A stretch of DNA of 64,000 nt. Origin: an uncultured Alphaproteobacteria bacterium (GTDB lineage Bacteria; Pseudomonadota; Alphaproteobacteria; Rs-D84). The DNA lies in contig CALXMU010000002.1 of the NCBI GenBank assembly GCA_944389555.1, positions 116,433 through 180,432 on the forward strand. Direction: 5' to 3'. This document shows positions 1 to 64,000 of this stretch, one piece after another (positions within the stretch are counted from its first letter, which is position 1; each line of letters starts with the position of its first letter). The notes under the pieces were generated by a model. It was not told the DNA's origin and searched no databases. It was given only the letters and a program-made list of their open reading frames with translations. The position numbers and the translations under genes were made by a program.

Positions 1-10200: not shown

Positions 10201-10783
10201 GGTCTTAGATACCGAAGGTTATTCTAACACAGGTGGGCAGCAATCAAAAGCAACGCCTTTTGGGGCAAGTATGAAGTTCGCTATTGGCGGTAAAGAACAC
10301 GCCAAGAAAGACTTGGGTATGATAGCAATGATGTCTGGTGCGTATGTCGCGCAGATTGCATTGGGAGCAAATCAGGCCCAGGCTATACGTGCTTTCCGTG
10401 AAGCTGAGGCTTTCCCAGGGCCTTCAATTATCTTAGCTTATGCGCCGTGCATCGCACATGGGTTTGCTTTGCAAAATGGGGCAGAACATCAGATGCAGTT
10501 GGTAAGTACAGGTGCTTGGCCGTTGTATAGATTTGACCCGTCTTTGGTATTAGAAGGTAAAAGTCCTTTGACAATGGATTCTAGTGTTGATAATCCGACG
10601 CCTTTGGAAGATTTTCTGAAAACAGAAAGTCGTTTTGGAGCGGCGCGTGCTGCTAATCCTAACTTTGACCGTTTGGTTGAAGAGGCGAAAGAAAATAATC
10701 ATTATCGAAGCGAGTTAAAGAAGTATATTGCTCACTTTGCGATGATGAACGCACCAGAAGTTAAAGAAAACGGAGAAGGTTAA
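7277..10783 (+). CDS. nifJ: Pyruvate:ferredoxin (flavodoxin) oxidoreductase, single-polypeptide NifJ/YdbK type
   Basis: 1168 aa. Contains 2x[4Fe-4S] ferredoxin motifs (CIQCGKCSTLCP, CTGCNVCVKNCP) and a TPP-binding region (GGDGWAYDIGYGGLDH). Appears monocistronic with its own terminator. Confidence 0.85.
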   Translation: MANLIVDGNWAAADVAYRCVDFAAIYPITPSSTMGELADEWSFQHKKNIWGAIPNIIEMQSEGGAAGAMHGALQMGSLATTFTASQGLLLMIPNMYKIAGEQTPFVMHVAARALATHALSIFGDHSDVMSVRSTGFALLSSHSVQQAHDLAAIAHAATLRTRVPFLHFFDGFRTSHEESRLDRISDDVLHEMIPDDLVLQNRARGMTPDKPTVRGTAQNPDVFFQGREASNPLYDKTPEVVQACMDKFAKLTGRQYHLVDYVGDPKAENIIVAMGSACETIEETLPHLPKGLGLVKVHLFRPFPREAFLAALPKKVKRIAVLDRCKEPGSLGEPLYQDVKTVVGDSAEVFGGRYGLGSKEFKPRDVKAVYENLMRGELHHNFTVGIDDDLTGLSLKTDPAFAVQDPNFKTAILYGIGSDGTVGAVKNIVKIVGENSDLYPQSYAVYDSKKSGGLTASHIRFSDKPIQSQYLIEVADFISVSNFMIAQRFDVFKGLRAGGTVMINTSMEPEVAFANLPRESQEHLMRLRARVFFLNANAAAAELGLGNRINTFIMLNFFNLTHVIDPDVAAKSAKVAIEKTYKKKGMDVVQANWTAVDKAAEYLHEYKLPSSVSNFAPDFVPAMTVDAPAEIAGTLGEMAAQRGDALPVSRFRVDGEFGAGQYPVGTAKYEKRAISERVATVDLSKCIQCGKCSTLCPHAAIRIKAMTAQQAEEARKNGVIVVPMKTPELGPDMYFTLNISAADCTGCNVCVKNCPVQALSMMALKDASEQQKAFDAAQNIPDIPREKLNLNIPKHVELLPHYFEFPGACAGCGETPYIKMISHLFGDRMVVANATGCSSIYGANLPTTPWTHDANGRGPAWSNSLFEDNAEYGLGMRIALNQKRETLKGLLFELNVKNVEEKFAERNPDKQREIEKELRAELEKIDSPRAALARSLVGEIVDKSVWIIGGDGWAYDIGYGGLDHILHSGENVNVLVLDTEGYSNTGGQQSKATPFGASMKFAIGGKEHAKKDLGMIAMMSGAYVAQIALGANQAQAIRAFREAEAFPGPSIILAYAPCIAHGFALQNGAEHQMQLVSTGAWPLYRFDPSLVLEGKSPLTMDSSVDNPTPLEDFLKTESRFGAARAANPNFDRLVEEAKENNHYRSELKKYIAHFAMMNAPEVKENGEG

Positions 10784-10785
10784 AA

Positions 10786-10811
10786 TACCGCCCTTTGGGG
10801 GCGGTTTTTTC
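10786..10811 (+). terminator. Rho-independent terminator of the PFOR gene
   Basis: ACCGCCC-tttg-GGGGCGGT followed by a T-run. Confidence 0.6.
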
Positions 10812-10849
10812 TGTTGCAATATTTAGTGGCTTTGGTGTAAATTTGTTGT

Positions 10850-11278
10850 ATGAAAAAAATATTGATAATTTTAACAATGGCATTGACCGCGTGTACATTT
10901 CAAACTAAGCATCGTGGCTACGTTTTTCCACCAGACTTAGAATCTGAGATTGCTGATATAAAAACTACAACACAATTGACGAAGGAAATTGGGTTACCAC
11001 AGGTAAAAACCATTTATGGTGACGAAGTTTGGATTTATTACGGGGCGGACGAAAACTATCGTGGTCCTTTGCCATTAAAGTATGATAATAAGACGGTTTT
11101 ATTGGCGTGGGTAAACGGAAAAAACGTTACGGATATCAAGGTATTGCGGGATGCTGATTTGCCGGACGTTATGATTTCAGAAGACGAAACGCCGATACCG
11201 GCAGCAATAGAATTAAATGCTTTGCAGGAACTGTTTAATAACATAGGTCGTTTCTCACCAGCAGGGCTGGGGCAATAA
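10850..11278 (+). CDS. Lipoprotein, BamE/SmpA-OmlA-like
   Basis: Lipobox LTAC. IGLPQVKTIYGDEVWIYY resembles the BamE core. Confidence 0.45.
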   Translation: MKKILIILTMALTACTFQTKHRGYVFPPDLESEIADIKTTTQLTKEIGLPQVKTIYGDEVWIYYGADENYRGPLPLKYDNKTVLLAWVNGKNVTDIKVLRDADLPDVMISEDETPIPAAIELNALQELFNNIGRFSPAGLGQ

Positions 11279-11339
11279 TAAAAAGACGTTTGCAAAATTA
11301 AAGCAAAACGTGTAAAATAAAAGAAAAAGAGAATTAGGA

Positions 11340-11888
11340 ATGAAACGAATTTTATTTTCTTTGTTTTTTGTGTGCGGATTTCTAATCCCTTGCGGTGTTA
11401 TTGCGGCAGACTTTAATTGTGGACCTGGTTATATTTTGGTTTCTCATAATGATATTGATGATATTGAAGCGGCAGAGTGTCAGAAGTTATGGTGTCGCGA
11501 TTTAGAAACTGGTAAGGCTATGGGAAGCGGGGACAGGGCAAACACTGGTTATAAAACAACTGCATATCCGATGGAATTATGCGACGCCGAAGGTAATTGT
11601 GTAGAATGTTTCGGTGACCGTAAATGGTGCAGTGGACAGCAAGAAGGTTTTTGGAACCCAGAATATGGTGCGTATACTTATGGCGGGGCAGATAACGCAA
11701 CTTATTCATCTTATCAGCGAGGAAGTTGTTTTGCGTGGAACCTGAAAAAGCCAGATTGCCCAGACGGACAGACGGCAGTGATACAAAACGGCGAGTGGGT
11801 TTGTGCAGTAGCGTCAGAAACCACGACGGGTAGCCGCGAATCAAGCATAAGAAGAACGTCCGGTTCTCTACGTAGACCGATACAATAG
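11340..11888 (+). CDS. Secreted cysteine-rich hypothetical protein
   Basis: Signal peptide followed by about 14 Cys residues. No known family recognised. Confidence 0.4.
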   Translation: MKRILFSLFFVCGFLIPCGVIAADFNCGPGYILVSHNDIDDIEAAECQKLWCRDLETGKAMGSGDRANTGYKTTAYPMELCDAEGNCVECFGDRKWCSGQQEGFWNPEYGAYTYGGADNATYSSYQRGSCFAWNLKKPDCPDGQTAVIQNGEWVCAVASETTTGSRESSIRRTSGSLRRPIQ

Positions 11889-12008
11889 TTATAAAATGCT
11901 CCGGAATGGAGCATTTTTTATTTTTTTAGTTCTGTCATTTGTTTTTCACGTTTTTTGTGCTATAATACTTGGGACAGAGAGAATGGCAACTGTAAAGGTA
12001 TCCAGATT

Positions 12009-12575
12009 ATGCCAAGTAAGAAGTTAGATTTTAAAACAGGTCAGTATGTCGTTTACCCGACCCAAGGGGTGGGTAAACTTGTGCGCGTTGAAGAACAGAA
12101 TATCGGCGGGCAGAAAATAAAGATGCTGGTCATAGATTTTGAACGTAACCATATGACTTTGCGCGTACCCGTAGAACGCGCTGAAATTTCTGGGTTGCGA
12201 CCGTTAACGTCAATTAAAAAGATGGATGAGGCGATTTCATCAGCAAAAGGTAAAGCGGGGGCAAAGCGTATGATTTGGGCGCGTCGTGCCGCTCAGTATG
12301 AAGAGAACATCAATTCTGGTGATCCAATGAAATTGGCAGAGGTTGTTCGGGATTTGCAGCGCCGTAACGCGACAGATACTATGACTTTCTCTGCGCGTCA
12401 ATTGTATTTACGCGCGCTAGAACGTATGGCTCAAGAATTTGCTGTTTTGCATAAAATGGATATAGATGCCGCATCTGATAAAATTGAGGATATATTAGGT
12501 GTCCCAAAAGAAATTGATTTGAACGCCGTTGATATGGACGATGAAGACGACGAAACAGAAGATGAAGAATCTTAG
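12009..12575 (+). CDS. cdnL: CarD/CdnL-family RNA polymerase-binding transcription factor with an acidic C-terminal tail
   Basis: FKTGQYVVYPTQGVGKL...LRVPVERAEISGLRP matches the CarD_CdnL_TRCF N-terminal domain. Start refined to MPSKK. C-terminus is DMDDEDDETEDEES. Confidence 0.6.
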   Translation: MPSKKLDFKTGQYVVYPTQGVGKLVRVEEQNIGGQKIKMLVIDFERNHMTLRVPVERAEISGLRPLTSIKKMDEAISSAKGKAGAKRMIWARRAAQYEENINSGDPMKLAEVVRDLQRRNATDTMTFSARQLYLRALERMAQEFAVLHKMDIDAASDKIEDILGVPKEIDLNAVDMDDEDDETEDEES

Positions 12576-12601
12576 AAAAAACCGCTAAAAGCGGTTTTTT
12601 T
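12576..12601. terminator. Bidirectional terminator between the convergent cdnL and lptB genes
   Basis: AAAAAACCGC-taaaa-GCGGTTTTTT. Confidence 0.6.
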
Positions 12602-13328
12602 ACATAACAAAATCTTCGCCTAGATAAACTTTTTTTACCATTTCGTCTTTCACAATTTCTGGTGTCGTACCGTGCTTTAAGATTTTACCATCGTGTAATA
12701 CATAACTACGATCTGTAATGCCCAATGTTTCGCGTACATTATGGTCTGTAATAATAACGCCAAGACCGCGGTTTTTTAATTGAGATACCAAATCACGTAT
12801 CTCGTTTACCGCAATAGGGTCAATACCTGCAAAAGGTTCGTCCAGTAAAATGAATTTGGGGTCATTTGCAAGTGCGCGCGCAATTTCTACGCGGCGACGT
12901 TCCCCACCAGATAACGCCGTTGAAGGGCTGCGTCTAAGTGCGGCTATGGAAAATTCTTCCAATAAAGAATCTAATTTATATTGGCGTTTTTTCTTGCTTG
13001 GTTCTACCACTTCTAAAATTGCCATGATATTTTGTTCAACGGTCAAACCACGAAACACACTGTTTTCCTGTGGTAAATAACCTATATGCATGCGGGCGCG
13101 TTGATAAAATGGAAGGTGGGTAATGTCTTGAGAATTTAAGAATATTTGACCACCGGTGGCACCTAATTGACCTGTAATGCAATAAAATGCCGTTGTTTTT
13201 CCCGCACCGTTGGGACCCAGAAGACCAACCGATTCGCCTTGATGCGCCTCCATAGAAATATCTTTTATAACCATACGTTTCCCGTACGATTTTGATAAAT
13301 GTTGAACGCGTAATACAGATTGTTTCAT
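12600..13328 (-). CDS. lptB: LPS export ABC transporter ATP-binding protein
   Basis: Walker A GPNGAGKTT, the ABC signature LSGGERRR and Walker B ILLDEP. 242 aa. Confidence 0.8.
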   Translation of the reverse strand: MKQSVLRVQHLSKSYGKRMVIKDISMEAHQGESVGLLGPNGAGKTTAFYCITGQLGATGGQIFLNSQDITHLPFYQRARMHIGYLPQENSVFRGLTVEQNIMAILEVVEPSKKKRQYKLDSLLEEFSIAALRRSPSTALSGGERRRVEIARALANDPKFILLDEPFAGIDPIAVNEIRDLVSQLKNRGLGVIITDHNVRETLGITDRSYVLHDGKILKHGTTPEIVKDEMVKKVYLGEDFVM

Positions 13329-13831
13329 AATTTTATCACCAATTCGTTTGTTCTTATTTTGTCGCCGTTGCTGGAATCTACTTGTACATTATCATTCAAA
13401 GTAACTACCTTTTTTATACGGTCGTAACGACCTCGATCCGCAACTATGTCGTCTTTTATTTTTTCACCGTTAGATATGCGAGTTGTTGTACCAGAAACTT
13501 TTGTAAGCAGTATTATATTAGGATTATCGTATTCTTGTCGACCACTTTCTGCATGAATATAAAAAGGTTCTCCGTTTTTATCTGTTCCAGAAAACGACGC
13601 GCCTGACATTTTAAATTGATTACTGACTATGTCCGTCATATTTATCGCGGATATCGGCGTCCATAATAATTGGCGCGTAAATAAGGAACCTGCAATAAGG
13701 GCCGCAACCATTACAAGCCCCCAACCAGTAAAGAAAAATTGCCACAGACGTTTTAAGCGTCTATGTTTAAAGAATATTATAAAATTACGTTTATCACCTT
13801 GCACGCCCTTAGTGTATCGTGAATATAACAA
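13325..13831 (-). CDS. LptC/LptA (OstA-like) family protein with an N-terminal TM anchor
   Basis: Immediately upstream of lptB and overlapping it by 4 bp. Contains a TM helix and a beta-jellyroll-like region. LptC is the more likely assignment. Confidence 0.45.
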   Translation of the reverse strand: MLYSRYTKGVQGDKRNFIIFFKHRRLKRLWQFFFTGWGLVMVAALIAGSLFTRQLLWTPISAINMTDIVSNQFKMSGASFSGTDKNGEPFYIHAESGRQEYDNPNIILLTKVSGTTTRISNGEKIKDDIVADRGRYDRIKKVVTLNDNVQVDSSNGDKIRTNELVIKL

Positions 13832-13890
13832 AAAAGCAATTTTTATATTTATTCTGGCTTTTTTTTATGTTATAATTCTTCGCAAGAGAG

Positions 13891-14709
13891 ATGAAAAAAT
13901 TTTTACTATTTTTTGTTAGTGCTTTGTTTTGTATACCCTGCTTTCAGGCGGGTGCTGTTACCATAAATAAGGCCGCGCCAGTTGCTGCGCAAGAAACTTC
14001 GTCTTCGACAACGATGACAAGTTTGGTACCGACTGTTTTGAACTTAATAAGTAACGTCCAACTTTTAAGCGCTAAGCAAAAAGAATTGACTAATGAATGC
14101 ATCCCAAGTTCTCAGGAAATCACTTTCGTTGACAATATCGTTAAAGAGTGGGCAAAAACAGGTGCTATGTCCGCAGATGAGGTTCAGAAAATATTGGGAC
14201 GCGAACGTTGCAGGGTTGCAAATGGCGGGTATAGTTCTGCCGTTGAACTGGCAGCGGGTACAAATATGGATGAATTGATTTGTTACGATTATTTCGGTAG
14301 CGAAGCAGATAGAGGTATGGTGTGGTACGGATTTCCAAAGGTCGGAAAGGCAACGTATTGTTCCGATGGGTCGCCTGCAGGAATGTGTTCTGAAAAAAAT
14401 AGAGTGACTGTTTCTGATATATATGACATTTTTAACTTGGTTGATTTTTCAGAAGCGGATTATAGTTCTTCAGAATTAACTATGGCCGGAAATCTAATGG
14501 CGAAGATAGAGCAATGCTCTTATTCAAGATTGAGCGCAAAAAAGCGTGAGATGTGGGGTGAGTTTTTAACGACAACAATAAATTCTTTGGGTGAACCAAC
14601 TAATACTGGTGCGATAATGCAATCTGTCGGAAGTATAACTGGTGGGGCAGGTTTGGGTGGATCTATAGGTTCTATAGGTGCACTTGCTACGTCTTTATTT
14701 GGTAACTAA
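13891..14709 (+). CDS. Secreted hypothetical protein with a Gly-rich C-terminus
   Basis: Signal peptide MKKFLLFFVSALFCIPCFQAGA and a C-terminal GGAGLGGSIGSIGA segment. Confidence 0.4.
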   Translation: MKKFLLFFVSALFCIPCFQAGAVTINKAAPVAAQETSSSTTMTSLVPTVLNLISNVQLLSAKQKELTNECIPSSQEITFVDNIVKEWAKTGAMSADEVQKILGRERCRVANGGYSSAVELAAGTNMDELICYDYFGSEADRGMVWYGFPKVGKATYCSDGSPAGMCSEKNRVTVSDIYDIFNLVDFSEADYSSSELTMAGNLMAKIEQCSYSRLSAKKREMWGEFLTTTINSLGEPTNTGAIMQSVGSITGGAGLGGSIGSIGALATSLFGN

Positions 14710-14738
14710 AAAATCGCTAGAATAGCGATTTTTTTTTC
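14709..14738 (+). terminator. Rho-independent terminator
   Basis: AAATCGCTA-gaa-TAGCGATTT followed by T8. Confidence 0.6.
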
Positions 14739-14807
14739 GGTACTTTTTCTCTTTACTCATATGCCAAAAAATCGTATAATACAATAGATTATAAAAAGGG
14801 ATTTTTT

Positions 14808-16304
14808 ATGAAAAATAAATCTTTAACTTCTATGTTTGTTATTTCTCGCGTGCTAGCGATTGCTTCCGTTGCAACGTTGGTAGCGTGTGCGGGCAGTAAT
14901 AATGGTGAATACGAAGCGGTTGCAACACCTACAGTTGATTATGTTGAAAGTTTAGATGTTTATTCCGCACCGCATCAAGATTCCTTTTTAAATCAATTGG
15001 CGATGAATTATCGTTCTTATGCAATTTATAACGCGCGTACAAGTGGTTATCCAGATATGGGTGAATTCTTTGCGCAAAAAGCGGTGGCGGCGTTTAGCGG
15101 TGAATTGCCGTTCCCAGAGGTTTTGGATAATTGGCCAGTTGCTGACGAACAAGAGTCTTTTGAATTGTATACTGCGTATAATGAATTGTTAGAACAGTTG
15201 AAAAATGATGCTAGTATGACTAATCCTGAATTAGCCGCAGAAGCGCAGGCTAAATATGACTGTTGGTTGTCCGCGTCTGCTAGTGGTCAGACGGGAACAG
15301 CGCAGGAATGTCGTGATAGATATTATAAAACAATGACTGCTTTGCGTGATTGTACAGGTGGTAAGATTGTAAAGACAACCGAAACCACTGAAACGATGGT
15401 AAAGACAAACGGTGAAGTTATGGTCGCGGTTGAGCGTGGAAGTAAACCCGCACCGCAAGCGTATTATCCGGATACTCGCAATATGTCGGCGATGAATGGT
15501 TCGGGTAAGGCAAGAGAGGGCGTGATCATTGTAAATAATGTAAATGTTCCGGAACATTTGATTAACCCTGTGCCGGTTCAGCCGTTAGTATTTAATCAGA
15601 ATATTTATGGTGGTGATAAAACAATAAATAGCGAATGTAACCCAGATGTTGACGTAAATTGCCCGCAACAACCTGCTGCAACAGAAGAAATACCGCAGGT
15701 AAGTGATGAATTGGTAACTCGTGAAGAATTTATCAATATGATGATGGCTATGCGTCAAGAATTGGCGGCTATAAACGCCCGCTTGGATCAGTTGCAGGCG
15801 AATAACGAAAAAACTTATGAAAAGACATTCATTAAAGTTCAACAAATACCGATTGAACCGAAACAACATGTTATGGAAGAAGTCTTTGAAATAATGTTTG
15901 ACTTTGATAAGGCGACCATTAAACCAGAATATCAAGAAATCATACAGCAGCTGGCAACTGCTACACAGGGAAGTAAGAATATAAAAGTCTCTGTTGTTGG
16001 TCATACTGATACTATGGGAAGTAAAGATTATAACTATGCTTTGGGCGGTCGCCGTGCAGAAGCCGTTCAGAAAATGTTGATAAAATACGGTATCCCAGCC
16101 AGTCAAATAGTCGCAGTTTCTGCAGGTGAAGAAGATTTAGCTGTTCAGACGGGTGATGGAGTTGCAAATGCAGCGAATCGTAGAGTTAAAGTTGTTAAAG
16201 AAGTTCATTATACTGAAGAACAACCAGTCCCAGTAACGGTTGTTGAAGAGTATGTTGCACCGGAAGATGCAGAGGTTTGCGGTATGTACGGATGCACGCA
16301 ATAG
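14808..16304 (+). CDS. OmpA-family lipoprotein (C-terminal OmpA/MotB peptidoglycan-binding domain)
   Basis: Lipobox LVAC. The C-terminus contains FDFDKATIKPEY...VVGHTDTMGSKDYNYALGGRRAEAV. Confidence 0.7.
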   Translation: MKNKSLTSMFVISRVLAIASVATLVACAGSNNGEYEAVATPTVDYVESLDVYSAPHQDSFLNQLAMNYRSYAIYNARTSGYPDMGEFFAQKAVAAFSGELPFPEVLDNWPVADEQESFELYTAYNELLEQLKNDASMTNPELAAEAQAKYDCWLSASASGQTGTAQECRDRYYKTMTALRDCTGGKIVKTTETTETMVKTNGEVMVAVERGSKPAPQAYYPDTRNMSAMNGSGKAREGVIIVNNVNVPEHLINPVPVQPLVFNQNIYGGDKTINSECNPDVDVNCPQQPAATEEIPQVSDELVTREEFINMMMAMRQELAAINARLDQLQANNEKTYEKTFIKVQQIPIEPKQHVMEEVFEIMFDFDKATIKPEYQEIIQQLATATQGSKNIKVSVVGHTDTMGSKDYNYALGGRRAEAVQKMLIKYGIPASQIVAVSAGEEDLAVQTGDGVANAANRRVKVVKEVHYTEEQPVPVTVVEEYVAPEDAEVCGMYGCTQ

Positions 16305-16335
16305 TTTTTCAGAGAAGAGATATATACGAAAATAC

Positions 16336-16364
16336 TTGACAAAAAATATTTATTCGTATATATT
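16336..16364 (+). promoter_or_regulatory. Sigma70-like promoter (TTGACA, 17 bp spacer, TATATT) for the small ORF
   Basis: Near-consensus -35 and -10 elements, with the -10 ending 39 bp upstream of the ATG. Confidence 0.4.
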
Positions 16365-16402
16365 CTCATTATCCGAGAGATGTTTGTAAAGAGGCATAGA
16401 AC

Positions 16403-16558
16403 ATGACGGAAAATATGAATAAGTTTACAAAAGCGGCGATGGCGGTACAGGGCAAGGCGCGTGCGGCTGGTTATAAAAAAAGTATTGCTGCGGTAAATTT
16501 GGCCGCAGAGTTTAAGGCCCGCAATATAAATGTTATTGACACGCAAAACGAAAAATAA
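16403..16558 (+). CDS. Small K/A-rich protein of 51 aa, not present in the ORF track
   Basis: The sequence is MTENMNKFTKAAMAVQGKARAAGYKKSIAAVNLAAEFKARNINVIDTQNEK. It has its own promoter and terminator. Confidence 0.4.
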   Translation: MTENMNKFTKAAMAVQGKARAAGYKKSIAAVNLAAEFKARNINVIDTQNEK

Positions 16559-16580
16559 TTAGTTCAATTCTAGTTTTTTT

Positions 16581-16617
16581 ATTACGAGGGGGATTTTCTC
16601 TCTCGTAATTTTTTTAA
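16581..16617 (+). terminator. Rho-independent terminator of the small ORF
   Basis: ATTACGAG...CTCGTAAT stem followed by T6. Confidence 0.5.
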
Positions 16618-16620
16618 TAA

Positions 16621-16643
16621 AAACCCGCCAAATTGGCGGGTTA
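16621..16643 (-). terminator. Terminator of the minus-strand small membrane protein gene
   Basis: ACCCGCC-aaatt-GGCGGGT with an A-run on the plus strand, which is a T-run on the minus strand. Confidence 0.45.
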
Positions 16644-16646
16644 CAT

Positions 16647-16868
16647 TTATTTTTTTGCGGACCAGAACAATGCCCATAACCATCCGATACCTGTCCAACC
16701 GAAAATCCAACTGGCTAAACGTACAAGAGTCATATCTTGGAAGTTTTTTCCTGTTTGGCGCGCCAACCAAGCCGGAGTCAATATAATTGTTACCAAAATA
16801 ATAATGGCAGCAATATATTTTATGGTCAGTAAAAAATCAAAGGGCATTGTCATATTTTTGTGGTCCAA
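16647..16868 (-). CDS. Small two-TM membrane protein, superinfection-immunity-like (Imm family-like)
   Basis: SWIFGWTGIGWLWALFWS motif. 73 aa. Confidence 0.35.
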   Translation of the reverse strand: MDHKNMTMPFDFLLTIKYIAAIIILVTIILTPAWLARQTGKNFQDMTLVRLASWIFGWTGIGWLWALFWSAKK

Positions 16869-16878
16869 GTTTTACGAA

Positions 16879-18144
<1,266 letters not shown>

Positions 18145-18255
18145 TTATTCTCCTTATTCCTAAAAAAAATACCTTTCTTTTACAGTTCCGTCTTGTTTTA
18201 TTTGACGAATTGTGCAATAATATAATCATAAAATTGGTTGGAAAGAAATAGAAAT

Positions 18256-21200
18256 ATGATGAAAAAGACAATATTTTTTATGTTGTGCCTTGCACCGCTT
18301 GGTGTACAGGCCGCTTCTTATACTGGTGGCGTTGTGACAAGCCCAAGTGGTGGCACGTTCAATGACGGCATTGATGTGAATAACATCATAATAGGTTATC
18401 AGTTACCAGAAGAGTCTGGCGGGCAAAATGACCCTAACACTTTATATGCTGGAACGCAGGCTAATGAGGCCTTCACTTTGCTGTCTGGCGGGGACATCAG
18501 CGTAAGTAATAATGTTGAAATCGCTGCGGGGCATCATTTGGGGTTGGGGGTACCAAGTGTACCTGGTTCGCCCATAAATATGACTTTTGGCTCTATTATG
18601 GCAAATGGTAGCTTTGCAGTTGAAAAAGCGGATTTATTTAAAGTGCTTAATAATGTAAGTATTGCAGACGGTTTTTCTTTGCAGGCCAATTCTGTGGAAA
18701 CTGGTGCAATAATGGTAACGGGCGGAATTACAGATATAGACGTTTCTGGCGCTTTGTCCGTGGCAAGTTTTTCTAATAGCGGTTCTGGTACAACTGCCAT
18801 TGCGGCCGATTCAATTGATATTACTGTCGGTGATATAGAAAACGGCGATCTGGCTGGTAATATGACGATTACTTCGGATGGAAATATAGATGTTGCAGGT
18901 TCTGTATATAATTCTAATTCGGAAATGAACGTAAGTGCCGGTGGAGATATCACGGTTGCGGGCGTTATAAAGAATGACTCGGATGAAAATAATGAAGGTT
19001 CAATGGTTTTGTCCGCTGCGAATTTAACAGTTTCTGGTGGTAACGCAGAAGAAGGGTCTTTCGCTAATTCTGGGGATTTAACAATTAACGTAAAAGGCAC
19101 AACTAATCTTGAATATGGTTTTGATTTGAGTGCCATGGGAATTGATAATAAATTTTCTTTAACCACAGGAACTTTGATATTCGGTAACGACACGAATTCT
19201 GATATGTGGTTAAATGTTTTCTCTAATAAATTAAACCAGTTTACGTTGAATATTACTAATAGTGATTTAGATATCGCTAGTAATATTATAAATGGTTTGA
19301 TGAATGATGATGTAGTTAACCCTACTTATAATAAAAACGCAAATATGTCTCTTACCGGGCTGGCGTTGTCAGTTGATGGAAACGTAAGTAACTATGGTAA
19401 CTCTTTGGTAATAAAGGCAACAGAAATCGGTGGAAATGGGATAGAAGTTAAGGGTGACGTTGTCGGAGGAGTTGGTTCTACAACAAGTATTGCTTCTGCG
19501 GCTTTGTTGAATGTTATAGGTGATGTATCAAATAATGGGAGTATGAGCTTAAACGGTACCCAAGTACAGTTGGCAAGCGCTTCTAATAATGGTGGTGATT
19601 TAAGTATTACTTCTTTAACAAATGAAATTGGTAAGATAACAATTGCCGGTGACGTAACAAATAAATCTGGTACAACAAATATAAACGCCAAAGATATTGA
19701 AATTGTCGGTAATTTAACAAATGTTGACGGAACGACGACAGTAAAAGGTTCTGATACAGATGGTAGTGATATGCAAATCGGTGCCATCGCGGTTGAAGGC
19801 GGTACTGTTAATATTGATGCGTTGCTGGGCGGGGTAAATATTGCCGGTGCGTTAAGCGTTACTGGCGACGGTACACTGAATATTGATAGTTCTACATATT
19901 CTGTTACTGCGGCGCAATCAATACAAATAAATGGTAATTTTAACGTCGGTGGTAGTGCTGCTGCAATAGGCAATGGCGATGTTTATGTAGATGCGTCTGG
20001 ACCTCAAAATTTCATTATGTCTTCAACTGATGGGGCATTAAACATTGATGGTAATGTACTTGCCGAACAAAGCGGTGTTTCTTATAATGCAACGCTTGCA
20101 GCTAATACTATTACAGTAGGTGGTAAGGTGACTGCAGTTGGGGCTAATAATAATTTAACTTTCGGTACAGATTCTTCACAGCAGTTAACTGTAAATGGTG
20201 CGGTATCTGCTTCTAATGGTGCGACTATCGGAATTGTGTCAGATGATGCAAATATCAGTTCTTTAAGCGTTGATGAAGATAGTACTTTGTTGGCAAGTGG
20301 TTCTCAAATTACCGCTACAACTGGTGCAATTGATATTGCTGGTGGGGTATGGTTTAATGCTTCTGCCGTGTCTGCGAAGCCGGATAGTGGTTTAATCGTA
20401 GAAAATACAAATAGTTTAACTTTAAAATCAGATAAAGCACAAGTAGAAGTTGGTGGCCCAATAGCTTTGGGGGCAGGTAATACATTGTCATTGGAGTCTG
20501 TTGTATCAACTGTATCTGTTGGTGGAATGATAAACACGGCAGGTACTTTGAATATAAATGCTGACGGCGCTTCTACTGTTTTGCCGAATGTATCTATTGC
20601 GGGATTAAATGTACTAAATGGCGGTGTTGTGAACATAGACTCTGCGGCTGATTTATTATATGTAGGTTCATCAGCAGGGATAAATGTAAATGGAAATATG
20701 GCGCAGGGTGCACAGACTGGTGCATTAAATATATTGGCTGATAATGCTAAAATTGCGGGGACCTCTTTGGATGTAACTGGTGAGTATTCCGCAGTTGAGG
20801 GATCAGCATTGTACGAGTTTTCTGACGGAATAAGTTTCGGTGGAAACATGGTCGTCGCAAATGAAGCGGATGTAACTTTTGATGGCGAAACTTTTGCTGC
20901 TAAAGATATAAACAATTCTGGTACATTAAATGTAAATGTTGGAAATGGTATTACTCTTTCTTCTATCAATAATACAGGAACGTTAGCCTTGGATTCCGGT
21001 ACTGGTATTATAAACGTAGAAGAATTTGTGTCGGGTGATTTAGGTACGATTACACTAGAAGGAAAGGGCTTTACTTCTGCTAGTGTATTTGATATGCAAA
21101 ATACGATTTTATACCAGAATTATGTGGACGCCTTAACACCAGGCAGTGTTAACGTAGTTGCAAATAATTATGTAATAACTGCAAATCAATTTAATACGGC

Positions 21201-23151
21201 TGGTATAGAACAAGTTTCTGGTTCTATGCAAATAAACGCAAGTGATGTAGATGTTTTGGGTGATATTGATGCCAGTGATTTACGTTTCGCAAAGAATCCT
21301 GCGGATACGTGGATAGACGCTTATGTTAATGGCAGCGTTTCAGGAGGCGTTGATTTCTGGGGAATAAAGCGTTTGGATATAACCGGTAATTATGTATTTA
21401 ATAATGATAGCGATTTGTGGGCCGCTATTATGCCGTATGGCGATGGCAACGGTAATACATCAAATCAGAATTACTGGTCAACGATAGAAGCTACAACAGA
21501 TAATTCCGTTGGTGAAATTACTAATGCTGAAGATGGGGCGGCGTTGATTACAGTTGGTGATCAATTCGTTTCTAATATTACCGGAATTTGGAATAATACA
21601 GCAAGTACAGAACCTCAGGTCGGTATAACGCTGTTTGATACAGTTGACCAAGGTACTGCAATATGGTTGTTACACGCAGAAAACGGTATTAACGTAACAG
21701 ACGAGTTTACTAAATTACGCAATTTGGATGTTCGGTTCTGTAATGCAGACGGTTCTATATGCATAGATTATTTGGATACATTAAATAACCCCGGTTTCGG
21801 TGAATATAATGGGTCAGACGAAGATTTGCCTGTTTATATTTCTGAACGTGATACAGATGGTGATGGGGTCGCAGATAGTTTATACGTTGTATTTGATCCT
21901 GCGTTTGGTGGTCCTGCCGAAATCTTTAAGATTCAGCCGATTGTTGGTGCGACAGTACCGCATACAGAAGGAGAATATGTATCTGCCGGGGCGTTAGATA
22001 ATTTGATTGCAGGTCAATTATTGAATACAAAGTTCTTTAATAGCAACCCAATAGAATTGCTACCGCAAATATTTAAAGGTACGAATTTGTCAGAAATGGC
22101 GAATGAGTTGTACGAACGTATGGAATATTATAATATGACAGGTGAACGCGAACCTTTGGCTAGATTCAGCCGTCTTTTCCAGGCTCGTGAAGTTGAACAA
22201 ATTGCTGGCAGCGTTGTACTTAATGAACATACTAACTTCCGTGATTTTGAAGACCGTATGTTTGATGAGTTTATTTGGAATCGTAACCGTAGTTTGAAAA
22301 AAGCTTGGTTGGACGTAGATTATGGTATGTTCTTCCAGAATGTTTCTGACGGAAAGCACGCTGACGGGCAACGTTTCAGCATTGCTGGTGGTTTTGATTG
22401 GCAAAACTCAGAAACGACAATTTTAGGTTTGACCGCTCGTGTGTCTAATTCTTCAAGTGATAATTCTGACGCGGTTGAGTTAGGCTATTTACCGAATCAG
22501 TCTTTATTGGGAACAGTTGATATGACAGTTGACGACTTAAATATCGGCTTAGGCGGTTACATGATGAAGATATTAGGTGAAAAAACACGTCTATATGGAA
22601 ATGCTTTCTTGGATATACATTTATTTGATATATCTCGTGATCAGACGTTTGTTGACCATATTGACGGCAGCGGAAGCGCGTTCAGTTTAATCAGTGAATG
22701 GGGGTTGATGCACGACTGGTTGAATCAGTATATTGTTGGAAATGCGTATGCTCGGGTTGGGTACAACTTTGGCTTTGATGTAACAGAGCACGCTGCGGGG
22801 CAAGATTATATGAATATGCAATCTGATGGTTATCTGATTTTAACGCCGGGGTATTCATTGATTGCTCAGAAACGTATATATCCTTCTTCATGGTTCCAGA
22901 TGCGTCCGTACGCGTCGGTTGGTGTAGAGTATGATGTTTTGGGCGCACCTGATTACGTAAAGTATAAATTTGCGTTGGCTCATACTTATACGAAATATGA
23001 TGTAGATATTGATCCGTTATGGGCTAATATCGGTGGTGGTATAGAATTCTTGTCTGCAACCGGTATTCAAGTCGGAATAGATTATCGCTATCAGTATAAT
23101 GACGCAATACAGTTACATAACATCAAGGTATCTGGATCGTACAGGTTCTAG
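18256..23151 (+). CDS. Giant autotransporter-type surface protein (signal peptide, repetitive N/G/T/S-rich beta-helix-like passenger, C-terminal beta-barrel ending in F)
   Basis: Start refined to MMKKTIFF. Roughly 1300 aa of degenerate repeats, then a C-terminal translocator-like domain ending ...SGSYRF. Confidence 0.6.
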   Translation: MMKKTIFFMLCLAPLGVQAASYTGGVVTSPSGGTFNDGIDVNNIIIGYQLPEESGGQNDPNTLYAGTQANEAFTLLSGGDISVSNNVEIAAGHHLGLGVPSVPGSPINMTFGSIMANGSFAVEKADLFKVLNNVSIADGFSLQANSVETGAIMVTGGITDIDVSGALSVASFSNSGSGTTAIAADSIDITVGDIENGDLAGNMTITSDGNIDVAGSVYNSNSEMNVSAGGDITVAGVIKNDSDENNEGSMVLSAANLTVSGGNAEEGSFANSGDLTINVKGTTNLEYGFDLSAMGIDNKFSLTTGTLIFGNDTNSDMWLNVFSNKLNQFTLNITNSDLDIASNIINGLMNDDVVNPTYNKNANMSLTGLALSVDGNVSNYGNSLVIKATEIGGNGIEVKGDVVGGVGSTTSIASAALLNVIGDVSNNGSMSLNGTQVQLASASNNGGDLSITSLTNEIGKITIAGDVTNKSGTTNINAKDIEIVGNLTNVDGTTTVKGSDTDGSDMQIGAIAVEGGTVNIDALLGGVNIAGALSVTGDGTLNIDSSTYSVTAAQSIQINGNFNVGGSAAAIGNGDVYVDASGPQNFIMSSTDGALNIDGNVLAEQSGVSYNATLAANTITVGGKVTAVGANNNLTFGTDSSQQLTVNGAVSASNGATIGIVSDDANISSLSVDEDSTLLASGSQITATTGAIDIAGGVWFNASAVSAKPDSGLIVENTNSLTLKSDKAQVEVGGPIALGAGNTLSLESVVSTVSVGGMINTAGTLNINADGASTVLPNVSIAGLNVLNGGVVNIDSAADLLYVGSSAGINVNGNMAQGAQTGALNILADNAKIAGTSLDVTGEYSAVEGSALYEFSDGISFGGNMVVANEADVTFDGETFAAKDINNSGTLNVNVGNGITLSSINNTGTLALDSGTGIINVEEFVSGDLGTITLEGKGFTSASVFDMQNTILYQNYVDALTPGSVNVVANNYVITANQFNTAGIEQVSGSMQINASDVDVLGDIDASDLRFAKNPADTWIDAYVNGSVSGGVDFWGIKRLDITGNYVFNNDSDLWAAIMPYGDGNGNTSNQNYWSTIEATTDNSVGEITNAEDGAALITVGDQFVSNITGIWNNTASTEPQVGITLFDTVDQGTAIWLLHAENGINVTDEFTKLRNLDVRFCNADGSICIDYLDTLNNPGFGEYNGSDEDLPVYISERDTDGDGVADSLYVVFDPAFGGPAEIFKIQPIVGATVPHTEGEYVSAGALDNLIAGQLLNTKFFNSNPIELLPQIFKGTNLSEMANELYERMEYYNMTGEREPLARFSRLFQAREVEQIAGSVVLNEHTNFRDFEDRMFDEFIWNRNRSLKKAWLDVDYGMFFQNVSDGKHADGQRFSIAGGFDWQNSETTILGLTARVSNSSSDNSDAVELGYLPNQSLLGTVDMTVDDLNIGLGGYMMKILGEKTRLYGNAFLDIHLFDISRDQTFVDHIDGSGSAFSLISEWGLMHDWLNQYIVGNAYARVGYNFGFDVTEHAAGQDYMNMQSDGYLILTPGYSLIAQKRIYPSSWFQMRPYASVGVEYDVLGAPDYVKYKFALAHTYTKYDVDIDPLWANIGGGIEFLSATGIQVGIDYRYQYNDAIQLHNIKVSGSYRF

Positions 23152-23153
23152 AA

Positions 23154-23181
23154 AAATCCGCCGTTCGGCGGATTTTATTTT
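23154..23181 (+). terminator. Terminator of the autotransporter gene
   Basis: AAATCCGCCG-ttcg-GCGGATTT followed by a T-run. Confidence 0.6.
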
Positions 23182-23185
23182 ATAA

Positions 23186-23213
23186 TAAAAATCCCGCAAA
23201 ATGCGGGATAGTT
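23186..23213 (-). terminator. Terminator of ssb
   Basis: ATCCCGCA-tttt-GCGGGAT with a T-run on the minus strand. Confidence 0.55.
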
Positions 23214-23215
23214 TA

Positions 23216-23683
23216 TTAAAATGGAATATCGTCTCCAATATCTGCAACGGATATTTCTTCACGTGGTTGCGAAGACGAGGCAGAAGAGGCCGCACTGTAA
23301 TCGCTACCAGAAGATGCACCGTCTAGGCTTTTAGCGCCAGCCAAAATAATCATCTGACCTGCAAACTGATTCAAAACAACTTCGGTCGTAAAGACGTCTA
23401 CGCCTTGTTGGTTTTGCCATTTACGCGTACGTAAAGACCCTTCTAGATATAACTTTGTACCTTTTTGTAACATACGTTCGGCAACATCTACTAGGTTAGA
23501 ATTAAATATTACAACGCGATGCCATTCTGTTTGTTCTTTTTGTTCGCCGGTTTGTCTGTCACGCCAACGATCTGATGTAGCCAGAGAAAAACTTACTACT
23601 TTTTGACCGTTTTGCATTGTACGAACTTGTGGGTCTTGTCCCACGTTACCGACTAGAATTACTTTATTTATGCTGCCTGCCAT
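23216..23683 (-). CDS. ssb: Single-stranded DNA-binding protein
   Basis: OB-fold N-terminus, Gly/Ser-rich linker and a C-terminal DDIPF. Confidence 0.85.
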
Positions 23684-23781
23684 CGTAACGTCCTTTTTGT
23701 TATTATATATATAATTTGAGCAATAAAACCCACAAAAATCAAGAAAAAACAGTTGTAGAATAATTGAGAACTTGCCAGTGC

Positions 23782-23810
23782 TTGACTTTTTGTCAAAAAA
23801 ATTATATAAT
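23782..23810 (+). promoter_or_regulatory. Sigma70-like promoter upstream of rho (TTGACT, 17 bp spacer, TATAAT)
   Basis: Near-consensus hexamers. The -35 lies within the inverted repeat TTGAC-tttt-GTCAA. The leader before the rho ATG is about 65 nt. Confidence 0.45.
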
Positions 23811-23874
23811 AATATGGTCTAATAAAGGGATGGCGAGGTCTCGCATATGTCCCATTTCCAAAAGAGGTTTATTC

Positions 23875-25143
23875 ATGCATATAAATGAGTTGAAGGCAAA
23901 ATCGCCACAACAATTATTAAAAATGGCCGAAGATATGGGCATTGAAAACCCAGCGCAATTGAATGTTCAACAGTTGCGGTTTGCTGTTATGCGCGTGTTT
24001 GCGGCAGATAATAAAATTACTTTAATCGGTGACGGCGTTCTGGAACGTATGTCAGATGGTTTCGGTTTTTTACGCGCACCGGAAAGTAATTATTTGGCGG
24101 GACCAGATGATTTATATGTATCACCGGCGTTGATAAAAAAGTATGGACTGAAAACAGGGGATTATATTGAGGGGCAAATACAGGCACCGCAAAATGAATC
24201 AGAACGTTATTTTGCTTTGGAAACTATAGAACGTGTAAATGGGGGCGACCCCGATAAATTGCGTCATCGGGTATCGTTTGATGATATGACGCCTCTATAT
24301 CCAGACGAAATGTTAAAGATGGAGGTCGTTGACGATAAAGATAAAGGTCGAAGTCTGTCTGCGCGCGTAATTGATTTGATTGCGCCAACTGGTAAAGGAC
24401 AGCGCAGTCTGATTGTTGCACCTCCTCGTACAGGTAAGACGGTAATGCTACAGAATATCGCACATTCTATTGCTACTAATTACCCAGATGTAAAATTGAT
24501 AGTTCTGCTGATTGATGAACGACCAGAAGAAGTTACGGATATGCAACGTAGCGTGAAGGGCGAGGTAATATCGTCAACTTTTGATGAACCTGCGTCTCGT
24601 CATATCCAAGTTGCTGAAATGGTCATAGAGAAAGCAAAGCGTTTGGTTGAAGCCGGACAAGATGTAGTAATCTTGTTAGATTCTATTACTCGTTTAGGGC
24701 GTGCGTATAATACGGTTGTTCCAAGTAGTGGTAAGGTTTTGACGGGTGGTGTTGACGCATATGCGTTGCAACGCCCAAAACGTTTCTTTGGTGCCGCCAG
24801 AAATATAGAAGGTGGTGGTTCTTTGACTATAATAGCGACCGCCTTGGTTGATACGGGTTCTAAGATGGACGAAGTAATTTTTGAAGAGTTCAAAGGAACT
24901 GGTAATAGTGAAATCATCTTAGATAGAAAACTATCTGATAAGCGCGTTTATCCGGCGATTGATATTACAAAGTCCGGTACTCGTAAAGAAGATTTATTAG
25001 TCGGGAAGGATACGTTATCAAAAATGTACGTATTGCGTCGCATAATAAATCCAATGGGTACTTTGGAGGCAATGGAGTTCTTATTGGATAAGTTACGTTT
25101 AACTAAAACGAACGATGATTTCTTTTCGTCTATGAATCAATAA
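23875..25143 (+). CDS. rho: Transcription termination factor Rho
   Basis: N-terminal RNA-binding domain, Walker A APPRTGKT and the RecA-like core. Start refined to MHINELK. Confidence 0.9.
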
Positions 25144-25218
25144 CATCGTTAATTTGATTAACAAAAACCGTGCATTTTTTATATATGTGCGGTTTTTTTA
25201 TTTTTAGGGTCTTTTACA

Positions 25219-25443
25219 ATGAAAATATATGGATATATTTTTATATTATTAGTGATAGGTTTGGCTTATTTCGCGGGGGGGCAGACGGAAAAACAAAAAT
25301 GTGATTCTCGGATTGCAGAAATAAACAACGTAAAACAATCAGAAATTATTAAAGTAATGGGAGAGGTAAATGAAAAAACTTTTAATACTGGTGTGCGTGA
25401 TATTCGTAACTTCTTGCACGAACACTACACAATTGCAGACTAA
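25219..25443 (+). CDS. Small hypothetical membrane-anchored protein (74 aa)
   Basis: N-terminal hydrophobic segment. Overlaps the next ORF in another frame. Weak call. Confidence 0.2.
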   Translation: MKIYGYIFILLVIGLAYFAGGQTEKQKCDSRIAEINNVKQSEIIKVMGEVNEKTFNTGVRDIRNFLHEHYTIAD

Positions 25444-25561
25444 GCCTTGCCCACCGTGCTTGCCGATTTATGGGCAAGAAAGTGATTGGAATCTTATCAG
25501 TGATGATTTGGCCAGAAATATTTATCGTCATAATTTGCTATGTAAAGAAACCGCTTTATAA
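25370..25561 (+). CDS. Small Cys-rich lipoprotein (63 aa)
   Basis: Lipobox VTSC followed by a CPPC motif. Weak call. Confidence 0.3.
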   Translation: MKKLLILVCVIFVTSCTNTTQLQTKPCPPCLPIYGQESDWNLISDDLARNIYRHNLLCKETAL

Positions 25562-25573
25562 AGCGGTTTCTTT
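25546..25573. terminator. Perfect 28-bp palindromic bidirectional terminator
   Basis: AAGAAACCGCTTTA|TAAAGCGGTTTCTT lies between convergent genes. Confidence 0.6.
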
Positions 25574-26412
25574 TATTCGTTTGCAACTATTCCGATAAGT
25601 TTTTTTACTATGTTTGCACTTTGTTCATCGCCAGACGGAGAATATTCTACAAATTCGAAACTATGAGCGTTCGGTGCAAATCTTTGTACAAAATATTCAG
25701 CCGCGTCTAGACTTATACCGTTCGCTTCTGGAACTAATACATCTTTGAATAGTGACGGATCTATCGCGTCAAAGTCAAATGACACAACGTAAGGTTTGCT
25801 TCCTATTTTTCTTAGCACTTCATCAGCGGTTCTTTTCCATGTTTCAGGCATTTGCAATTCTTCGGCGCTACGCATATAAATATTTTTATTACTGACGTAT
25901 CTAATTTCTGACGGTTCATAAGAACGACTGCCAAGATAAAATAAGTTTTCTGATTGTAGAGCAGGGTGACGTTTTTGTAATGATAACCAACGAGCATCCC
26001 CTTCACCAAGTAATGCACGAACGTTCGTCCCATGTGGTGCACCAGAGGCTTCCGCTTTTGATGATTCTGGTGTGTGTATATCTAAATGCGCGTCTATATA
26101 TATTAGACATAAATCTTCTTTTGGTAATCGGTCGACTAGTGCCGAAAAGTGACCAAAGTTTACAGAATGGTCACCGCCAATCATTATATGTGGTTCTTGC
26201 GGTGTAGAGGCAAAAATTTTCTTTTGAATTAAGAAATTTTCACCGAAACGGTCTTTGGCGCAAAGTTCTGCGTCGTACGGATCCGCTTTAACCATCGTCC
26301 AATTTGCGCTTGGATACATTTGCTTTACTGCATCAGGCGCCAAAGCCGGCCCCTGAGTAACAATAGCGGCCGTGGCACCACGACCGTATTCTATACCCAT
26401 CATAGGTTTCAT
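25573..26412 (-). CDS. Arginase/agmatinase/formiminoglutamase-family ureohydrolase
   Basis: Metal-binding motifs GGDHS, DAHLD and SFDFDAIDP. Confidence 0.75.
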   Translation of the reverse strand: MKPMMGIEYGRGATAAIVTQGPALAPDAVKQMYPSANWTMVKADPYDAELCAKDRFGENFLIQKKIFASTPQEPHIMIGGDHSVNFGHFSALVDRLPKEDLCLIYIDAHLDIHTPESSKAEASGAPHGTNVRALLGEGDARWLSLQKRHPALQSENLFYLGSRSYEPSEIRYVSNKNIYMRSAEELQMPETWKRTADEVLRKIGSKPYVVSFDFDAIDPSLFKDVLVPEANGISLDAAEYFVQRFAPNAHSFEFVEYSPSGDEQSANIVKKLIGIVANE

Positions 26413-27494
26413 TTATAAGACTCCACTATACTTTCGGCTGCATTTTTTAACCGCTGCAATGAAGTTTCGTATGTTGCACAATCGCGTGCAATTTCCGAGC
26501 GGTATGCGTCACGTAAATTAGTTTGCATATATGCACAATTTTTTAAATGTTGAACACAATATGAATGACCTGTTGCAAAAGCCTGCTGCCCACGAACTTG
26601 ACTTTCCGTTCCGGACCAATCTATGTTTAGAGCATCGTCTAGGTTAGCCCAAGAATTATCGCCGGTATATTGACCGATTTTATCCATCCAATATTCTTCC
26701 ATTTCTTCGTCTGTCCAATAATTTTTATTTTTTAGTGTTAAAATTTCTTTAATCAACCGGTCTATTTCAGGTTTATATTGAGCGTCTATTTGGGCCAATT
26801 TAGCACTGCAATAGCAACGATTATATTCTGTATCTTCGCGTTCGCAATAGTCATTCATACATTGTACATAATCAGCCATACAGCGGGCGGAAGAAACGGC
26901 ACTATCTGTGGTTGTGTATGTGGCTGTACTAGATTGACGTACAGTGGATAGTGTTCCGTCGCCGCGTGAAGTTCTGGATGTTGCCACGGGTTGCATCGCC
27001 GATGTGCTTGTGCCGGAACGTGCCACGACTTGCCGAGTTGAACTTGTAGTGCTTGGGGTACTTGCGACGCGTGCGGTACTTGCAGATACCGTAGAACTGT
27101 TGCTACGTGGAGAAACTCTTCGTGTTGATGATGTGTTTGTTTGAGTATTCGCTGCTCTGACCGTTGCAGAATTTATTGCGGACGTTGAAGTGGCGGCGCG
27201 AGCGGTATTTGAGTTAGCAGATGTAGATTTGCGCGCGACGACATTTCTTGTCGGGGTATTATTTGTTGTCTTTGTGCGAGCCAGAACATTTATTTGAGCG
27301 CTTGATTGAGAAGGTGTGACGCCTGGGTTCAGATTAGTACGCATAGTGTTATTCATATATGGGTATAAGTTATTATATGTATTTTCGCTTACATAATCAG
27401 ACGCCGCAGAACGTGCGGTAACGGCGGTCGCTGCACCTGGTATTGAGGCGACCAAAACGAGTAATAAAGAATAAACAGCTGTATTTTTTAACAT
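26409..27494 (-). CDS. Secreted protein with a ~150-aa Ser/Thr/Ala-rich low-complexity region and a Cys-containing C-terminal domain
   Basis: Signal peptide, STARVASTPSTTSSTRQ-type repeats and the C-terminal CMADYVQCMNDYCERED...CYC. Its stop overlaps the arginase-family start in the form ATGA. Confidence 0.5.
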   Translation of the reverse strand: MLKNTAVYSLLLVLVASIPGAATAVTARSAASDYVSENTYNNLYPYMNNTMRTNLNPGVTPSQSSAQINVLARTKTTNNTPTRNVVARKSTSANSNTARAATSTSAINSATVRAANTQTNTSSTRRVSPRSNSSTVSASTARVASTPSTTSSTRQVVARSGTSTSAMQPVATSRTSRGDGTLSTVRQSSTATYTTTDSAVSSARCMADYVQCMNDYCEREDTEYNRCYCSAKLAQIDAQYKPEIDRLIKEILTLKNKNYWTDEEMEEYWMDKIGQYTGDNSWANLDDALNIDWSGTESQVRGQQAFATGHSYCVQHLKNCAYMQTNLRDAYRSEIARDCATYETSLQRLKNAAESIVESYK

Positions 27495-27552
27495 ATGTTT
27501 ATATTGTAAGAAGTTTCGTCTAACTAGACAAGCACAAAATGTATATAAAAAT

Positions 27553-27580
27553 TTGCATTTATTAAAAATGCTGTTATAAT
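27553..27580 (+). promoter_or_regulatory. Sigma70-like promoter of tRNA-Pro (TTGCAT, 16 bp spacer, TATAAT)
   Basis: The -10 element ends 11 bp before the mature 5' end of the tRNA. Confidence 0.45.
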
Positions 27581-27591
27581 AGAGGTCGTTT

Positions 27592-27668
27592 CGGGGTGTA
27601 GCTCAGTCTGGTAGAGTGCTTGCTTTGGGAGCAAGATGTCGAAGGTTCGAATCCTTTCGCCCCGACCA
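27592..27668 (+). tRNA. tRNA-Pro (anticodon TGG), with CCA encoded
   Basis: Manually folded cloverleaf. Acceptor CGGGGTG/CGCCCCG, D-stem GCTC/GAGT, anticodon stem CTTGC/GCAAG with loop TTTGGGA, T-arm GAAGG-TTCGAAT-CCTTT. Confidence 0.85.
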
Positions 27669-27680
27669 TTAGAATTCCAA

Positions 27681-27704
27681 GTCGCGCAGTGTCGCGACTT
27701 TTTT
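27681..27704 (+). terminator. Terminator after tRNA-Pro
   Basis: GTCGCG-cagtgt-CGCGAC followed by T6. Confidence 0.6.
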
Positions 27705-27888
27705 CGTGTGTCCGCCGCTACCTGCGGGCCTGACGGCTCATGATTGACTCTGGTATTCCGACAATATACGCAAATCCGCCCATAATATCCCGGAATGTAT
27801 ACAATACCCATTTTCGCGGAGTCAATGGGGTTGAAAATTTATGCTATTTTTCTTATATTCCCAGTGAGAAAAAACAAAGGAAAGTCAA

Positions 27889-28659
27889 ATGGATTTAAAA
27901 TCGAAAAAGATTAGTTTTTACGCATTAATTATTGTCGCTTTGGAGCTAATTTTGTTCGGCTTACTTCATAGTTCTAAAATAGCGGTTTTAGCTCAAAGTA
28001 TTGGTGTAAGTATTTTTGCTGCATATATTTTCTATTTTGTTACGATATATGTACCAGCAGAGAAGAAAAAGAAACAAGCAAATAATATTTTACATAGTCC
28101 TATGACAAATGTAAATTCGCATATGGAAAAAATATTAGCTATATTTAATGGGCTTCTAACGGTTACAAAAGATAATACTATCGCGTGCAAAGATGACAGT
28201 ATCGCAAATACCCAAAAAAAAATTTATTTTAAAATAGATAACTTGTTATATTCAGAAAACATATCATCTTTTATAGCCCACAATGTACGTTTATTAAAGA
28301 AAAATATAGATAAAATTGTAGGGAACAGGTGTTTTTATAATTTGGATGAAGAGGTTATAGATAATATATTACGGTTGCAATCTTCTGATTTTTTAATGCA
28401 TTTGGAACATATGCAACTACAAAGAACAGATGATATAAAAATACACTATGGTGATTTATACAAAGACTTTAAAGAATTTAAACAAATATATGTATCTTTG
28501 GCACGAACTAATATTTTGCCAAAAATAGAAATGATGACAGAACAAGAGCGGAAACATTATAATGTGATTGTGCCGGAACTTATTATGAGATCTCAAAGTC
28601 CTGAAATGTCAAAAGTCAGCGCAATCATCCTAAACAATGTGTGTTATATTCCGAAATGA
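27889..28659 (+). CDS. Island hypothetical protein with two N-terminal TM helices
   Basis: Low GC. Its 3' end overlaps the convergent recombinase gene by 35 bp. Confidence 0.4.
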   Translation: MDLKSKKISFYALIIVALELILFGLLHSSKIAVLAQSIGVSIFAAYIFYFVTIYVPAEKKKKQANNILHSPMTNVNSHMEKILAIFNGLLTVTKDNTIACKDDSIANTQKKIYFKIDNLLYSENISSFIAHNVRLLKKNIDKIVGNRCFYNLDEEVIDNILRLQSSDFLMHLEHMQLQRTDDIKIHYGDLYKDFKEFKQIYVSLARTNILPKIEMMTEQERKHYNVIVPELIMRSQSPEMSKVSAIILNNVCYIPK

Positions 28660-30280
28660 CTTTAAACTCCTGTTCCTGGTCGGCGAAATCCTCGTACTTA
28701 CTTGCAATTTGGAATAATGTTTGCAGGTTGATGTGGGGTGGAATTTTGCTGTCCATGATGTCGTTGATAATCCGTGGCGACAGGTATGCCAGATTCAGGT
28801 ATTTATAAATCGTGCGTTGGTCGCGGTTTTCTGTGGTGGCAAGCGCTTTGACACCAATACCGCTTTCATAGGCTTTCTTGTATTTCCAACCATACGCCAA
28901 GGCTTTGATAAGCATGGTTGCATTCTCTGTTTTTGTTAATAAATCCCGACTACATCCAGCGTTTCTGTGATTTATGCAGGTATGGCTGGACAGATAGACA
29001 ACCTGTTCAATAATAACCTGCTTGCTATCGGGACTTGTGCAATATTCCATTGGGATGGCGTTTGTGTTTATATAGCCGTCTTTTCTGAATACGCCCAATT
29101 TATCCAGGTCTGCAATATTTATGAAAATTGTCAGTTTGTGTTCGTGGTACACAATTCGGTCAATTAGCGCGTGGGCCAATTCATCGCTATATTCCAGTTG
29201 TTTTAATGATAGTCGCGTTGTATCTAGCAACGCACCCATATCAGAGTTTAAAAAGTCCCGAACATTATTACAAATGATTGCGTCCAAATCCCCAGCCGGC
29301 AGAGATGTTGTTTCGCATTTGTAGTATTTATATTGCCGTAATCCCTTGTTTCCAGTTTTATTTTTGAACATTGCACCATCGGCGGTATATATCATGTTGT
29401 GAAACAATAATCCGCCGCGGCAATAACTGGCGCGCCCTTTATGATGATTATTGTCGGTCAGTTTTTGCTGTACGGCGTCAAACAGTTCCTGGGTAATAAT
29501 TGCGGGATGTTGGCCATCAAAGACTTCCCCAGTCGATTTATTTGGCAATTTGCCCAGATAAATTTGATTTTTCAAAATCCGTTCAATGATATTTGCGGTC
29601 ATTTCCCGGCCGCCACGTGTTTCGCCTTTACTGGTCGTCCATTGCTTGCCATGAATCCCAAGGGCCGCAATGCGATCCCGGCAATCTAATAAACTGTGGC
29701 TGGCCAGGTATGTATTGAATATCTTATTTACAGTTTCCCGTTCCGTTTCGTTTACAATCAGTTTTCCAAATTGTATGTCATAGCCCAATGGCGGCACGCC
29801 ACCAACCCATAATCCTTTGGACTTGGTCGCACGCATTTTGTCACGGACGCGTTCACTGGCAACCTCGCGTTCAAACTCTGCAAACGATAGCAGCATATTT
29901 AGCGTCAATTTACCCATTGCAGTACTGGTATCAAAACTTTGTGTAATGCTGACCAGGTTGCAATCGTGTGGTTCAAAATCCTCTTTCATCATGCGCTTAA
30001 AATCATAAATACTGCGCGACAGGCGGTCTATTTTATAAACCAGCACGCAATTTATTTTGCCATCCCGCATATCGTCCAACATTTCTTGCAGACCGGGTCG
30101 GGCCATAGTACCGCCGGAAATGGCCGCATCAGAATATGTTTTTACGTATTCCCAGCCTTGGAAAGCCTGTGACGCGATATAGGATTTACAGGCCAGTTCC
30201 TGGTTATCCAGTGAATTAAACTCCATATCCAGTCCACGTTCTGACGATTTGCGTACGTATATAGCACATTGTATTTTCAT
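28625..30280 (-). CDS. Large serine recombinase (resolvase/invertase catalytic domain plus recombinase and zinc-ribbon-like C-terminal domains)
   Basis: AIYVRKSS (catalytic Ser), ...VLVYKIDRLSRS... and ...GGVPPLGYD; about 551 aa. Start refined to MKIQCAIY. Confidence 0.8.
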   Translation of the reverse strand: MKIQCAIYVRKSSERGLDMEFNSLDNQELACKSYIASQAFQGWEYVKTYSDAAISGGTMARPGLQEMLDDMRDGKINCVLVYKIDRLSRSIYDFKRMMKEDFEPHDCNLVSITQSFDTSTAMGKLTLNMLLSFAEFEREVASERVRDKMRATKSKGLWVGGVPPLGYDIQFGKLIVNETERETVNKIFNTYLASHSLLDCRDRIAALGIHGKQWTTSKGETRGGREMTANIIERILKNQIYLGKLPNKSTGEVFDGQHPAIITQELFDAVQQKLTDNNHHKGRASYCRGGLLFHNMIYTADGAMFKNKTGNKGLRQYKYYKCETTSLPAGDLDAIICNNVRDFLNSDMGALLDTTRLSLKQLEYSDELAHALIDRIVYHEHKLTIFINIADLDKLGVFRKDGYINTNAIPMEYCTSPDSKQVIIEQVVYLSSHTCINHRNAGCSRDLLTKTENATMLIKALAYGWKYKKAYESGIGVKALATTENRDQRTIYKYLNLAYLSPRIINDIMDSKIPPHINLQTLFQIASKYEDFADQEQEFKVISEYNTHCLG

Positions 30281-30398
30281 TGTTTTTACCTCTTTGCGTG
30301 TGTGCATTAGTGCTTACAAAACAATGTAAGTCCAGTGGTTTATTAGACTTGACTTATGGGGCTTTGCGAGCGGTAATTGCAACAAAAAAGGATGTAAA

Positions 30399-30806
30399 AT
30401 GAATGAATTAAAACAAATGTCGCCGGATAAATTGCGGGAACTTTGGCGACTATATTTTCAAAATGAAGCCCGACCACAATTGCGCCCACTGTGGTATAAA
30501 ATTCAATGTGCGCGCACTGGGCAAAAAATTGAGCAACGGCATTTAACACGATTGAATAAGTATGCGGCATCGCCGGAATTATGCACATCGCGGGCAAATC
30601 AAACGAAATATCGAATAAAGCCTGGCACACGCATGATAAAGAAATACAAAGGGCGCGAATATACCATTGAAGCACTGGGCAATGACACTTTCCGATATAA
30701 TGGGGCGATTTATAAAACCCTGTCCGCCATCGCGATGACCATCACAGGTCATAAAGTATCGGGTTATGATTTCTTTGGTCTTTATACAAAAAGGAGCAAA
30801 GAATGA
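30399..30806 (+). CDS. Small basic protein, DUF2924-like serine-recombinase companion
   Basis: 135 aa. Its stop overlaps the ATG of the downstream recombinase fragment in the form ATGA. Family assignment is from memory of the DUF2924 / recombinase gene pairing. Confidence 0.4.
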   Translation: MNELKQMSPDKLRELWRLYFQNEARPQLRPLWYKIQCARTGQKIEQRHLTRLNKYAASPELCTSRANQTKYRIKPGTRMIKKYKGREYTIEALGNDTFRYNGAIYKTLSAIAMTITGHKVSGYDFFGLYTKRSKE

Positions 30807-30910
30807 TTTATGGCTATATACGTGTTTCAACCGATAAACAAGACTGCGCAAATCAAAAAGGAGGTAATTTAAGGAGCCCCACCTGGGGTTGTGTATTGAT
30901 AAACACATAG
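30803..30910 (+). pseudogene. Truncated N-terminus of a second serine recombinase (MIYGYIRVSTDKQDCANQKG...) ending in a premature stop after 35 codons
   Basis: A canonical resolvase N-terminus (YIRVSTxxQ) followed by unrelated sequence and a TAG stop. Confidence 0.5.
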
Positions 30911-31002
30911 AAAGCATCAGAATATAATAAGTTTATTACTGATTTCAAACTGTTATACGAGATACTATCGTAAATGTATCTTACAAAAATGAATTTTAAA
31001 GT

Positions 31003-32370
31003 TTAGTGAAAAGATTTTATTATTCTTTTATAAATCTTATTTTGTTCTTTTATCTGTCCACGAAATAAATCAATTATGCTTTCTGACACATCCATATGTT
31101 TCATACACATGAATTTCAGTATTGTTTTACGAGATAGCTTATATTTTGCCCAGGGATTTTCCAGCATAATTTGTTTTTCTCCAAACGAAAATATTATTGC
31201 TGACAATTTATTATCAAGTAAAAACCTGCCGTTGTGTTGCATACGACAAAACAAATCACTTGGCATAACCGGCTCTATGTCTGTTAAAAAACTTTGTTTT
31301 TTATGTTCAAGAGACATTGCTTTGTGTATAAAATTTATAGGCGCATTCTCAAATATTGGATATCCTTTTTTCCCGTATAACGCATACCATATAATATTAG
31401 AGTTTATACATTTATGATTACCAAATCTATTAAATGTTTCTATTGGGAAAGTTGTTTGGTCTAGAGTGTCCAACTCCGACATATCCAGCCATAAAACAAA
31501 AGGGTTCCCTTTTCTCGCTTGATAACTATATATTTTGTCTCCGTTTTTGTTTTTGCATTTTATGCTGCAAATAAAAGAAATATATCGACTTCTAAAATTT
31601 TCATCATAATAGAAGTCTCCTCCTTTTTTGCTAAAAGACATCAAATCTTCTTCAATATATTCTCCATTAGCCTTATTCTTTGGTCTTGGAAATCCTCCTG
31701 GCGCACATTCTTTTATACCAGTGGTTATCGATCCTTGCTTAAAATTAGTAGTATTTGATCTATGATCAATGGTATTTACTTTTTTATTGCTGCTTGTTGG
31801 CGTTGTGTTTTCTATAAACTGGGGGCTATTTACTTCAATATCAAAACTATCCCCCATAAATGACACCTCAAAATCCGGGGTGGCACCCTCAACCTCTTTT
31901 ATATGTTTAATTGAGAAGCCGCCATTTAATAATTCTGCACAAGCAACTATTTCTGCGATAGCGCCATTTATAATAGTTATATCCTTTGATAATAGATTCG
32001 TATTTTTATGATGATTTAAAAAATCACGTAAATTTTGGTTATTGCTGTCAATGATTGTTTGAATAGCATTTTCTAATTTTTGTCCATGAATTGTTATATC
32101 TGCCTTTGGTTGCATTCCACTATGAAGTTCCCTTATCATTGCCCATATTGGATGAGACAAAGTCCCGTTTTTATATGTCATTTTTGATATTTTTTTATAA
32201 TTATCAATCCCGATGCAATTTAAAAGAAAGATACCATTTTTCATAGAAGCATTACTCCTCCCAAGTTTTTGTGCAATAAATACGCCAAAGAATAACTGTT
32301 TTTTCGATTTGAAAAGGGGCGGTAAAGAATGATATATAGATATATCTCCTTTTTCCGTAATCTTCGGCAT
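31003..32370 (-). CDS. Hypothetical 455-aa protein translationally coupled to the endonuclease gene (TAATG overlap)
   Basis: No recognisable domain. Start refined to MPKITEKGD, whose ATG overlaps the TAA stop of the upstream gene by 1 nt. Very AT-rich. Confidence 0.45.
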   Translation of the reverse strand: MPKITEKGDISIYHSLPPLFKSKKQLFFGVFIAQKLGRSNASMKNGIFLLNCIGIDNYKKISKMTYKNGTLSHPIWAMIRELHSGMQPKADITIHGQKLENAIQTIIDSNNQNLRDFLNHHKNTNLLSKDITIINGAIAEIVACAELLNGGFSIKHIKEVEGATPDFEVSFMGDSFDIEVNSPQFIENTTPTSSNKKVNTIDHRSNTTNFKQGSITTGIKECAPGGFPRPKNKANGEYIEEDLMSFSKKGGDFYYDENFRSRYISFICSIKCKNKNGDKIYSYQARKGNPFVLWLDMSELDTLDQTTFPIETFNRFGNHKCINSNIIWYALYGKKGYPIFENAPINFIHKAMSLEHKKQSFLTDIEPVMPSDLFCRMQHNGRFLLDNKLSAIIFSFGEKQIMLENPWAKYKLSRKTILKFMCMKHMDVSESIIDLFRGQIKEQNKIYKRIIKSFH

Positions 32371-34355
32371 TAATTTAAATTCACATATGCCTTTTTTATA
32401 TATGTATAGTACCAATCAACAGGTGCAAGACCTTCTACTTGATAAGCTTCATCAAGACGTTTGTACAAGTCTTTATAGGTTAGCCCTAAGGCAAGTATGG
32501 CTTTTAAAACATCAATTTCCAGAGGGATTATTTTCATACCAACTTGTGTATATGTCTGGTCTGAACGACTATAATATGTCGCATTCTTTCGTAAACGGAA
32601 ATCTGATATAACGTTTGGATCCAAATGGTTCGTCGCGAATATACAATAAGAGTTATTATTGCGAGTTCTTATCAAATAATCACCCAGGTGTCTGGATACA
32701 GGTTCCATTTCCATCCTGCGTTGGTTTGTGGCATCTGCTAGGGTTGCTTCGATAAGAAGACAGTGTTGCGGATAGTAGTCGGAAGCCTCGTATTCATAAA
32801 CGATATCTGCTTCCCCACCGGCAGCATGCGTTTTTGGCAACAAATCTGCATCTAATGATAATTTCATATACTCTAGGACATTTCCTTTACGTTCGCTGAC
32901 TTTATACCACAATATGCCCAATATATATTCAAAAATAGTTGGAACATCGGCATTGTCTGTTACTGTTTCTTGAACAAAAGAATCGTCTCTTGTTTGAAAT
33001 GCGGTCAACAGATCTTGTATCTTATCGTCCGTAAACAACCGATCTATCAAGAGGTTAAATCTCCGTAATCTCTCATTTTTTATAATCTCTCTTGCAGAGA
33101 CCAAATTATTGGCATTTGTCCCAAGTTCGTGATTGATCCCGTCTAATATGGCGGCTTCGTTTATAGTTAAGCACGGCGAAATTTGTTCTAAGCACGTAAC
33201 TTTGTCGAGATCATTATGTGATTCAAATGCGGACAGGTATAGACAATCAGCGATAGGTACAAAGAAGCTTTTTGGTATAAGATCAAACTCTACTTTATCA
33301 TCGTGGAATAATATCAAATCCGTAAGCTTAAAATATCTTCGATTTAAATCAAAGTAGTCATATAATGTGGCTTTTGTTTTGTTTACATGCATTACTTTAA
33401 AAAATGCCTTTTTTAGATCCGTTTCGTTCTGTACGGAGCTAAAAATACAATCATTTAAAGATTCCTCTGGATTGGCTATAATGGCTTTTTCAGAAAACTT
33501 GTTAAACACAAGACTCAGCCAATATTTCCCTGCCGTATTGGATATGCTTCTAGTCGCCTGATATAATATAGGAACCTTAGAAATGTCTTTATCTAAGAAA
33601 ACATCTTTCAAAGCTAAATACAAGAGGTAATATGGCTTATCATAGTTCCTACTCTTACGATTTATACCTATTTCACAGATCAAACTCTCAGTTACTGCAT
33701 TCTCCAGAAAAACAGTTTGTGCCTGCTGATAATTATCCATTTCAATAATGCGGTTAAAAATAACATCTTCTATTGTCTCTTGTCCGAAACGCAGCCTTTG
33801 AATATGTTCAATAATTTCTTGTGTCGTCCCTTGATTTATGCATAACGGTAGCAAATACATGAATTCCTGAAACGAAAGACTCCCTAGCTTTGACAACACG
33901 TACACCAAAACGACAAGCGGACGCACTGTATAGCCAGCCACAACAGAACTTGTTTTTAACAGCTGCTGTGTAAAAATCATACTATCTTTTTGTATTTGGA
34001 AAGCATTATCATCGTCGAAGTTCCCTTCTAGACTTATGTTCAGCAATTTTCTGCCACTTTCCGTCAGATGTCTATCTTGTGTTATCAGCCCAATTTCAAC
34101 TAGTCCAGATGTTTTTTCTCGTGCATCTTTTGGTTTATTCTTAGCTGCACCTTCAACAAACCCTTTTTCTTGCATATAATCATAATATGCTGATTGAACC
34201 GAATTATTGCCATTCCATACAGCATCCTTATTCTTGGGCAAGTTCCAAAAATCATTTAAGAGCAGAAGCTGTTGTTCTATTGTTTTATTGAAATTTTTGG
34301 TTCTGAAACTAGTTGTTCCTAGGTTCCAACAAAAACTTTTATACGGAATCGGCAT
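32370..34355 (-). CDS. Type IIS restriction endonuclease or nicking enzyme of the AlwI/N.BstNBI/PleI/MlyI family
   Basis: 661 aa. The C-terminal catalytic block THAAGGEADIVYEYE...EAT...RRMEMEPVSRH matches the remembered AlwI-family block (THAAGNQPDMEIIYED...EPVTRH in N.BstNBI). Lies immediately downstream of two D12-class m6A methyltransferases. Confidence 0.6.
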   Translation of the reverse strand: MPIPYKSFCWNLGTTSFRTKNFNKTIEQQLLLLNDFWNLPKNKDAVWNGNNSVQSAYYDYMQEKGFVEGAAKNKPKDAREKTSGLVEIGLITQDRHLTESGRKLLNISLEGNFDDDNAFQIQKDSMIFTQQLLKTSSVVAGYTVRPLVVLVYVLSKLGSLSFQEFMYLLPLCINQGTTQEIIEHIQRLRFGQETIEDVIFNRIIEMDNYQQAQTVFLENAVTESLICEIGINRKSRNYDKPYYLLYLALKDVFLDKDISKVPILYQATRSISNTAGKYWLSLVFNKFSEKAIIANPEESLNDCIFSSVQNETDLKKAFFKVMHVNKTKATLYDYFDLNRRYFKLTDLILFHDDKVEFDLIPKSFFVPIADCLYLSAFESHNDLDKVTCLEQISPCLTINEAAILDGINHELGTNANNLVSAREIIKNERLRRFNLLIDRLFTDDKIQDLLTAFQTRDDSFVQETVTDNADVPTIFEYILGILWYKVSERKGNVLEYMKLSLDADLLPKTHAAGGEADIVYEYEASDYYPQHCLLIEATLADATNQRRMEMEPVSRHLGDYLIRTRNNNSYCIFATNHLDPNVISDFRLRKNATYYSRSDQTYTQVGMKIIPLEIDVLKAILALGLTYKDLYKRLDEAYQVEGLAPVDWYYTYIKKAYVNLN

Positions 34356-34369
34356 ACTAAACTTCCTTT

Positions 34370-35287
34370 TTAATAATTTATTATCAAAACTTCCTCGCTA
34401 GAATCTGTCTTGTCCTTAGTTTGATAATTGGAGTTCGCATAAGTATATCTTAATGGAATTACTTTGTATTTGTCAATATTATTGCTGAGCCACTGTAGCA
34501 AGACACTATTTTCCTTACCTTTACTTCTCAACACATTAGAAAGCGCAAACTTCGTTCCATATTGATGAAGCCTATCCAGAAACTTTAGGAGGTCTTTTTC
34601 TGTTTGAATATTCCAACCGCCTTGTTCATTATATGTGGCGCAAGTAATTAAATATGGAGGATCTACATATACAAAATCATCTGGACCTAATGCTTCTATA
34701 TCAAAATCTCGAAAATCTTTACACATAAACCGGCACTCCTGCTCATGCAATCTATCGATGAAAGAAGACAACTTTGTCGCCATATTGGAATTAAAGTCTC
34801 TTTTCCCCACAGGCAAATTAAAATCGCCATGAGCGTTAAAACGTATCTGATTGTTAAATGCATAAACAATCAAAACATATAAGACCACATAATAGTAATA
34901 GTCCTCGTTTAACTTCGTATTAAAATCGTCACGCAACTTTAGAAATTTATCTTTATTATACGGTCCCAATCCCGTACTACTGTCACAACCATAATAATCG
35001 TATCCATGCAAACTAACGAGTGAAAGATTGTATTTATCTATTATTTGATAAACCCAATCAAATACGGCTTTTTTATCAAGATTTTTTAGTGTGTTATACA
35101 GACAAATAAGCTCTCTATTGAGGTCATTATATATCACAGAATTAGACTGAACATTTATTCCAACATTGCAGCCGCCACAAAACAAATCCACAAAAGTATT
35201 TATTTTCTTTGGGAACAGAGGCAAAATCTGGGATAAAAGTTTTGCCTTTCCACCGGTATAATTAAGAGGGGATTGTATGAAAGGCAA
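34370..35287 (-). CDS. Dam-family (D12 class) N6-adenine DNA methyltransferase
   Basis: Motifs SPLNYTGGKAKLL (Dam PFLKWAGGK-like), FCGGCNV and FVYVDPPY. Confidence 0.75.
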   Translation of the reverse strand: MPFIQSPLNYTGGKAKLLSQILPLFPKKINTFVDLFCGGCNVGINVQSNSVIYNDLNRELICLYNTLKNLDKKAVFDWVYQIIDKYNLSLVSLHGYDYYGCDSSTGLGPYNKDKFLKLRDDFNTKLNEDYYYYVVLYVLIVYAFNNQIRFNAHGDFNLPVGKRDFNSNMATKLSSFIDRLHEQECRFMCKDFRDFDIEALGPDDFVYVDPPYLITCATYNEQGGWNIQTEKDLLKFLDRLHQYGTKFALSNVLRSKGKENSVLLQWLSNNIDKYKVIPLRYTYANSNYQTKDKTDSSEEVLIINY

Positions 35288-36322
35288 TTATGTTCCTTTT
35301 GGGTAGCATGTACATAAGAACAATCTCTCCTCATTGTCTTCTATATCGGATTTTCCTGTGGTAAAGGCTTTGTATTCTGTGGAAAAGATTTTGACAGTTC
35401 CTTTGGCACTTAGAATACGCATAATGTCTTCATCCGATATTTTTGCGTTGGATCGATCGTTGCCTTTTTGGGACATGTTATTATATGATAACAATATATA
35501 TTTTGCATTTATACTCTGAATTAAATCTTCGAAAGATTTAGTAGCTTGATTAGTGCAATACTTGCTTTTTATGTTGGAACGATCCATCTTTTTTGCAACA
35601 CCGTACACTGTTGGTTTCTGCCATCTGGCAACATTTTCAAGTAAATGGTAGGCATCGCAATACTGTCTGGAATTATATGGCGGATCTATGTATACCAAAT
35701 CTGCATATATATCTTTTACCAACTGATTGGCGTCAAGATTAAAACATTTGTTCAGTTTATTATTCGTTTTTGGCGCAAGTGGCACATATAATTCCAAAGC
35801 AGTGTCATAAGAGCTACCTTTTCTATAAGCATCATAATGCCCGCATGTCTGAGCTATTTTGTCCATCGCATATAGCAAAGATGTAATCAGAATAGCGCGT
35901 TCTCGTTCATTTATAAATTTTTGTTTAAACAATCGCTCAATATCACTGCGTATATAGCCAATCTTCGAACAGTCTTCCTTGCTGAAATATGTATCCGCAA
36001 AGTTTTGTGTCATGTAGTTAGATTTGCATGATTCAAGGGCATTGTACCGCTTTATCAAGTCTATAATCTTTTTTTTACTATAAGATTCTGTCCCAAACCA
36101 AGCATAGTTACAGATATAATTACTATACATCAAATCATTTGTGATTATGGCTAATTTATCACAAAAAGCTGACGAAACCGCACCCGTTCCAGCAAAAATA
36201 TCTGCCAGCGAAGTAATCCCTGGACATTCCTTTGCGACGATCTCACTGATAAATGGCAACAATTTGTATTTGTTGCCTAAATAACGTCGATTGTTAATTT
36301 TGGACGTTTTATAGCCCTGCAT
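35288..36322 (-). CDS. Second D12-class N6-adenine DNA methyltransferase
   Basis: Motif I DIFAGTGAV and motif IV LVYIDPPYN. Its stop abuts the start of the downstream MTase. Confidence 0.65.
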   Translation of the reverse strand: MQGYKTSKINNRRYLGNKYKLLPFISEIVAKECPGITSLADIFAGTGAVSSAFCDKLAIITNDLMYSNYICNYAWFGTESYSKKKIIDLIKRYNALESCKSNYMTQNFADTYFSKEDCSKIGYIRSDIERLFKQKFINERERAILITSLLYAMDKIAQTCGHYDAYRKGSSYDTALELYVPLAPKTNNKLNKCFNLDANQLVKDIYADLVYIDPPYNSRQYCDAYHLLENVARWQKPTVYGVAKKMDRSNIKSKYCTNQATKSFEDLIQSINAKYILLSYNNMSQKGNDRSNAKISDEDIMRILSAKGTVKIFSTEYKAFTTGKSDIEDNEERLFLCTCYPKGT

Positions 36323-36583
36323 TATCCTTTCCCTTCATTAGAGAATTTAGAACAAAACGTGTATATAAGTCAAGAAACAAACGACATGGGCTCGGGCAAG
36401 ATGACACGTAATTTGTCAAGCAACCTAAAAACACAATTTAGGCTTGTAGCTCTCCATTCATAATATTCCCTCATATCTAGGAACGGAGTTCTAGGCTTAG
36501 CAGTTCATCTGGCACTATTCACACAATAAATATTGTACTCAGATTCGCTGTCCTGCGGCATACTTGCATATCGAATTACTCTA

Positions 36584-36611
36584 TTGATATTTCTAGGGTT
36601 TTATGTATAAT
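36584..36611 (+). promoter_or_regulatory. Sigma70-like promoter of the KAP NTPase gene (TTGATA, 16 bp spacer, TATAAT)
   Basis: Located in the divergent intergenic region. Confidence 0.35.
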
Positions 36612-36633
36612 GGCAAAAAAATAGGATATAATC

Positions 36634-38271
36634 GTGGCTAATAACAATACGGTATCTGTTGACGTTTGGGGAAACGATAAATTGGACATTAGGGAAAAGG
36701 TCATTGGATTTGCCGACATATTGAAGCAGGAGAAATTTACAGAACACGGTACATCCAGGGTATATTCTATTTCTGCGGAATTTGGTATTGGGAAAACGTT
36801 CTTTTGCGAAAAGTTACGTGATGTGTTAGAGCAAGATGGCGTACCTGTATCTATGCTGAACATATGGAAAATGGATTTTTACGAAAACCCGCTTGTCCCG
36901 TTACTTATTAAGCTACAGGATACATATACGCAATATTACAACACTCCTGAAGGTTTCCCAAATCCGAAAACACTTTTAAATGCGTTTAAATCCTTGGCGG
37001 CAGGAATTTCTGTTGAGGCACATGCCCCATTGTTCGGGAAAATAGTTATTGATGGTGAAAAAATCATCAGTCGTCATGAAAACCTAAAAAAGACTGCAGA
37101 GGAGAATAGTATCTATTCCGAATATAAACAATTTAAAACAGAATTAGATAATTTGAAATCGTTTTTAGGCAATTGGGCACGTGAAGCAAATAACCCTATT
37201 ATTATCATAATTGATGAACTTGACCGTTGCCGTCCGGATTATGCTGTTAAAACACTGGAAATACTAAAGCATTTCTTTGATATTCCAGGTTTTGTATTTA
37301 TTTTGGCTATAGATGAGGAACAATTAAAGAACTCTGTCGAAACATTGTTTGGCACAAAAAATTTTGATGGCTATAAACGCAAATTTATAAATAACTCGTT
37401 TTTATTACCAGCGCCAGACAAGGTAAAATTTACAGATTATTTATATGAAAAATCTGGATTGGCTGACATTGTGAAACAAATAGAGGCAAATAAACAAGAT
37501 TTAGTATTTAAAACAGTTATCAAGAATCTAGAACTCAGACATTTTAACAGAGACAAGTCTCTCAGTGCTGAGCAAACTTTTAATAAAAATCAAACAACAG
37601 AAAATATAATTAAACGGTATTTTGCTGCGTACAGTATATGGTTTCAATTTTCTTTGCGACGAATGGAACAAGTGTTTGATAGGCTGGTATTATTCTCTAA
37701 AAACATACTAAGTAGCAATGAATTATATTCACCCGATTTGGCTGTTTTATTGGTGTGTTTACATGAGTTTGATTTAAAAATATATGATAAACTACGATTG
37801 TCTTCGTTTAGAGTATATGGTCAGCATGGAGGCCTATTGAGACACATTTATAATACCAGTAGAAACGATTTCTCTTTTGCGAGATCTGTATATGCCGATA
37901 AAGCAGACGATATGTTCAGCACATTAAATCGCACTTTGATACCTAAAGTTCCTGAAATCCAGGGCTTCTCGACAACCGAACCAACTGGACAAACGTATAT
38001 AGTTATTATTCACGATGATGTTGATAGATTCTTTGTTGCAGAAGAATCACAAAAACATCCTTTAGCGTGGATTGTTGAAATACAAGATTTTGAGTCTGGC
38101 GTACGATCCATGGTACAAAACAATGGACGAATAGCAGTAATAACCAATTCAAAACGAGATGCTGCTTGGAAAGATGGGCCTGCTGATATAGATACAGCAA
38201 GTCAATTTAATCTTGAACAATTCAGGAAGAATTATTTTGATAAGATGGATTTTGTATCTAATTTTAAATAG
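36634..38271 (+). CDS. KAP-family P-loop NTPase
   Basis: Walker A GIGKTFF, the hallmark IIIIDELDRCRPDYAV (Walker B plus DRC), and a hydrophobic insert region. GTG start. Confidence 0.7.
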   Translation: MANNNTVSVDVWGNDKLDIREKVIGFADILKQEKFTEHGTSRVYSISAEFGIGKTFFCEKLRDVLEQDGVPVSMLNIWKMDFYENPLVPLLIKLQDTYTQYYNTPEGFPNPKTLLNAFKSLAAGISVEAHAPLFGKIVIDGEKIISRHENLKKTAEENSIYSEYKQFKTELDNLKSFLGNWAREANNPIIIIIDELDRCRPDYAVKTLEILKHFFDIPGFVFILAIDEEQLKNSVETLFGTKNFDGYKRKFINNSFLLPAPDKVKFTDYLYEKSGLADIVKQIEANKQDLVFKTVIKNLELRHFNRDKSLSAEQTFNKNQTTENIIKRYFAAYSIWFQFSLRRMEQVFDRLVLFSKNILSSNELYSPDLAVLLVCLHEFDLKIYDKLRLSSFRVYGQHGGLLRHIYNTSRNDFSFARSVYADKADDMFSTLNRTLIPKVPEIQGFSTTEPTGQTYIVIIHDDVDRFFVAEESQKHPLAWIVEIQDFESGVRSMVQNNGRIAVITNSKRDAAWKDGPADIDTASQFNLEQFRKNYFDKMDFVSNFK

Positions 38272-38560
38272 GTCCTCTGTCCAAAGGCACGCATTTTTCT
38301 GCATTCGCTGCAAATATGTTGTATGTAGAGTATATTTCCCTGATACGCCTCAATAAATTCCCTGTTATTTTACGGAAATTTTGGTGGAAAGTGCGGAAAT
38401 CTGATGTTTGTGCACGGACGTGCGGTCAAAATTCGCTGTAGATTCCCTGTTAATCCCTGAAAATGAGTATTCTGGTATCCGTTTTTTAGCAACTAAATAC
38501 CGACCGACCAGAAAATTCAAACCGTCGCAAATGCGGCGGTTTTAATTTTCTGCTTGGAAC

Positions 38561-38917
38561 GTGCATATTCAAACAAAAGTCGTTAATTTAGGTTATGCTG
38601 ATTTATCCAACGTTCGTGAAATAAAATGGCCTTCAAAAGAAATTAGTGGCTTAAATAGTACTAAAAATCTACCGTCCGTTTTGGATTTTAGTCATACAGA
38701 TGAAGTTAATTTATCTGAGGCAGATTTGTCTATGGTACGCAAAATAAAATGGCTGATAGAAAAAGTTCTCGGTGATTATTGCTTGGCAAATTGGCCGCAG
38801 CATATTCAGAAATCATATAAATATTGGAAAGGAAGTTTAGCAATAAAAAACGCTGTTAAAAACCAAGTACAAGATATGGGTACAAAAATACAACAAATTT
38901 TTATGGACCGTAATTAA
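38561..38917 (+). CDS. Hypothetical protein with an internal duplication ([Y/E]ADLSxVRxIKW x2)
   Basis: ORF only. No family recognised. Confidence 0.3.
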   Translation: MHIQTKVVNLGYADLSNVREIKWPSKEISGLNSTKNLPSVLDFSHTDEVNLSEADLSMVRKIKWLIEKVLGDYCLANWPQHIQKSYKYWKGSLAIKNAVKNQVQDMGTKIQQIFMDRN

Positions 38918-39022
38918 GAATAGTTTGTATAAAGCATATAATACAAAAGGTGTTTGAATCTGGTTGAATCCTGTTTTTTATACTTTATAATCAATATAAA
39001 ACAAATATTAGGAGTTAGAGAA

Positions 39023-39364
39023 ATGTACAGATTTCCAGGATTATTTTTGGTGGGGGCTTCGTTTGTTTTATGTGCTTGTGCTGAAAATAAGGCAGAAGTT
39101 ATTAGCGGCACTTTGACTATGGGGCATGAAGTTAGGGCTTTCGTTCCAGATGGTCAAGATAAGGAATTTTGGCTGATAGATAAATCAGGGGATTTATACG
39201 AACAATATCAAAAAGTTGCGCCGATAGAATCTGGAGCTTATATACCGGTTCTGGCAGAATTAAAAGTAACAGAATTACCAAAAATGCAGGACGGTTTCGG
39301 GGCAGAATATGACGGTACATATGATGTCATTGAAACCATTTCAATAACCCCGATAAAAAAATGA
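39023..39364 (+). CDS. Lipoprotein (113 aa)
   Basis: RBS AGGAG and lipobox LCAC. Start refined from the ORF-track position. Confidence 0.5.
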   Translation: MYRFPGLFLVGASFVLCACAENKAEVISGTLTMGHEVRAFVPDGQDKEFWLIDKSGDLYEQYQKVAPIESGAYIPVLAELKVTELPKMQDGFGAEYDGTYDVIETISITPIKK

Positions 39365-39373
39365 GGTGATACT

Positions 39374-39937
39374 ATGAAAAAAATATCTATAATTGCATTT
39401 TCTTTATTACCGACAATTGCTTTTGCTAGTGATGCTGAAGATTGGAAAATTTATTTAAGAGCAGACGCAGGTATAACGTATTCTGATTTAACCGTAGATG
39501 ATTATGATTTGGGCGGTTTTCAGGGTATGTTTAATTTTGTCGCCGGCGGTCAGAAAGGGCCTTGGCGCGCAGAATTAGCGTATCAGGAACGCGCAACTGT
39601 AAGTGAATTATTTAGTTCGTTATTGACGCAAACTATGGCTTCTATGGAACAGCACGCTTTATTGCTGAATGGTTATTATGATGTTTGGTCTTCAAAATAT
39701 TTCGCTTGGTACGTTGGGGCGGGTGCGGGCTTAAATAGTTATGAAAAAGTAATTACCTATCAAAACACAGGAACAGAGGTTAGTGAAGACGGTTATTCTG
39801 CTATCCTTGGAGCCTATACAGGTTTGAGTCTAAACTTTGAACATATAGGAATTGATTTAGGGGTTGATTATTATTATACCTATAAACCAAATTTAAATTC
39901 TTTGGTACCCAAAATCGGTTTGCGTGTGATTTTCTAG
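39374..39937 (+). CDS. Small outer-membrane beta-barrel protein (OmpW/porin-family-like)
   Basis: Signal peptide, alternating amphipathic beta-strands and a C-terminal ...GLRVIF. Confidence 0.55.
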   Translation: MKKISIIAFSLLPTIAFASDAEDWKIYLRADAGITYSDLTVDDYDLGGFQGMFNFVAGGQKGPWRAELAYQERATVSELFSSLLTQTMASMEQHALLLNGYYDVWSSKYFAWYVGAGAGLNSYEKVITYQNTGTEVSEDGYSAILGAYTGLSLNFEHIGIDLGVDYYYTYKPNLNSLVPKIGLRVIF

Positions 39938-39955
39938 GTTGAAATAGTTTTATTA

Positions 39956-39988
39956 AAGACGGGCTTTCTGCCCGTCGATTTTTATTTG
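39956..39988 (+). terminator. Rho-independent terminator
   Basis: GACGGGC-tttct-GCCCGTC followed by a T-run. Confidence 0.6.
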
Positions 39989-40029
39989 ATTATACTTTGT
40001 TTTTGTGGTATACTTATACTAAATAAGTT

Positions 40030-40057
40030 TGTCGGGTCAAGTGTCCCGACATTTTTT
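40030..40057 (+). terminator. Second terminator-like hairpin
   Basis: TGTCGGG-tcaagtgt-CCCGACA followed by T6. Confidence 0.5.
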
Positions 40058-40066
40058 GTTTTTAGG

Positions 40067-40088
40067 TCCCGTAATACGGGCTTTTTTT
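40067..40088 (+). terminator. Third terminator-like hairpin, directly abutting the ATG of the lysozyme-like gene
   Basis: CCCGT-aat-ACGGG followed by CT7, immediately before ATGGAG. Confidence 0.45.
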
Positions 40089-40622
40089 ATGGAGATTTTT
40101 ATGAAAGATAAAAACTTTGAGGAAGCAATAGAAAAACTTTTTATAAATGAGGGCGGGTATACACCAGGTGCTAATCAAATTAAAGACTTTCCAACTAATA
40201 TGGGGATTCAGCAGAAGACTTTGGATAGATATAATTTGATGTTTCCATATAAGAATTTTCCGAAAGATGTTAAATTATTACAGAAAAATCAAGCATATGA
40301 AATATATAAGGAAATGTATTGGGACAACACAAAGATTCCGCAGATAAAAAATGCACGTATTAGAAATGCAGTTTTTGATATGAACGTTATGGGGGGCGCG
40401 GGCATAGTCATACAACGGGCATTAAATGGTTTTCTTGGCGCTGGTTTAATAGAGGATGGGGTAATCGGTAATTCAACGTTGAAAGGGATAAATTCTATTT
40501 CAGATGATAGTGTAAATCCTTTTATGGATATATTAAAGCTGGTAAGAATAAATTATCTGAAGGGTACTATAAATTGGTCGACCGCGAAAAACGGTTGGAT
40601 AAATAGAACAAATAAATATTAA
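40089..40622 (+). CDS. GH108-like lysozyme N-domain plus peptidoglycan-binding domain protein (phage-endolysin / secretion-activator type)
   Basis: EKLFINEGGYTPGANQ...MGIQQKTLDRY resembles the GH108 N-terminal motif (EGGY...GIT). The C-terminal region resembles a PG_binding_3 domain. Confidence 0.45.
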   Translation: MEIFMKDKNFEEAIEKLFINEGGYTPGANQIKDFPTNMGIQQKTLDRYNLMFPYKNFPKDVKLLQKNQAYEIYKEMYWDNTKIPQIKNARIRNAVFDMNVMGGAGIVIQRALNGFLGAGLIEDGVIGNSTLKGINSISDDSVNPFMDILKLVRINYLKGTINWSTAKNGWINRTNKY

Positions 40623-40718
40623 CTAAGGATTAGTTTCAAAAAAACATCCATTGAATTTTATATGTAGTATACTATAATAAACATATAATAATGTATTTGT
40701 TGAAAGGGGGGAATATAA

Positions 40719-41336
40719 ATGCCAAGAGTAAAAAGTGAAAAATCTAAAAAAGCGAAATCAAGTCAGGGTACAAATCTAATTACAAATTCTGTTAAGCGCT
40801 TATATAATCAAAGCGCACCACTATTGATATGTGAGGCTTTATTATTTGGCATAGCCGCAATATTTATGATAATTAAACCAGTTGCGGTTCTAACGGCGTT
40901 AACGTTTGTGATAGGTGTTGCGCTGGTATTGTTTGGTTTGTACAGAACTATAGCGGGTTTTATCGTTTCTCGTGATGTTGGGGGTGGTTGGTTTGATGTG
41001 GTGTTTGGTTTGGTAAACGTTGTTTTAGGCGTTTTATTCTGTATTTACCCAGTTGGATCGGTAGTTAGTTTGGTTTACATTTTTGTGTTACTGTTTTTAT
41101 TCAAATCTTTACGTGCGTTGATATTTTCAATAAATATGATACGCGCCAAATTTGGGCATTATTGGTTTGATTTGATAATGTCTATTATATTGATTGCGCT
41201 AGCGGTTTTCTTATTGTTTTATCCGGTTGCTGGTGCGGTCGTTATGATTTATTATTTGGCGATAACATTATTACTATATGCGGCGGCAGATTTATATATG
41301 TATATAGAATTGCTGCGTTTGAAAAAATTAGTATAA
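40719..41336 (+). CDS. Multi-pass membrane protein (HdeD/DUF308-like repeats)
   Basis: Six predicted TM helices with repeated G/L-rich segments. Confidence 0.4.
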   Translation: MPRVKSEKSKKAKSSQGTNLITNSVKRLYNQSAPLLICEALLFGIAAIFMIIKPVAVLTALTFVIGVALVLFGLYRTIAGFIVSRDVGGGWFDVVFGLVNVVLGVLFCIYPVGSVVSLVYIFVLLFLFKSLRALIFSINMIRAKFGHYWFDLIMSIILIALAVFLLFYPVAGAVVMIYYLAITLLLYAAADLYMYIELLRLKKLV

Positions 41337-41411
41337 ATAATATAAATTATTTCTTTTACAACTCTTGGGGCATCCAAGAGTTGCTTTTTTATGTCTCAAA
41401 ATTAAATACTG

Positions 41412-41442
41412 AAAAGCCCCGCCAAAAATGACGGGGCTTTTT
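41412..41442. terminator. Bidirectional terminator that also serves tRNA-Arg
   Basis: AAAGCCCCG-ccaaaaatga-CGGGGCTTT. Confidence 0.5.
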
Positions 41443-41448
41443 AAAAAC

Positions 41449-41525
41449 TGGCGCGCCCTGCAGGATTCGAACCTGCGACCTGCGGATTAGAAATCCGATG
41501 CTCTATCCAGCTGGGCTAAGGGCGC
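41449..41525 (-). tRNA. tRNA-Arg (anticodon TCT), with CCA encoded
   Basis: The reverse complement folds as GCGCCCT-TA-GCCC..GAGC-A-TCGGA-TTTCTAA-TCCGC-AGGTC-GCAGG-TTCGAAT-CCTGC-AGGGCGC-G-CCA. Confidence 0.85.
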
Positions 41526-41675
41526 GTTAGCGCAATTCTATAATATTTATATTCAAATTTCAAGCCAAACACAGATTTTTATTGTTATAAATACATCTTC
41601 TTTTTGTGAAATCGTTCCTGTGTAGTAAAAAATTTACTTGTGTTATACTTACGGCATGTAAAAAGGGAGTTTCGT

Positions 41676-42146
41676 ATGAAAAAATTTTGGTTGTTTATTT
41701 TGGCTATATTTATATCGTTCTTGCCCGGAATCATAGGAATGATATTCTCGCCAAGCGGTATGTCCGATATGTGGTATAACGCATTGGCTAAGTCTGTTCT
41801 AACGCCAGATGGGTGGGTGTTCGCCGTAGTTTGGCCAATTTTATATTTATTACTTGGAATTGCGCTTTACCTTATATTTATAGATAAAACAAAGTATAGT
41901 AAGGCAAAAGCCTATTGGTTGTTTGGCGTAAATATGTTCTTAAATGCTTTGTGGTCATATGTATTTTTTGGCTTAAATTTTATCGGTATTGCTTTAATAG
42001 TTCTTATTGCTTTAATCGGATTTACAATCTGGATGATGCGGTCATTTAAAGCAATAAATCATGCGGCATATTGGTTGATATGGCCTTATTTAATTTGGCT
42101 AATATTTGCTTTATATCTAAATGGAATGGTATCTTTATTAAATTAA
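41676..42146 (+). CDS. tspO: TspO/MBR-family tryptophan-rich sensory protein
   Basis: Five TM helices, W-rich, with WPILYLLLGIALYL and WSYVFFG segments. Start refined to MKKFW after an RBS. Confidence 0.55.
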   Translation: MKKFWLFILAIFISFLPGIIGMIFSPSGMSDMWYNALAKSVLTPDGWVFAVVWPILYLLLGIALYLIFIDKTKYSKAKAYWLFGVNMFLNALWSYVFFGLNFIGIALIVLIALIGFTIWMMRSFKAINHAAYWLIWPYLIWLIFALYLNGMVSLLN

Positions 42147-42176
42147 AAAAAAACCGCCAATTTGGGCGGTTTTTTA
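42145..42176. terminator. Bidirectional terminator
   Basis: A9-CCGCC-aatttg-GGCGG-T6. Confidence 0.55.
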
Positions 42177-42509
42177 AATCTTTAAAATTCTAGCCTTTGG
42201 GTCGCCTATATTTAAGTATTTTAACCCCAACTCTTCAACATAATCAGAACTATATCCCTGTAATAATTCAATGTGTCGACGAATTGCTTTTAATTCGGCT
42301 TGCTCTGCCGCAAGTTGTTCTTGTTCGCCATTTAATCGCCATATGTTCATTATTAAACGTTGAACGTTTACTTCGCCCCAGAACATACGTACAAACATGA
42401 ACGCGGCGAATATCAGCAGCAGTATACCAAATTTCCCGTATATACCGTCTGACCAAGCACGTTTCATAAATCCAAAGAAATTTTTGATTTTTTCCTTCAT
42501 CGGTGGCAT
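42174..42509 (-). CDS. FtsB/DivIC-like septum formation initiator
   Basis: N-terminal TM helix followed by a coiled coil (QLAAEQAELKAIRRHIELLQ). Confidence 0.5.
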   Translation of the reverse strand: MPPMKEKIKNFFGFMKRAWSDGIYGKFGILLLIFAAFMFVRMFWGEVNVQRLIMNIWRLNGEQEQLAAEQAELKAIRRHIELLQGYSSDYVEELGLKYLNIGDPKARILKI

Positions 42510-42519
42510 TATATCACAA

Positions 42520-43446
42520 ATGTTAGTACATAATCAAATTTTTGGTGCACCGTTGGCAGGAATTACTGATAAACCGTTTAGAAGGCTTATTCGTACTTTC
42601 TCTCCGAAAGCACCGTTATATACAGAAATGATATCATGTCATTCATTGGTTGGCGCGCATAAAAACTGCTTACGTAATTTTGATAGATATGATGATGAGG
42701 GTAATATAGGTGCTCAAATATTTGGAGCTGACGCAAAATTGATGGCCGACGCCGCACGTATATTACAAGATTCTGGTGCCTCGTGGATTGATATAAACAT
42801 GGGGTGTCCCGTTCCAAAGGTTGCCACCAGAAGCGGTGCCGGTGCAAATTTAATGCGTGACCATCGCTTGGCAGAAAAAATAATGAAGGCGGTAGTTGGT
42901 GCAGTGCAAATTCCCGTCTCAATTAAAACAAGACTGGGCTGGGATGATTCCCATCGTGATTGGGCCGATTTAATTGGTATTGCCGCAGATTGCGGAGTTA
43001 GTTTTGCTGCTTTGCACGGTCGTACGCGTGCTCAATTATATACAGGAAACGCCCAATTACCTGAAATTACAAAGAATATTAAAATACCTGTTATAGGAAA
43101 CGGTGATATAAAAAATATAAATGATATAAAGAAAGTAATAAATTTGGGTTATAGCGGGGTAATGATAGGACGAGGATTGTTAGGGCGTCCCTGGCTATTA
43201 GGTGAATTAGAGGGAATATGTAAGGCACCGACTAATATAGGTACTGTTGCACTGAAACATTTTGAATATATGTTGGAATATTATGGTGAAAAGAATGCTA
43301 CTCAAATGTTCAGAAAGCACGCAGCGTGGTATTCTGCAGGGATTCCAAATTCTGCGGAGTTTAGAATAACGGTAAATCAAATATCTGGCGCAAAGGAATT
43401 AAAGGAAGAAATTTGTAAATTTTGGGGTTGCGAAGAGGGTATATAG
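42520..43446 (+). CDS. tRNA-dihydrouridine synthase (DusB-like)
   Basis: APLAGITDKPFRRL..., the FMN-binding TIM-barrel motif IDINMGCP and the catalytic Cys region. Start refined to MLVHNQ, divergent from the ftsB-like gene. Confidence 0.75.
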   Translation: MLVHNQIFGAPLAGITDKPFRRLIRTFSPKAPLYTEMISCHSLVGAHKNCLRNFDRYDDEGNIGAQIFGADAKLMADAARILQDSGASWIDINMGCPVPKVATRSGAGANLMRDHRLAEKIMKAVVGAVQIPVSIKTRLGWDDSHRDWADLIGIAADCGVSFAALHGRTRAQLYTGNAQLPEITKNIKIPVIGNGDIKNINDIKKVINLGYSGVMIGRGLLGRPWLLGELEGICKAPTNIGTVALKHFEYMLEYYGEKNATQMFRKHAAWYSAGIPNSAEFRITVNQISGAKELKEEICKFWGCEEGI

Positions 43447-43481
43447 ATTCTATGATTATCTAAAATAAGGGATAAAAAGAT

Positions 43482-44342
43482 ATGACAGAAAATATAAATA
43501 CAGAAGCACAAAACGAAATGACTGTCGGCGAAATTTTACGTAACGCTCGTACAACTGGGCGACGTAAGCGTGAAATTCAAACCATTTCTAAGCAGTTATG
43601 TATACGCGAAGAATTTTTACAGGCATTGGAAGACGGAAAGTATGATGTAATTCCAGAAACAGTTTATATTTTGGGGTTTGCACGGAACTATGCCATGGAG
43701 TTAGGGTTAGACCCAGATGAAATAGTTGTTAAATTAAAACGCGAGATGGGGCTAGTATCTGACGCTAATGAAGATGAAGAAGAAGAAAAAGCTGCTAATG
43801 TGTCTGTTACAGATGATGCCGGTCAAGAAAACAAATTTATTCGTATCATAAAACAATGTGGTAAGTTTATTCATAAAAATTGGTTATGGTTTACGATAGG
43901 TGTTATTGCAGTAGTTGCAATAGTTTTATCAATTTTACTGATAGGCGGTTCTGATACAGATACGGCTGCGCTGGATAATTCTGTTGTAACACAAGTAGAA
44001 ACGGTTGTAGAACCAGAATATACGGTGGAAGTTCGTGAACGGTTCGGGACAGAAAACGCAGAAAGTGCGTCAATAATATTACAGGCTACGCAGGAATCCT
44101 GGGTAAAAATAGAAGACGCGCGTGGGAATACGGTATTTAGCCGTGTATTAGTTCCTGGGGATATTTATTATGTTCCAAGTGGTAATGGGTATAAAGCCGT
44201 ATTTGGTAATGCCGGTGGAATGGACGTGTGGGTAAATGGCGTTTTGGCGCCGAAGCAGGGGGCTGATCATGTGCGAGTCGCTGATATTGCGATGACGCCA
44301 GAGCGGTTGTTACCTCAAGCGGTACCAGTAACAGCGGAATAA
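43482..44342 (+). CDS. rodZ: RodZ-like cytoskeleton protein (XRE-type HTH, TM helix, C-terminal DUF4115-like beta domain)
   Basis: HTH region VGEILRNARTT...LCIREEFLQALEDG, one TM helix and a C-terminal beta-rich domain. Confidence 0.55.
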   Translation: MTENINTEAQNEMTVGEILRNARTTGRRKREIQTISKQLCIREEFLQALEDGKYDVIPETVYILGFARNYAMELGLDPDEIVVKLKREMGLVSDANEDEEEEKAANVSVTDDAGQENKFIRIIKQCGKFIHKNWLWFTIGVIAVVAIVLSILLIGGSDTDTAALDNSVVTQVETVVEPEYTVEVRERFGTENAESASIILQATQESWVKIEDARGNTVFSRVLVPGDIYYVPSGNGYKAVFGNAGGMDVWVNGVLAPKQGADHVRVADIAMTPERLLPQAVPVTAE

Positions 44343-44345
44343 AAA

Positions 44346-44370
44346 CAATCCCGCATAAGCGGGATTTTTT
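44346..44370 (+). terminator. Rho-independent terminator
   Basis: AATCCCGC-ataa-GCGGGATT followed by T6. Confidence 0.6.
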
Positions 44371-44417
44371 ATGTATATAGTATTGCATTTTCGTATAAAT
44401 TATCTATATTTGACATT

Positions 44418-47276
44418 ATGAGTGGCATAATAAAAATTCGCGGAGCACGCGAAAATAATCTTAAAAATATTGATCTGGACATACCAAAAAACAAATTGGT
44501 GGTCTTTACCGGCGTTTCTGGTTCTGGGAAATCGTCATTGGCGTTTAATACCATTTATGCCGAAGGACAGCGTCGTTATGTAGAATCTTTGTCTTCGTAT
44601 GCGCGGCAATTTTTGGACATGCAGAAAAAACCAGATGTCGATTTGATTGAAGGTTTGTCGCCGGCAATTTCAATAGAGCAGAAAACTACATCTAAAAACC
44701 CTCGTTCTACCGTTGGAACGGTTACAGAAATTTATGATTATTTACGTCTTCTGTGGGCGCGCATCGGGATACCGCATTCGCCGGTAACTGGGTTACCTAT
44801 TAAATCTCAGACCATTCCAGAAATGGTTGATTGGACCATGAAAATTCCGGCTTCTACAAAAATATTTATAATGGCGCCTTTGGTTCGTGAACGTAAGGGT
44901 GAATATCGTAAAGAAATTGCTTTTTTGGTAAAACAAGGTTATCAGCGCGCAATAATTGATGGTGAGTTATATGATTTGTCGGCTGTTCCTCCATTAGATA
45001 AAAATAAAAAACATTCAATATTTGTGATTGTAGATAGATTACAAATGCCGGCGGCAGACGCATCCGAAGCAGATTTAGAAGAGTTTAGATCTCGTATGTT
45101 CGCTTCGTTTGAAGGTTCGTTACGTTTAGTTCCAGGTTCTGTTTTAGTCCGGCGTTTAGATACGAACGAAGATATTTTGTATTCTCAGAATTACGCTTGC
45201 CCGGTTAGTGGGTTTACAGTTCCTAAGATTGAACCGCGTTTGTTTTCGTTTAATGCCCCTATGGGTGCTTGTACGGCTTGTGACGGTTTGGGGGTACAGT
45301 TAAATATGTCACCAGATTTGGTTATACCAGACCCGTCAAAATCTATATTAGATGGTGCTATAGCGCCTTGGTCTCGCGGGGGGATGTTAAGCCAATTTGA
45401 CCATTTATTAGATGCGCTACATAAAAAATATAAAATACCTTTATCAAAACCTTGGCATACGCTTACGCAGCAACAGAAAGATTTAATTCTTTACGGCAGC
45501 GGAGACGAACCTATAAAAATAAATTGGAATGGGTTCGTTTATGAAAAACCTTATGAAGGGGTCATTCCTAATATAGAACGTCGCTGGCGCGAATCGGATT
45601 CTGAGGCCGTACGTTCAGAACTTGCAAAATATCAGTCTGAAAAACCGTGTCCTGTGTGTCACGGAAAGCGATTAAATATTCAAGCTTTATGCGTTAAAAT
45701 TTATGGATTGGATATTATGGATGCTTGTGATATGGCAGTTGACCAATCTTTACAGTGGTTCACAGACTTGCCGAATCATTTAACGCAAAAAGAAAATGAT
45801 ATTGCGCGTGTAATTCTTCGTGAAATTACTAGTCGCCTACAATTCCTGAAAAACGTTGGTCTTGGGTATTTAACGATGTCGCGTATGGCAGGAACTTTGT
45901 CTGGGGGCGAGGCTCAACGTATAAGATTAGCATCGCAAATCGGCAGTGGTTTGTCCGGGGTTTTATATGTGTTAGACGAACCGTCAATAGGTTTACATCA
46001 AAGCGATAATGATAAATTATTGGATACTTTGAAAATGCTGCGTGATAAAGACAATACTGTCGTTGTTGTAGAGCACGATGAAGATGCCATGCGTGCGGCA
46101 GATTATCTTGTGGATATAGGACCTGGTGCCGGCATAAACGGTGGGCACGTCGTTGCGGCTGGTACTCCAGAAGAGGTTATTAAAAATAAAGATTCTTTAA
46201 CCGGACAATATTTATCTGGTAAGCGAAAAATAGAAGTTCCGAAAAAGCGTCGTGCTGGAAATGGACAAGTTATTTCTATTCAAGGGGCACGTGAAAATAA
46301 TTTGAAAAATATAAATGTTGATTTCCCATTGGGTAAATTCATCGCTTTGACGGGGGTGTCTGGTTCCGGTAAATCAACGTTATTATTAGATACTTTATAT
46401 CCCGCATTGATGCGTGCGTTATATAATTCAAAAATAGAAATGGGGGCGCACGATATAATTCGGGGTATGGAAAATGTAGATAAGGTTGTTGATATTGACC
46501 AATCTCCTATTGGGCGTACGCCACGTAGTAACCCTGCAACTTATACTGGGGTATTTTCAAATATACGTGATTTCTTTGCAGGTCTGCCAGAAGCGAAGGC
46601 TCGCGGATACGGACCGGGTCGCTTTTCTTTTAACGTAAAAGGTGGTCGTTGCGAGGCTTGCCAAGGAGACGGACAGATTAAAATAGAGATGAATTTCTTG
46701 GCGGACGTTTATGTTGAGTGCGATAAATGTCATGGTGCTCGTTACAATGAAGAAACATTGGCAGTAAAGTATAAAGGTAAATCTATTGCCGATGTTCTAA
46801 ATATGACAGTGGAAGAAGCGTACAGATTTTTTAGCAGCGTTCCGCAAATAGCTCGTAAATTGGAATTGTTAAAACGCGTGGGGTTGGATTATATAAAACT
46901 TGGTCAAAGTTCTTTGGACCTGTCTGGGGGCGAGGCTCAACGTATAAAGTTATCTAAAGAATTGGCGGCTCGTAGTACCGGACAGACCATATACATCTTA
47001 GACGAACCGACGACAGGTTTACATTTTGCTGATATAAAGTTGTTGCTATCCGTCTTGCACGAATTGGTTGACCAAGGTAATACTGTTATAGTAATTGAGC
47101 ATAATTTAGAGGTTATCAAAACTGCTGATTGGATCGTAGATTTGGGTCCTAATGGTGGGGCTGGTGGTGGGCGCGTTGTCGCAACTGGTACACCAGAACA
47201 GGTTGCACAAAATCCAGATTCTTTAACGGGTAAATATTTGCAAAAGTATCTGGACAAGCCTAATAATAAAAAATAA
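44418..47276 (+). CDS. uvrA: Excinuclease ABC subunit A
   Basis: 952 aa. Two ABC modules ([12 protein letters not shown] and [13 protein letters not shown]) plus zinc-finger Cys clusters. Confidence 0.9.
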
Positions 47277-47307
47277 AGTTTTAATATTAAAGCCTAAGGA
47301 GAAGAAC

Positions 47308-47826
47308 ATGTTTGGACTTGGTAAAAAGAAAGCGGATAAAGTAACGAATACAACTGCGACAGATAATACCGAAGCGCAGATAGATGAAAAAGAACTGAAA
47401 AAAATGGAGGACAAAATCCCCAGTGGTATGAAAGAAACTGCAGAACGTATGATGAGCGGTCAATTTGATATGAACGATATGCTGGCGCAGTTGAAGCAGA
47501 TTAAAAAAATGAGTAATTTTAGCGGACTATTAAAAATGGTCCCTGGTATGTCTGGTGCTGTATCTGCCATGAAAGAAAAAATTAAAGATGGCAGCGTTGA
47601 CGCACAAATAAAAATATTAGAAGCAATGACACCAGAAGAACGTGCAGAACCAGAAAAAATTTTTGCTAATGCAAAAACTCGCATTGCAGAAAAAGCAGGT
47701 TGTACAGTTCGCGACGTAGAACATATTATAAAGCAATATACAAAGATGCGTCAGCAAATGGCTATGTTACAAAGAATGGGAGGGGTAGAAGCAGTAATGG
47801 AAAAAATGAAAAAAGCAGGGAATTAA
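47308..47826 (+). CDS. Stand-alone SRP54/Ffh M-domain homologue (signal-peptide/4.5S-RNA-binding domain only; no NG GTPase domain)
   Basis: GQFDMNDMLAQLKQIKKMSNFSGLLKMVPGMSG aligns with E. coli Ffh (G)FDLNDFLEQLRQMKNMGGMASLMGKLPGMGQ. ...EAMTPEERAEPEKIFANAKTRIAEKAGCTVRDVEHIIKQYTKMRQQM aligns with ...[46 protein letters not shown]. The protein is Met-rich. uvrA lies upstream, so no NG-domain coding sequence precedes it. Confidence 0.65.
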   Translation: MFGLGKKKADKVTNTTATDNTEAQIDEKELKKMEDKIPSGMKETAERMMSGQFDMNDMLAQLKQIKKMSNFSGLLKMVPGMSGAVSAMKEKIKDGSVDAQIKILEAMTPEERAEPEKIFANAKTRIAEKAGCTVRDVEHIIKQYTKMRQQMAMLQRMGGVEAVMEKMKKAGN

Positions 47827-47827
47827 A

Positions 47828-48109
47828 ATGCAAATAGTAACAAGGTTTATAAATGCCTTTAATTGGACACCGACATCAGTAAAAATGCCCAGACCATTAT
47901 ATGAAAAATATGACGATAGGGGGCCGATGCTTTTGGGGTATGAGGTTGAAGTAGAATATTTATATCACGCCCCTTATAAATATCTGTTCCCAACTGATGA
48001 GGAAAAAATTGGTTTTGCATCGCGTAGATATGCGTTAGGTCGTGCCGTTTCTTTTTATAAAAATATGCGCGCTAAAATTTCATCTTATGAAAAAGGGCAA
48101 AAAAGATGA
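47828..48109 (+). CDS. Small hypothetical protein (93 aa), paralogue A
   Basis: Starts 1 nt after the stop of the M-domain gene. Shares FNW...LGYxVxVxYxYHxxYxxxF...FYxxM with the next gene. Confidence 0.5.
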   Translation: MQIVTRFINAFNWTPTSVKMPRPLYEKYDDRGPMLLGYEVEVEYLYHAPYKYLFPTDEEKIGFASRRYALGRAVSFYKNMRAKISSYEKGQKR

Positions 48110-48396
48110 GTCTAAATTTTAAGAAAATTTTTAATTGGGAGATACATTCTGTGTCTGAACCTGTCGGGGTTTATGCACCGGTAACTTCTGATTATAAAAA
48201 ATCAGAATTGATAGGATATAATGTTGTGGTATATTATAAGTATCATGAAGCTCGGTATCATTTCTTTGGTATGGACGACAGGCGCTGTTGGGTTATGTAT
48301 GCGGGGCCAAAAGAAGCCGCGCAAGATTTTTATGAACAAATGAAGAAGAAACAGGCAAAGCAAGCACGGAAATGTTCTTATAATTTATATCGTTAA
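48106..48396 (+). CDS. Small hypothetical protein (96 aa), paralogue B
   Basis: ATGA overlap with paralogue A. Clear sequence similarity to A. Confidence 0.5.
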   Translation: MSLNFKKIFNWEIHSVSEPVGVYAPVTSDYKKSELIGYNVVVYYKYHEARYHFFGMDDRRCWVMYAGPKEAAQDFYEQMKKKQAKQARKCSYNLYR

Positions 48397-48408
48397 ATAG
48401 ATATCTGT

Positions 48409-49068
48409 ATGAAAATATTAAATAAAAAGATTGCTGCGAAAAAGTCTTCTGCTGCGTGGATTCAACGCCAGGCGGCTGATCCATATGTTGCGCGTGCTCA
48501 CAAAGACGGTTATCGTGCGCGGGCGGCTTATAAGTTGATTGAAATAAATGAGCGCTTTAAGTTTCTGAAAAATGGTCAGGTGGTCGTAGATTTGGGGGCG
48601 GCACCCGGTTCTTGGACTCAGTATGTAATGCGAGAATTCTCAAAGTCTAAAGTTTTTGCCATGGACTTGTTAGAGATAAAACCGATTCCAGGTGTAGAAT
48701 TTTATCAAGGAGATTTTACAACCGACGAAGCATTAGATTGGTTGGTTAAAAAATTAAATTTACCAGCAGACGAAGCAAAACACGGAACAGTCGATGTTGT
48801 CTTATCTGATATGGCCCCTAATACAGTTGGACACAAAAAAACAGACCATTTACGCCAAATGGTATTGTTAGAATACGCTTTTGATTTTGCTAAACGGGCT
48901 TTGAAAACTGGGGGGGCTTTTGTGGCAAAGTCTTTTACAGGTGGTACAACAGGTGAATTATTAAAGCAAATTAAAGAAAAATTCGAATCGGTACACCATA
49001 TAAAACCACCGGCATCGCGCAAAGACAGCGTAGAAATGTTCATCGTTGCGTTGGGGTATAAAGGTTAA
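48409..49068 (+). CDS. rlmE: 23S rRNA (U2552-2'-O)-methyltransferase RlmE/FtsJ
   Basis: RSRAAYKLIEI...DLGAAPGSWTQY SAM-binding motif and DMAPN. Confidence 0.8.
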   Translation: MKILNKKIAAKKSSAAWIQRQAADPYVARAHKDGYRARAAYKLIEINERFKFLKNGQVVVDLGAAPGSWTQYVMREFSKSKVFAMDLLEIKPIPGVEFYQGDFTTDEALDWLVKKLNLPADEAKHGTVDVVLSDMAPNTVGHKKTDHLRQMVLLEYAFDFAKRALKTGGAFVAKSFTGGTTGELLKQIKEKFESVHHIKPPASRKDSVEMFIVALGYKG

Positions 49069-49070
49069 AT

Positions 49071-49098
49071 AAATACCGCTTTTTACAGCGGTTTTTTA
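49071..49098. terminator. Bidirectional terminator between rlmE and rnhA
   Basis: ACCGCT-ttttac-AGCGGT followed by T6. Confidence 0.55.
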
Positions 49099-49524
49099 TT
49101 TGAAACTTTCTGCGGCGGTTCGTGCCAATTCATCGCACCGTTCGTTCATTTCTTGACCGGCGTGTCCCTTTACCCATACCCATTTTATTTTTTTCGTCTG
49201 GGCAAGTTCGTCTAATTGTTGCCACAGTTCTTTGTTTTTTACAGGTTTCTTTTCCGCGTTTTTCCAGTTGTTATTTTTCCATTGGCGAACCCATTTTTCC
49301 ATTCCGTTTTTTACGTATTGACTATCCGTATGAATCTCTAATTCATCATGCTTTTTCGCGGCAGATAAGGCTTTTATTACCGCAGTAAGTTCCATACGAT
49401 TGTTCGTTGTATTTGATTCGCCACCGCTGCGCTCCGCGATTTCTTTCCCATTGGTTGCTATAAAAGCCCACCCCCCAGGACCGGGATTACCTAAACAACT
49501 GCCATCTGTCCAAATTTTTAACAT
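49096..49524 (-). CDS. rnhA: Ribonuclease HI
   Basis: IWTDGSCLGNPGPGG...ELTAV...HTDSQY...VKGHAG...NERCDELA. Confidence 0.85.
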   Translation of the reverse strand: MLKIWTDGSCLGNPGPGGWAFIATNGKEIAERSGGESNTTNNRMELTAVIKALSAAKKHDELEIHTDSQYVKNGMEKWVRQWKNNNWKNAEKKPVKNKELWQQLDELAQTKKIKWVWVKGHAGQEMNERCDELARTAAESFK

Positions 49525-49560
49525 TTTTTATAAACCTGTTTTGTGATATAATATCATAAA

Positions 49561-51345
49561 ATGAGATTTGATGCCAAACAATTGAAAGAAATGTCTAAAT
49601 CTGTGCGTGCTCACGCACTGAACGCCGTGCGTCATGCCGGCTCTGGGCACGTTGGAATCGTATTGGATGCAGCAGATATAATTACAACTATTTATGCTAA
49701 TTTTTTACGTCGTGGACGGGATAAGTTCGTCTTGTCTGCCGGGCACGGCAGCGCATTGTTATATGCCGTGTTAAAGTTGTCTGGGTATAATGTTGGAAAT
49801 CTAGAATCTTTTAGAAAATTTGGTGGTTTACCAGGACATCCGGAATTTGGTATCGACGGTGTTATGGCGACAACAGGACCTTTGGGGCAGGGGGTAGGAA
49901 ACGCCGTTGGTATGGCGCTGGCAGAAAAAATTCGTGGTACAGATGGAATGGTCTATTGTCTGTGTAGTGATGGCGATTTAATGGAAGGCGTTGCGTCAGA
50001 AGCAATCGCTTTTGCCGGAAGATATCAATTAGATAATTTGGTTTTGGTCTGGGATGATAATGGAATAAGCATTGATGGGGTTGCTTTGACCGACCTGAAC
50101 GTTTCAGAAAGAATGAGAGCAGCAGGTTGGAATGTAATATCTGTCCCTGGAAATGACTTTAATAAAATCAATCGTGCGTTACAAAAAGCAACAGGTAAAT
50201 CAGCACCTACATTTATTGCTGCAAAAACAGTTATTGGTTTAGATTCTAGTCTGGTTGGGACTTCTGCGGCTCATGGTTTTTCTTTAAGCGATTCGGAAAT
50301 GATGCGATTGGTAGAGAAAAATATTTCTCCTGATGGGGATGATTTATGGGCGGCTGTGGCACACGAAGCGACGGCAAAATATGTTTTAAATATGCCTAAT
50401 ATAAAAACAGATAATGTGTCAGTTCCAGAGTCCGATAAAGATATTTCTACGCGTGAACTTTCGGGGATTTATTTACAAAATTTGATTGCAGGTGGCGCAT
50501 GTTTAATAGGGGGAAGCGCTGATTTAGGCGGAAGTACAAACGTTAAAACTAAATCTAGCATTGAGATAGTGCCGCCTAAATTTAAAGGGAATTATATAAA
50601 TTATGGTGTGCGAGAGCACGCTATGGGCGCAATTATGAATGGTTTGGCTGTGTCGGGTCTTCGTCCGTATGGGTCTACCTTTTTAGTATTTAGTGATTAT
50701 ATGCGGCCAAGTATTAGATTGGCGGCAATGTCGGGGTTACCAGTTATATATGTGTTTACTCATGACAGTATTGCTGTCGGGGCAGATGGACCGACTCATC
50801 AACCCGTGGAACAATTGCCTTCTTTGCGTTTGATACCGAATCTAAATGTCTACCGGCCATGTAACGGAGCAGAGGTTGCATATGCTTGGCAATCGGCTAT
50901 TGAGGATGTCGTTCATCCGTCTGCAATAATTTTATCAAGACAGAAGTTTGCACAAATTTCTACACCAAAAAACGCGAATATTGCAAGAGGTGGCTATATA
51001 ATTTATCCAGCAACAGCACGACGGGTAAAAGTTACAATAATTGCAACGGGGGCAGAGGTGCCTTTGGCTGTATCTGTCGCTCAAAAACTTGGGGATGCGG
51101 TTCAGGTGGTTAGTATGCCTTCTGTTGCCGATTTTAGACATCAAGATGAAAAGTATAAAAGTAAGATATTATCGGGGTTTGTCGTCGTAATAGAGGCGGC
51201 GGCAACTGCGCCTTGGTTTGAGTTTGCTGATGCAGTCGTTGGCATCGATTCGTTTGGTGTGTCTGGTAGTGGAAATGATGTGTATACTCATTTTGGGTTT
51301 GACATAGATACAATTGCGCGCGATATTTTAAGTAAGTTAAAATAA
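49561..51345 (+). CDS. tkt: Transketolase
   Basis: SGHVG..., the ThDP motif CSDGDLMEG and the pyrimidine-binding and C-terminal domains. 594 aa, somewhat short for the family. Confidence 0.8.
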   Translation: MRFDAKQLKEMSKSVRAHALNAVRHAGSGHVGIVLDAADIITTIYANFLRRGRDKFVLSAGHGSALLYAVLKLSGYNVGNLESFRKFGGLPGHPEFGIDGVMATTGPLGQGVGNAVGMALAEKIRGTDGMVYCLCSDGDLMEGVASEAIAFAGRYQLDNLVLVWDDNGISIDGVALTDLNVSERMRAAGWNVISVPGNDFNKINRALQKATGKSAPTFIAAKTVIGLDSSLVGTSAAHGFSLSDSEMMRLVEKNISPDGDDLWAAVAHEATAKYVLNMPNIKTDNVSVPESDKDISTRELSGIYLQNLIAGGACLIGGSADLGGSTNVKTKSSIEIVPPKFKGNYINYGVREHAMGAIMNGLAVSGLRPYGSTFLVFSDYMRPSIRLAAMSGLPVIYVFTHDSIAVGADGPTHQPVEQLPSLRLIPNLNVYRPCNGAEVAYAWQSAIEDVVHPSAIILSRQKFAQISTPKNANIARGGYIIYPATARRVKVTIIATGAEVPLAVSVAQKLGDAVQVVSMPSVADFRHQDEKYKSKILSGFVVVIEAAATAPWFEFADAVVGIDSFGVSGSGNDVYTHFGFDIDTIARDILSKLK

Positions 51346-51366
51346 AATCAATTACTATTTTATTAT

Positions 51367-52074
51367 ATGTCGGATTACGAGTTCGTTTTATCATCGGGTG
51401 AGGTTGTCCCAGTAGTAATTACTACTCGGCGCGGTTTGCGTAATATAACTTTACGCCCTAAAACGCGACCGGCACGAGAAATTCATATATCAAAACCTTG
51501 GCTGACGCCGACAAGTGCGGCAATACGCTTTCTAGAGCAAAAGCGAAAATGGTGTGAGCGTATATTTGATTCTGCACCACAAAAAATGCCTATAAAACCG
51601 GGTGATTATATAGAGTTTTTGGGACGTAAAGTACAATTACTTCATGATGCGGGACGGCGCGCAAACGAATTTATAATTAAAGACCAAATATATGGAACTT
51701 TAATTGTCGGGGGCGACATTGGTATGTTTGAGCGCAGAGTTCGTGATTTTATTCGCGCACAATTTTTGGTCGTGTTAAAGCAGATGATTCATACTGCACC
51801 AAAAGAGTTTTGGCCACGTCGAATTGCGGTAAGGGATACTTCTTCGCGTTGGGGCAGTTGTTCTAGTAGTGGTACCATGTCTTTTTCTTGGCGTTTAGCT
51901 TTTGCACCGACAGAAGTTATGCGTTACGTTGTTATGCATGAACTGGCGCATCAAAAACATATGGATCATTCACCGGCATTTTGGCAGCAAGTTTCTGTTT
52001 TATATGGTTTTGGCGTTGAACGTGCCAAACGTTGGTTAAATGTTCATGGCGCAGAACTTCATAAATTCTTTTAA
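51367..52074 (+). CDS. YgjP/DUF45 (M48/SprT-like) zinc metallohydrolase
   Basis: WRLAF...VMHELAHQKHMDHSPAFW (HExxH). Confidence 0.6.
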   Translation: MSDYEFVLSSGEVVPVVITTRRGLRNITLRPKTRPAREIHISKPWLTPTSAAIRFLEQKRKWCERIFDSAPQKMPIKPGDYIEFLGRKVQLLHDAGRRANEFIIKDQIYGTLIVGGDIGMFERRVRDFIRAQFLVVLKQMIHTAPKEFWPRRIAVRDTSSRWGSCSSSGTMSFSWRLAFAPTEVMRYVVMHELAHQKHMDHSPAFWQQVSVLYGFGVERAKRWLNVHGAELHKFF

Positions 52075-52261
52075 TAAAACTTGAAAAGTGCCGATTTTCC
52101 GGTATTATGAAAAATATGATAGCCGAAAAATTTTCTTTTATAGTTTTTATCCATGCCCGTCAGGGCGACTGTTTATAGCGTTTTGCTCTTTCATATGATA
52201 TAATATTTGACATTAGAATGATGCCGCAGAAAATTCGTGCGGTAAACAACAGGATTAAAAA

Positions 52262-53554
52262 ATGGAACTTAAACCAACAAAAACTTTATCGGGATTTATA
52301 GAATTGTTGCCGTTACAACAACGCTGTTTTGATGAATGTGCGACTCGTATGCAACGCGTTTTAAAAACGGCTGGTTTTGCACATCTTGATTTGCCGGCAA
52401 TTGAAAGAGCCGAAGTATTGACGGATAAAGATAACTGGGATGAAATAGAAACTCAGATGTTTTTATTCCAAAAGGGCGATACTAAAATGGGCCTGCGGTA
52501 TGACGGAACTGTCGGGTTGTCCCGTTATGTGGCGGGGCACCTGAATGATTTGGCTTTCCCGTTTAGAGCGTATCAATTTGCACGCAATTATCGTGGCGAA
52601 CGTCCACAACGTGGCCGTTATCGCGAATTTTATCAAATGGATTTAGATATTATGGGCATAGATTCTTTGTCTGAGAATTATGACGCGGAAATTGTTGCTA
52701 CATTAGCAAAAGCATACGAGTCTGTTGCAGAATTTATAGGACCAGTAAGTATTCGCGTTGGTAACCGTAGATTCTGGAACGCTATGTTTGAAAAACTGGG
52801 GTTGAATTCTGAACAGTGTCGTAATGCGTTCGTTTTGATAGATAAGAAAGATAAGATTCCGGATTTTTATGATGGGCTTATTGAAACGGTTGGTAAAAAA
52901 GCGGCAGACGAAATAAACAAAGTCTTTTCAGATGGTTATAAAACTTTTGCCGGTGGTTCCGAAGCGTTAGATGCCGCCATTGAAGAAATAGATAGGTTTA
53001 TGAATTTATTAGATTCTATGGGAATTAAAAATGCAAAAATTGATTTAGGTATTATGCGTGGTCATGCGTATTATACTGGTATTGTATTTGAATTTTTCTT
53101 GGATAATTTCCCAGAATTGGGTGCCGTTGGTGGTGGCGGGCGTTATGAAGATTTGGCCTCTAAATTTTCAAAAACAAGAATCATCGGTGTAGGTGCGGCT
53201 GTCGGTTTTTCGCGTTTAATGGTTGCTTTGTTAGATGAAAATAAAATTGATTTGTCTAAATTTGAGAACCCTATTCGGGCGGCTGTTTTAGTTATGGGGC
53301 AGGCGCAGGTACCTTATGCAATGGGAGTTTTGGCTGCTTTACGTGATGCGGAAATTGTAGCGGTTCCATATTTAGACGCAAATAAAAAGTTCAAAAATCA
53401 GATTGAATTTTCAGATAAAATTAAAGCGGACTACAGTATCATAATTGGTGACGCAGAAAGAGAATCTGAAATGTTGGCTGTGAAAGATATGAAGTCCGGT
53501 GAGCAAAAAAATCTGAATCTGTCTGATGCGATTAAACTATTAAAATTGAGATAA
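52262..53554 (+). CDS. hisS: Histidyl-tRNA synthetase (class II)
   Basis: Motif 2 FARNYRGERPQRGRYREFYQ, motif 3 GGGRYEDL and a C-terminal anticodon-binding-like domain. The regulatory paralogue HisZ cannot be fully excluded. Confidence 0.65.
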   Translation: MELKPTKTLSGFIELLPLQQRCFDECATRMQRVLKTAGFAHLDLPAIERAEVLTDKDNWDEIETQMFLFQKGDTKMGLRYDGTVGLSRYVAGHLNDLAFPFRAYQFARNYRGERPQRGRYREFYQMDLDIMGIDSLSENYDAEIVATLAKAYESVAEFIGPVSIRVGNRRFWNAMFEKLGLNSEQCRNAFVLIDKKDKIPDFYDGLIETVGKKAADEINKVFSDGYKTFAGGSEALDAAIEEIDRFMNLLDSMGIKNAKIDLGIMRGHAYYTGIVFEFFLDNFPELGAVGGGGRYEDLASKFSKTRIIGVGAAVGFSRLMVALLDENKIDLSKFENPIRAAVLVMGQAQVPYAMGVLAALRDAEIVAVPYLDANKKFKNQIEFSDKIKADYSIIIGDAERESEMLAVKDMKSGEQKNLNLSDAIKLLKLR

Positions 53555-53558
53555 TAAA

Positions 53559-54623
53559 ATGGTAATAGACGATAAATTAAAAGAGATTCAATCCAGAGCC
53601 ACAGAAATTGAGACTCAGATGAATTCTGGGGTGGTAGATAGTGCAGAACTGGCGAAACTCTCGAAAGAGTATTCTAGGTTGTCGGAAATTTTGCCGTTGA
53701 TATCAGAGTATTTTCAGATAAAGCAAGGAATTTCGGACGCAAATGAAATGTTGCATGACGAAGAATTGAAATCAATTGCATCTGAACAATTAGTTGAATT
53801 AAACCATAAATTGCCAGACGTAGAAAAGCAATTACAAATCGCGCTGTTACCGCGAGATGAAGCCGATGATAATGGGGTAATTATGGAAATTAGAGCCGGT
53901 GTTGGTGGTGAGGAGTCGGCTTTGTTTGCAGGTGATTTATATAATCAATATAAGTCATATGCTTTGCGAAAAGGTTGGAAAATAGAAGTAATTGAAGAAA
54001 ATGCAACGTCTTTGCACGGGTATAAAGAAATAATATTTAAGATAGATGGGGCAGGGGCGTACGGCAGAATGAAATTCGAATCGGGTATTCACCGCGTTCA
54101 GCGAGTCCCTGAAACCGAAGCGGGCGGTCGAATTCATACAAGTGCGGCATCCGTAGCGGTTATGCCAGAGGCAAAAGATATTGACGTAGTGATAGATGAT
54201 AAAGATATAAGAATTGATGTTTTTCGCGCGTCTGGGGCAGGAGGACAGCACGTAAACAAGACGGACAGTGCCGTTCGTATTACTCACTTCCCGACAGGAA
54301 TTGTCGTAACATGTCAGAATGAACGTAGTCAGATTCAAAATAAGGCAGCAGCAATGGCTGTTTTACGCTCTAAATTGTACGAAATGCAACGTGAAGCCCA
54401 GGTAAATGCAAGTAACGCATCAAGAAAAACGATGGTGGGATCTGGGGACCGCAGCGAAAAAATCAGAACATATAATTTCCCAGAGCAACGCGTTACAGAT
54501 CATAGAATAAAACTAACTTTATATAAGTTGGATGATATTTTGGCTGGTGGTCCAGCGCTAGATGAAATGATAGATGCTTTGATTACTGCTGATCAGTTAG
54601 AACGTCTAGCCAATATGGAATGA
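53559..54623 (+). CDS. prfA: Peptide chain release factor 1
   Basis: PET tripeptide (the PxT motif of RF1) in RVPETEAGGRIHTS, and the GGQ motif in SGAGGQHVNKTDSAVRITH. Confidence 0.85.
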   Translation: MVIDDKLKEIQSRATEIETQMNSGVVDSAELAKLSKEYSRLSEILPLISEYFQIKQGISDANEMLHDEELKSIASEQLVELNHKLPDVEKQLQIALLPRDEADDNGVIMEIRAGVGGEESALFAGDLYNQYKSYALRKGWKIEVIEENATSLHGYKEIIFKIDGAGAYGRMKFESGIHRVQRVPETEAGGRIHTSAASVAVMPEAKDIDVVIDDKDIRIDVFRASGAGGQHVNKTDSAVRITHFPTGIVVTCQNERSQIQNKAAAMAVLRSKLYEMQREAQVNASNASRKTMVGSGDRSEKIRTYNFPEQRVTDHRIKLTLYKLDDILAGGPALDEMIDALITADQLERLANME

Positions 54624-54675
54624 ACTTTCTGGGGTAAATAAATAATGGGTTGCAATTTTATACAACCCATTGTTT

Positions 54676-55791
54676 TTAGAATATATATTTCAGATTAAAA
54701 CCGCCGCTCCATCCGGTACGACCGCCGTCCCTACGAGTGATATTTAATGCGACGTTGAATCTATCGATGGATTTTTCAATACCAATTCCATATTCTGCAT
54801 AATCACGTGTATCTAATTCCTCTAATTGTATACCATTTACGATTACATCACCGCCGTGACCCATCATAAAGGCATATTTGAATGTCAATAAACCAAACCA
54901 ACCTTTGCCGATGTGTTTTATCGCTTTGATTTCAGGTGCAACTTCAAACGTATTAAAGTTTTGATTTGCAACTGTATCACCAGACATAGACATGTAATTT
55001 GCAGAACCTATCCATGTGTAACCGGCATATACCCCAGGTTGTAAAGTAAACGATTCGTCCAGCGCAATATTATACGTTGCATTTAATGCGGCACCAGCCC
55101 ACATGTTTGCAAATTCGTCATTGCCATATTCGTGTTCGGCGTTGTTATATAATGCGCCGGCATTCGCAGCAATAGATAGATTAAACTTTTGAATGTTGTA
55201 TCCGGTATATATACCGACGTATCCGCCGTTTTCATCAATGTTTATAAATTCATTTTCTTGACTGCCACCAATATAACCACCGAAAACGCCCCATTCAGAT
55301 ATGCCGATGCCGCGTTGCGCTTCACCGCCGGCAATGCCAAACATTATCATGTCTGTATCGGTATTTAATTCATCATATCCCTTGAATTTCACATCGTCAT
55401 CAAAATGTTGCCAAGTTAACCACGCACTATTTATAACAGGGCGGGGATCTTCAATCGTTATTTCTTCTTCATCACCACCATTGTGCCCCTTTATTGTGTT
55501 TGTAGACCCCTCGTCTCCGTATTCACCGTATAAGCGTGGCCAACCATACATAGGTGAGGTTCCATACATGTATTCAGATTCTTCGGTGTGTTTAAGTATC
55601 CTTGCTCTGCCACCAAGTGCTGCCGCTGCTGTTCCTTCAAAAGTTTGCATGGCGTTTGTCATTATGGAGTGTTGCATTGCTGTAATATTATTTGCGGTAA
55701 ATACGTTTGCGTATACGTGAGAACCAGATGCCAGCGCACCATTTGTTGATAAAAAGAATATGAACAATGTTAATAATGATGATTTTTTCAT
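54676..55791 (-). CDS. Outer-membrane beta-barrel protein, autotransporter beta-domain-like
   Basis: Signal peptide, G/Y-rich amphipathic strands and a C-terminal ...GGFNLKYIF. Confidence 0.5.
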   Translation of the reverse strand: MKKSSLLTLFIFFLSTNGALASGSHVYANVFTANNITAMQHSIMTNAMQTFEGTAAAALGGRARILKHTEESEYMYGTSPMYGWPRLYGEYGDEGSTNTIKGHNGGDEEEITIEDPRPVINSAWLTWQHFDDDVKFKGYDELNTDTDMIMFGIAGGEAQRGIGISEWGVFGGYIGGSQENEFINIDENGGYVGIYTGYNIQKFNLSIAANAGALYNNAEHEYGNDEFANMWAGAALNATYNIALDESFTLQPGVYAGYTWIGSANYMSMSGDTVANQNFNTFEVAPEIKAIKHIGKGWFGLLTFKYAFMMGHGGDVIVNGIQLEELDTRDYAEYGIGIEKSIDRFNVALNITRRDGGRTGWSGGFNLKYIF

Positions 55792-55902
55792 GTCTCTCTC
55801 GTTTTTATTTTCTTTATTATTTATTATAGCACATATTTTCCTGTTTCAAAAATAAAATGCTCTTTATAAATAAAATAAAAAACGAGATTTAATAACGAAA
55901 AA

Positions 55903-56661
55903 TTACCTGTATAAACCGCCGTTTACGTGTATTACTTGGCCGTTGATATAGCTGGCTTTTTGCGAGGCCAAAAATCCTACAAGACTGGCAATTTCTTCCG
56001 GTCTCCCATACCGGTTGGCAGGAATTTGTTTTTTTAAGTCTTCTCTGTGCAGTACAGGAAATTTATGTAATGCATTCGTTTCTATTAGTCCGGGCGCAAT
56101 GCAATTGATTGTTATTTCGCGCCGGGCATATTCTGCAGCAACTGTTTTTGACAGGGATGTCAGGGCACCTTTTGTTGCTGCATACGCAGACATTCCCGCA
56201 TCTCCCATGGAATAGGCCAAAGAGGTTATATTTATTATTCGACCGTATTTGCTGCGTAACATATAAGGAATTGACATTTGCATTAACTGCATCGGCGCTA
56301 AGAAGTTTATTTGTAACATTTGATTCATAAAGTCGGTGGAGGTCTTTAAAAATAGTTTAGCATCTAGCATGGCAGCGTTGTTTACAAGTATATTTATACG
56401 ACCGAACTCAGAAATTGTGTGGGTTACTAAATTCGCCGCAGCATTATTGTTGCTTAAGTCTATCGGGAAGCATATTACAGAACCGATTTTGGATGCATCG
56501 GTTTGATATAACTTGTTTTTTATTTCATTTAATGACGCTTCTTTTCTGCCAGTCAGAACAATATTTGCACCCAAATTATATAATTCTTCTGCTATTTTTG
56601 AACCTATGCCGCCAGTTGCCCCAGTTATTATCGCGACTTTGTCGTTTAAAGTATTTTTCAT
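55903..56661 (-). CDS. SDR-family oxidoreductase (FabG-like)
   Basis: TGATGGIGSKIA (TGxxxGxG), NNAA and the YxxxK catalytic motif. Confidence 0.75.
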   Translation of the reverse strand: MKNTLNDKVAIITGATGGIGSKIAEELYNLGANIVLTGRKEASLNEIKNKLYQTDASKIGSVICFPIDLSNNNAAANLVTHTISEFGRINILVNNAAMLDAKLFLKTSTDFMNQMLQINFLAPMQLMQMSIPYMLRSKYGRIINITSLAYSMGDAGMSAYAATKGALTSLSKTVAAEYARREITINCIAPGLIETNALHKFPVLHREDLKKQIPANRYGRPEEIASLVGFLASQKASYINGQVIHVNGGLYR

Positions 56662-56779
56662 AAAAAACTCTTTATTTACCGTATTATAAAAGTGTTCTCA
56701 TGATAATACTTAATTTTTAGTTTTCAACAAAAAGGGGGTGATTTTTTATTGTTTATTTGGGCGTTTTTTATTAAAATCT

Positions 56780-57340
56780 ATGATTATGAAAGAAAAAGTT
56801 AATTTAGATAGACCGATCGTAATGGTCGGTTTAATGGGAGCAGGGAAAACCAGTGTAGGGCGTGCGTTGGCGCGCCGTTTAGGGATACCTTTTGTGGATT
56901 CGGATAAAGAAATTGAAGCCGCGGCAGGGTGTAGCGTTGTAGATATTTTTTCTTTGTACGGTGAAGATGAGTTTAGACGTGCAGAACAACGTATAATTTC
57001 TCGTATATTTGATACACCACCGTCATTGAAGGTCATTTCTACGGGTGAGGGGGCATTTATAACACCGGCGGTACGAGAAATGGTTTTGAAGCGGGCTTTG
57101 TCCGTATGGTTGAAAGCAGATTTGGATTTGTTAGTAAAACGTACTAATTTTCGTGATACAAGACCGCAACTATTGCATACGGATAGCCGTAAGATTTTGG
57201 GACAACTAATTGAAGAGAGGTATAATATTTACGCCGAGGCCGATATAACTGTCGAAACAAAAGATGAAAGTTTAAGGAAAACCTTAGATAAGGTTGTCGC
57301 TGCGATTAAAACTTATGAAAAGGATAAAAAAAATGGCTAA
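56780..57340 (+). CDS. aroK: Shikimate kinase
   Basis: VGLMGAGKTSVGRALA...PFVDSD. Start refined to MIMKEK. Overlaps mscL by 8 bp. Confidence 0.8.
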   Translation: MIMKEKVNLDRPIVMVGLMGAGKTSVGRALARRLGIPFVDSDKEIEAAAGCSVVDIFSLYGEDEFRRAEQRIISRIFDTPPSLKVISTGEGAFITPAVREMVLKRALSVWLKADLDLLVKRTNFRDTRPQLLHTDSRKILGQLIEERYNIYAEADITVETKDESLRKTLDKVVAAIKTYEKDKKNG

Positions 57341-57896
57341 AAACAAATTCATAAATGAGTTTCGTTCGTTTATAGAACGGGGCAGCGCGATTGATATGGC
57401 TGTCGGTATTATTGTCGGTAGCGTTATGACCAGCATGGTAAATTCATTGGTAAAAGATGTTATTATGCCGCCGATTGGAATGGTGCTGGGGAATATTGAT
57501 TTTTCTCAATTTTTTATCGTTTTATCTGGTGGTGAACCTGGTGTTCATTACAATACTGTGGCTGAGGCACAGGCGGCCGGCGCCGCTACAATGAATATAG
57601 GCGTGTTTTTGAATACGGTAGTCAGTTTCTTTATAACGATGTTTGCTGTGTTCTTGTTGGTAAGAATTATGAATAAAATACGAGTAAATAAATCGGTACC
57701 TACGCGTGAATGTCCATATTGCAAATCGAAGATAAATTCTCTTGCGTCGAAATGCCCAAATTGTTGCTCTGCGGTAAAGCCGGAAAAGATAAAGCAAGAA
57801 AAGAACAGCGATTTAGAAAAGAGTTTGAAAAAACTAACAAAAATTGCAAAAAACAAGGCAAGCGAAATTGCAAAAATAACAAAAGGATCAAAATAA
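57333..57896 (+). CDS. mscL: Large-conductance mechanosensitive channel MscL with a C-terminal CxxC-(n)-CxxC zinc-ribbon and a lysine-rich tail
   Basis: FINEFRSFIERGSAIDMAVGIIVGSVMTSMVNSLVKDVIMPPIG is canonical MscL TM1. The C-terminus contains CPYCKSKINSLASKCPNCCS. 187 aa against about 135-150 aa for typical MscL. Confidence 0.7.
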   Translation: MAKNKFINEFRSFIERGSAIDMAVGIIVGSVMTSMVNSLVKDVIMPPIGMVLGNIDFSQFFIVLSGGEPGVHYNTVAEAQAAGAATMNIGVFLNTVVSFFITMFAVFLLVRIMNKIRVNKSVPTRECPYCKSKINSLASKCPNCCSAVKPEKIKQEKNSDLEKSLKKLTKIAKNKASEIAKITKGSK

Positions 57897-59077
57897 TTTA
57901 TGATAATTTGATTCAACTTTTTATTCGAGGCCGTTGTGCCTCGATATTTTTTGCTTTTTGTAAATTCAAAAGATGTTGTATAAATAAAATATTGTACGCA
58001 TTTATTAAAGTTTTGTTTTAATTTATTATTTTATGCTGTTTTGTGATTTGGGTGCAATAAATTCTTACTTGATAATCGGGGCAAAGAAGGGCAAAAAAGG
58101 TAAAAGTTGCCTTAGTTGTTGTTATATGGGTACAAGGGTGTTTTTTAGATGTTTTTGTGGTTGGTTTTTGCAACAGATAAATATTGTTTTCATGACGCAA
58201 TAGAAGAAAAAAAGATAGAGCGACCGACACTAACGTTGTGAGTTTAATTTTATTTGTTTTGCAAATTTGTAAGGGCGCCCTTGGCACATTTGGCACATTG
58301 TAAAAAAACATAGTTTTATTGCGGGGCAGCGATATTACAAAAGCGCATAATGTATATTATGTATAGTTATATTGTGTGAGGGGGGGGGCGAAATTGGCTA
58401 TAAGTGTGTAAAAATGTTTTGCTAATGTTCGTTGTTATTTTTTTTGTTGCGCTGATGTTTTTATTTTTTTTGTCTGAGAGCTGTGATTTTGTTTTTTTGT
58501 AGTTGTTGTGTGATGTATTTGTGTTCGTTTTTTCTTTCGAGGTCTTTGTTTGTTGTTGTGTGTCACACAATCTTTGTGTAAAACGCTTTTGTATCTTTTC
58601 TCGTCTTTGTGGCGGTTTAAGTTGAAGTTAAATTATAATACCGCCCTGCTATCATATTGTTTTTTGTCTGTTATAAAACAAATCAAAAGTTTGTAAAAAA
58701 TGCGCTTTGAGTGTCAAAAAATGGCGAATTTCTGCGATTTTTTGCAAGAAAGAATACAAAATTTATTTATTTTATAAAAAATTGTGTATAATATATTGTA
58801 TTTTAATAAAAATGTATGTAAATTATTCATAGTATTTTTGATCTTGTGGGTACTTTTTATATGTTGGTTTGTTTGTGTTGGGTAAATGCATGTTTTTTTG
58901 ACCGCGATTCTTATTCTTTTTTAATTGTTAAAAAAACAAAAATATAAATTAAAACAAATTATTATTTATATAATATAAAGTTGTTTATTGTCTTGTGTAA
59001 AATCAGTTTTTTCTCGGAAATGAATTTGAGTTTATACCGTGTTGATTTTGTAAAAAAACTGTTATAGACTCATATTT

Positions 59078-59794
59078 ATGAGGCTGGATCAAGAGTTAGT
59101 TTTTAGGAATTTGTATCCGACACGAGCGAAGGCTCTTGCCGCTATAAAATCTGGTTTGGTAAGCGTGAATTCTGTACTTGCACAAAAGCCAAGTCAGCAG
59201 GTTGCACCTGATGATGATATTATAGCAGGGGCCTTGCCCTATTCTTCTGGTCGCGGCAGCTTGAAGTTGGCGCATGCGTTAGATGTTTTTGATGTTAATC
59301 CTGCCGGGTATATATGTTTAGATGTTGGCGCAAGTACGGGCGGTTTTACGGAGGTATTGTTATCTCGTGGGGCCAAGCGTGTAATCGCAGTTGATGTTGG
59401 TACGAATCAATTGATTGATGAACTGAAAAATGATTCTCGTGTTCTTTCGTTAGAACAAACTGATATTCGTGAATTAGAACCTATTGAACCGGTTGATTTA
59501 ATAGTGATAGATGTTTCGTTTATTTCGCTGATAAATATTATGGATGTCTTGGTAAAATGGAATGCGCCGCAAATTATTGCTTTGATAAAACCGCAATTTG
59601 AGGTTAGTCGTGCTGTGGCTGCTCGTTGTGGTGGCGTTATAAAAAGTGAAGTTGAACGTAAAAATGCGGTAAAAAACGTAATTCAAAACTTTGAAAAAAA
59701 AGGCTATAATCAAGTAAGTATAACTGAATCGCCTATCAAGGGCGGCAGTGGTAATATAGAATACCTTGCATACTTGCGCCGCGCGGCGCAATAG
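59078..59794 (+). CDS. tlyA: TlyA-family rRNA 2'-O-methyltransferase (haemolysin A-like)
   Basis: N-terminal S4-like domain plus FtsJ-like LDVGASTGGFTEVLL. Confidence 0.75.
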   Translation: MRLDQELVFRNLYPTRAKALAAIKSGLVSVNSVLAQKPSQQVAPDDDIIAGALPYSSGRGSLKLAHALDVFDVNPAGYICLDVGASTGGFTEVLLSRGAKRVIAVDVGTNQLIDELKNDSRVLSLEQTDIRELEPIEPVDLIVIDVSFISLINIMDVLVKWNAPQIIALIKPQFEVSRAVAARCGGVIKSEVERKNAVKNVIQNFEKKGYNQVSITESPIKGGSGNIEYLAYLRRAAQ

Positions 59795-59877
59795 AAATCT
59801 GAAATGACTTGAATTTATCAAGGTTTATGTATAAAATTTTCTCGGTTTATAATATTTTCAAAATAGGTATAAAAAAA

Positions 59878-62274
59878 ATGGCAGATGATATAAAGAAAAT
59901 TCACGATCGTGAAACTAAATGGCAACAACGTTGGATTGAATCTGGTGCCTTTACACCAAAAAATGACGGCAGTAAAAAGCCTTTCTATATGCTGGCAGAG
60001 TTCCCCTTCCCGTCTGGTGCCGGTTTACATGGCGGTCATATGTTGAATTATACGGGGTGCGATGTTATGGCGCGTTTTCGTCGTATGCAGGGATATGATG
60101 TTTTGTATCCTATGGGATTTGATTCTTTGGGTATTTCCGCTGAAGCGTTCGCTACAAAAATTGGTAAGCACCCTTCTGTCGTTGTAAAAGAGTTGGTGCA
60201 GAAATTTACGAAAAGCATGATTGAAATGGGGTGGTCCATTGATTTGAAATCTCAATTTGCGACTTCTGACCCTGAATACATAAAGTGGACTCAATGGATG
60301 TTTATCCAGTTCTTTAAGGCTGGTTTGGCTTATAAGTCTATGTTGCCGATGAACTGGTGCCCGCATTGCCGTACCACTTTAACTAATGAAGAATTGGAAG
60401 ATGGCAAGTGCAATCGTTGTCATGGTCAGGTCGAAATTCGTGAAAAAATGCAGTGGAATCTGGCAATTACAAAATATGCTCAGCGTTTGCTGGATGATTT
60501 GAAATTGGTTGATTATCCAGAACGTGTAAAGCGTGACCAGATAAACTGGATTGGCAAATCGACCGGTGCAGATGTGGACTTTATGGTGGGTGAAGATAAG
60601 ATGACAGTATATACCACCCGTCCCGATACCATTTTCGGCGTGACGTTTTGTGCGATTGCGCCAGAGCACAAGTTATTAGCAAAGTGGTTGGACGAAGGTA
60701 AAATTACAAATGCAGATGAAGTTCGTAATTATATAAAAGAGTCTGCGGCTAAGTCTGAATTTGATCGTACAGACGTTACCAAAGAAAAGACAGGCGTTAA
60801 ATTGGGCGGTATAATGGCAAAGAATCCTTATACTGGGGACGAGATACCTGTTTTTGTTGCGGACTATGTATTGGTAAATTATGCGCATGGTACAATTATG
60901 GCTGTGCCGGCACATGATGAACGCGACTGGGATTTTGCTAAAAAGTTTGGCATTAAAATCATTCCTGTAATCGCTGGTGGTGAACCAGACAAAGTTTGGG
61001 AAGGTGATGGTGAACACATCAATTCCGGGTTTATGGACGGTATGAATAAGGCAGATGCGATTGCTGCGGCCATTAAGTACGGTGAAGAACACGGTTTTGC
61101 GCGTCCTAAAACTCGTTTTAGAATGAGCGATTGGGGATTTTCTCGTCAGATGTACTGGGGGGAGCCTATTCCGCTAGTTTATTGTGAGAAATGTGGTTGG
61201 GTACCAGTGCCAGAATCTGAATTACCGTTAATGCAACCATATATGGAAGATTATCAGCCAACAGAAGACGGTGAAAGTCCATTGGCTCGCGCAACAGATT
61301 GGGTAAATACCACCTGCCCTCATTGTGGCGGAGCCGCACGTCGTGAAACTGATACTATGCCACAGTGGGCTGGATCTTCTTGGTACTATATGAGATATTT
61401 AGATCCGCACAATGACAAAGAATTTTGTTCTCGGGAACAAATGGAAAAATGGATGCCTGTTGACCATTATAACGGTGGTAATGAGCACAATACACGCCAT
61501 TTGATTTATTCTCGGTTCTGGCATAAGGCTTTATATGATTTAGGCTTTGTAAATACTGTAGAGCCGTATAAGAAAAGAACTACAAATGGGTTGCTGATGG
61601 GGACTGACGGTAAAAAAATGTCTAAATCAGCTGGTAACGGATTTCAAGTAGACGAAAAAGTTGCAGAAATCGGTGCAGACGCGGCGCGTACGACGGTTTT
61701 ATCCTTGGGACCATGGGACACAAATGTAAACTGGTCCGAAGGTGCGCTGGCGGGCGTTCAACGTTTCTTAAAGCGTGTAGAAAATATGACCGATAATTTA
61801 ACCGACGAGCCAATGACGGCAGAACAAGAACGTTTAGTTCATCAATTGATTGCCGATATGACAGAACGTTTAGAAAACATGCGCTTTAATACAGCAATTT
61901 CCGCTATGATGGAGTTTATAAATGAATTTAGCGGTAAAATGCCTCGTTATGCTTATGAAGTTCTGATTCAGATGCTGAACCCATTTGCGCCACATATGAC
62001 AGAAGAAATCTGGGAAAAGTTGGGGCATAAGGAAATGTTAGTATTTCAGCCTTGGCCGACGTACGATGAAGCAAAGTTAGTAAAAGCAACGATGACAATT
62101 GTTACATCTATAAACGGTAAGCGTTCTGCTGAATTTGAAATACCGGTTTCTGTTTCCGAAGCCGAACTTATTGAAGCAGCGAAAAGTGCGGCCGCGAAAA
62201 AACTGGATGGTTTGGAAATAATAAAGACAATTGTTGTTCCTAATAAGTTAGTGAATTTCGTTGTAAAGAAATGA
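59878..62274 (+). CDS. leuS: Leucyl-tRNA synthetase
   Basis: Class I HIGH-like region (GLHGGH), KMSKS, a zinc-binding CPHC...CNRCH and a CP1 editing insertion. Start refined to MADDIKK. Confidence 0.75.
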   Translation: MADDIKKIHDRETKWQQRWIESGAFTPKNDGSKKPFYMLAEFPFPSGAGLHGGHMLNYTGCDVMARFRRMQGYDVLYPMGFDSLGISAEAFATKIGKHPSVVVKELVQKFTKSMIEMGWSIDLKSQFATSDPEYIKWTQWMFIQFFKAGLAYKSMLPMNWCPHCRTTLTNEELEDGKCNRCHGQVEIREKMQWNLAITKYAQRLLDDLKLVDYPERVKRDQINWIGKSTGADVDFMVGEDKMTVYTTRPDTIFGVTFCAIAPEHKLLAKWLDEGKITNADEVRNYIKESAAKSEFDRTDVTKEKTGVKLGGIMAKNPYTGDEIPVFVADYVLVNYAHGTIMAVPAHDERDWDFAKKFGIKIIPVIAGGEPDKVWEGDGEHINSGFMDGMNKADAIAAAIKYGEEHGFARPKTRFRMSDWGFSRQMYWGEPIPLVYCEKCGWVPVPESELPLMQPYMEDYQPTEDGESPLARATDWVNTTCPHCGGAARRETDTMPQWAGSSWYYMRYLDPHNDKEFCSREQMEKWMPVDHYNGGNEHNTRHLIYSRFWHKALYDLGFVNTVEPYKKRTTNGLLMGTDGKKMSKSAGNGFQVDEKVAEIGADAARTTVLSLGPWDTNVNWSEGALAGVQRFLKRVENMTDNLTDEPMTAEQERLVHQLIADMTERLENMRFNTAISAMMEFINEFSGKMPRYAYEVLIQMLNPFAPHMTEEIWEKLGHKEMLVFQPWPTYDEAKLVKATMTIVTSINGKRSAEFEIPVSVSEAELIEAAKSAAAKKLDGLEIIKTIVVPNKLVNFVVKK

Positions 62275-62300
62275 AAAAACGCCCTTTCGGGCGTTTTTTT
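62275..62300. terminator. Bidirectional terminator between leuS and rpiB
   Basis: AAAAAACGCCC-tttc-GGGCGTTTTTTT. Confidence 0.6.
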
Positions 62301-62745
62301 AAGATATTTTTTCTATTCTTCGAATTCGACGTTCAATTGCATCAAACGGGCTTTCTAAAAATGCACGAGTAATTAAAAAAGATACTTCTATGTCTAAATC
62401 GTCTGCCGCCAGTGCCAAAACATTGATGTCGTCATGAAATCGGTCGTCGCGCGCCTGATCTGGGCGATCGCAGCGAGAGGCACGAATGTGGCGATAGCGA
62501 TTCGCTGCAATTTGCATTCCTGCCCCGGTACCGCAAATTAAGATTCCACGTGATTTTTCGTCATTAAGCATTGCGTCCGCTAGTGTCTTGGCAATGTCTG
62601 GAAAATCTACAGGCGTCTTTACGTCGTCTGTTCCAAGATTTACAACGGTATAACCAACGGCGCTTAACATTTCTATCAAGTATAACTTTACCCCTACTCC
62701 GCGGTGGTCGGCTGCAATGTATACTTTAGATATAGTTTTATTCAT
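62299..62745 (-). CDS. rpiB: Ribose-5-phosphate isomerase B (RpiB/LacAB family)
   Basis: KVYIAADHRG...GILICGTGAGMQIAANR. Confidence 0.75.
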   Translation of the reverse strand: MNKTISKVYIAADHRGVGVKLYLIEMLSAVGYTVVNLGTDDVKTPVDFPDIAKTLADAMLNDEKSRGILICGTGAGMQIAANRYRHIRASRCDRPDQARDDRFHDDINVLALAADDLDIEVSFLITRAFLESPFDAIERRIRRIEKIS

Positions 62746-63091
62746 TTTTTTTGTCCTTTCTTTTGGCCAACTTGCATTCCAGACCGGTGTTGCCAGTAAT
62801 ATTTAATGTGAAATAAGATAACGTCCCCGTCATTTGAGCGTTACTAAACACGTTCGCAGTGGTTACAATTGCCGGCCCGTCCAGCGTTCCGTGTAAGAAT
62901 AAGTTAGTCGCTGTAACTTTCCCTATGACTTTCCCACCGCGCCCTATTACAACGGTTTCTGCCGTTATATTACCGACAACGTGACCATGAATTTGTACAG
63001 TATGGTCTGTTTTCATGTCCCCAGTCAACTTACAGCCTGCCCCGATAATTGTCGGTGACGTTTTTTCTTTAGCGTTTGTAAATGCCAGCAT
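62738..63091 (-). CDS. Bactofilin (CcmA-like polymer-forming cytoskeletal protein)
   Basis: Repetitive beta-helical G/V/T-rich core (VVGNITAETVVIGRGGKVIGKVTATNL...), typical of DUF583. Confidence 0.7.
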   Translation of the reverse strand: MLAFTNAKEKTSPTIIGAGCKLTGDMKTDHTVQIHGHVVGNITAETVVIGRGGKVIGKVTATNLFLHGTLDGPAIVTTANVFSNAQMTGTLSYFTLNITGNTGLECKLAKRKDKKNE

Positions 63092-63094
63092 TTT

Positions 63095-63952
63095 TTATTC
63101 CTTTACAAATTTTGCGGGATCAAATGGAACGCCCTTGTACCGTATCTCGTAGTGCAAGTGCGGTCCTGTTGAACGTCCTGTTGAACCTGCTAGACCGACT
63201 ACTGTACCCGGACGAACCCAATCGCCACGAGCCACAGTTATCTGAGATAAATGTGCATATAATGTAGTAAAACCTAATCCATGATCAATCTCAACTGTTG
63301 TGCCGTAACCAACGCGCTCACCCGCAGAAACAACACGACCAGGTGCAACCGCCATCAGTTCTGTGCCTATTTTACCGGCAAAGTCAATTCCGCGGTGTCT
63401 TTTTTGTTCACCCGTGAAAGGGTCTTCCCTGGTGCCAAAATTTGAGGTCACTCTAACATTTTCAACGGGGGCACCAATCGGTAAAATGGTATTTAGTTTA
63501 GCTAACCCATTCCATAATTCTAAGTCGTCCGCAAGTTGTTGATACTTAGGATCCATGTCTTTGTCAAATTCAATCGGACTGAATGCAGAACCAACCAATT
63601 GATTAGAGAACTTATTCGCGCTTTGAACCAACTTATTTTGCGTTAAACCCAATGCAGCAATCGTGCCGCTGATTTTTTTCATATTATCACGAAGTTCTTC
63701 AATATTGTCTTTCGTTAGTTTTGATACAACGTCAAAAATTTTTGTGTCTGCCGTAATTATTTCTTGCATTGATTCTGCTAATTGAGCATTACGAGCTTTC
63801 AATGCATCGTTTTCTGCGCGCGTCAGTTCAAATTCTGCAGATAGTTCGGACATCTTTGTATATTCGGCGGTATAATCTTCGTTCGTAAACATTTCCGTTA
63901 GTCTTGTGCGTAGAAAGTCCAATTCTCCCCATGTCTTTATACGACTGTTCAT
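63095..63952 (-). CDS. M23/LytM peptidase with an N-terminal coiled coil (may extend upstream beyond this ORF start)
   Basis: HRGIDFAGKIGTELMAVAPGRV...HLHYEIRYKG contains the LytM motifs HxxxD and HxH. Confidence 0.7.
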   Translation of the reverse strand: MNSRIKTWGELDFLRTRLTEMFTNEDYTAEYTKMSELSAEFELTRAENDALKARNAQLAESMQEIITADTKIFDVVSKLTKDNIEELRDNMKKISGTIAALGLTQNKLVQSANKFSNQLVGSAFSPIEFDKDMDPKYQQLADDLELWNGLAKLNTILPIGAPVENVRVTSNFGTREDPFTGEQKRHRGIDFAGKIGTELMAVAPGRVVSAGERVGYGTTVEIDHGLGFTTLYAHLSQITVARGDWVRPGTVVGLAGSTGRSTGPHLHYEIRYKGVPFDPAKFVKE

Positions 63953-64000
63953 CAGTTCTTCTTTCTTTGCGTCACTTAGATTTTTAGTATTTAAGATTTT

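What the first reader, a model, noticed from the sequence alone, without database searches (positions are those of the whole stretch)
27669..38560. Low-GC genomic island of about 11 kb inserted next to tRNA-Pro and carrying a large serine recombinase
Immediately 3' of tRNA-Pro(TGG), base composition drops and gene content switches from housekeeping genes to island genes. These are a membrane protein, a 551-aa large serine recombinase, a DUF2924-like companion, a recombinase remnant, a restriction-modification operon and a KAP NTPase. Housekeeping-type genes resume near 39 kb (lipoprotein and OMP). Taken together this is a mobile or once-mobile defence island. The right boundary is uncertain. 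An exact 11-bp direct repeat ATTCCCTGTTA (38357 and 38442) and a GCACGGACGTGC palindrome lie in the 290-bp non-coding stretch at 38272..38560.
Basis: partly seen in the sequence, partly recalled or inferred. Interest (0 to 1): 0.5.

Follow-up and report, generated by a model that had tools for sequence, protein, structure and literature searches.

The report
Serine-recombinase defence island at tRNA-Pro
This is a real 10.8-kb mobile island carrying anti-phage genes, inserted by a large serine recombinase exactly at the 3' end of a tRNA-Pro gene in an uncultured gut alphaproteobacterium; it is ordinary as an island but belongs to a little-described recombinase family that habitually sits next to tRNA genes.

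Summary
The island is real and its ends are now exact: window 27669..38510 (10,842 bp). A 7-bp direct repeat, CCGACCA, flanks it; this is the last 7 nt of tRNA-Pro(UGG). A conspecific genome (GCA_949296585.1) has the precise empty site. Other strains carry different elements at the same tRNA end.

- a 2-TM protein
- a 551-aa large serine recombinase (LSR)
- DUF2924
- a 20-codon stub of a small resolvase
- an AlwI-type restriction-modification operon plus an orphan 455-aa gene
- a KAP NTPase (PADLOC PDC-S20)

GC content does not define the boundary. The LSR module is GC-richer than the host, and the non-island flank up to 42.4 kb is as AT-rich as the cargo.

The 11-bp repeats are not att repeats. 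They belong to a helically phased array of TTCCCTG half-sites next to the attP core. I found this array in relatives with different tRNA targets and in 76 metagenome contigs.

Across the family, DUF2924 is adjacent to the LSR in 75 of 80 loci. A tRNA 3' end faces the LSR gene in 32 of 66 loci (P about 4e-46).

This is a new variant of a known kind, of moderate interest.

The parts
27592..27668 (+). tRNA-Pro(UGG), the integration target. It stays intact after insertion.
   Evidence: ARAGORN; Rfam tRNA, 67 bits.
27662..27668 (+). attL core: CCGACCA, the last 7 nt of the tRNA and the left copy of the direct repeat. The crossover must lie inside it.
   Evidence: Comparison of attB, attL and attR.
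27669..38510 (.). The island: 10,842 bp.
   Evidence: blastn against empty-site locus L007: L007 1-9016 = window 18650-27668, and L007 9010-9195 = window 38504-38691.
27679..27700 (+). Island-borne hairpin plus T-run. It replaces the native terminator of tRNA-Pro.
   Evidence: Terminator scan. Every occupant of this site supplies its own hairpin.
27889..28659 (+). 256-aa protein with two N-terminal hydrophobic helices. This is a variable slot between attL and the LSR; relatives carry other genes here.
   Evidence: ORF. No hit in Pfam, PADLOC, NCBIfam or PHROGs. Slot contents in relatives.
28625..30280 (-). Large serine recombinase, 551 aa (the ORF extends to 30307). Its 3' end points at the tRNA.
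30399..30806 (+). DUF2924 protein, 135 aa, the conserved partner of the LSR. Its C-terminal half is RAMA-like.
30803..30910 (+). 5' stub of a small serine recombinase gene. Homology with related islands ends at 30859, which marks the left cargo-swap breakpoint.
   Evidence: tblastn 20/21 identical to the intact 198-aa resolvases of L003 and L011; blastn breakpoint.
31003..32370 (-). Orphan 455-aa gene, last in the restriction-modification operon. Its start overlaps the REase stop.
   Evidence: No hit in any family library. Only 98 representatives in 1.84 billion proteins; none of the 10 scanned has a Pfam domain.
32370..34355 (-). AlwI-family type II(S) restriction endonuclease, 661 aa.
   Evidence: Pfam RE_AlwI 3.8e-71; PADLOC REase_II 9.7e-34.
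34370..36322 (-). Two adjacent D12-class N6-adenine methyltransferases (35288..36322 and 34370..35287).
   Evidence: Pfam. The two proteins map to positions 72-410 and 417-715 of one 722-position fused MTase profile, PDLC03292.
36634..38271 (+). KAP-family P-loop NTPase with about 210 aa of uncharacterised C-terminus; a candidate defence gene.
   Evidence: Pfam KAP_NTPase 3.1e-34; PADLOC PDC-S20 2e-66, PifA and QatA weaker. KAP NTPases fused to an unknown C-terminal region were shown to be antiphage in PMC13552941.
38334..38462 (+). Conserved non-coding array of TTCCCTG-type half-sites in two clusters. Matches to T[TC]CCTG start at 38337, 38359, 38444 and 38454, and a degenerate TTCGCTG starts at 38432.
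   Evidence: Alignments A1 and A3. 76 metagenome contigs carry the exact 22-mer. Phasing of 11 and 21-22 bp. No RNA structure and no Rfam family.
38463..38510 (+). Right-end attP half-site region. It ends in the second CCGACCA copy (38504..38510).
   Evidence: Conserved GTATGG ... TTAC ... CCNCCA pattern in A3.
38519..38542 (+). Native tRNA-Pro terminator hairpin, displaced to the attR flank. It lies outside the island.
   Evidence: Terminator scan. It follows the tRNA directly in the empty site.

Best explanation
This is an integrative defence island of an uncultured gut alphaproteobacterium (Candidatus Enterousia). Its own large serine recombinase (LSR) inserted it at the extreme 3' end of the tRNA-Pro(UGG) gene.

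Integration. The LSR recombines an attP site with attB. attP is formed by joining the island's right end (...AAATACCGACCGACCA) to its left end (TTAGAATTCCAAGTCG...). attB is the T-arm and acceptor 3' strand of the tRNA plus its A-rich downstream region. The 2-bp staggered crossover lies somewhere inside the shared CCGACCA. The tRNA stays intact and receives a terminator hairpin supplied by the island.

Modules. The island has three parts:
- a conserved left module (variable small gene, LSR, DUF2924, small-resolvase stub)
- a swappable cargo, 30860..38328: an AlwI-type restriction-modification system with split MTases, an orphan 455-aa gene and a KAP NTPase
- a conserved right module: a phased TTCCCTG half-site array plus an attP half-site

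Accessory array. I infer that the array is an accessory protein-binding site. It would be bound by the RAMA-like DUF2924 protein and/or by the LSR's C-terminal domain, which in the model resembles KorB/ParB. Its role would be to help assemble or regulate the attP complex.

Shown and inferred. The boundaries, the empty site, the modularity and the family-wide linkage to tRNA genes and DUF2924 are shown. The crossover chemistry, the identity of the array-binding protein, the excision factor and the route of cell-to-cell transfer are inferred. No transfer genes are present.
For: - Empty site and exact junctions.
- Alternative occupants of the same tRNA end in strains sharing an identical flanking gene.
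- LSR domains and catalytic residues. Structure.
- Same architecture in relatives (tRNA 3' end, small gene, LSR, DUF2924, cargo) at tRNA-Pro, tRNA-Lys and tRNA-Ser, with 6-7 bp identity blocks that end at CCA.
- Family statistics: DUF2924 adjacent in 75 of 80 loci; a facing tRNA within 1.6 kb in 32 of 66 loci, P about 4e-46.
- Cargo-swap breakpoints at 30859 and 38329.
- Defence content.
- Array conservation and helical phasing.
- An attP-type junction (right end joined to left end) of a tRNA-Lys-type relative, on contig L157.
- Host taxon.
Against: - No attP (circle) junction of this island was found in the one metagenome collection I could scan, so current mobility is unproven.
- The island has no conjugation, packaging or replication genes.
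- The small resolvase is truncated.
- No canonical zinc-ribbon domain is detectable, and no Cys is conserved in residues 290-450. The enzyme is therefore an atypical LSR whose activity cannot be assumed.
- A test for protein columns that co-vary with presence of the array was inconclusive.
- The exact TTCCCTG array is present in only 3 of 80 species-representative loci within the flanks held.
Confidence: 0.85

Rival explanations
1. This is a decayed, immobile remnant. The block entered once through an LSR-mediated event but is now fixed and kept only for its defence genes. The 'empty' strains simply never received it.
For: There are no transfer or packaging genes. The small resolvase is truncated. 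No circle junction was found. Decayed relatives exist, with only LSR fragments next to the array (L126, L157, L168).
Against: The LSR ORF is full length with all family-invariant residues, and both att ends are intact. The same conserved ends flank different cargo in other strains and species, and copies are 100% identical across several samples. This pattern fits recent activity.
Confidence: 0.12
2. The conserved ~180-bp right-end region encodes a structured non-coding RNA (for example a guide or bridge-like RNA that sets the tRNA target) rather than protein-binding DNA.
For: Sequence conservation is extreme: an identical 22-mer occurs in contigs of 30-65% GC from many different metagenome sources, judging by record names that include human gut, activated sludge and TARA ocean samples. 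The region lies next to the recombination core. The family uses at least 11 different tRNA species as neighbours.
Against: RNAalifold finds 0 consensus pairs in 20 aligned sequences, and no Rfam family matches. The conserved units are short half-sites in direct and inverted orientation, with 11-bp and 21-22-bp phasing and non-complementary spacers. The inverted third half-site is lost in the window's clade.
Confidence: 0.05
3. A recombinase other than the LSR set the island's boundaries. Candidates are a tyrosine integrase of a neighbouring or lost element, or the small resolvase. On this view the LSR is only cargo.
For: tRNA 3' ends are the classic targets of tyrosine integrases. Use of t(m)RNA genes by serine integrases was rated rare and unproven (14 of 297; PMC7192596). 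The locus is a multi-element hotspot with tandem relics.
Against: There is no tyrosine recombinase in the island. The LSR sits at the tRNA-proximal end in the same orientation in relatives at three different tRNAs and in 32 of 66 family loci. The identity block is only 6-7 bp, which is typical of serine recombinases rather than tyrosine integrases.
Confidence: 0.04

Closest known systems
Serine-integrase mobile elements (phiC31, Bxb1, A118, SPbeta SprA, SCCmec Ccr)
   Same: An N-terminal resolvase catalytic domain plus a recombinase domain. The integrase gene sits at one end of the element. There is a very short identity block between attP and attB, and insertion at the 3' extremity of a conserved gene leaves that gene functional (as SCCmec does at rlmH). 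The best structural matches are these enzymes.
Wolbachia prophage WO recombination module (large serine recombinase next to a DUF2924 protein)
   Same: The same gene pair: the WO LSRs align over 95% of this LSR at 29-30% identity, and DUF2924 is adjacent to the recombinase in WO (PMC11376236 and PMC10299305). Both hosts are Alphaproteobacteria.
   Different: WO is a ~65-kb tailed prophage (size as stated in PMC10299305). From memory, not checked here, it is not reported at tRNA ends. The element here is a 10.8-kb island with no phage structural genes and defence cargo.
tRNA-targeting islands driven by tyrosine integrases (P4-like islands, PICI-like elements, tycheposons)
   Same: Site-specific insertion at a tRNA 3' end with restoration of the tRNA. 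Hotspots hold several or tandem occupants. Cargo is swappable and often defensive. 27 of 937 tycheposon-like elements carry an LSR instead of a tyrosine recombinase (bioRxiv 10.1101/2020.12.28.424599).
   Different: The recombinase chemistry is serine, not tyrosine. The direct repeat is 7 bp rather than tens of bp. There is no Xis-type gene, replication module or packaging module.
Arm-type or accessory sites of other site-specific recombination systems (lambda attP arms; res sites II and III of Tn3/gamma-delta resolvase)
   Same: Phased short repeats lie beside the crossover core and point towards it, and they are conserved independently of the core.
   Different: This is an analogy only. Binding has not been shown, and accessory sites are not a known feature of large serine integrases.
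Defence loci marked by small serine recombinases, and KAP NTPase defence proteins (PMC13552941)
   Same: Related islands carry an intact 198-aa small resolvase directly upstream of the defence cargo, and the window keeps its stub at the cargo breakpoint. The cargo includes a KAP NTPase with an unknown C-terminal region.
   Different: Here the small resolvase is destroyed. Its role in cargo exchange is inferred only from the breakpoint position.

Membership tests
Site-specific integrative genomic island in a tRNA gene | Present in some strains and precisely absent (empty site) in conspecific strains | tested here: met
   L007 (GCA_949296585.1) joins window 27668 directly to 38511, with flanks 98-99% identical.
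Site-specific integrative genomic island in a tRNA gene | Integrase gene near one end; short direct repeat of the target at both ends; target gene left intact | tested here: met
   The LSR gene ends 0.96 kb from attL. CCGACCA lies at 27662-27668 and 38504-38510. The tRNA is complete.
Site-specific integrative genomic island in a tRNA gene | Base composition distinct from the host | tested here: inconclusive
   Island 0.362 against 0.394 for the rest of the window. The LSR module is 0.43, and the non-island flank 38511-42400 is 0.345.
Site-specific integrative genomic island in a tRNA gene | Evidence of excision (attP or circle junction) | tested here: inconclusive
   No exact attP junction of this island in JGI metagenome contigs. 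An attP-type junction of a tRNA-Lys-type relative exists (L157).
Large serine recombinase (serine integrase) | Resolvase-type catalytic domain with the nucleophilic Ser and conserved Arg residues | tested here: met
Large serine recombinase (serine integrase) | Recombinase domain (PF07508) after the long alpha-E helix | tested here: met
Large serine recombinase (serine integrase) | Zinc-ribbon domain with Cys ligands and an embedded coiled coil | tested here: not met
   No Zn_ribbon_recom hit even at E<=10 on residues 290-551. No Cys is invariant beyond C107 in A2. No PDB sequence match for the C-terminal 262 aa. The fold of residues 297-449 remains unassigned.
Large serine recombinase (serine integrase) | Simple att sites of ~40-50 bp with a 2-bp crossover and no accessory sites | not testable with these tools
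   The 7-bp identity block is compatible with this. However, a conserved repeat array lies 45-175 bp from the core.
AlwI-family type II(S) restriction-modification system | REase with the RE_AlwI domain plus two adenine MTase activities (one per strand) | tested here: met
   RE_AlwI 3.8e-71. The two D12 MTases map to the two halves of a fused MTase profile.
AlwI-family type II(S) restriction-modification system | Recognition sequence and cleavage activity | not testable with these tools
   GGATC and GAGTC are not depleted beyond the general GATC depletion, which is uninformative.
KAP NTPase defence proteins (PADLOC PDC-S20; PifA-like) | KAP P-loop NTPase domain | tested here: met
   PF07693 3.1e-34; PDC-S20 2e-66.
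KAP NTPase defence proteins (PADLOC PDC-S20; PifA-like) | Protection against phage | not testable with these tools
   Only the literature analogy is available (PMC13552941).
Phage WO-type LSR-DUF2924 module | DUF2924 gene adjacent to a homologous LSR | tested here: met
   Adjacent in the window and in 75 of 80 family loci. The WO LSR is 29-30% identical over 95% of the length.
Phage WO-type LSR-DUF2924 module | Embedded in a tailed prophage | tested here: not met
   No structural, terminase or lysis genes lie in 27669-38510.
RNA-guided recombinase systems (IS110 bridge-RNA type) | Conserved structured ncRNA at the element end | tested here: not met
   RNAalifold finds 0 pairs; no Rfam hit above chance.

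The most novel reading that the evidence does not exclude
The LSR-DUF2924 pair defines a distinct class of serine integrases. This class habitually targets the CCA-proximal 3' ends of tRNA genes and has been retargeted among at least 11 tRNA species. Unlike the 'simple-site' LSRs used in genome engineering, it uses a composite attP: a core plus a phased array of TTCCCTG half-sites. The array would be read by an extra DNA-binding module, either the LSR's KorB/ParB-like C-terminus or the RAMA-like DUF2924 protein. Functionally this would resemble the arm sites of lambda Int or the res accessory sites of resolvases, and it may control directionality.
Probability: 0.3. Interest if true: 0.7.

Novelty: new variant of a known kind. 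Interest (0 to 1): 0.5.

Why it matters
As a genomic island this is routine, and now precisely mapped. The wider point concerns the recombinase family.

[quoted passage not shown] Here a large, mostly alphaproteobacterial clade behaves differently:
- it sits against tRNA 3' ends in about half of the loci examined
- it nearly always travels with a small RAMA-like DNA-binding protein
- in one sub-clade it carries a very strongly conserved repeat array beside attP

If the array and the partner protein prove functional, this would be a serine-integrase system with accessory sites. It would also offer a ready-made set of enzymes aimed at conserved tRNA ends. The locus additionally shows how defence cargo is exchanged between fixed integration and attachment modules, and it supplies an uncharacterised 455-aa gene linked to a restriction-modification operon.

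Tried and rejected
1. Long att direct repeats: none are present. Only the 7-bp block found by comparison with the empty site.
2. GC content as a boundary marker: rejected. The flank to 42.4 kb is equally AT-rich.
3. The 11-bp repeats as att repeats: rejected. They are internal half-sites of a conserved array.
4. The GCACGGACGTGC palindrome: imperfect and not conserved.
5. Dyad symmetry in attP: none stands out, at most 12 of 25 positions.
6. attP junction search in metagenome contigs: 0 hits.
7. Array motif in IMG/VR: one hit (L100), judged a chance match in a region with continuous sequence unlike the array context.
8. MT839917.1, a 5.4-kb 'Bacteriophage sp.' contig with an LSR 45% identical to this one: no terminal repeat, tRNA or array cluster, so it is no evidence for a circular form.
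9. ncRNA hypothesis for the right end: no structure and no Rfam family.
10. Protein columns discriminating array-positive from array-negative loci: only weak signals in the LSR C-terminus and none in DUF2924. The result is inconclusive, because array-negative status is uncertain when the distal island end is not held.
11. Depletion of restriction sites (GGATC, GAGTC): uninformative.
12. Function of the 455-aa and 256-aa proteins: no family hits.

Full report
**1. Observation**

ARAGORN and Rfam place tRNA-Pro(UGG) at 27592..27668 on the + strand.
- a 256-aa protein with two N-terminal hydrophobic helices
- a large serine recombinase (LSR) on the minus strand, with Resolvase and Recombinase domains. 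Homologues are 541-551 aa, so the 551-aa start at 30280 is the likely one.
- a DUF2924 protein
- an operon of two D12-class adenine methyltransferases, an AlwI-family endonuclease and an unassigned 455-aa gene
- a KAP NTPase

The 'recombinase remnant' is real. Window 30803..30910 encodes the first ~20 residues, including the RVST catalytic motif, of a small resolvase. That gene is intact (198 aa) at the same position in related islands. The two exact ATTCCCTGTTA copies are at 38357 and 38442.

**2. Boundaries and the empty site**

I looked up the exact 361-aa protein encoded just left of the tRNA, and the 187-aa outer-membrane-like protein on the right, in public assemblies. This returned conspecific contigs.

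One of them is L007 (NCBI GCA_949296585.1). In it the tRNA is followed at once by GAAAATTCAAACCGTCGCATTTGCGGCGG..., the sequence that follows window 38510. The island is therefore 27669..38510, or 10,842 bp.

A 7-bp direct repeat, CCGACCA, flanks the island at 27662-27668 and 38504-38510. It is the last 7 nt of the tRNA. To the right of CCA, attL and attR share no in-register dinucleotide, so the crossover must lie within those 7 nt.

The native tRNA terminator hairpin (38519-38542) has been displaced to the attR flank. The island supplies a replacement hairpin with a T-run at 27679-27700.

The host is a Candidatus Enterousia species: its UvrA falls in the same 90%-identity cluster as a Candidatus Enterousia excrementavium protein.

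**3. Composition**

The island averages 0.362 GC against 0.394 for the rest of the window, but it is heterogeneous. The LSR+DUF2924 module is 0.43 and the cargo 0.345. The non-island stretch 38511..42400 is also 0.345. Composition alone would have misplaced the right boundary.

**4. The locus is a hotspot and the island is modular**

Strains with the identical flanking gene carry different occupants at the same tRNA end:
- the same island (100% identical in several samples)
- the same LSR/DUF2924 module (92% nucleotide identity) with different cargo, followed by a second element with a PcfJ-domain gene (L003/L008)
- a different island whose LSR is 47% identical (L002)
- a phage-tail gene (L004)

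Each occupant brings its own terminator hairpin. Extra CCCGACCA fragments mark tandem relics.

Homology between the window and L003/L008 stops at 30859, inside the resolvase stub, and resumes at 38329. This gives three parts: a conserved left module, a 7.5-kb exchangeable cargo, and a conserved ~180-bp right module.

**5. Cargo**

PADLOC assigns the endonuclease and both MTases to type II restriction-modification. The two MTases align to the two halves of one fused 722-position MTase profile, so this is a split version of an M.AlwI-like enzyme.

The KAP NTPase matches the candidate defence family PDC-S20 (2e-66). It has an unassigned ~210-aa C-terminus, like the KAP proteins recently shown to be antiphage (PMC13552941).

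The 455-aa gene has no hit in Pfam, PADLOC, NCBIfam or PHROGs. Only 98 distant representatives exist in 1.84 billion proteins, and none of the 10 I scanned has a Pfam domain.

**6. The recombinase family**

More distant LSR homologues show the same layout: tRNA 3' end, one small variable gene, LSR pointing at the tRNA, DUF2924, then cargo. This holds at tRNA-Pro (70% identity), tRNA-Lys(CUU) (59%) and tRNA-Ser(GGA) (54%). The cargo differs each time: an Eco57I-like MTase with a ResIII helicase; HSP70 with an AAA ATPase; AAA_13 with a terminase-like gene.

Their right ends carry 6-bp copies of the respective tRNA ends, CCACCA and CCGCCA, always running to the terminal CCA.

I scanned one genome per species with an LSR profile, which gave 80 loci, mostly from Alphaproteobacteria. 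Two associations stand out:
- DUF2924 lies immediately upstream of the LSR in 75 of 80 loci.
- In 32 of 66 loci with enough flank, a tRNA gene lies within 1.6 kb downstream with its 3' end facing the LSR. The background probability is about 0.01, giving a binomial P of about 4e-46.

The neighbouring tRNAs include Lys, Ser, Pro, Gln, Val, Phe, Ala, Tyr, Thr, Met and Cys.

The literature rates tRNA use by serine integrases as rare and unproven: 14 of 297 islands, 'experimental proof will be required' (PMC7192596). A few LSR-bearing tycheposon-like elements are known. The DUF2924-LSR pairing is noted for Wolbachia phage WO, whose LSR is 29-30% identical to this one over 95% of its length.

**7. 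The enzyme is an atypical LSR**

Pfam and PDB sequence searches cover only the catalytic and recombinase domains. The C-terminal 262 residues match nothing, and no Cys is conserved there.

The DUF2924 model (pLDDT 75) best matches a CcrM chain solved in complex with DNA, then MPND and a SAND domain. Equating these with RAMA-type DNA-binding modules rests on my prior knowledge of those proteins, but it agrees with the weak Pfam RAMA hit and with PMC11342252.

**8. The right-end non-coding element**

The ~180 bp before the right end are conserved at 78-84% in the tRNA-Pro relatives. In blocks, they are also conserved in the tRNA-Lys and tRNA-Ser relatives.

An exact search for ATTCNCTGTARATTCCCTGTTA found 76 metagenome contigs. 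Their record names include human-gut, activated-sludge and TARA ocean samples, and their GC ranges from 30% to 65%.

The unit is a TTCCCTG(T/A)TA half-site. The sites form two clusters roughly 85-100 bp apart: one with 21-22-bp spacing and one with 11-bp spacing. In GC-rich relatives there are additional inverted copies (TTCCCTG-N10-CAGGGAA) whose spacers are not complementary.

RNAalifold predicts no consensus pairs, and Rfam has no family for this region. I therefore read it as protein-binding DNA.

Two geometries occur:
- As in the window, the array lies ~57 nt from the tRNA-like ...CCA end, on the LSR-distal arm.
- In many GC-rich relatives the order is DUF2924, LSR, array, then the facing tRNA gene, whose 3' end lies 196 bp (or close to it) from the array start in most of them.

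In both geometries the array points towards the crossover core.

Contig L157 joins the right end of a tRNA-Lys-type element directly to its left end. That is an attP-type junction, and it supports the termini as defined here.

The exact TTCCCTG array is restricted to part of the family: 3 of 80 representative loci within the flanks held. Other members show different short repeats, such as CAGAGAC, in the same place.

**9. Mechanism**

This combines what is shown with what follows from the established chemistry of serine integrases.

LSR dimers bind attP and attB and synapse. They cut both strands with a 2-bp stagger within CCGACCA, rotate the half-sites and religate. The tRNA is preserved because attP supplies the same terminal nucleotides and a terminator.

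The conserved T-arm in the attB left half plausibly explains how the family switches between tRNAs.

DUF2924 and/or the LSR C-terminus probably bind the array. DUF2924 is also the obvious candidate for a directionality factor.

The route of cell-to-cell transfer is unknown.

**10. Verdict**

The finding and its interpretation hold, with corrected boundaries. The island itself is an ordinary kind of element. The family-level features make it a new variant of a known kind, of moderate interest: habitual association with tRNA 3' ends, an obligatory RAMA-like partner, no detectable zinc ribbon, and a conserved phased repeat array.

Noticed in passing
window 41449-41525 (tRNA-Arg(tct), - strand); L009 12121-16280: This looks like a second integration hotspot. 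In strain L009, homology to the window stops at 41495, inside the tRNA-Arg gene. A block with a HaeIII-type REase and a C5 MTase follows.
   Followed up: partly
window 38511-42400: This non-island flank is as AT-rich (GC 0.345) as the island cargo. It holds a GH108 muramidase-like gene (40029-40622), a lipoprotein and an OMP-like gene. It could be an older, fixed acquisition.
   Followed up: no
window 38561-38917: The 118-aa ORF just outside the island contains an internal 123-bp repeat (72% identical). It matches repeats at the 3' ends of PcfJ-domain genes that occupy this position in L008 and L009, so it may be a relic of such a gene.
   Followed up: partly
window 31003-32370 (-): This 455-aa gene is translationally coupled to the AlwI-like endonuclease. 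It has no family assignment anywhere. Only 98 distant representatives, mostly about 350 aa, exist in 1.84 billion proteins, and none of the 10 scanned has a Pfam domain. It is a candidate new accessory or defence protein.
   Followed up: partly
whole window: GATC is strongly under-represented: observed/expected 0.43 under a maximal-order Markov model. GGATC and GAGTC are not depleted beyond that.
   Followed up: no
L008 6637-6720; L011 3100-3290 and 12436-12589: There are tandem relics at the tRNA-Pro hotspot: extra CCCGACCA or 19-nt tRNA 3' fragments, and short terminator-bearing stubs between elements. Odd palindromic T-arm-like pieces (GGGATTCGAACCTTCGAGGCAGAAGGTTCGAACC) also occur.
   Followed up: partly
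L122 (JGI Ga0209099_1000002) 1920-9990: This is a complete window-type island at tRNA-Pro in a 558-kb metagenome contig. Its attL and attR are followed by about 70 bp of near-identical sequence, including the terminator. The direct repeat there is much longer than in the window.
   Followed up: partly
L015/L020 (OZ246409.1, labelled 'uncultured Muribaculaceae', 716-kb chromosome) 2016-9494: A relative's cargo is an HSP70-like 831-aa protein, an AAA ATPase, a 583-aa protein and DUF6804, possibly an uncharacterised defence system. The taxon label looks doubtful for a genome carrying this alphaproteobacterial-type module.
   Followed up: no
L028-L089, between the LSR stop and the facing tRNA: Distant family members lack TTCCCTG. 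They show other short repeats in the same arm, for example CAGAGACCG three times in L080 and GAGACGG twice in L073.
   Followed up: partly

Follow-up and report, generated by a model that had tools for sequence, protein, structure and literature searches.

Genes and features of the island

The window is the whole stretch of DNA that was analysed, 64,000 nucleotides from an uncultured Alphaproteobacteria bacterium, and coordinates are positions of this window unless they are prefixed by a locus identifier (e.g. L049:). An integrated island of about 10.9 kb was delimited by comparison with two variants, L038 and L001, which match the window only from 27592 to 38512/38513 and then diverge; the contig of L038 ends at 27592. 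The left end of the island is the 3' end of a tRNA-Pro gene (27592-27668), and each end has a copy of the motif CCGACCA (27662-27668 and 38504-38510). The right flanks of L038 and L001 each open with a hairpin plus T-run, judged by eye to be a terminator. The island carries, in order, a 256-aa ORF, a large serine recombinase, a DUF2924 protein, the target gene, the restriction endonuclease R (REase), the methyltransferases M2 and M1, and a KAP NTPase.

27592..38512, no strand: whole integrated island, about 10.9 kb (match to L038/L001 and then divergence; tRNA; low GC)
28625..30806: recombination module, with the large serine recombinase at 28625-30307 (minus strand) and the DUF2924 protein at 30399-30806 (plus strand), both by Pfam
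30807..32330, minus strand: swapped cargo cassette, the sole stretch of island backbone not common to L049 (blastn)
31003..32370, minus strand: target ORF in its longest form, 455 codons/455 aa (ORF call)
32370..34355, minus strand: AlwI-family type IIS REase (Pfam RE_AlwI, 3.8e-71)
34370..36322, minus strand: two D12-class N6-adenine DNA methyltransferases, M1 (35288-36322) and M2 (34370-35287) (Pfam/PADLOC)
36634..38271, plus strand: KAP-family P-loop NTPase, PADLOC candidate PDC-S20 (2e-66), cargo

The original prediction had placed the target gene behind an M-M-R operon, and this order was borne out by the RE_AlwI REase and the two D12-class methyltransferases encoded upstream on the same strand. 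The C-terminal catalytic region of the REase aligns to the nickase N.BspD6I. The start of M2 is ambiguous, either a TTG at 35287 that abuts M1 (305 aa) or a downstream start (273 aa), and the 273-aa form was chosen by gene callers in several assemblies (L037, L039, and L040). The KAP NTPase gene is divergent from the RM operon and is kept in most of the sister elements found (L001, L037-40, L046, L047, and L049). At the other end, the 256-aa ORF (27889-28659, GC 0.288), which is called in L037 and L038 too, has a hydrophobic N-terminus and no Pfam or PADLOC match above threshold; it converges on the recombinase gene with a 35-nt overlap at its 3' end.

Beyond the right end of the island, the sequence of L046 corresponds to window positions 48719-49068 (an FtsJ-like gene), and about 10 kb of the window is absent there. 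The region 38513-48400 has low GC up to about 42 kb and carries GH108, DUF308, and TspO genes and a tRNA-Arg (41449-41525); it may be a second inserted element.

The target ORF is a real gene, since an AT-rich ORF of that length (GC 31.6%) is unexpected by chance, homologues were found, and dN/dS was 0.26-0.32. The values were 0.32 against L001 (96% identical) and 0.26 against L046, in which an REase 89% identical is followed by a target homologue at 93% identity, and they are similar to that of the REase (0.19). Public metagenome assemblies contain the exact target protein in 67 blocks. The target gene is under purifying selection and functional.

Start codon, coupling and transcription

The following features bear on the start of the target gene.

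32368..32372, minus strand: TAATG, formed by the TAA stop of the REase (32372-32370) and an ATG (32370-32368) with one shared base
32255..32262, minus strand: Shine-Dalgarno-like GGGAGGAG, 10-12 nt 5' of the Met43 ATG (32244-32242)
31003..32244, minus strand: ORF of the conserved core, starting at Met43 and coding for 413 aa; probably the true product (homologue starts and pLDDT)
32190..32196, minus strand: A7 tract in the 5' part of the target gene; A6 in L046, with a frameshift and the gene called from Met64

The 455-codon ORF whose ATG overlaps the REase stop by one base, as described earlier, is seen in the sequence, and by sequence comparison the TAATG junction is identical in L001 and L046. 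The true start is nevertheless probably Met43, giving a product of 413 aa. The two closest homologues start at query residue ~42-43 and most of the other aligned ones at 42-47, while residues 1-44 of the target model mostly have a pLDDT below 50. There is no Shine-Dalgarno-like sequence at the TAATG start, and GGA-rich motifs like GGGAGGAG precede other island genes. Moreover, the DNA of L049 equals that of the window for 39 nt beyond the REase stop, though a different gene follows there. Codons 1-13 of the long form lie in DNA common to L049 and are therefore backbone spacer outside the cassette. At the position of the ATG, L049 reads TAACAG followed by an in-frame stop, and TAACA replaces TAATG in both L049 and L047, sister elements without the target gene.

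The 455-aa form from Met1 is possible. Its frame is open for 42 codons, which we estimate to happen by chance in ~5% of cases, and its ATG is found only in elements with the target gene. The window and L001 are 100% identical across the 126 nt 5' of Met43 and so give no substitution pattern there to tell the two starts apart. The A7/A6 difference (L046:8040-8102) may stem from an error of assembly, from decay, or from on/off switching at a slippage-prone tract, and because of the first of these the frameshift was left out of the start decision.

The original prediction had held that the gene was almost certainly co-expressed with the REase and translationally coupled to it as a 455-aa protein. 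Co-transcription with the RM operon is plausible, since neither a promoter-like nor a terminator-like site separates the REase stop from the target gene on the minus strand. The coupling and the length of 455 aa fared less well, because homologue starts and GGGAGGAG favour Met43. Translational coupling is doubtful if, as these features suggest, the conserved protein begins at Met43 with its own ribosome-binding site.

Protein family and predicted fold

When 1.84 billion cluster representatives were searched exhaustively with HMMER, 98 proved to be relatives of the target at E ≤ 1e-3, mostly of 340-390 aa (~350 typical). For the REase, homologues numbered more than 3,700 at E ≤ 1e-20, a contrast that is only rough because databases and cut-offs differ. 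A word-indexed homologue search returned only the 96% twin, or three proteins when the family profile was used instead. In the search for related loci, a 12-sequence subset alignment yielded 27 further family loci, in Acidobacteriota, Alphaproteobacteria, Cyanobacteria, Spirochaetia, and others. Judged by these matches, the family is rare, unannotated, and thinly scattered over many phyla.

In Pfam, NCBIfam, PHROGs, and PADLOC, no profile scored above threshold with the target protein, and thus no curated nuclease family did; the best sub-threshold noise was SorA at 0.0047 and Ubiquitin_IARS1 at 0.0049. Its relatives have no common Pfam family. Neither the target protein nor the family profile had a meaningful match among PDB sequences, and tblastn with the target found no match in phage genomes. 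A specificity or control factor, one of the options proposed earlier, drew no backing from these searches, in which no Pfam family scored above threshold. Typical controller (C) proteins of RM systems have ~80-100 aa. The target has 413-455 aa, a nuclease-like fold, and no HTH or Pfam match above threshold, and a C protein was rejected. Nor did the Pfam searches give it a target-recognition domain like that of S subunits, as a specificity factor would have.

The predicted protein features are as follows.

31471..31980, minus strand: PD-(D/E)xK-like nuclease core, residues about 131-300
Key core residues, minus strand: E140, 31951-31953; D166, 31873-31875; E179, 31834-31836; K271, 31558-31560; Q284, 31519-31521; D296, 31483-31485
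31006..31515, minus strand: C-terminal half, residues 286-455, with motifs WYAxYGxKGxPIFE, HxGRF, and ENP

The AlphaFold model of the target (pLDDT 83) showed a weak PD-(D/E)xK restriction-endonuclease-like core when compared by Foldseek with the PDB, no match reaching E ≤ 0.001. The core elements of the model are a helix at 131-149 that bears E140, the pair P165-D166, a strand at 167-171, and a strand at 174-181 that bears E179, and their order fits the canonical alpha-beta-beta-beta-alpha-beta core. The acidic trio of the superfamily (helix-1 E, strand-2 D, and strand-3 D/E) is present as E140, D166, and E179. The target is thus like the PD-(D/E)xK superfamily in core order, in the helix-1 Glu, in the P-D at the start of strand 2, and in the E-V in strand 3. 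Residues 162-180 are the segment GATPDFEVSFMGDSFDIEV. The earlier remark that GATPDFEV...DIEV is loosely PD-(D/E)xK-like and without a Lys is supported by the structure prediction, by the conservation in the family, and by Pro183.

In an alignment of 50 members, K271 and Q284 were invariant, and E140, F167, E179, V180, W294, D296, W328, Y332, G333, G381, F383, E404, and P406 were near-invariant. Position 166 was D or E in 49 of the 50 relatives. The six residues E140, D/E166, E179, K271, Q284, and D296 were retained in 49-50 of the 50 relatives, and 28 of 29 additional genomic copies have them too. Position 183, at +4 from the strand-3 acid, is K or R in 40/50 relatives and Pro in the target, and the invariant K271 might substitute for the missing catalytic Lys. 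The structural neighbours of the target are the CdiA-CT toxin of B. pseudomallei (4g6v), archaeal Hjc resolvases, HindIII, and BsmI. CdiA-CT resembles the target in that its best-conserved Lys comes long after the acidic residues in the chain. The C-terminal half is the best conserved part of the family, and it found no fold match in the PDB.

Two close relatives show decay. P0003 is split into ORFs of 273 and 76 aa, consistently in five contigs (L041:10001-11124, L042-L045), and P0005 (L009:181-1203) has an Asn-rich low-complexity tract in place of the nuclease core.

PD-T7-1 and PD-T7-5 appear as single-gene PD-(D/E)xK defence systems in the table of PMC10952713 (after Vassallo et al., 2022). 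Like the target family, they are one-gene systems with a nuclease fold in defence islands and mobile elements, but their homology to the target family, if any, is confined to the common core. With the PADLOC profiles of PD-T7-1/PD-T7-5, 3 of 50 relatives gave weak matches of about 1e-5, and the target, P0002, P0004, and P0005 gave none.

A variable slot, and the probable role of the target

By blastn, L049 (REase 82% identical) matches the window only at 38512-32331 and 30806-28720. It has the same KAP-M-M-R-[X]-DUF2924-recombinase backbone, with an 837-aa AAA_13 ATPase in the slot (L049:6483-8996). The recombinase/DUF2924 module flanks the slot in L046 as well as in L049. The GC content is 0.316 in the cassette, 0.363 in the REase, and 0.433 in the recombinase, and the difference between the first two points to a separate origin of the cassette. 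In L047 (REase 83% identical), a 152-aa protein and then a 777-aa AAA_13 ATPase occupy the slot (L047:8024-10796). The slot of L055 (REase 78% identical) holds a 152-aa protein (L055:4425-4877), at which the contig ends. Behind the widespread 57% identical REase (L051-54) come genes for a PUA-like metallophosphatase and a HAD hydrolase (L051:6987-9382). Since sister REases carry unrelated genes in the same position, the target gene is, on these comparisons, the occupant of a variable cargo slot of the island, and the position behind R in AlwI-type M-M-R cassettes looks like a recurrent "fourth gene" slot.

In L047, moreover, the gene of a type IV, modification-dependent enzyme of the GmrSD type separates the KAP NTPase from the M-M-R cassette (L047:1716-3818), which shows a second variable position in sister loci.

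The surroundings of the relatives were then compared. By tblastn, the REase, M1, M2, and the KAP NTPase were found only in the near-identical twin L001 and in none of the 35 other family loci. On megaplasmids of Paraburkholderia, Burkholderia, and Bacillus, relatives stand alone as hypothetical genes, and their annotated neighbours included no AlwI enzyme. All-against-all BLAST of neighbours found no conserved partner gene of the family beyond same-genus synteny, and 108 ORFs flanking family members match 103 different Pfam families. As judged from this census, the target gene and the AlwI-family REase are independent of each other. Outside near-identical copies of the island, homologues were never seen beside an AlwI-family enzyme (0/35), the pattern that the original prediction had itself set against a tie between the two. 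An anti-restriction gene was also considered and rejected, with no support beyond one plasmid neighbourhood, as was a toxin-antitoxin pair, for which there was no conserved small neighbour.

The family has a defence-island-type association. In a Desulfarculaceae MAG, a type III Res-Mod operon ends with a distant member, which is encoded on the same strand after a 41-nt gap (L033:3220-10384); by this gene order, the family stands for a second time, independently, behind an RM system, here of a different type. Another member lies beside SIR2+HerA (L026), and other members are near methyltransferases. The four closest relatives (34-43% identity) all adjoin a serine recombinase. P0002 comes after a small resolvase and beside Uzume, PDC-S18, and type I RM genes (L006); P0003 adjoins a recombinase-DUF2924 module and a type I RM system (L041); P0004 follows a recombinase 60% identical to that of the window; and P0005 converges on another recombinase. 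The orientation to the recombinase differs in every one of these cases and L049 keeps the recombinase module without the target gene, which argues for a cargo lineage and not for a recombination factor.

We therefore favour, at a probability of roughly 0.55, that the target is an autonomous, metal-dependent nuclease-type defence effector of an uncharacterised family, which sits in the variable slot separately from the REase and whose C-terminal half gives recognition or activation control. Read-through from the promoter of the RM operon would transcribe the gene, and translation would start mainly from the ribosome-binding site of Met43. The protein alone is predicted to cut nucleic acid in a metal-dependent manner with the acidic cluster E140/D166/E179, supported by K271 and Q284, and the C-terminal half would supply target recognition or activation control. 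The host could be spared by this methylase-less nuclease if it recognises modified or foreign DNA, or if it stays latent until infection. The target would thereby add a second, mechanistically separate layer of defence or of element addiction to the island and would not complete the REase. The census of loci and the variability of the slot favour the third of the options proposed earlier, in which an unrelated defence protein hitch-hikes in the operon.

It is unlikely, though the best placed of the alternatives, that the target is a companion or guard of the RM system, a latent second-line nuclease released when the REase is blocked or fails, by analogy with PrrC. The anticodon nuclease PrrC is held silent by the EcoprrI RM complex. 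PrrC/RloC-type effectors resemble the target as accessory effector genes tightly inside or after an RM operon, and the position behind R is repeatedly filled by tight accessory genes with gaps of 0-41 nt (L049, L047/L055, and L051-54). The AAA_13 occupants in L049 and L047 match the PADLOC candidate PDC-S06 and PrrC (~1e-12). The type III operon of L033 and the TAATG overlap, specific to elements with the target gene, would also fit a guard. Against it, ~25 of 31 non-redundant family loci have no RM genes as immediate neighbours, and the RM partners are of three unrelated types, which speaks against a specific protein-protein interface. The target has no homology to PrrC and differs from PrrC/RloC in having neither an ABC-ATPase nor an anticodon-nuclease domain; nor is it known to be controlled by the RM proteins. 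Adjacency is in any case weak evidence, since defence genes cluster anyway. Slightly less probable again is an RM-linked back-up effector, in which a co-transcribed latent nuclease with a novel C-terminal sensor would turn on upon evasion of restriction or inhibition of the REase. The position behind R would then be a dedicated second-line slot, filled by the target family, by PrrC-like AAA_13 ATPases, or by PUA-like phosphoesterases.

We give little credence to a function in the mobile element itself, as an excision/directionality factor or as a DNA-processing nuclease that acts with the serine recombinase. XisH works with XisF in such a way. The spacing as well as the orientation to the recombinase differs in every case, and only 1 of 27 wider-family genome loci has a recombinase within 10 kb. 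The module of L049 (82% identical DNA) has an AAA_13 ATPase in the slot instead, and the target gene is thus dispensable for it. Furthermore, the target scored no higher with XisH than with generic nucleases, and Pfam gave no XisH match.

A catalytically inactive derivative, which keeps the fold for nucleic-acid binding or regulation or whose gene is decaying, is equally improbable. The change of K183 to Pro, the split P0003, the Asn-rich core of P0005, and the A-run frameshift of L046 would suit it. It is opposed by the dN/dS of about 0.3 over the whole gene, by the identical protein in 67 assembly blocks, and by the retention of all six best-conserved polar residues in the target.

The BspD6I small subunit is encoded by an adjacent ORF and resembles the catalytic domain of its large subunit (PMC3017599). 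The lead option of the original prediction, a second catalytic subunit that cuts the other strand for a nickase-type AlwI-family enzyme, would make a heterodimeric type IIS enzyme of the BspD6I/BstNBI kind. In its favour are this precedent, the adjacent, downstream position of the target ORF, on the same strand as an AlwI/BstNBI-family gene and with a stop/start overlap, and the PD-(D/E)xK-like core, a fold that the small subunit has too. [quoted passage not shown]

New here is a family that lacks annotation and belongs to a known catalytic superfamily; it is joined to a domain without structural precedent and sits in a genomic setting of a known kind. If the favoured reading is true, the target would be a further unannotated single-gene defence candidate, absent from Pfam and PADLOC 2.0. 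For the annotation of RM systems, the lesson is that an overlap with the stop codon of the REase does not make a gene a subunit. The slot behind R and the small tRNA-Pro island could be mined for more defence genes, and the target locus is a tractable case for asking whether RM systems cooperate with the effector encoded behind them.
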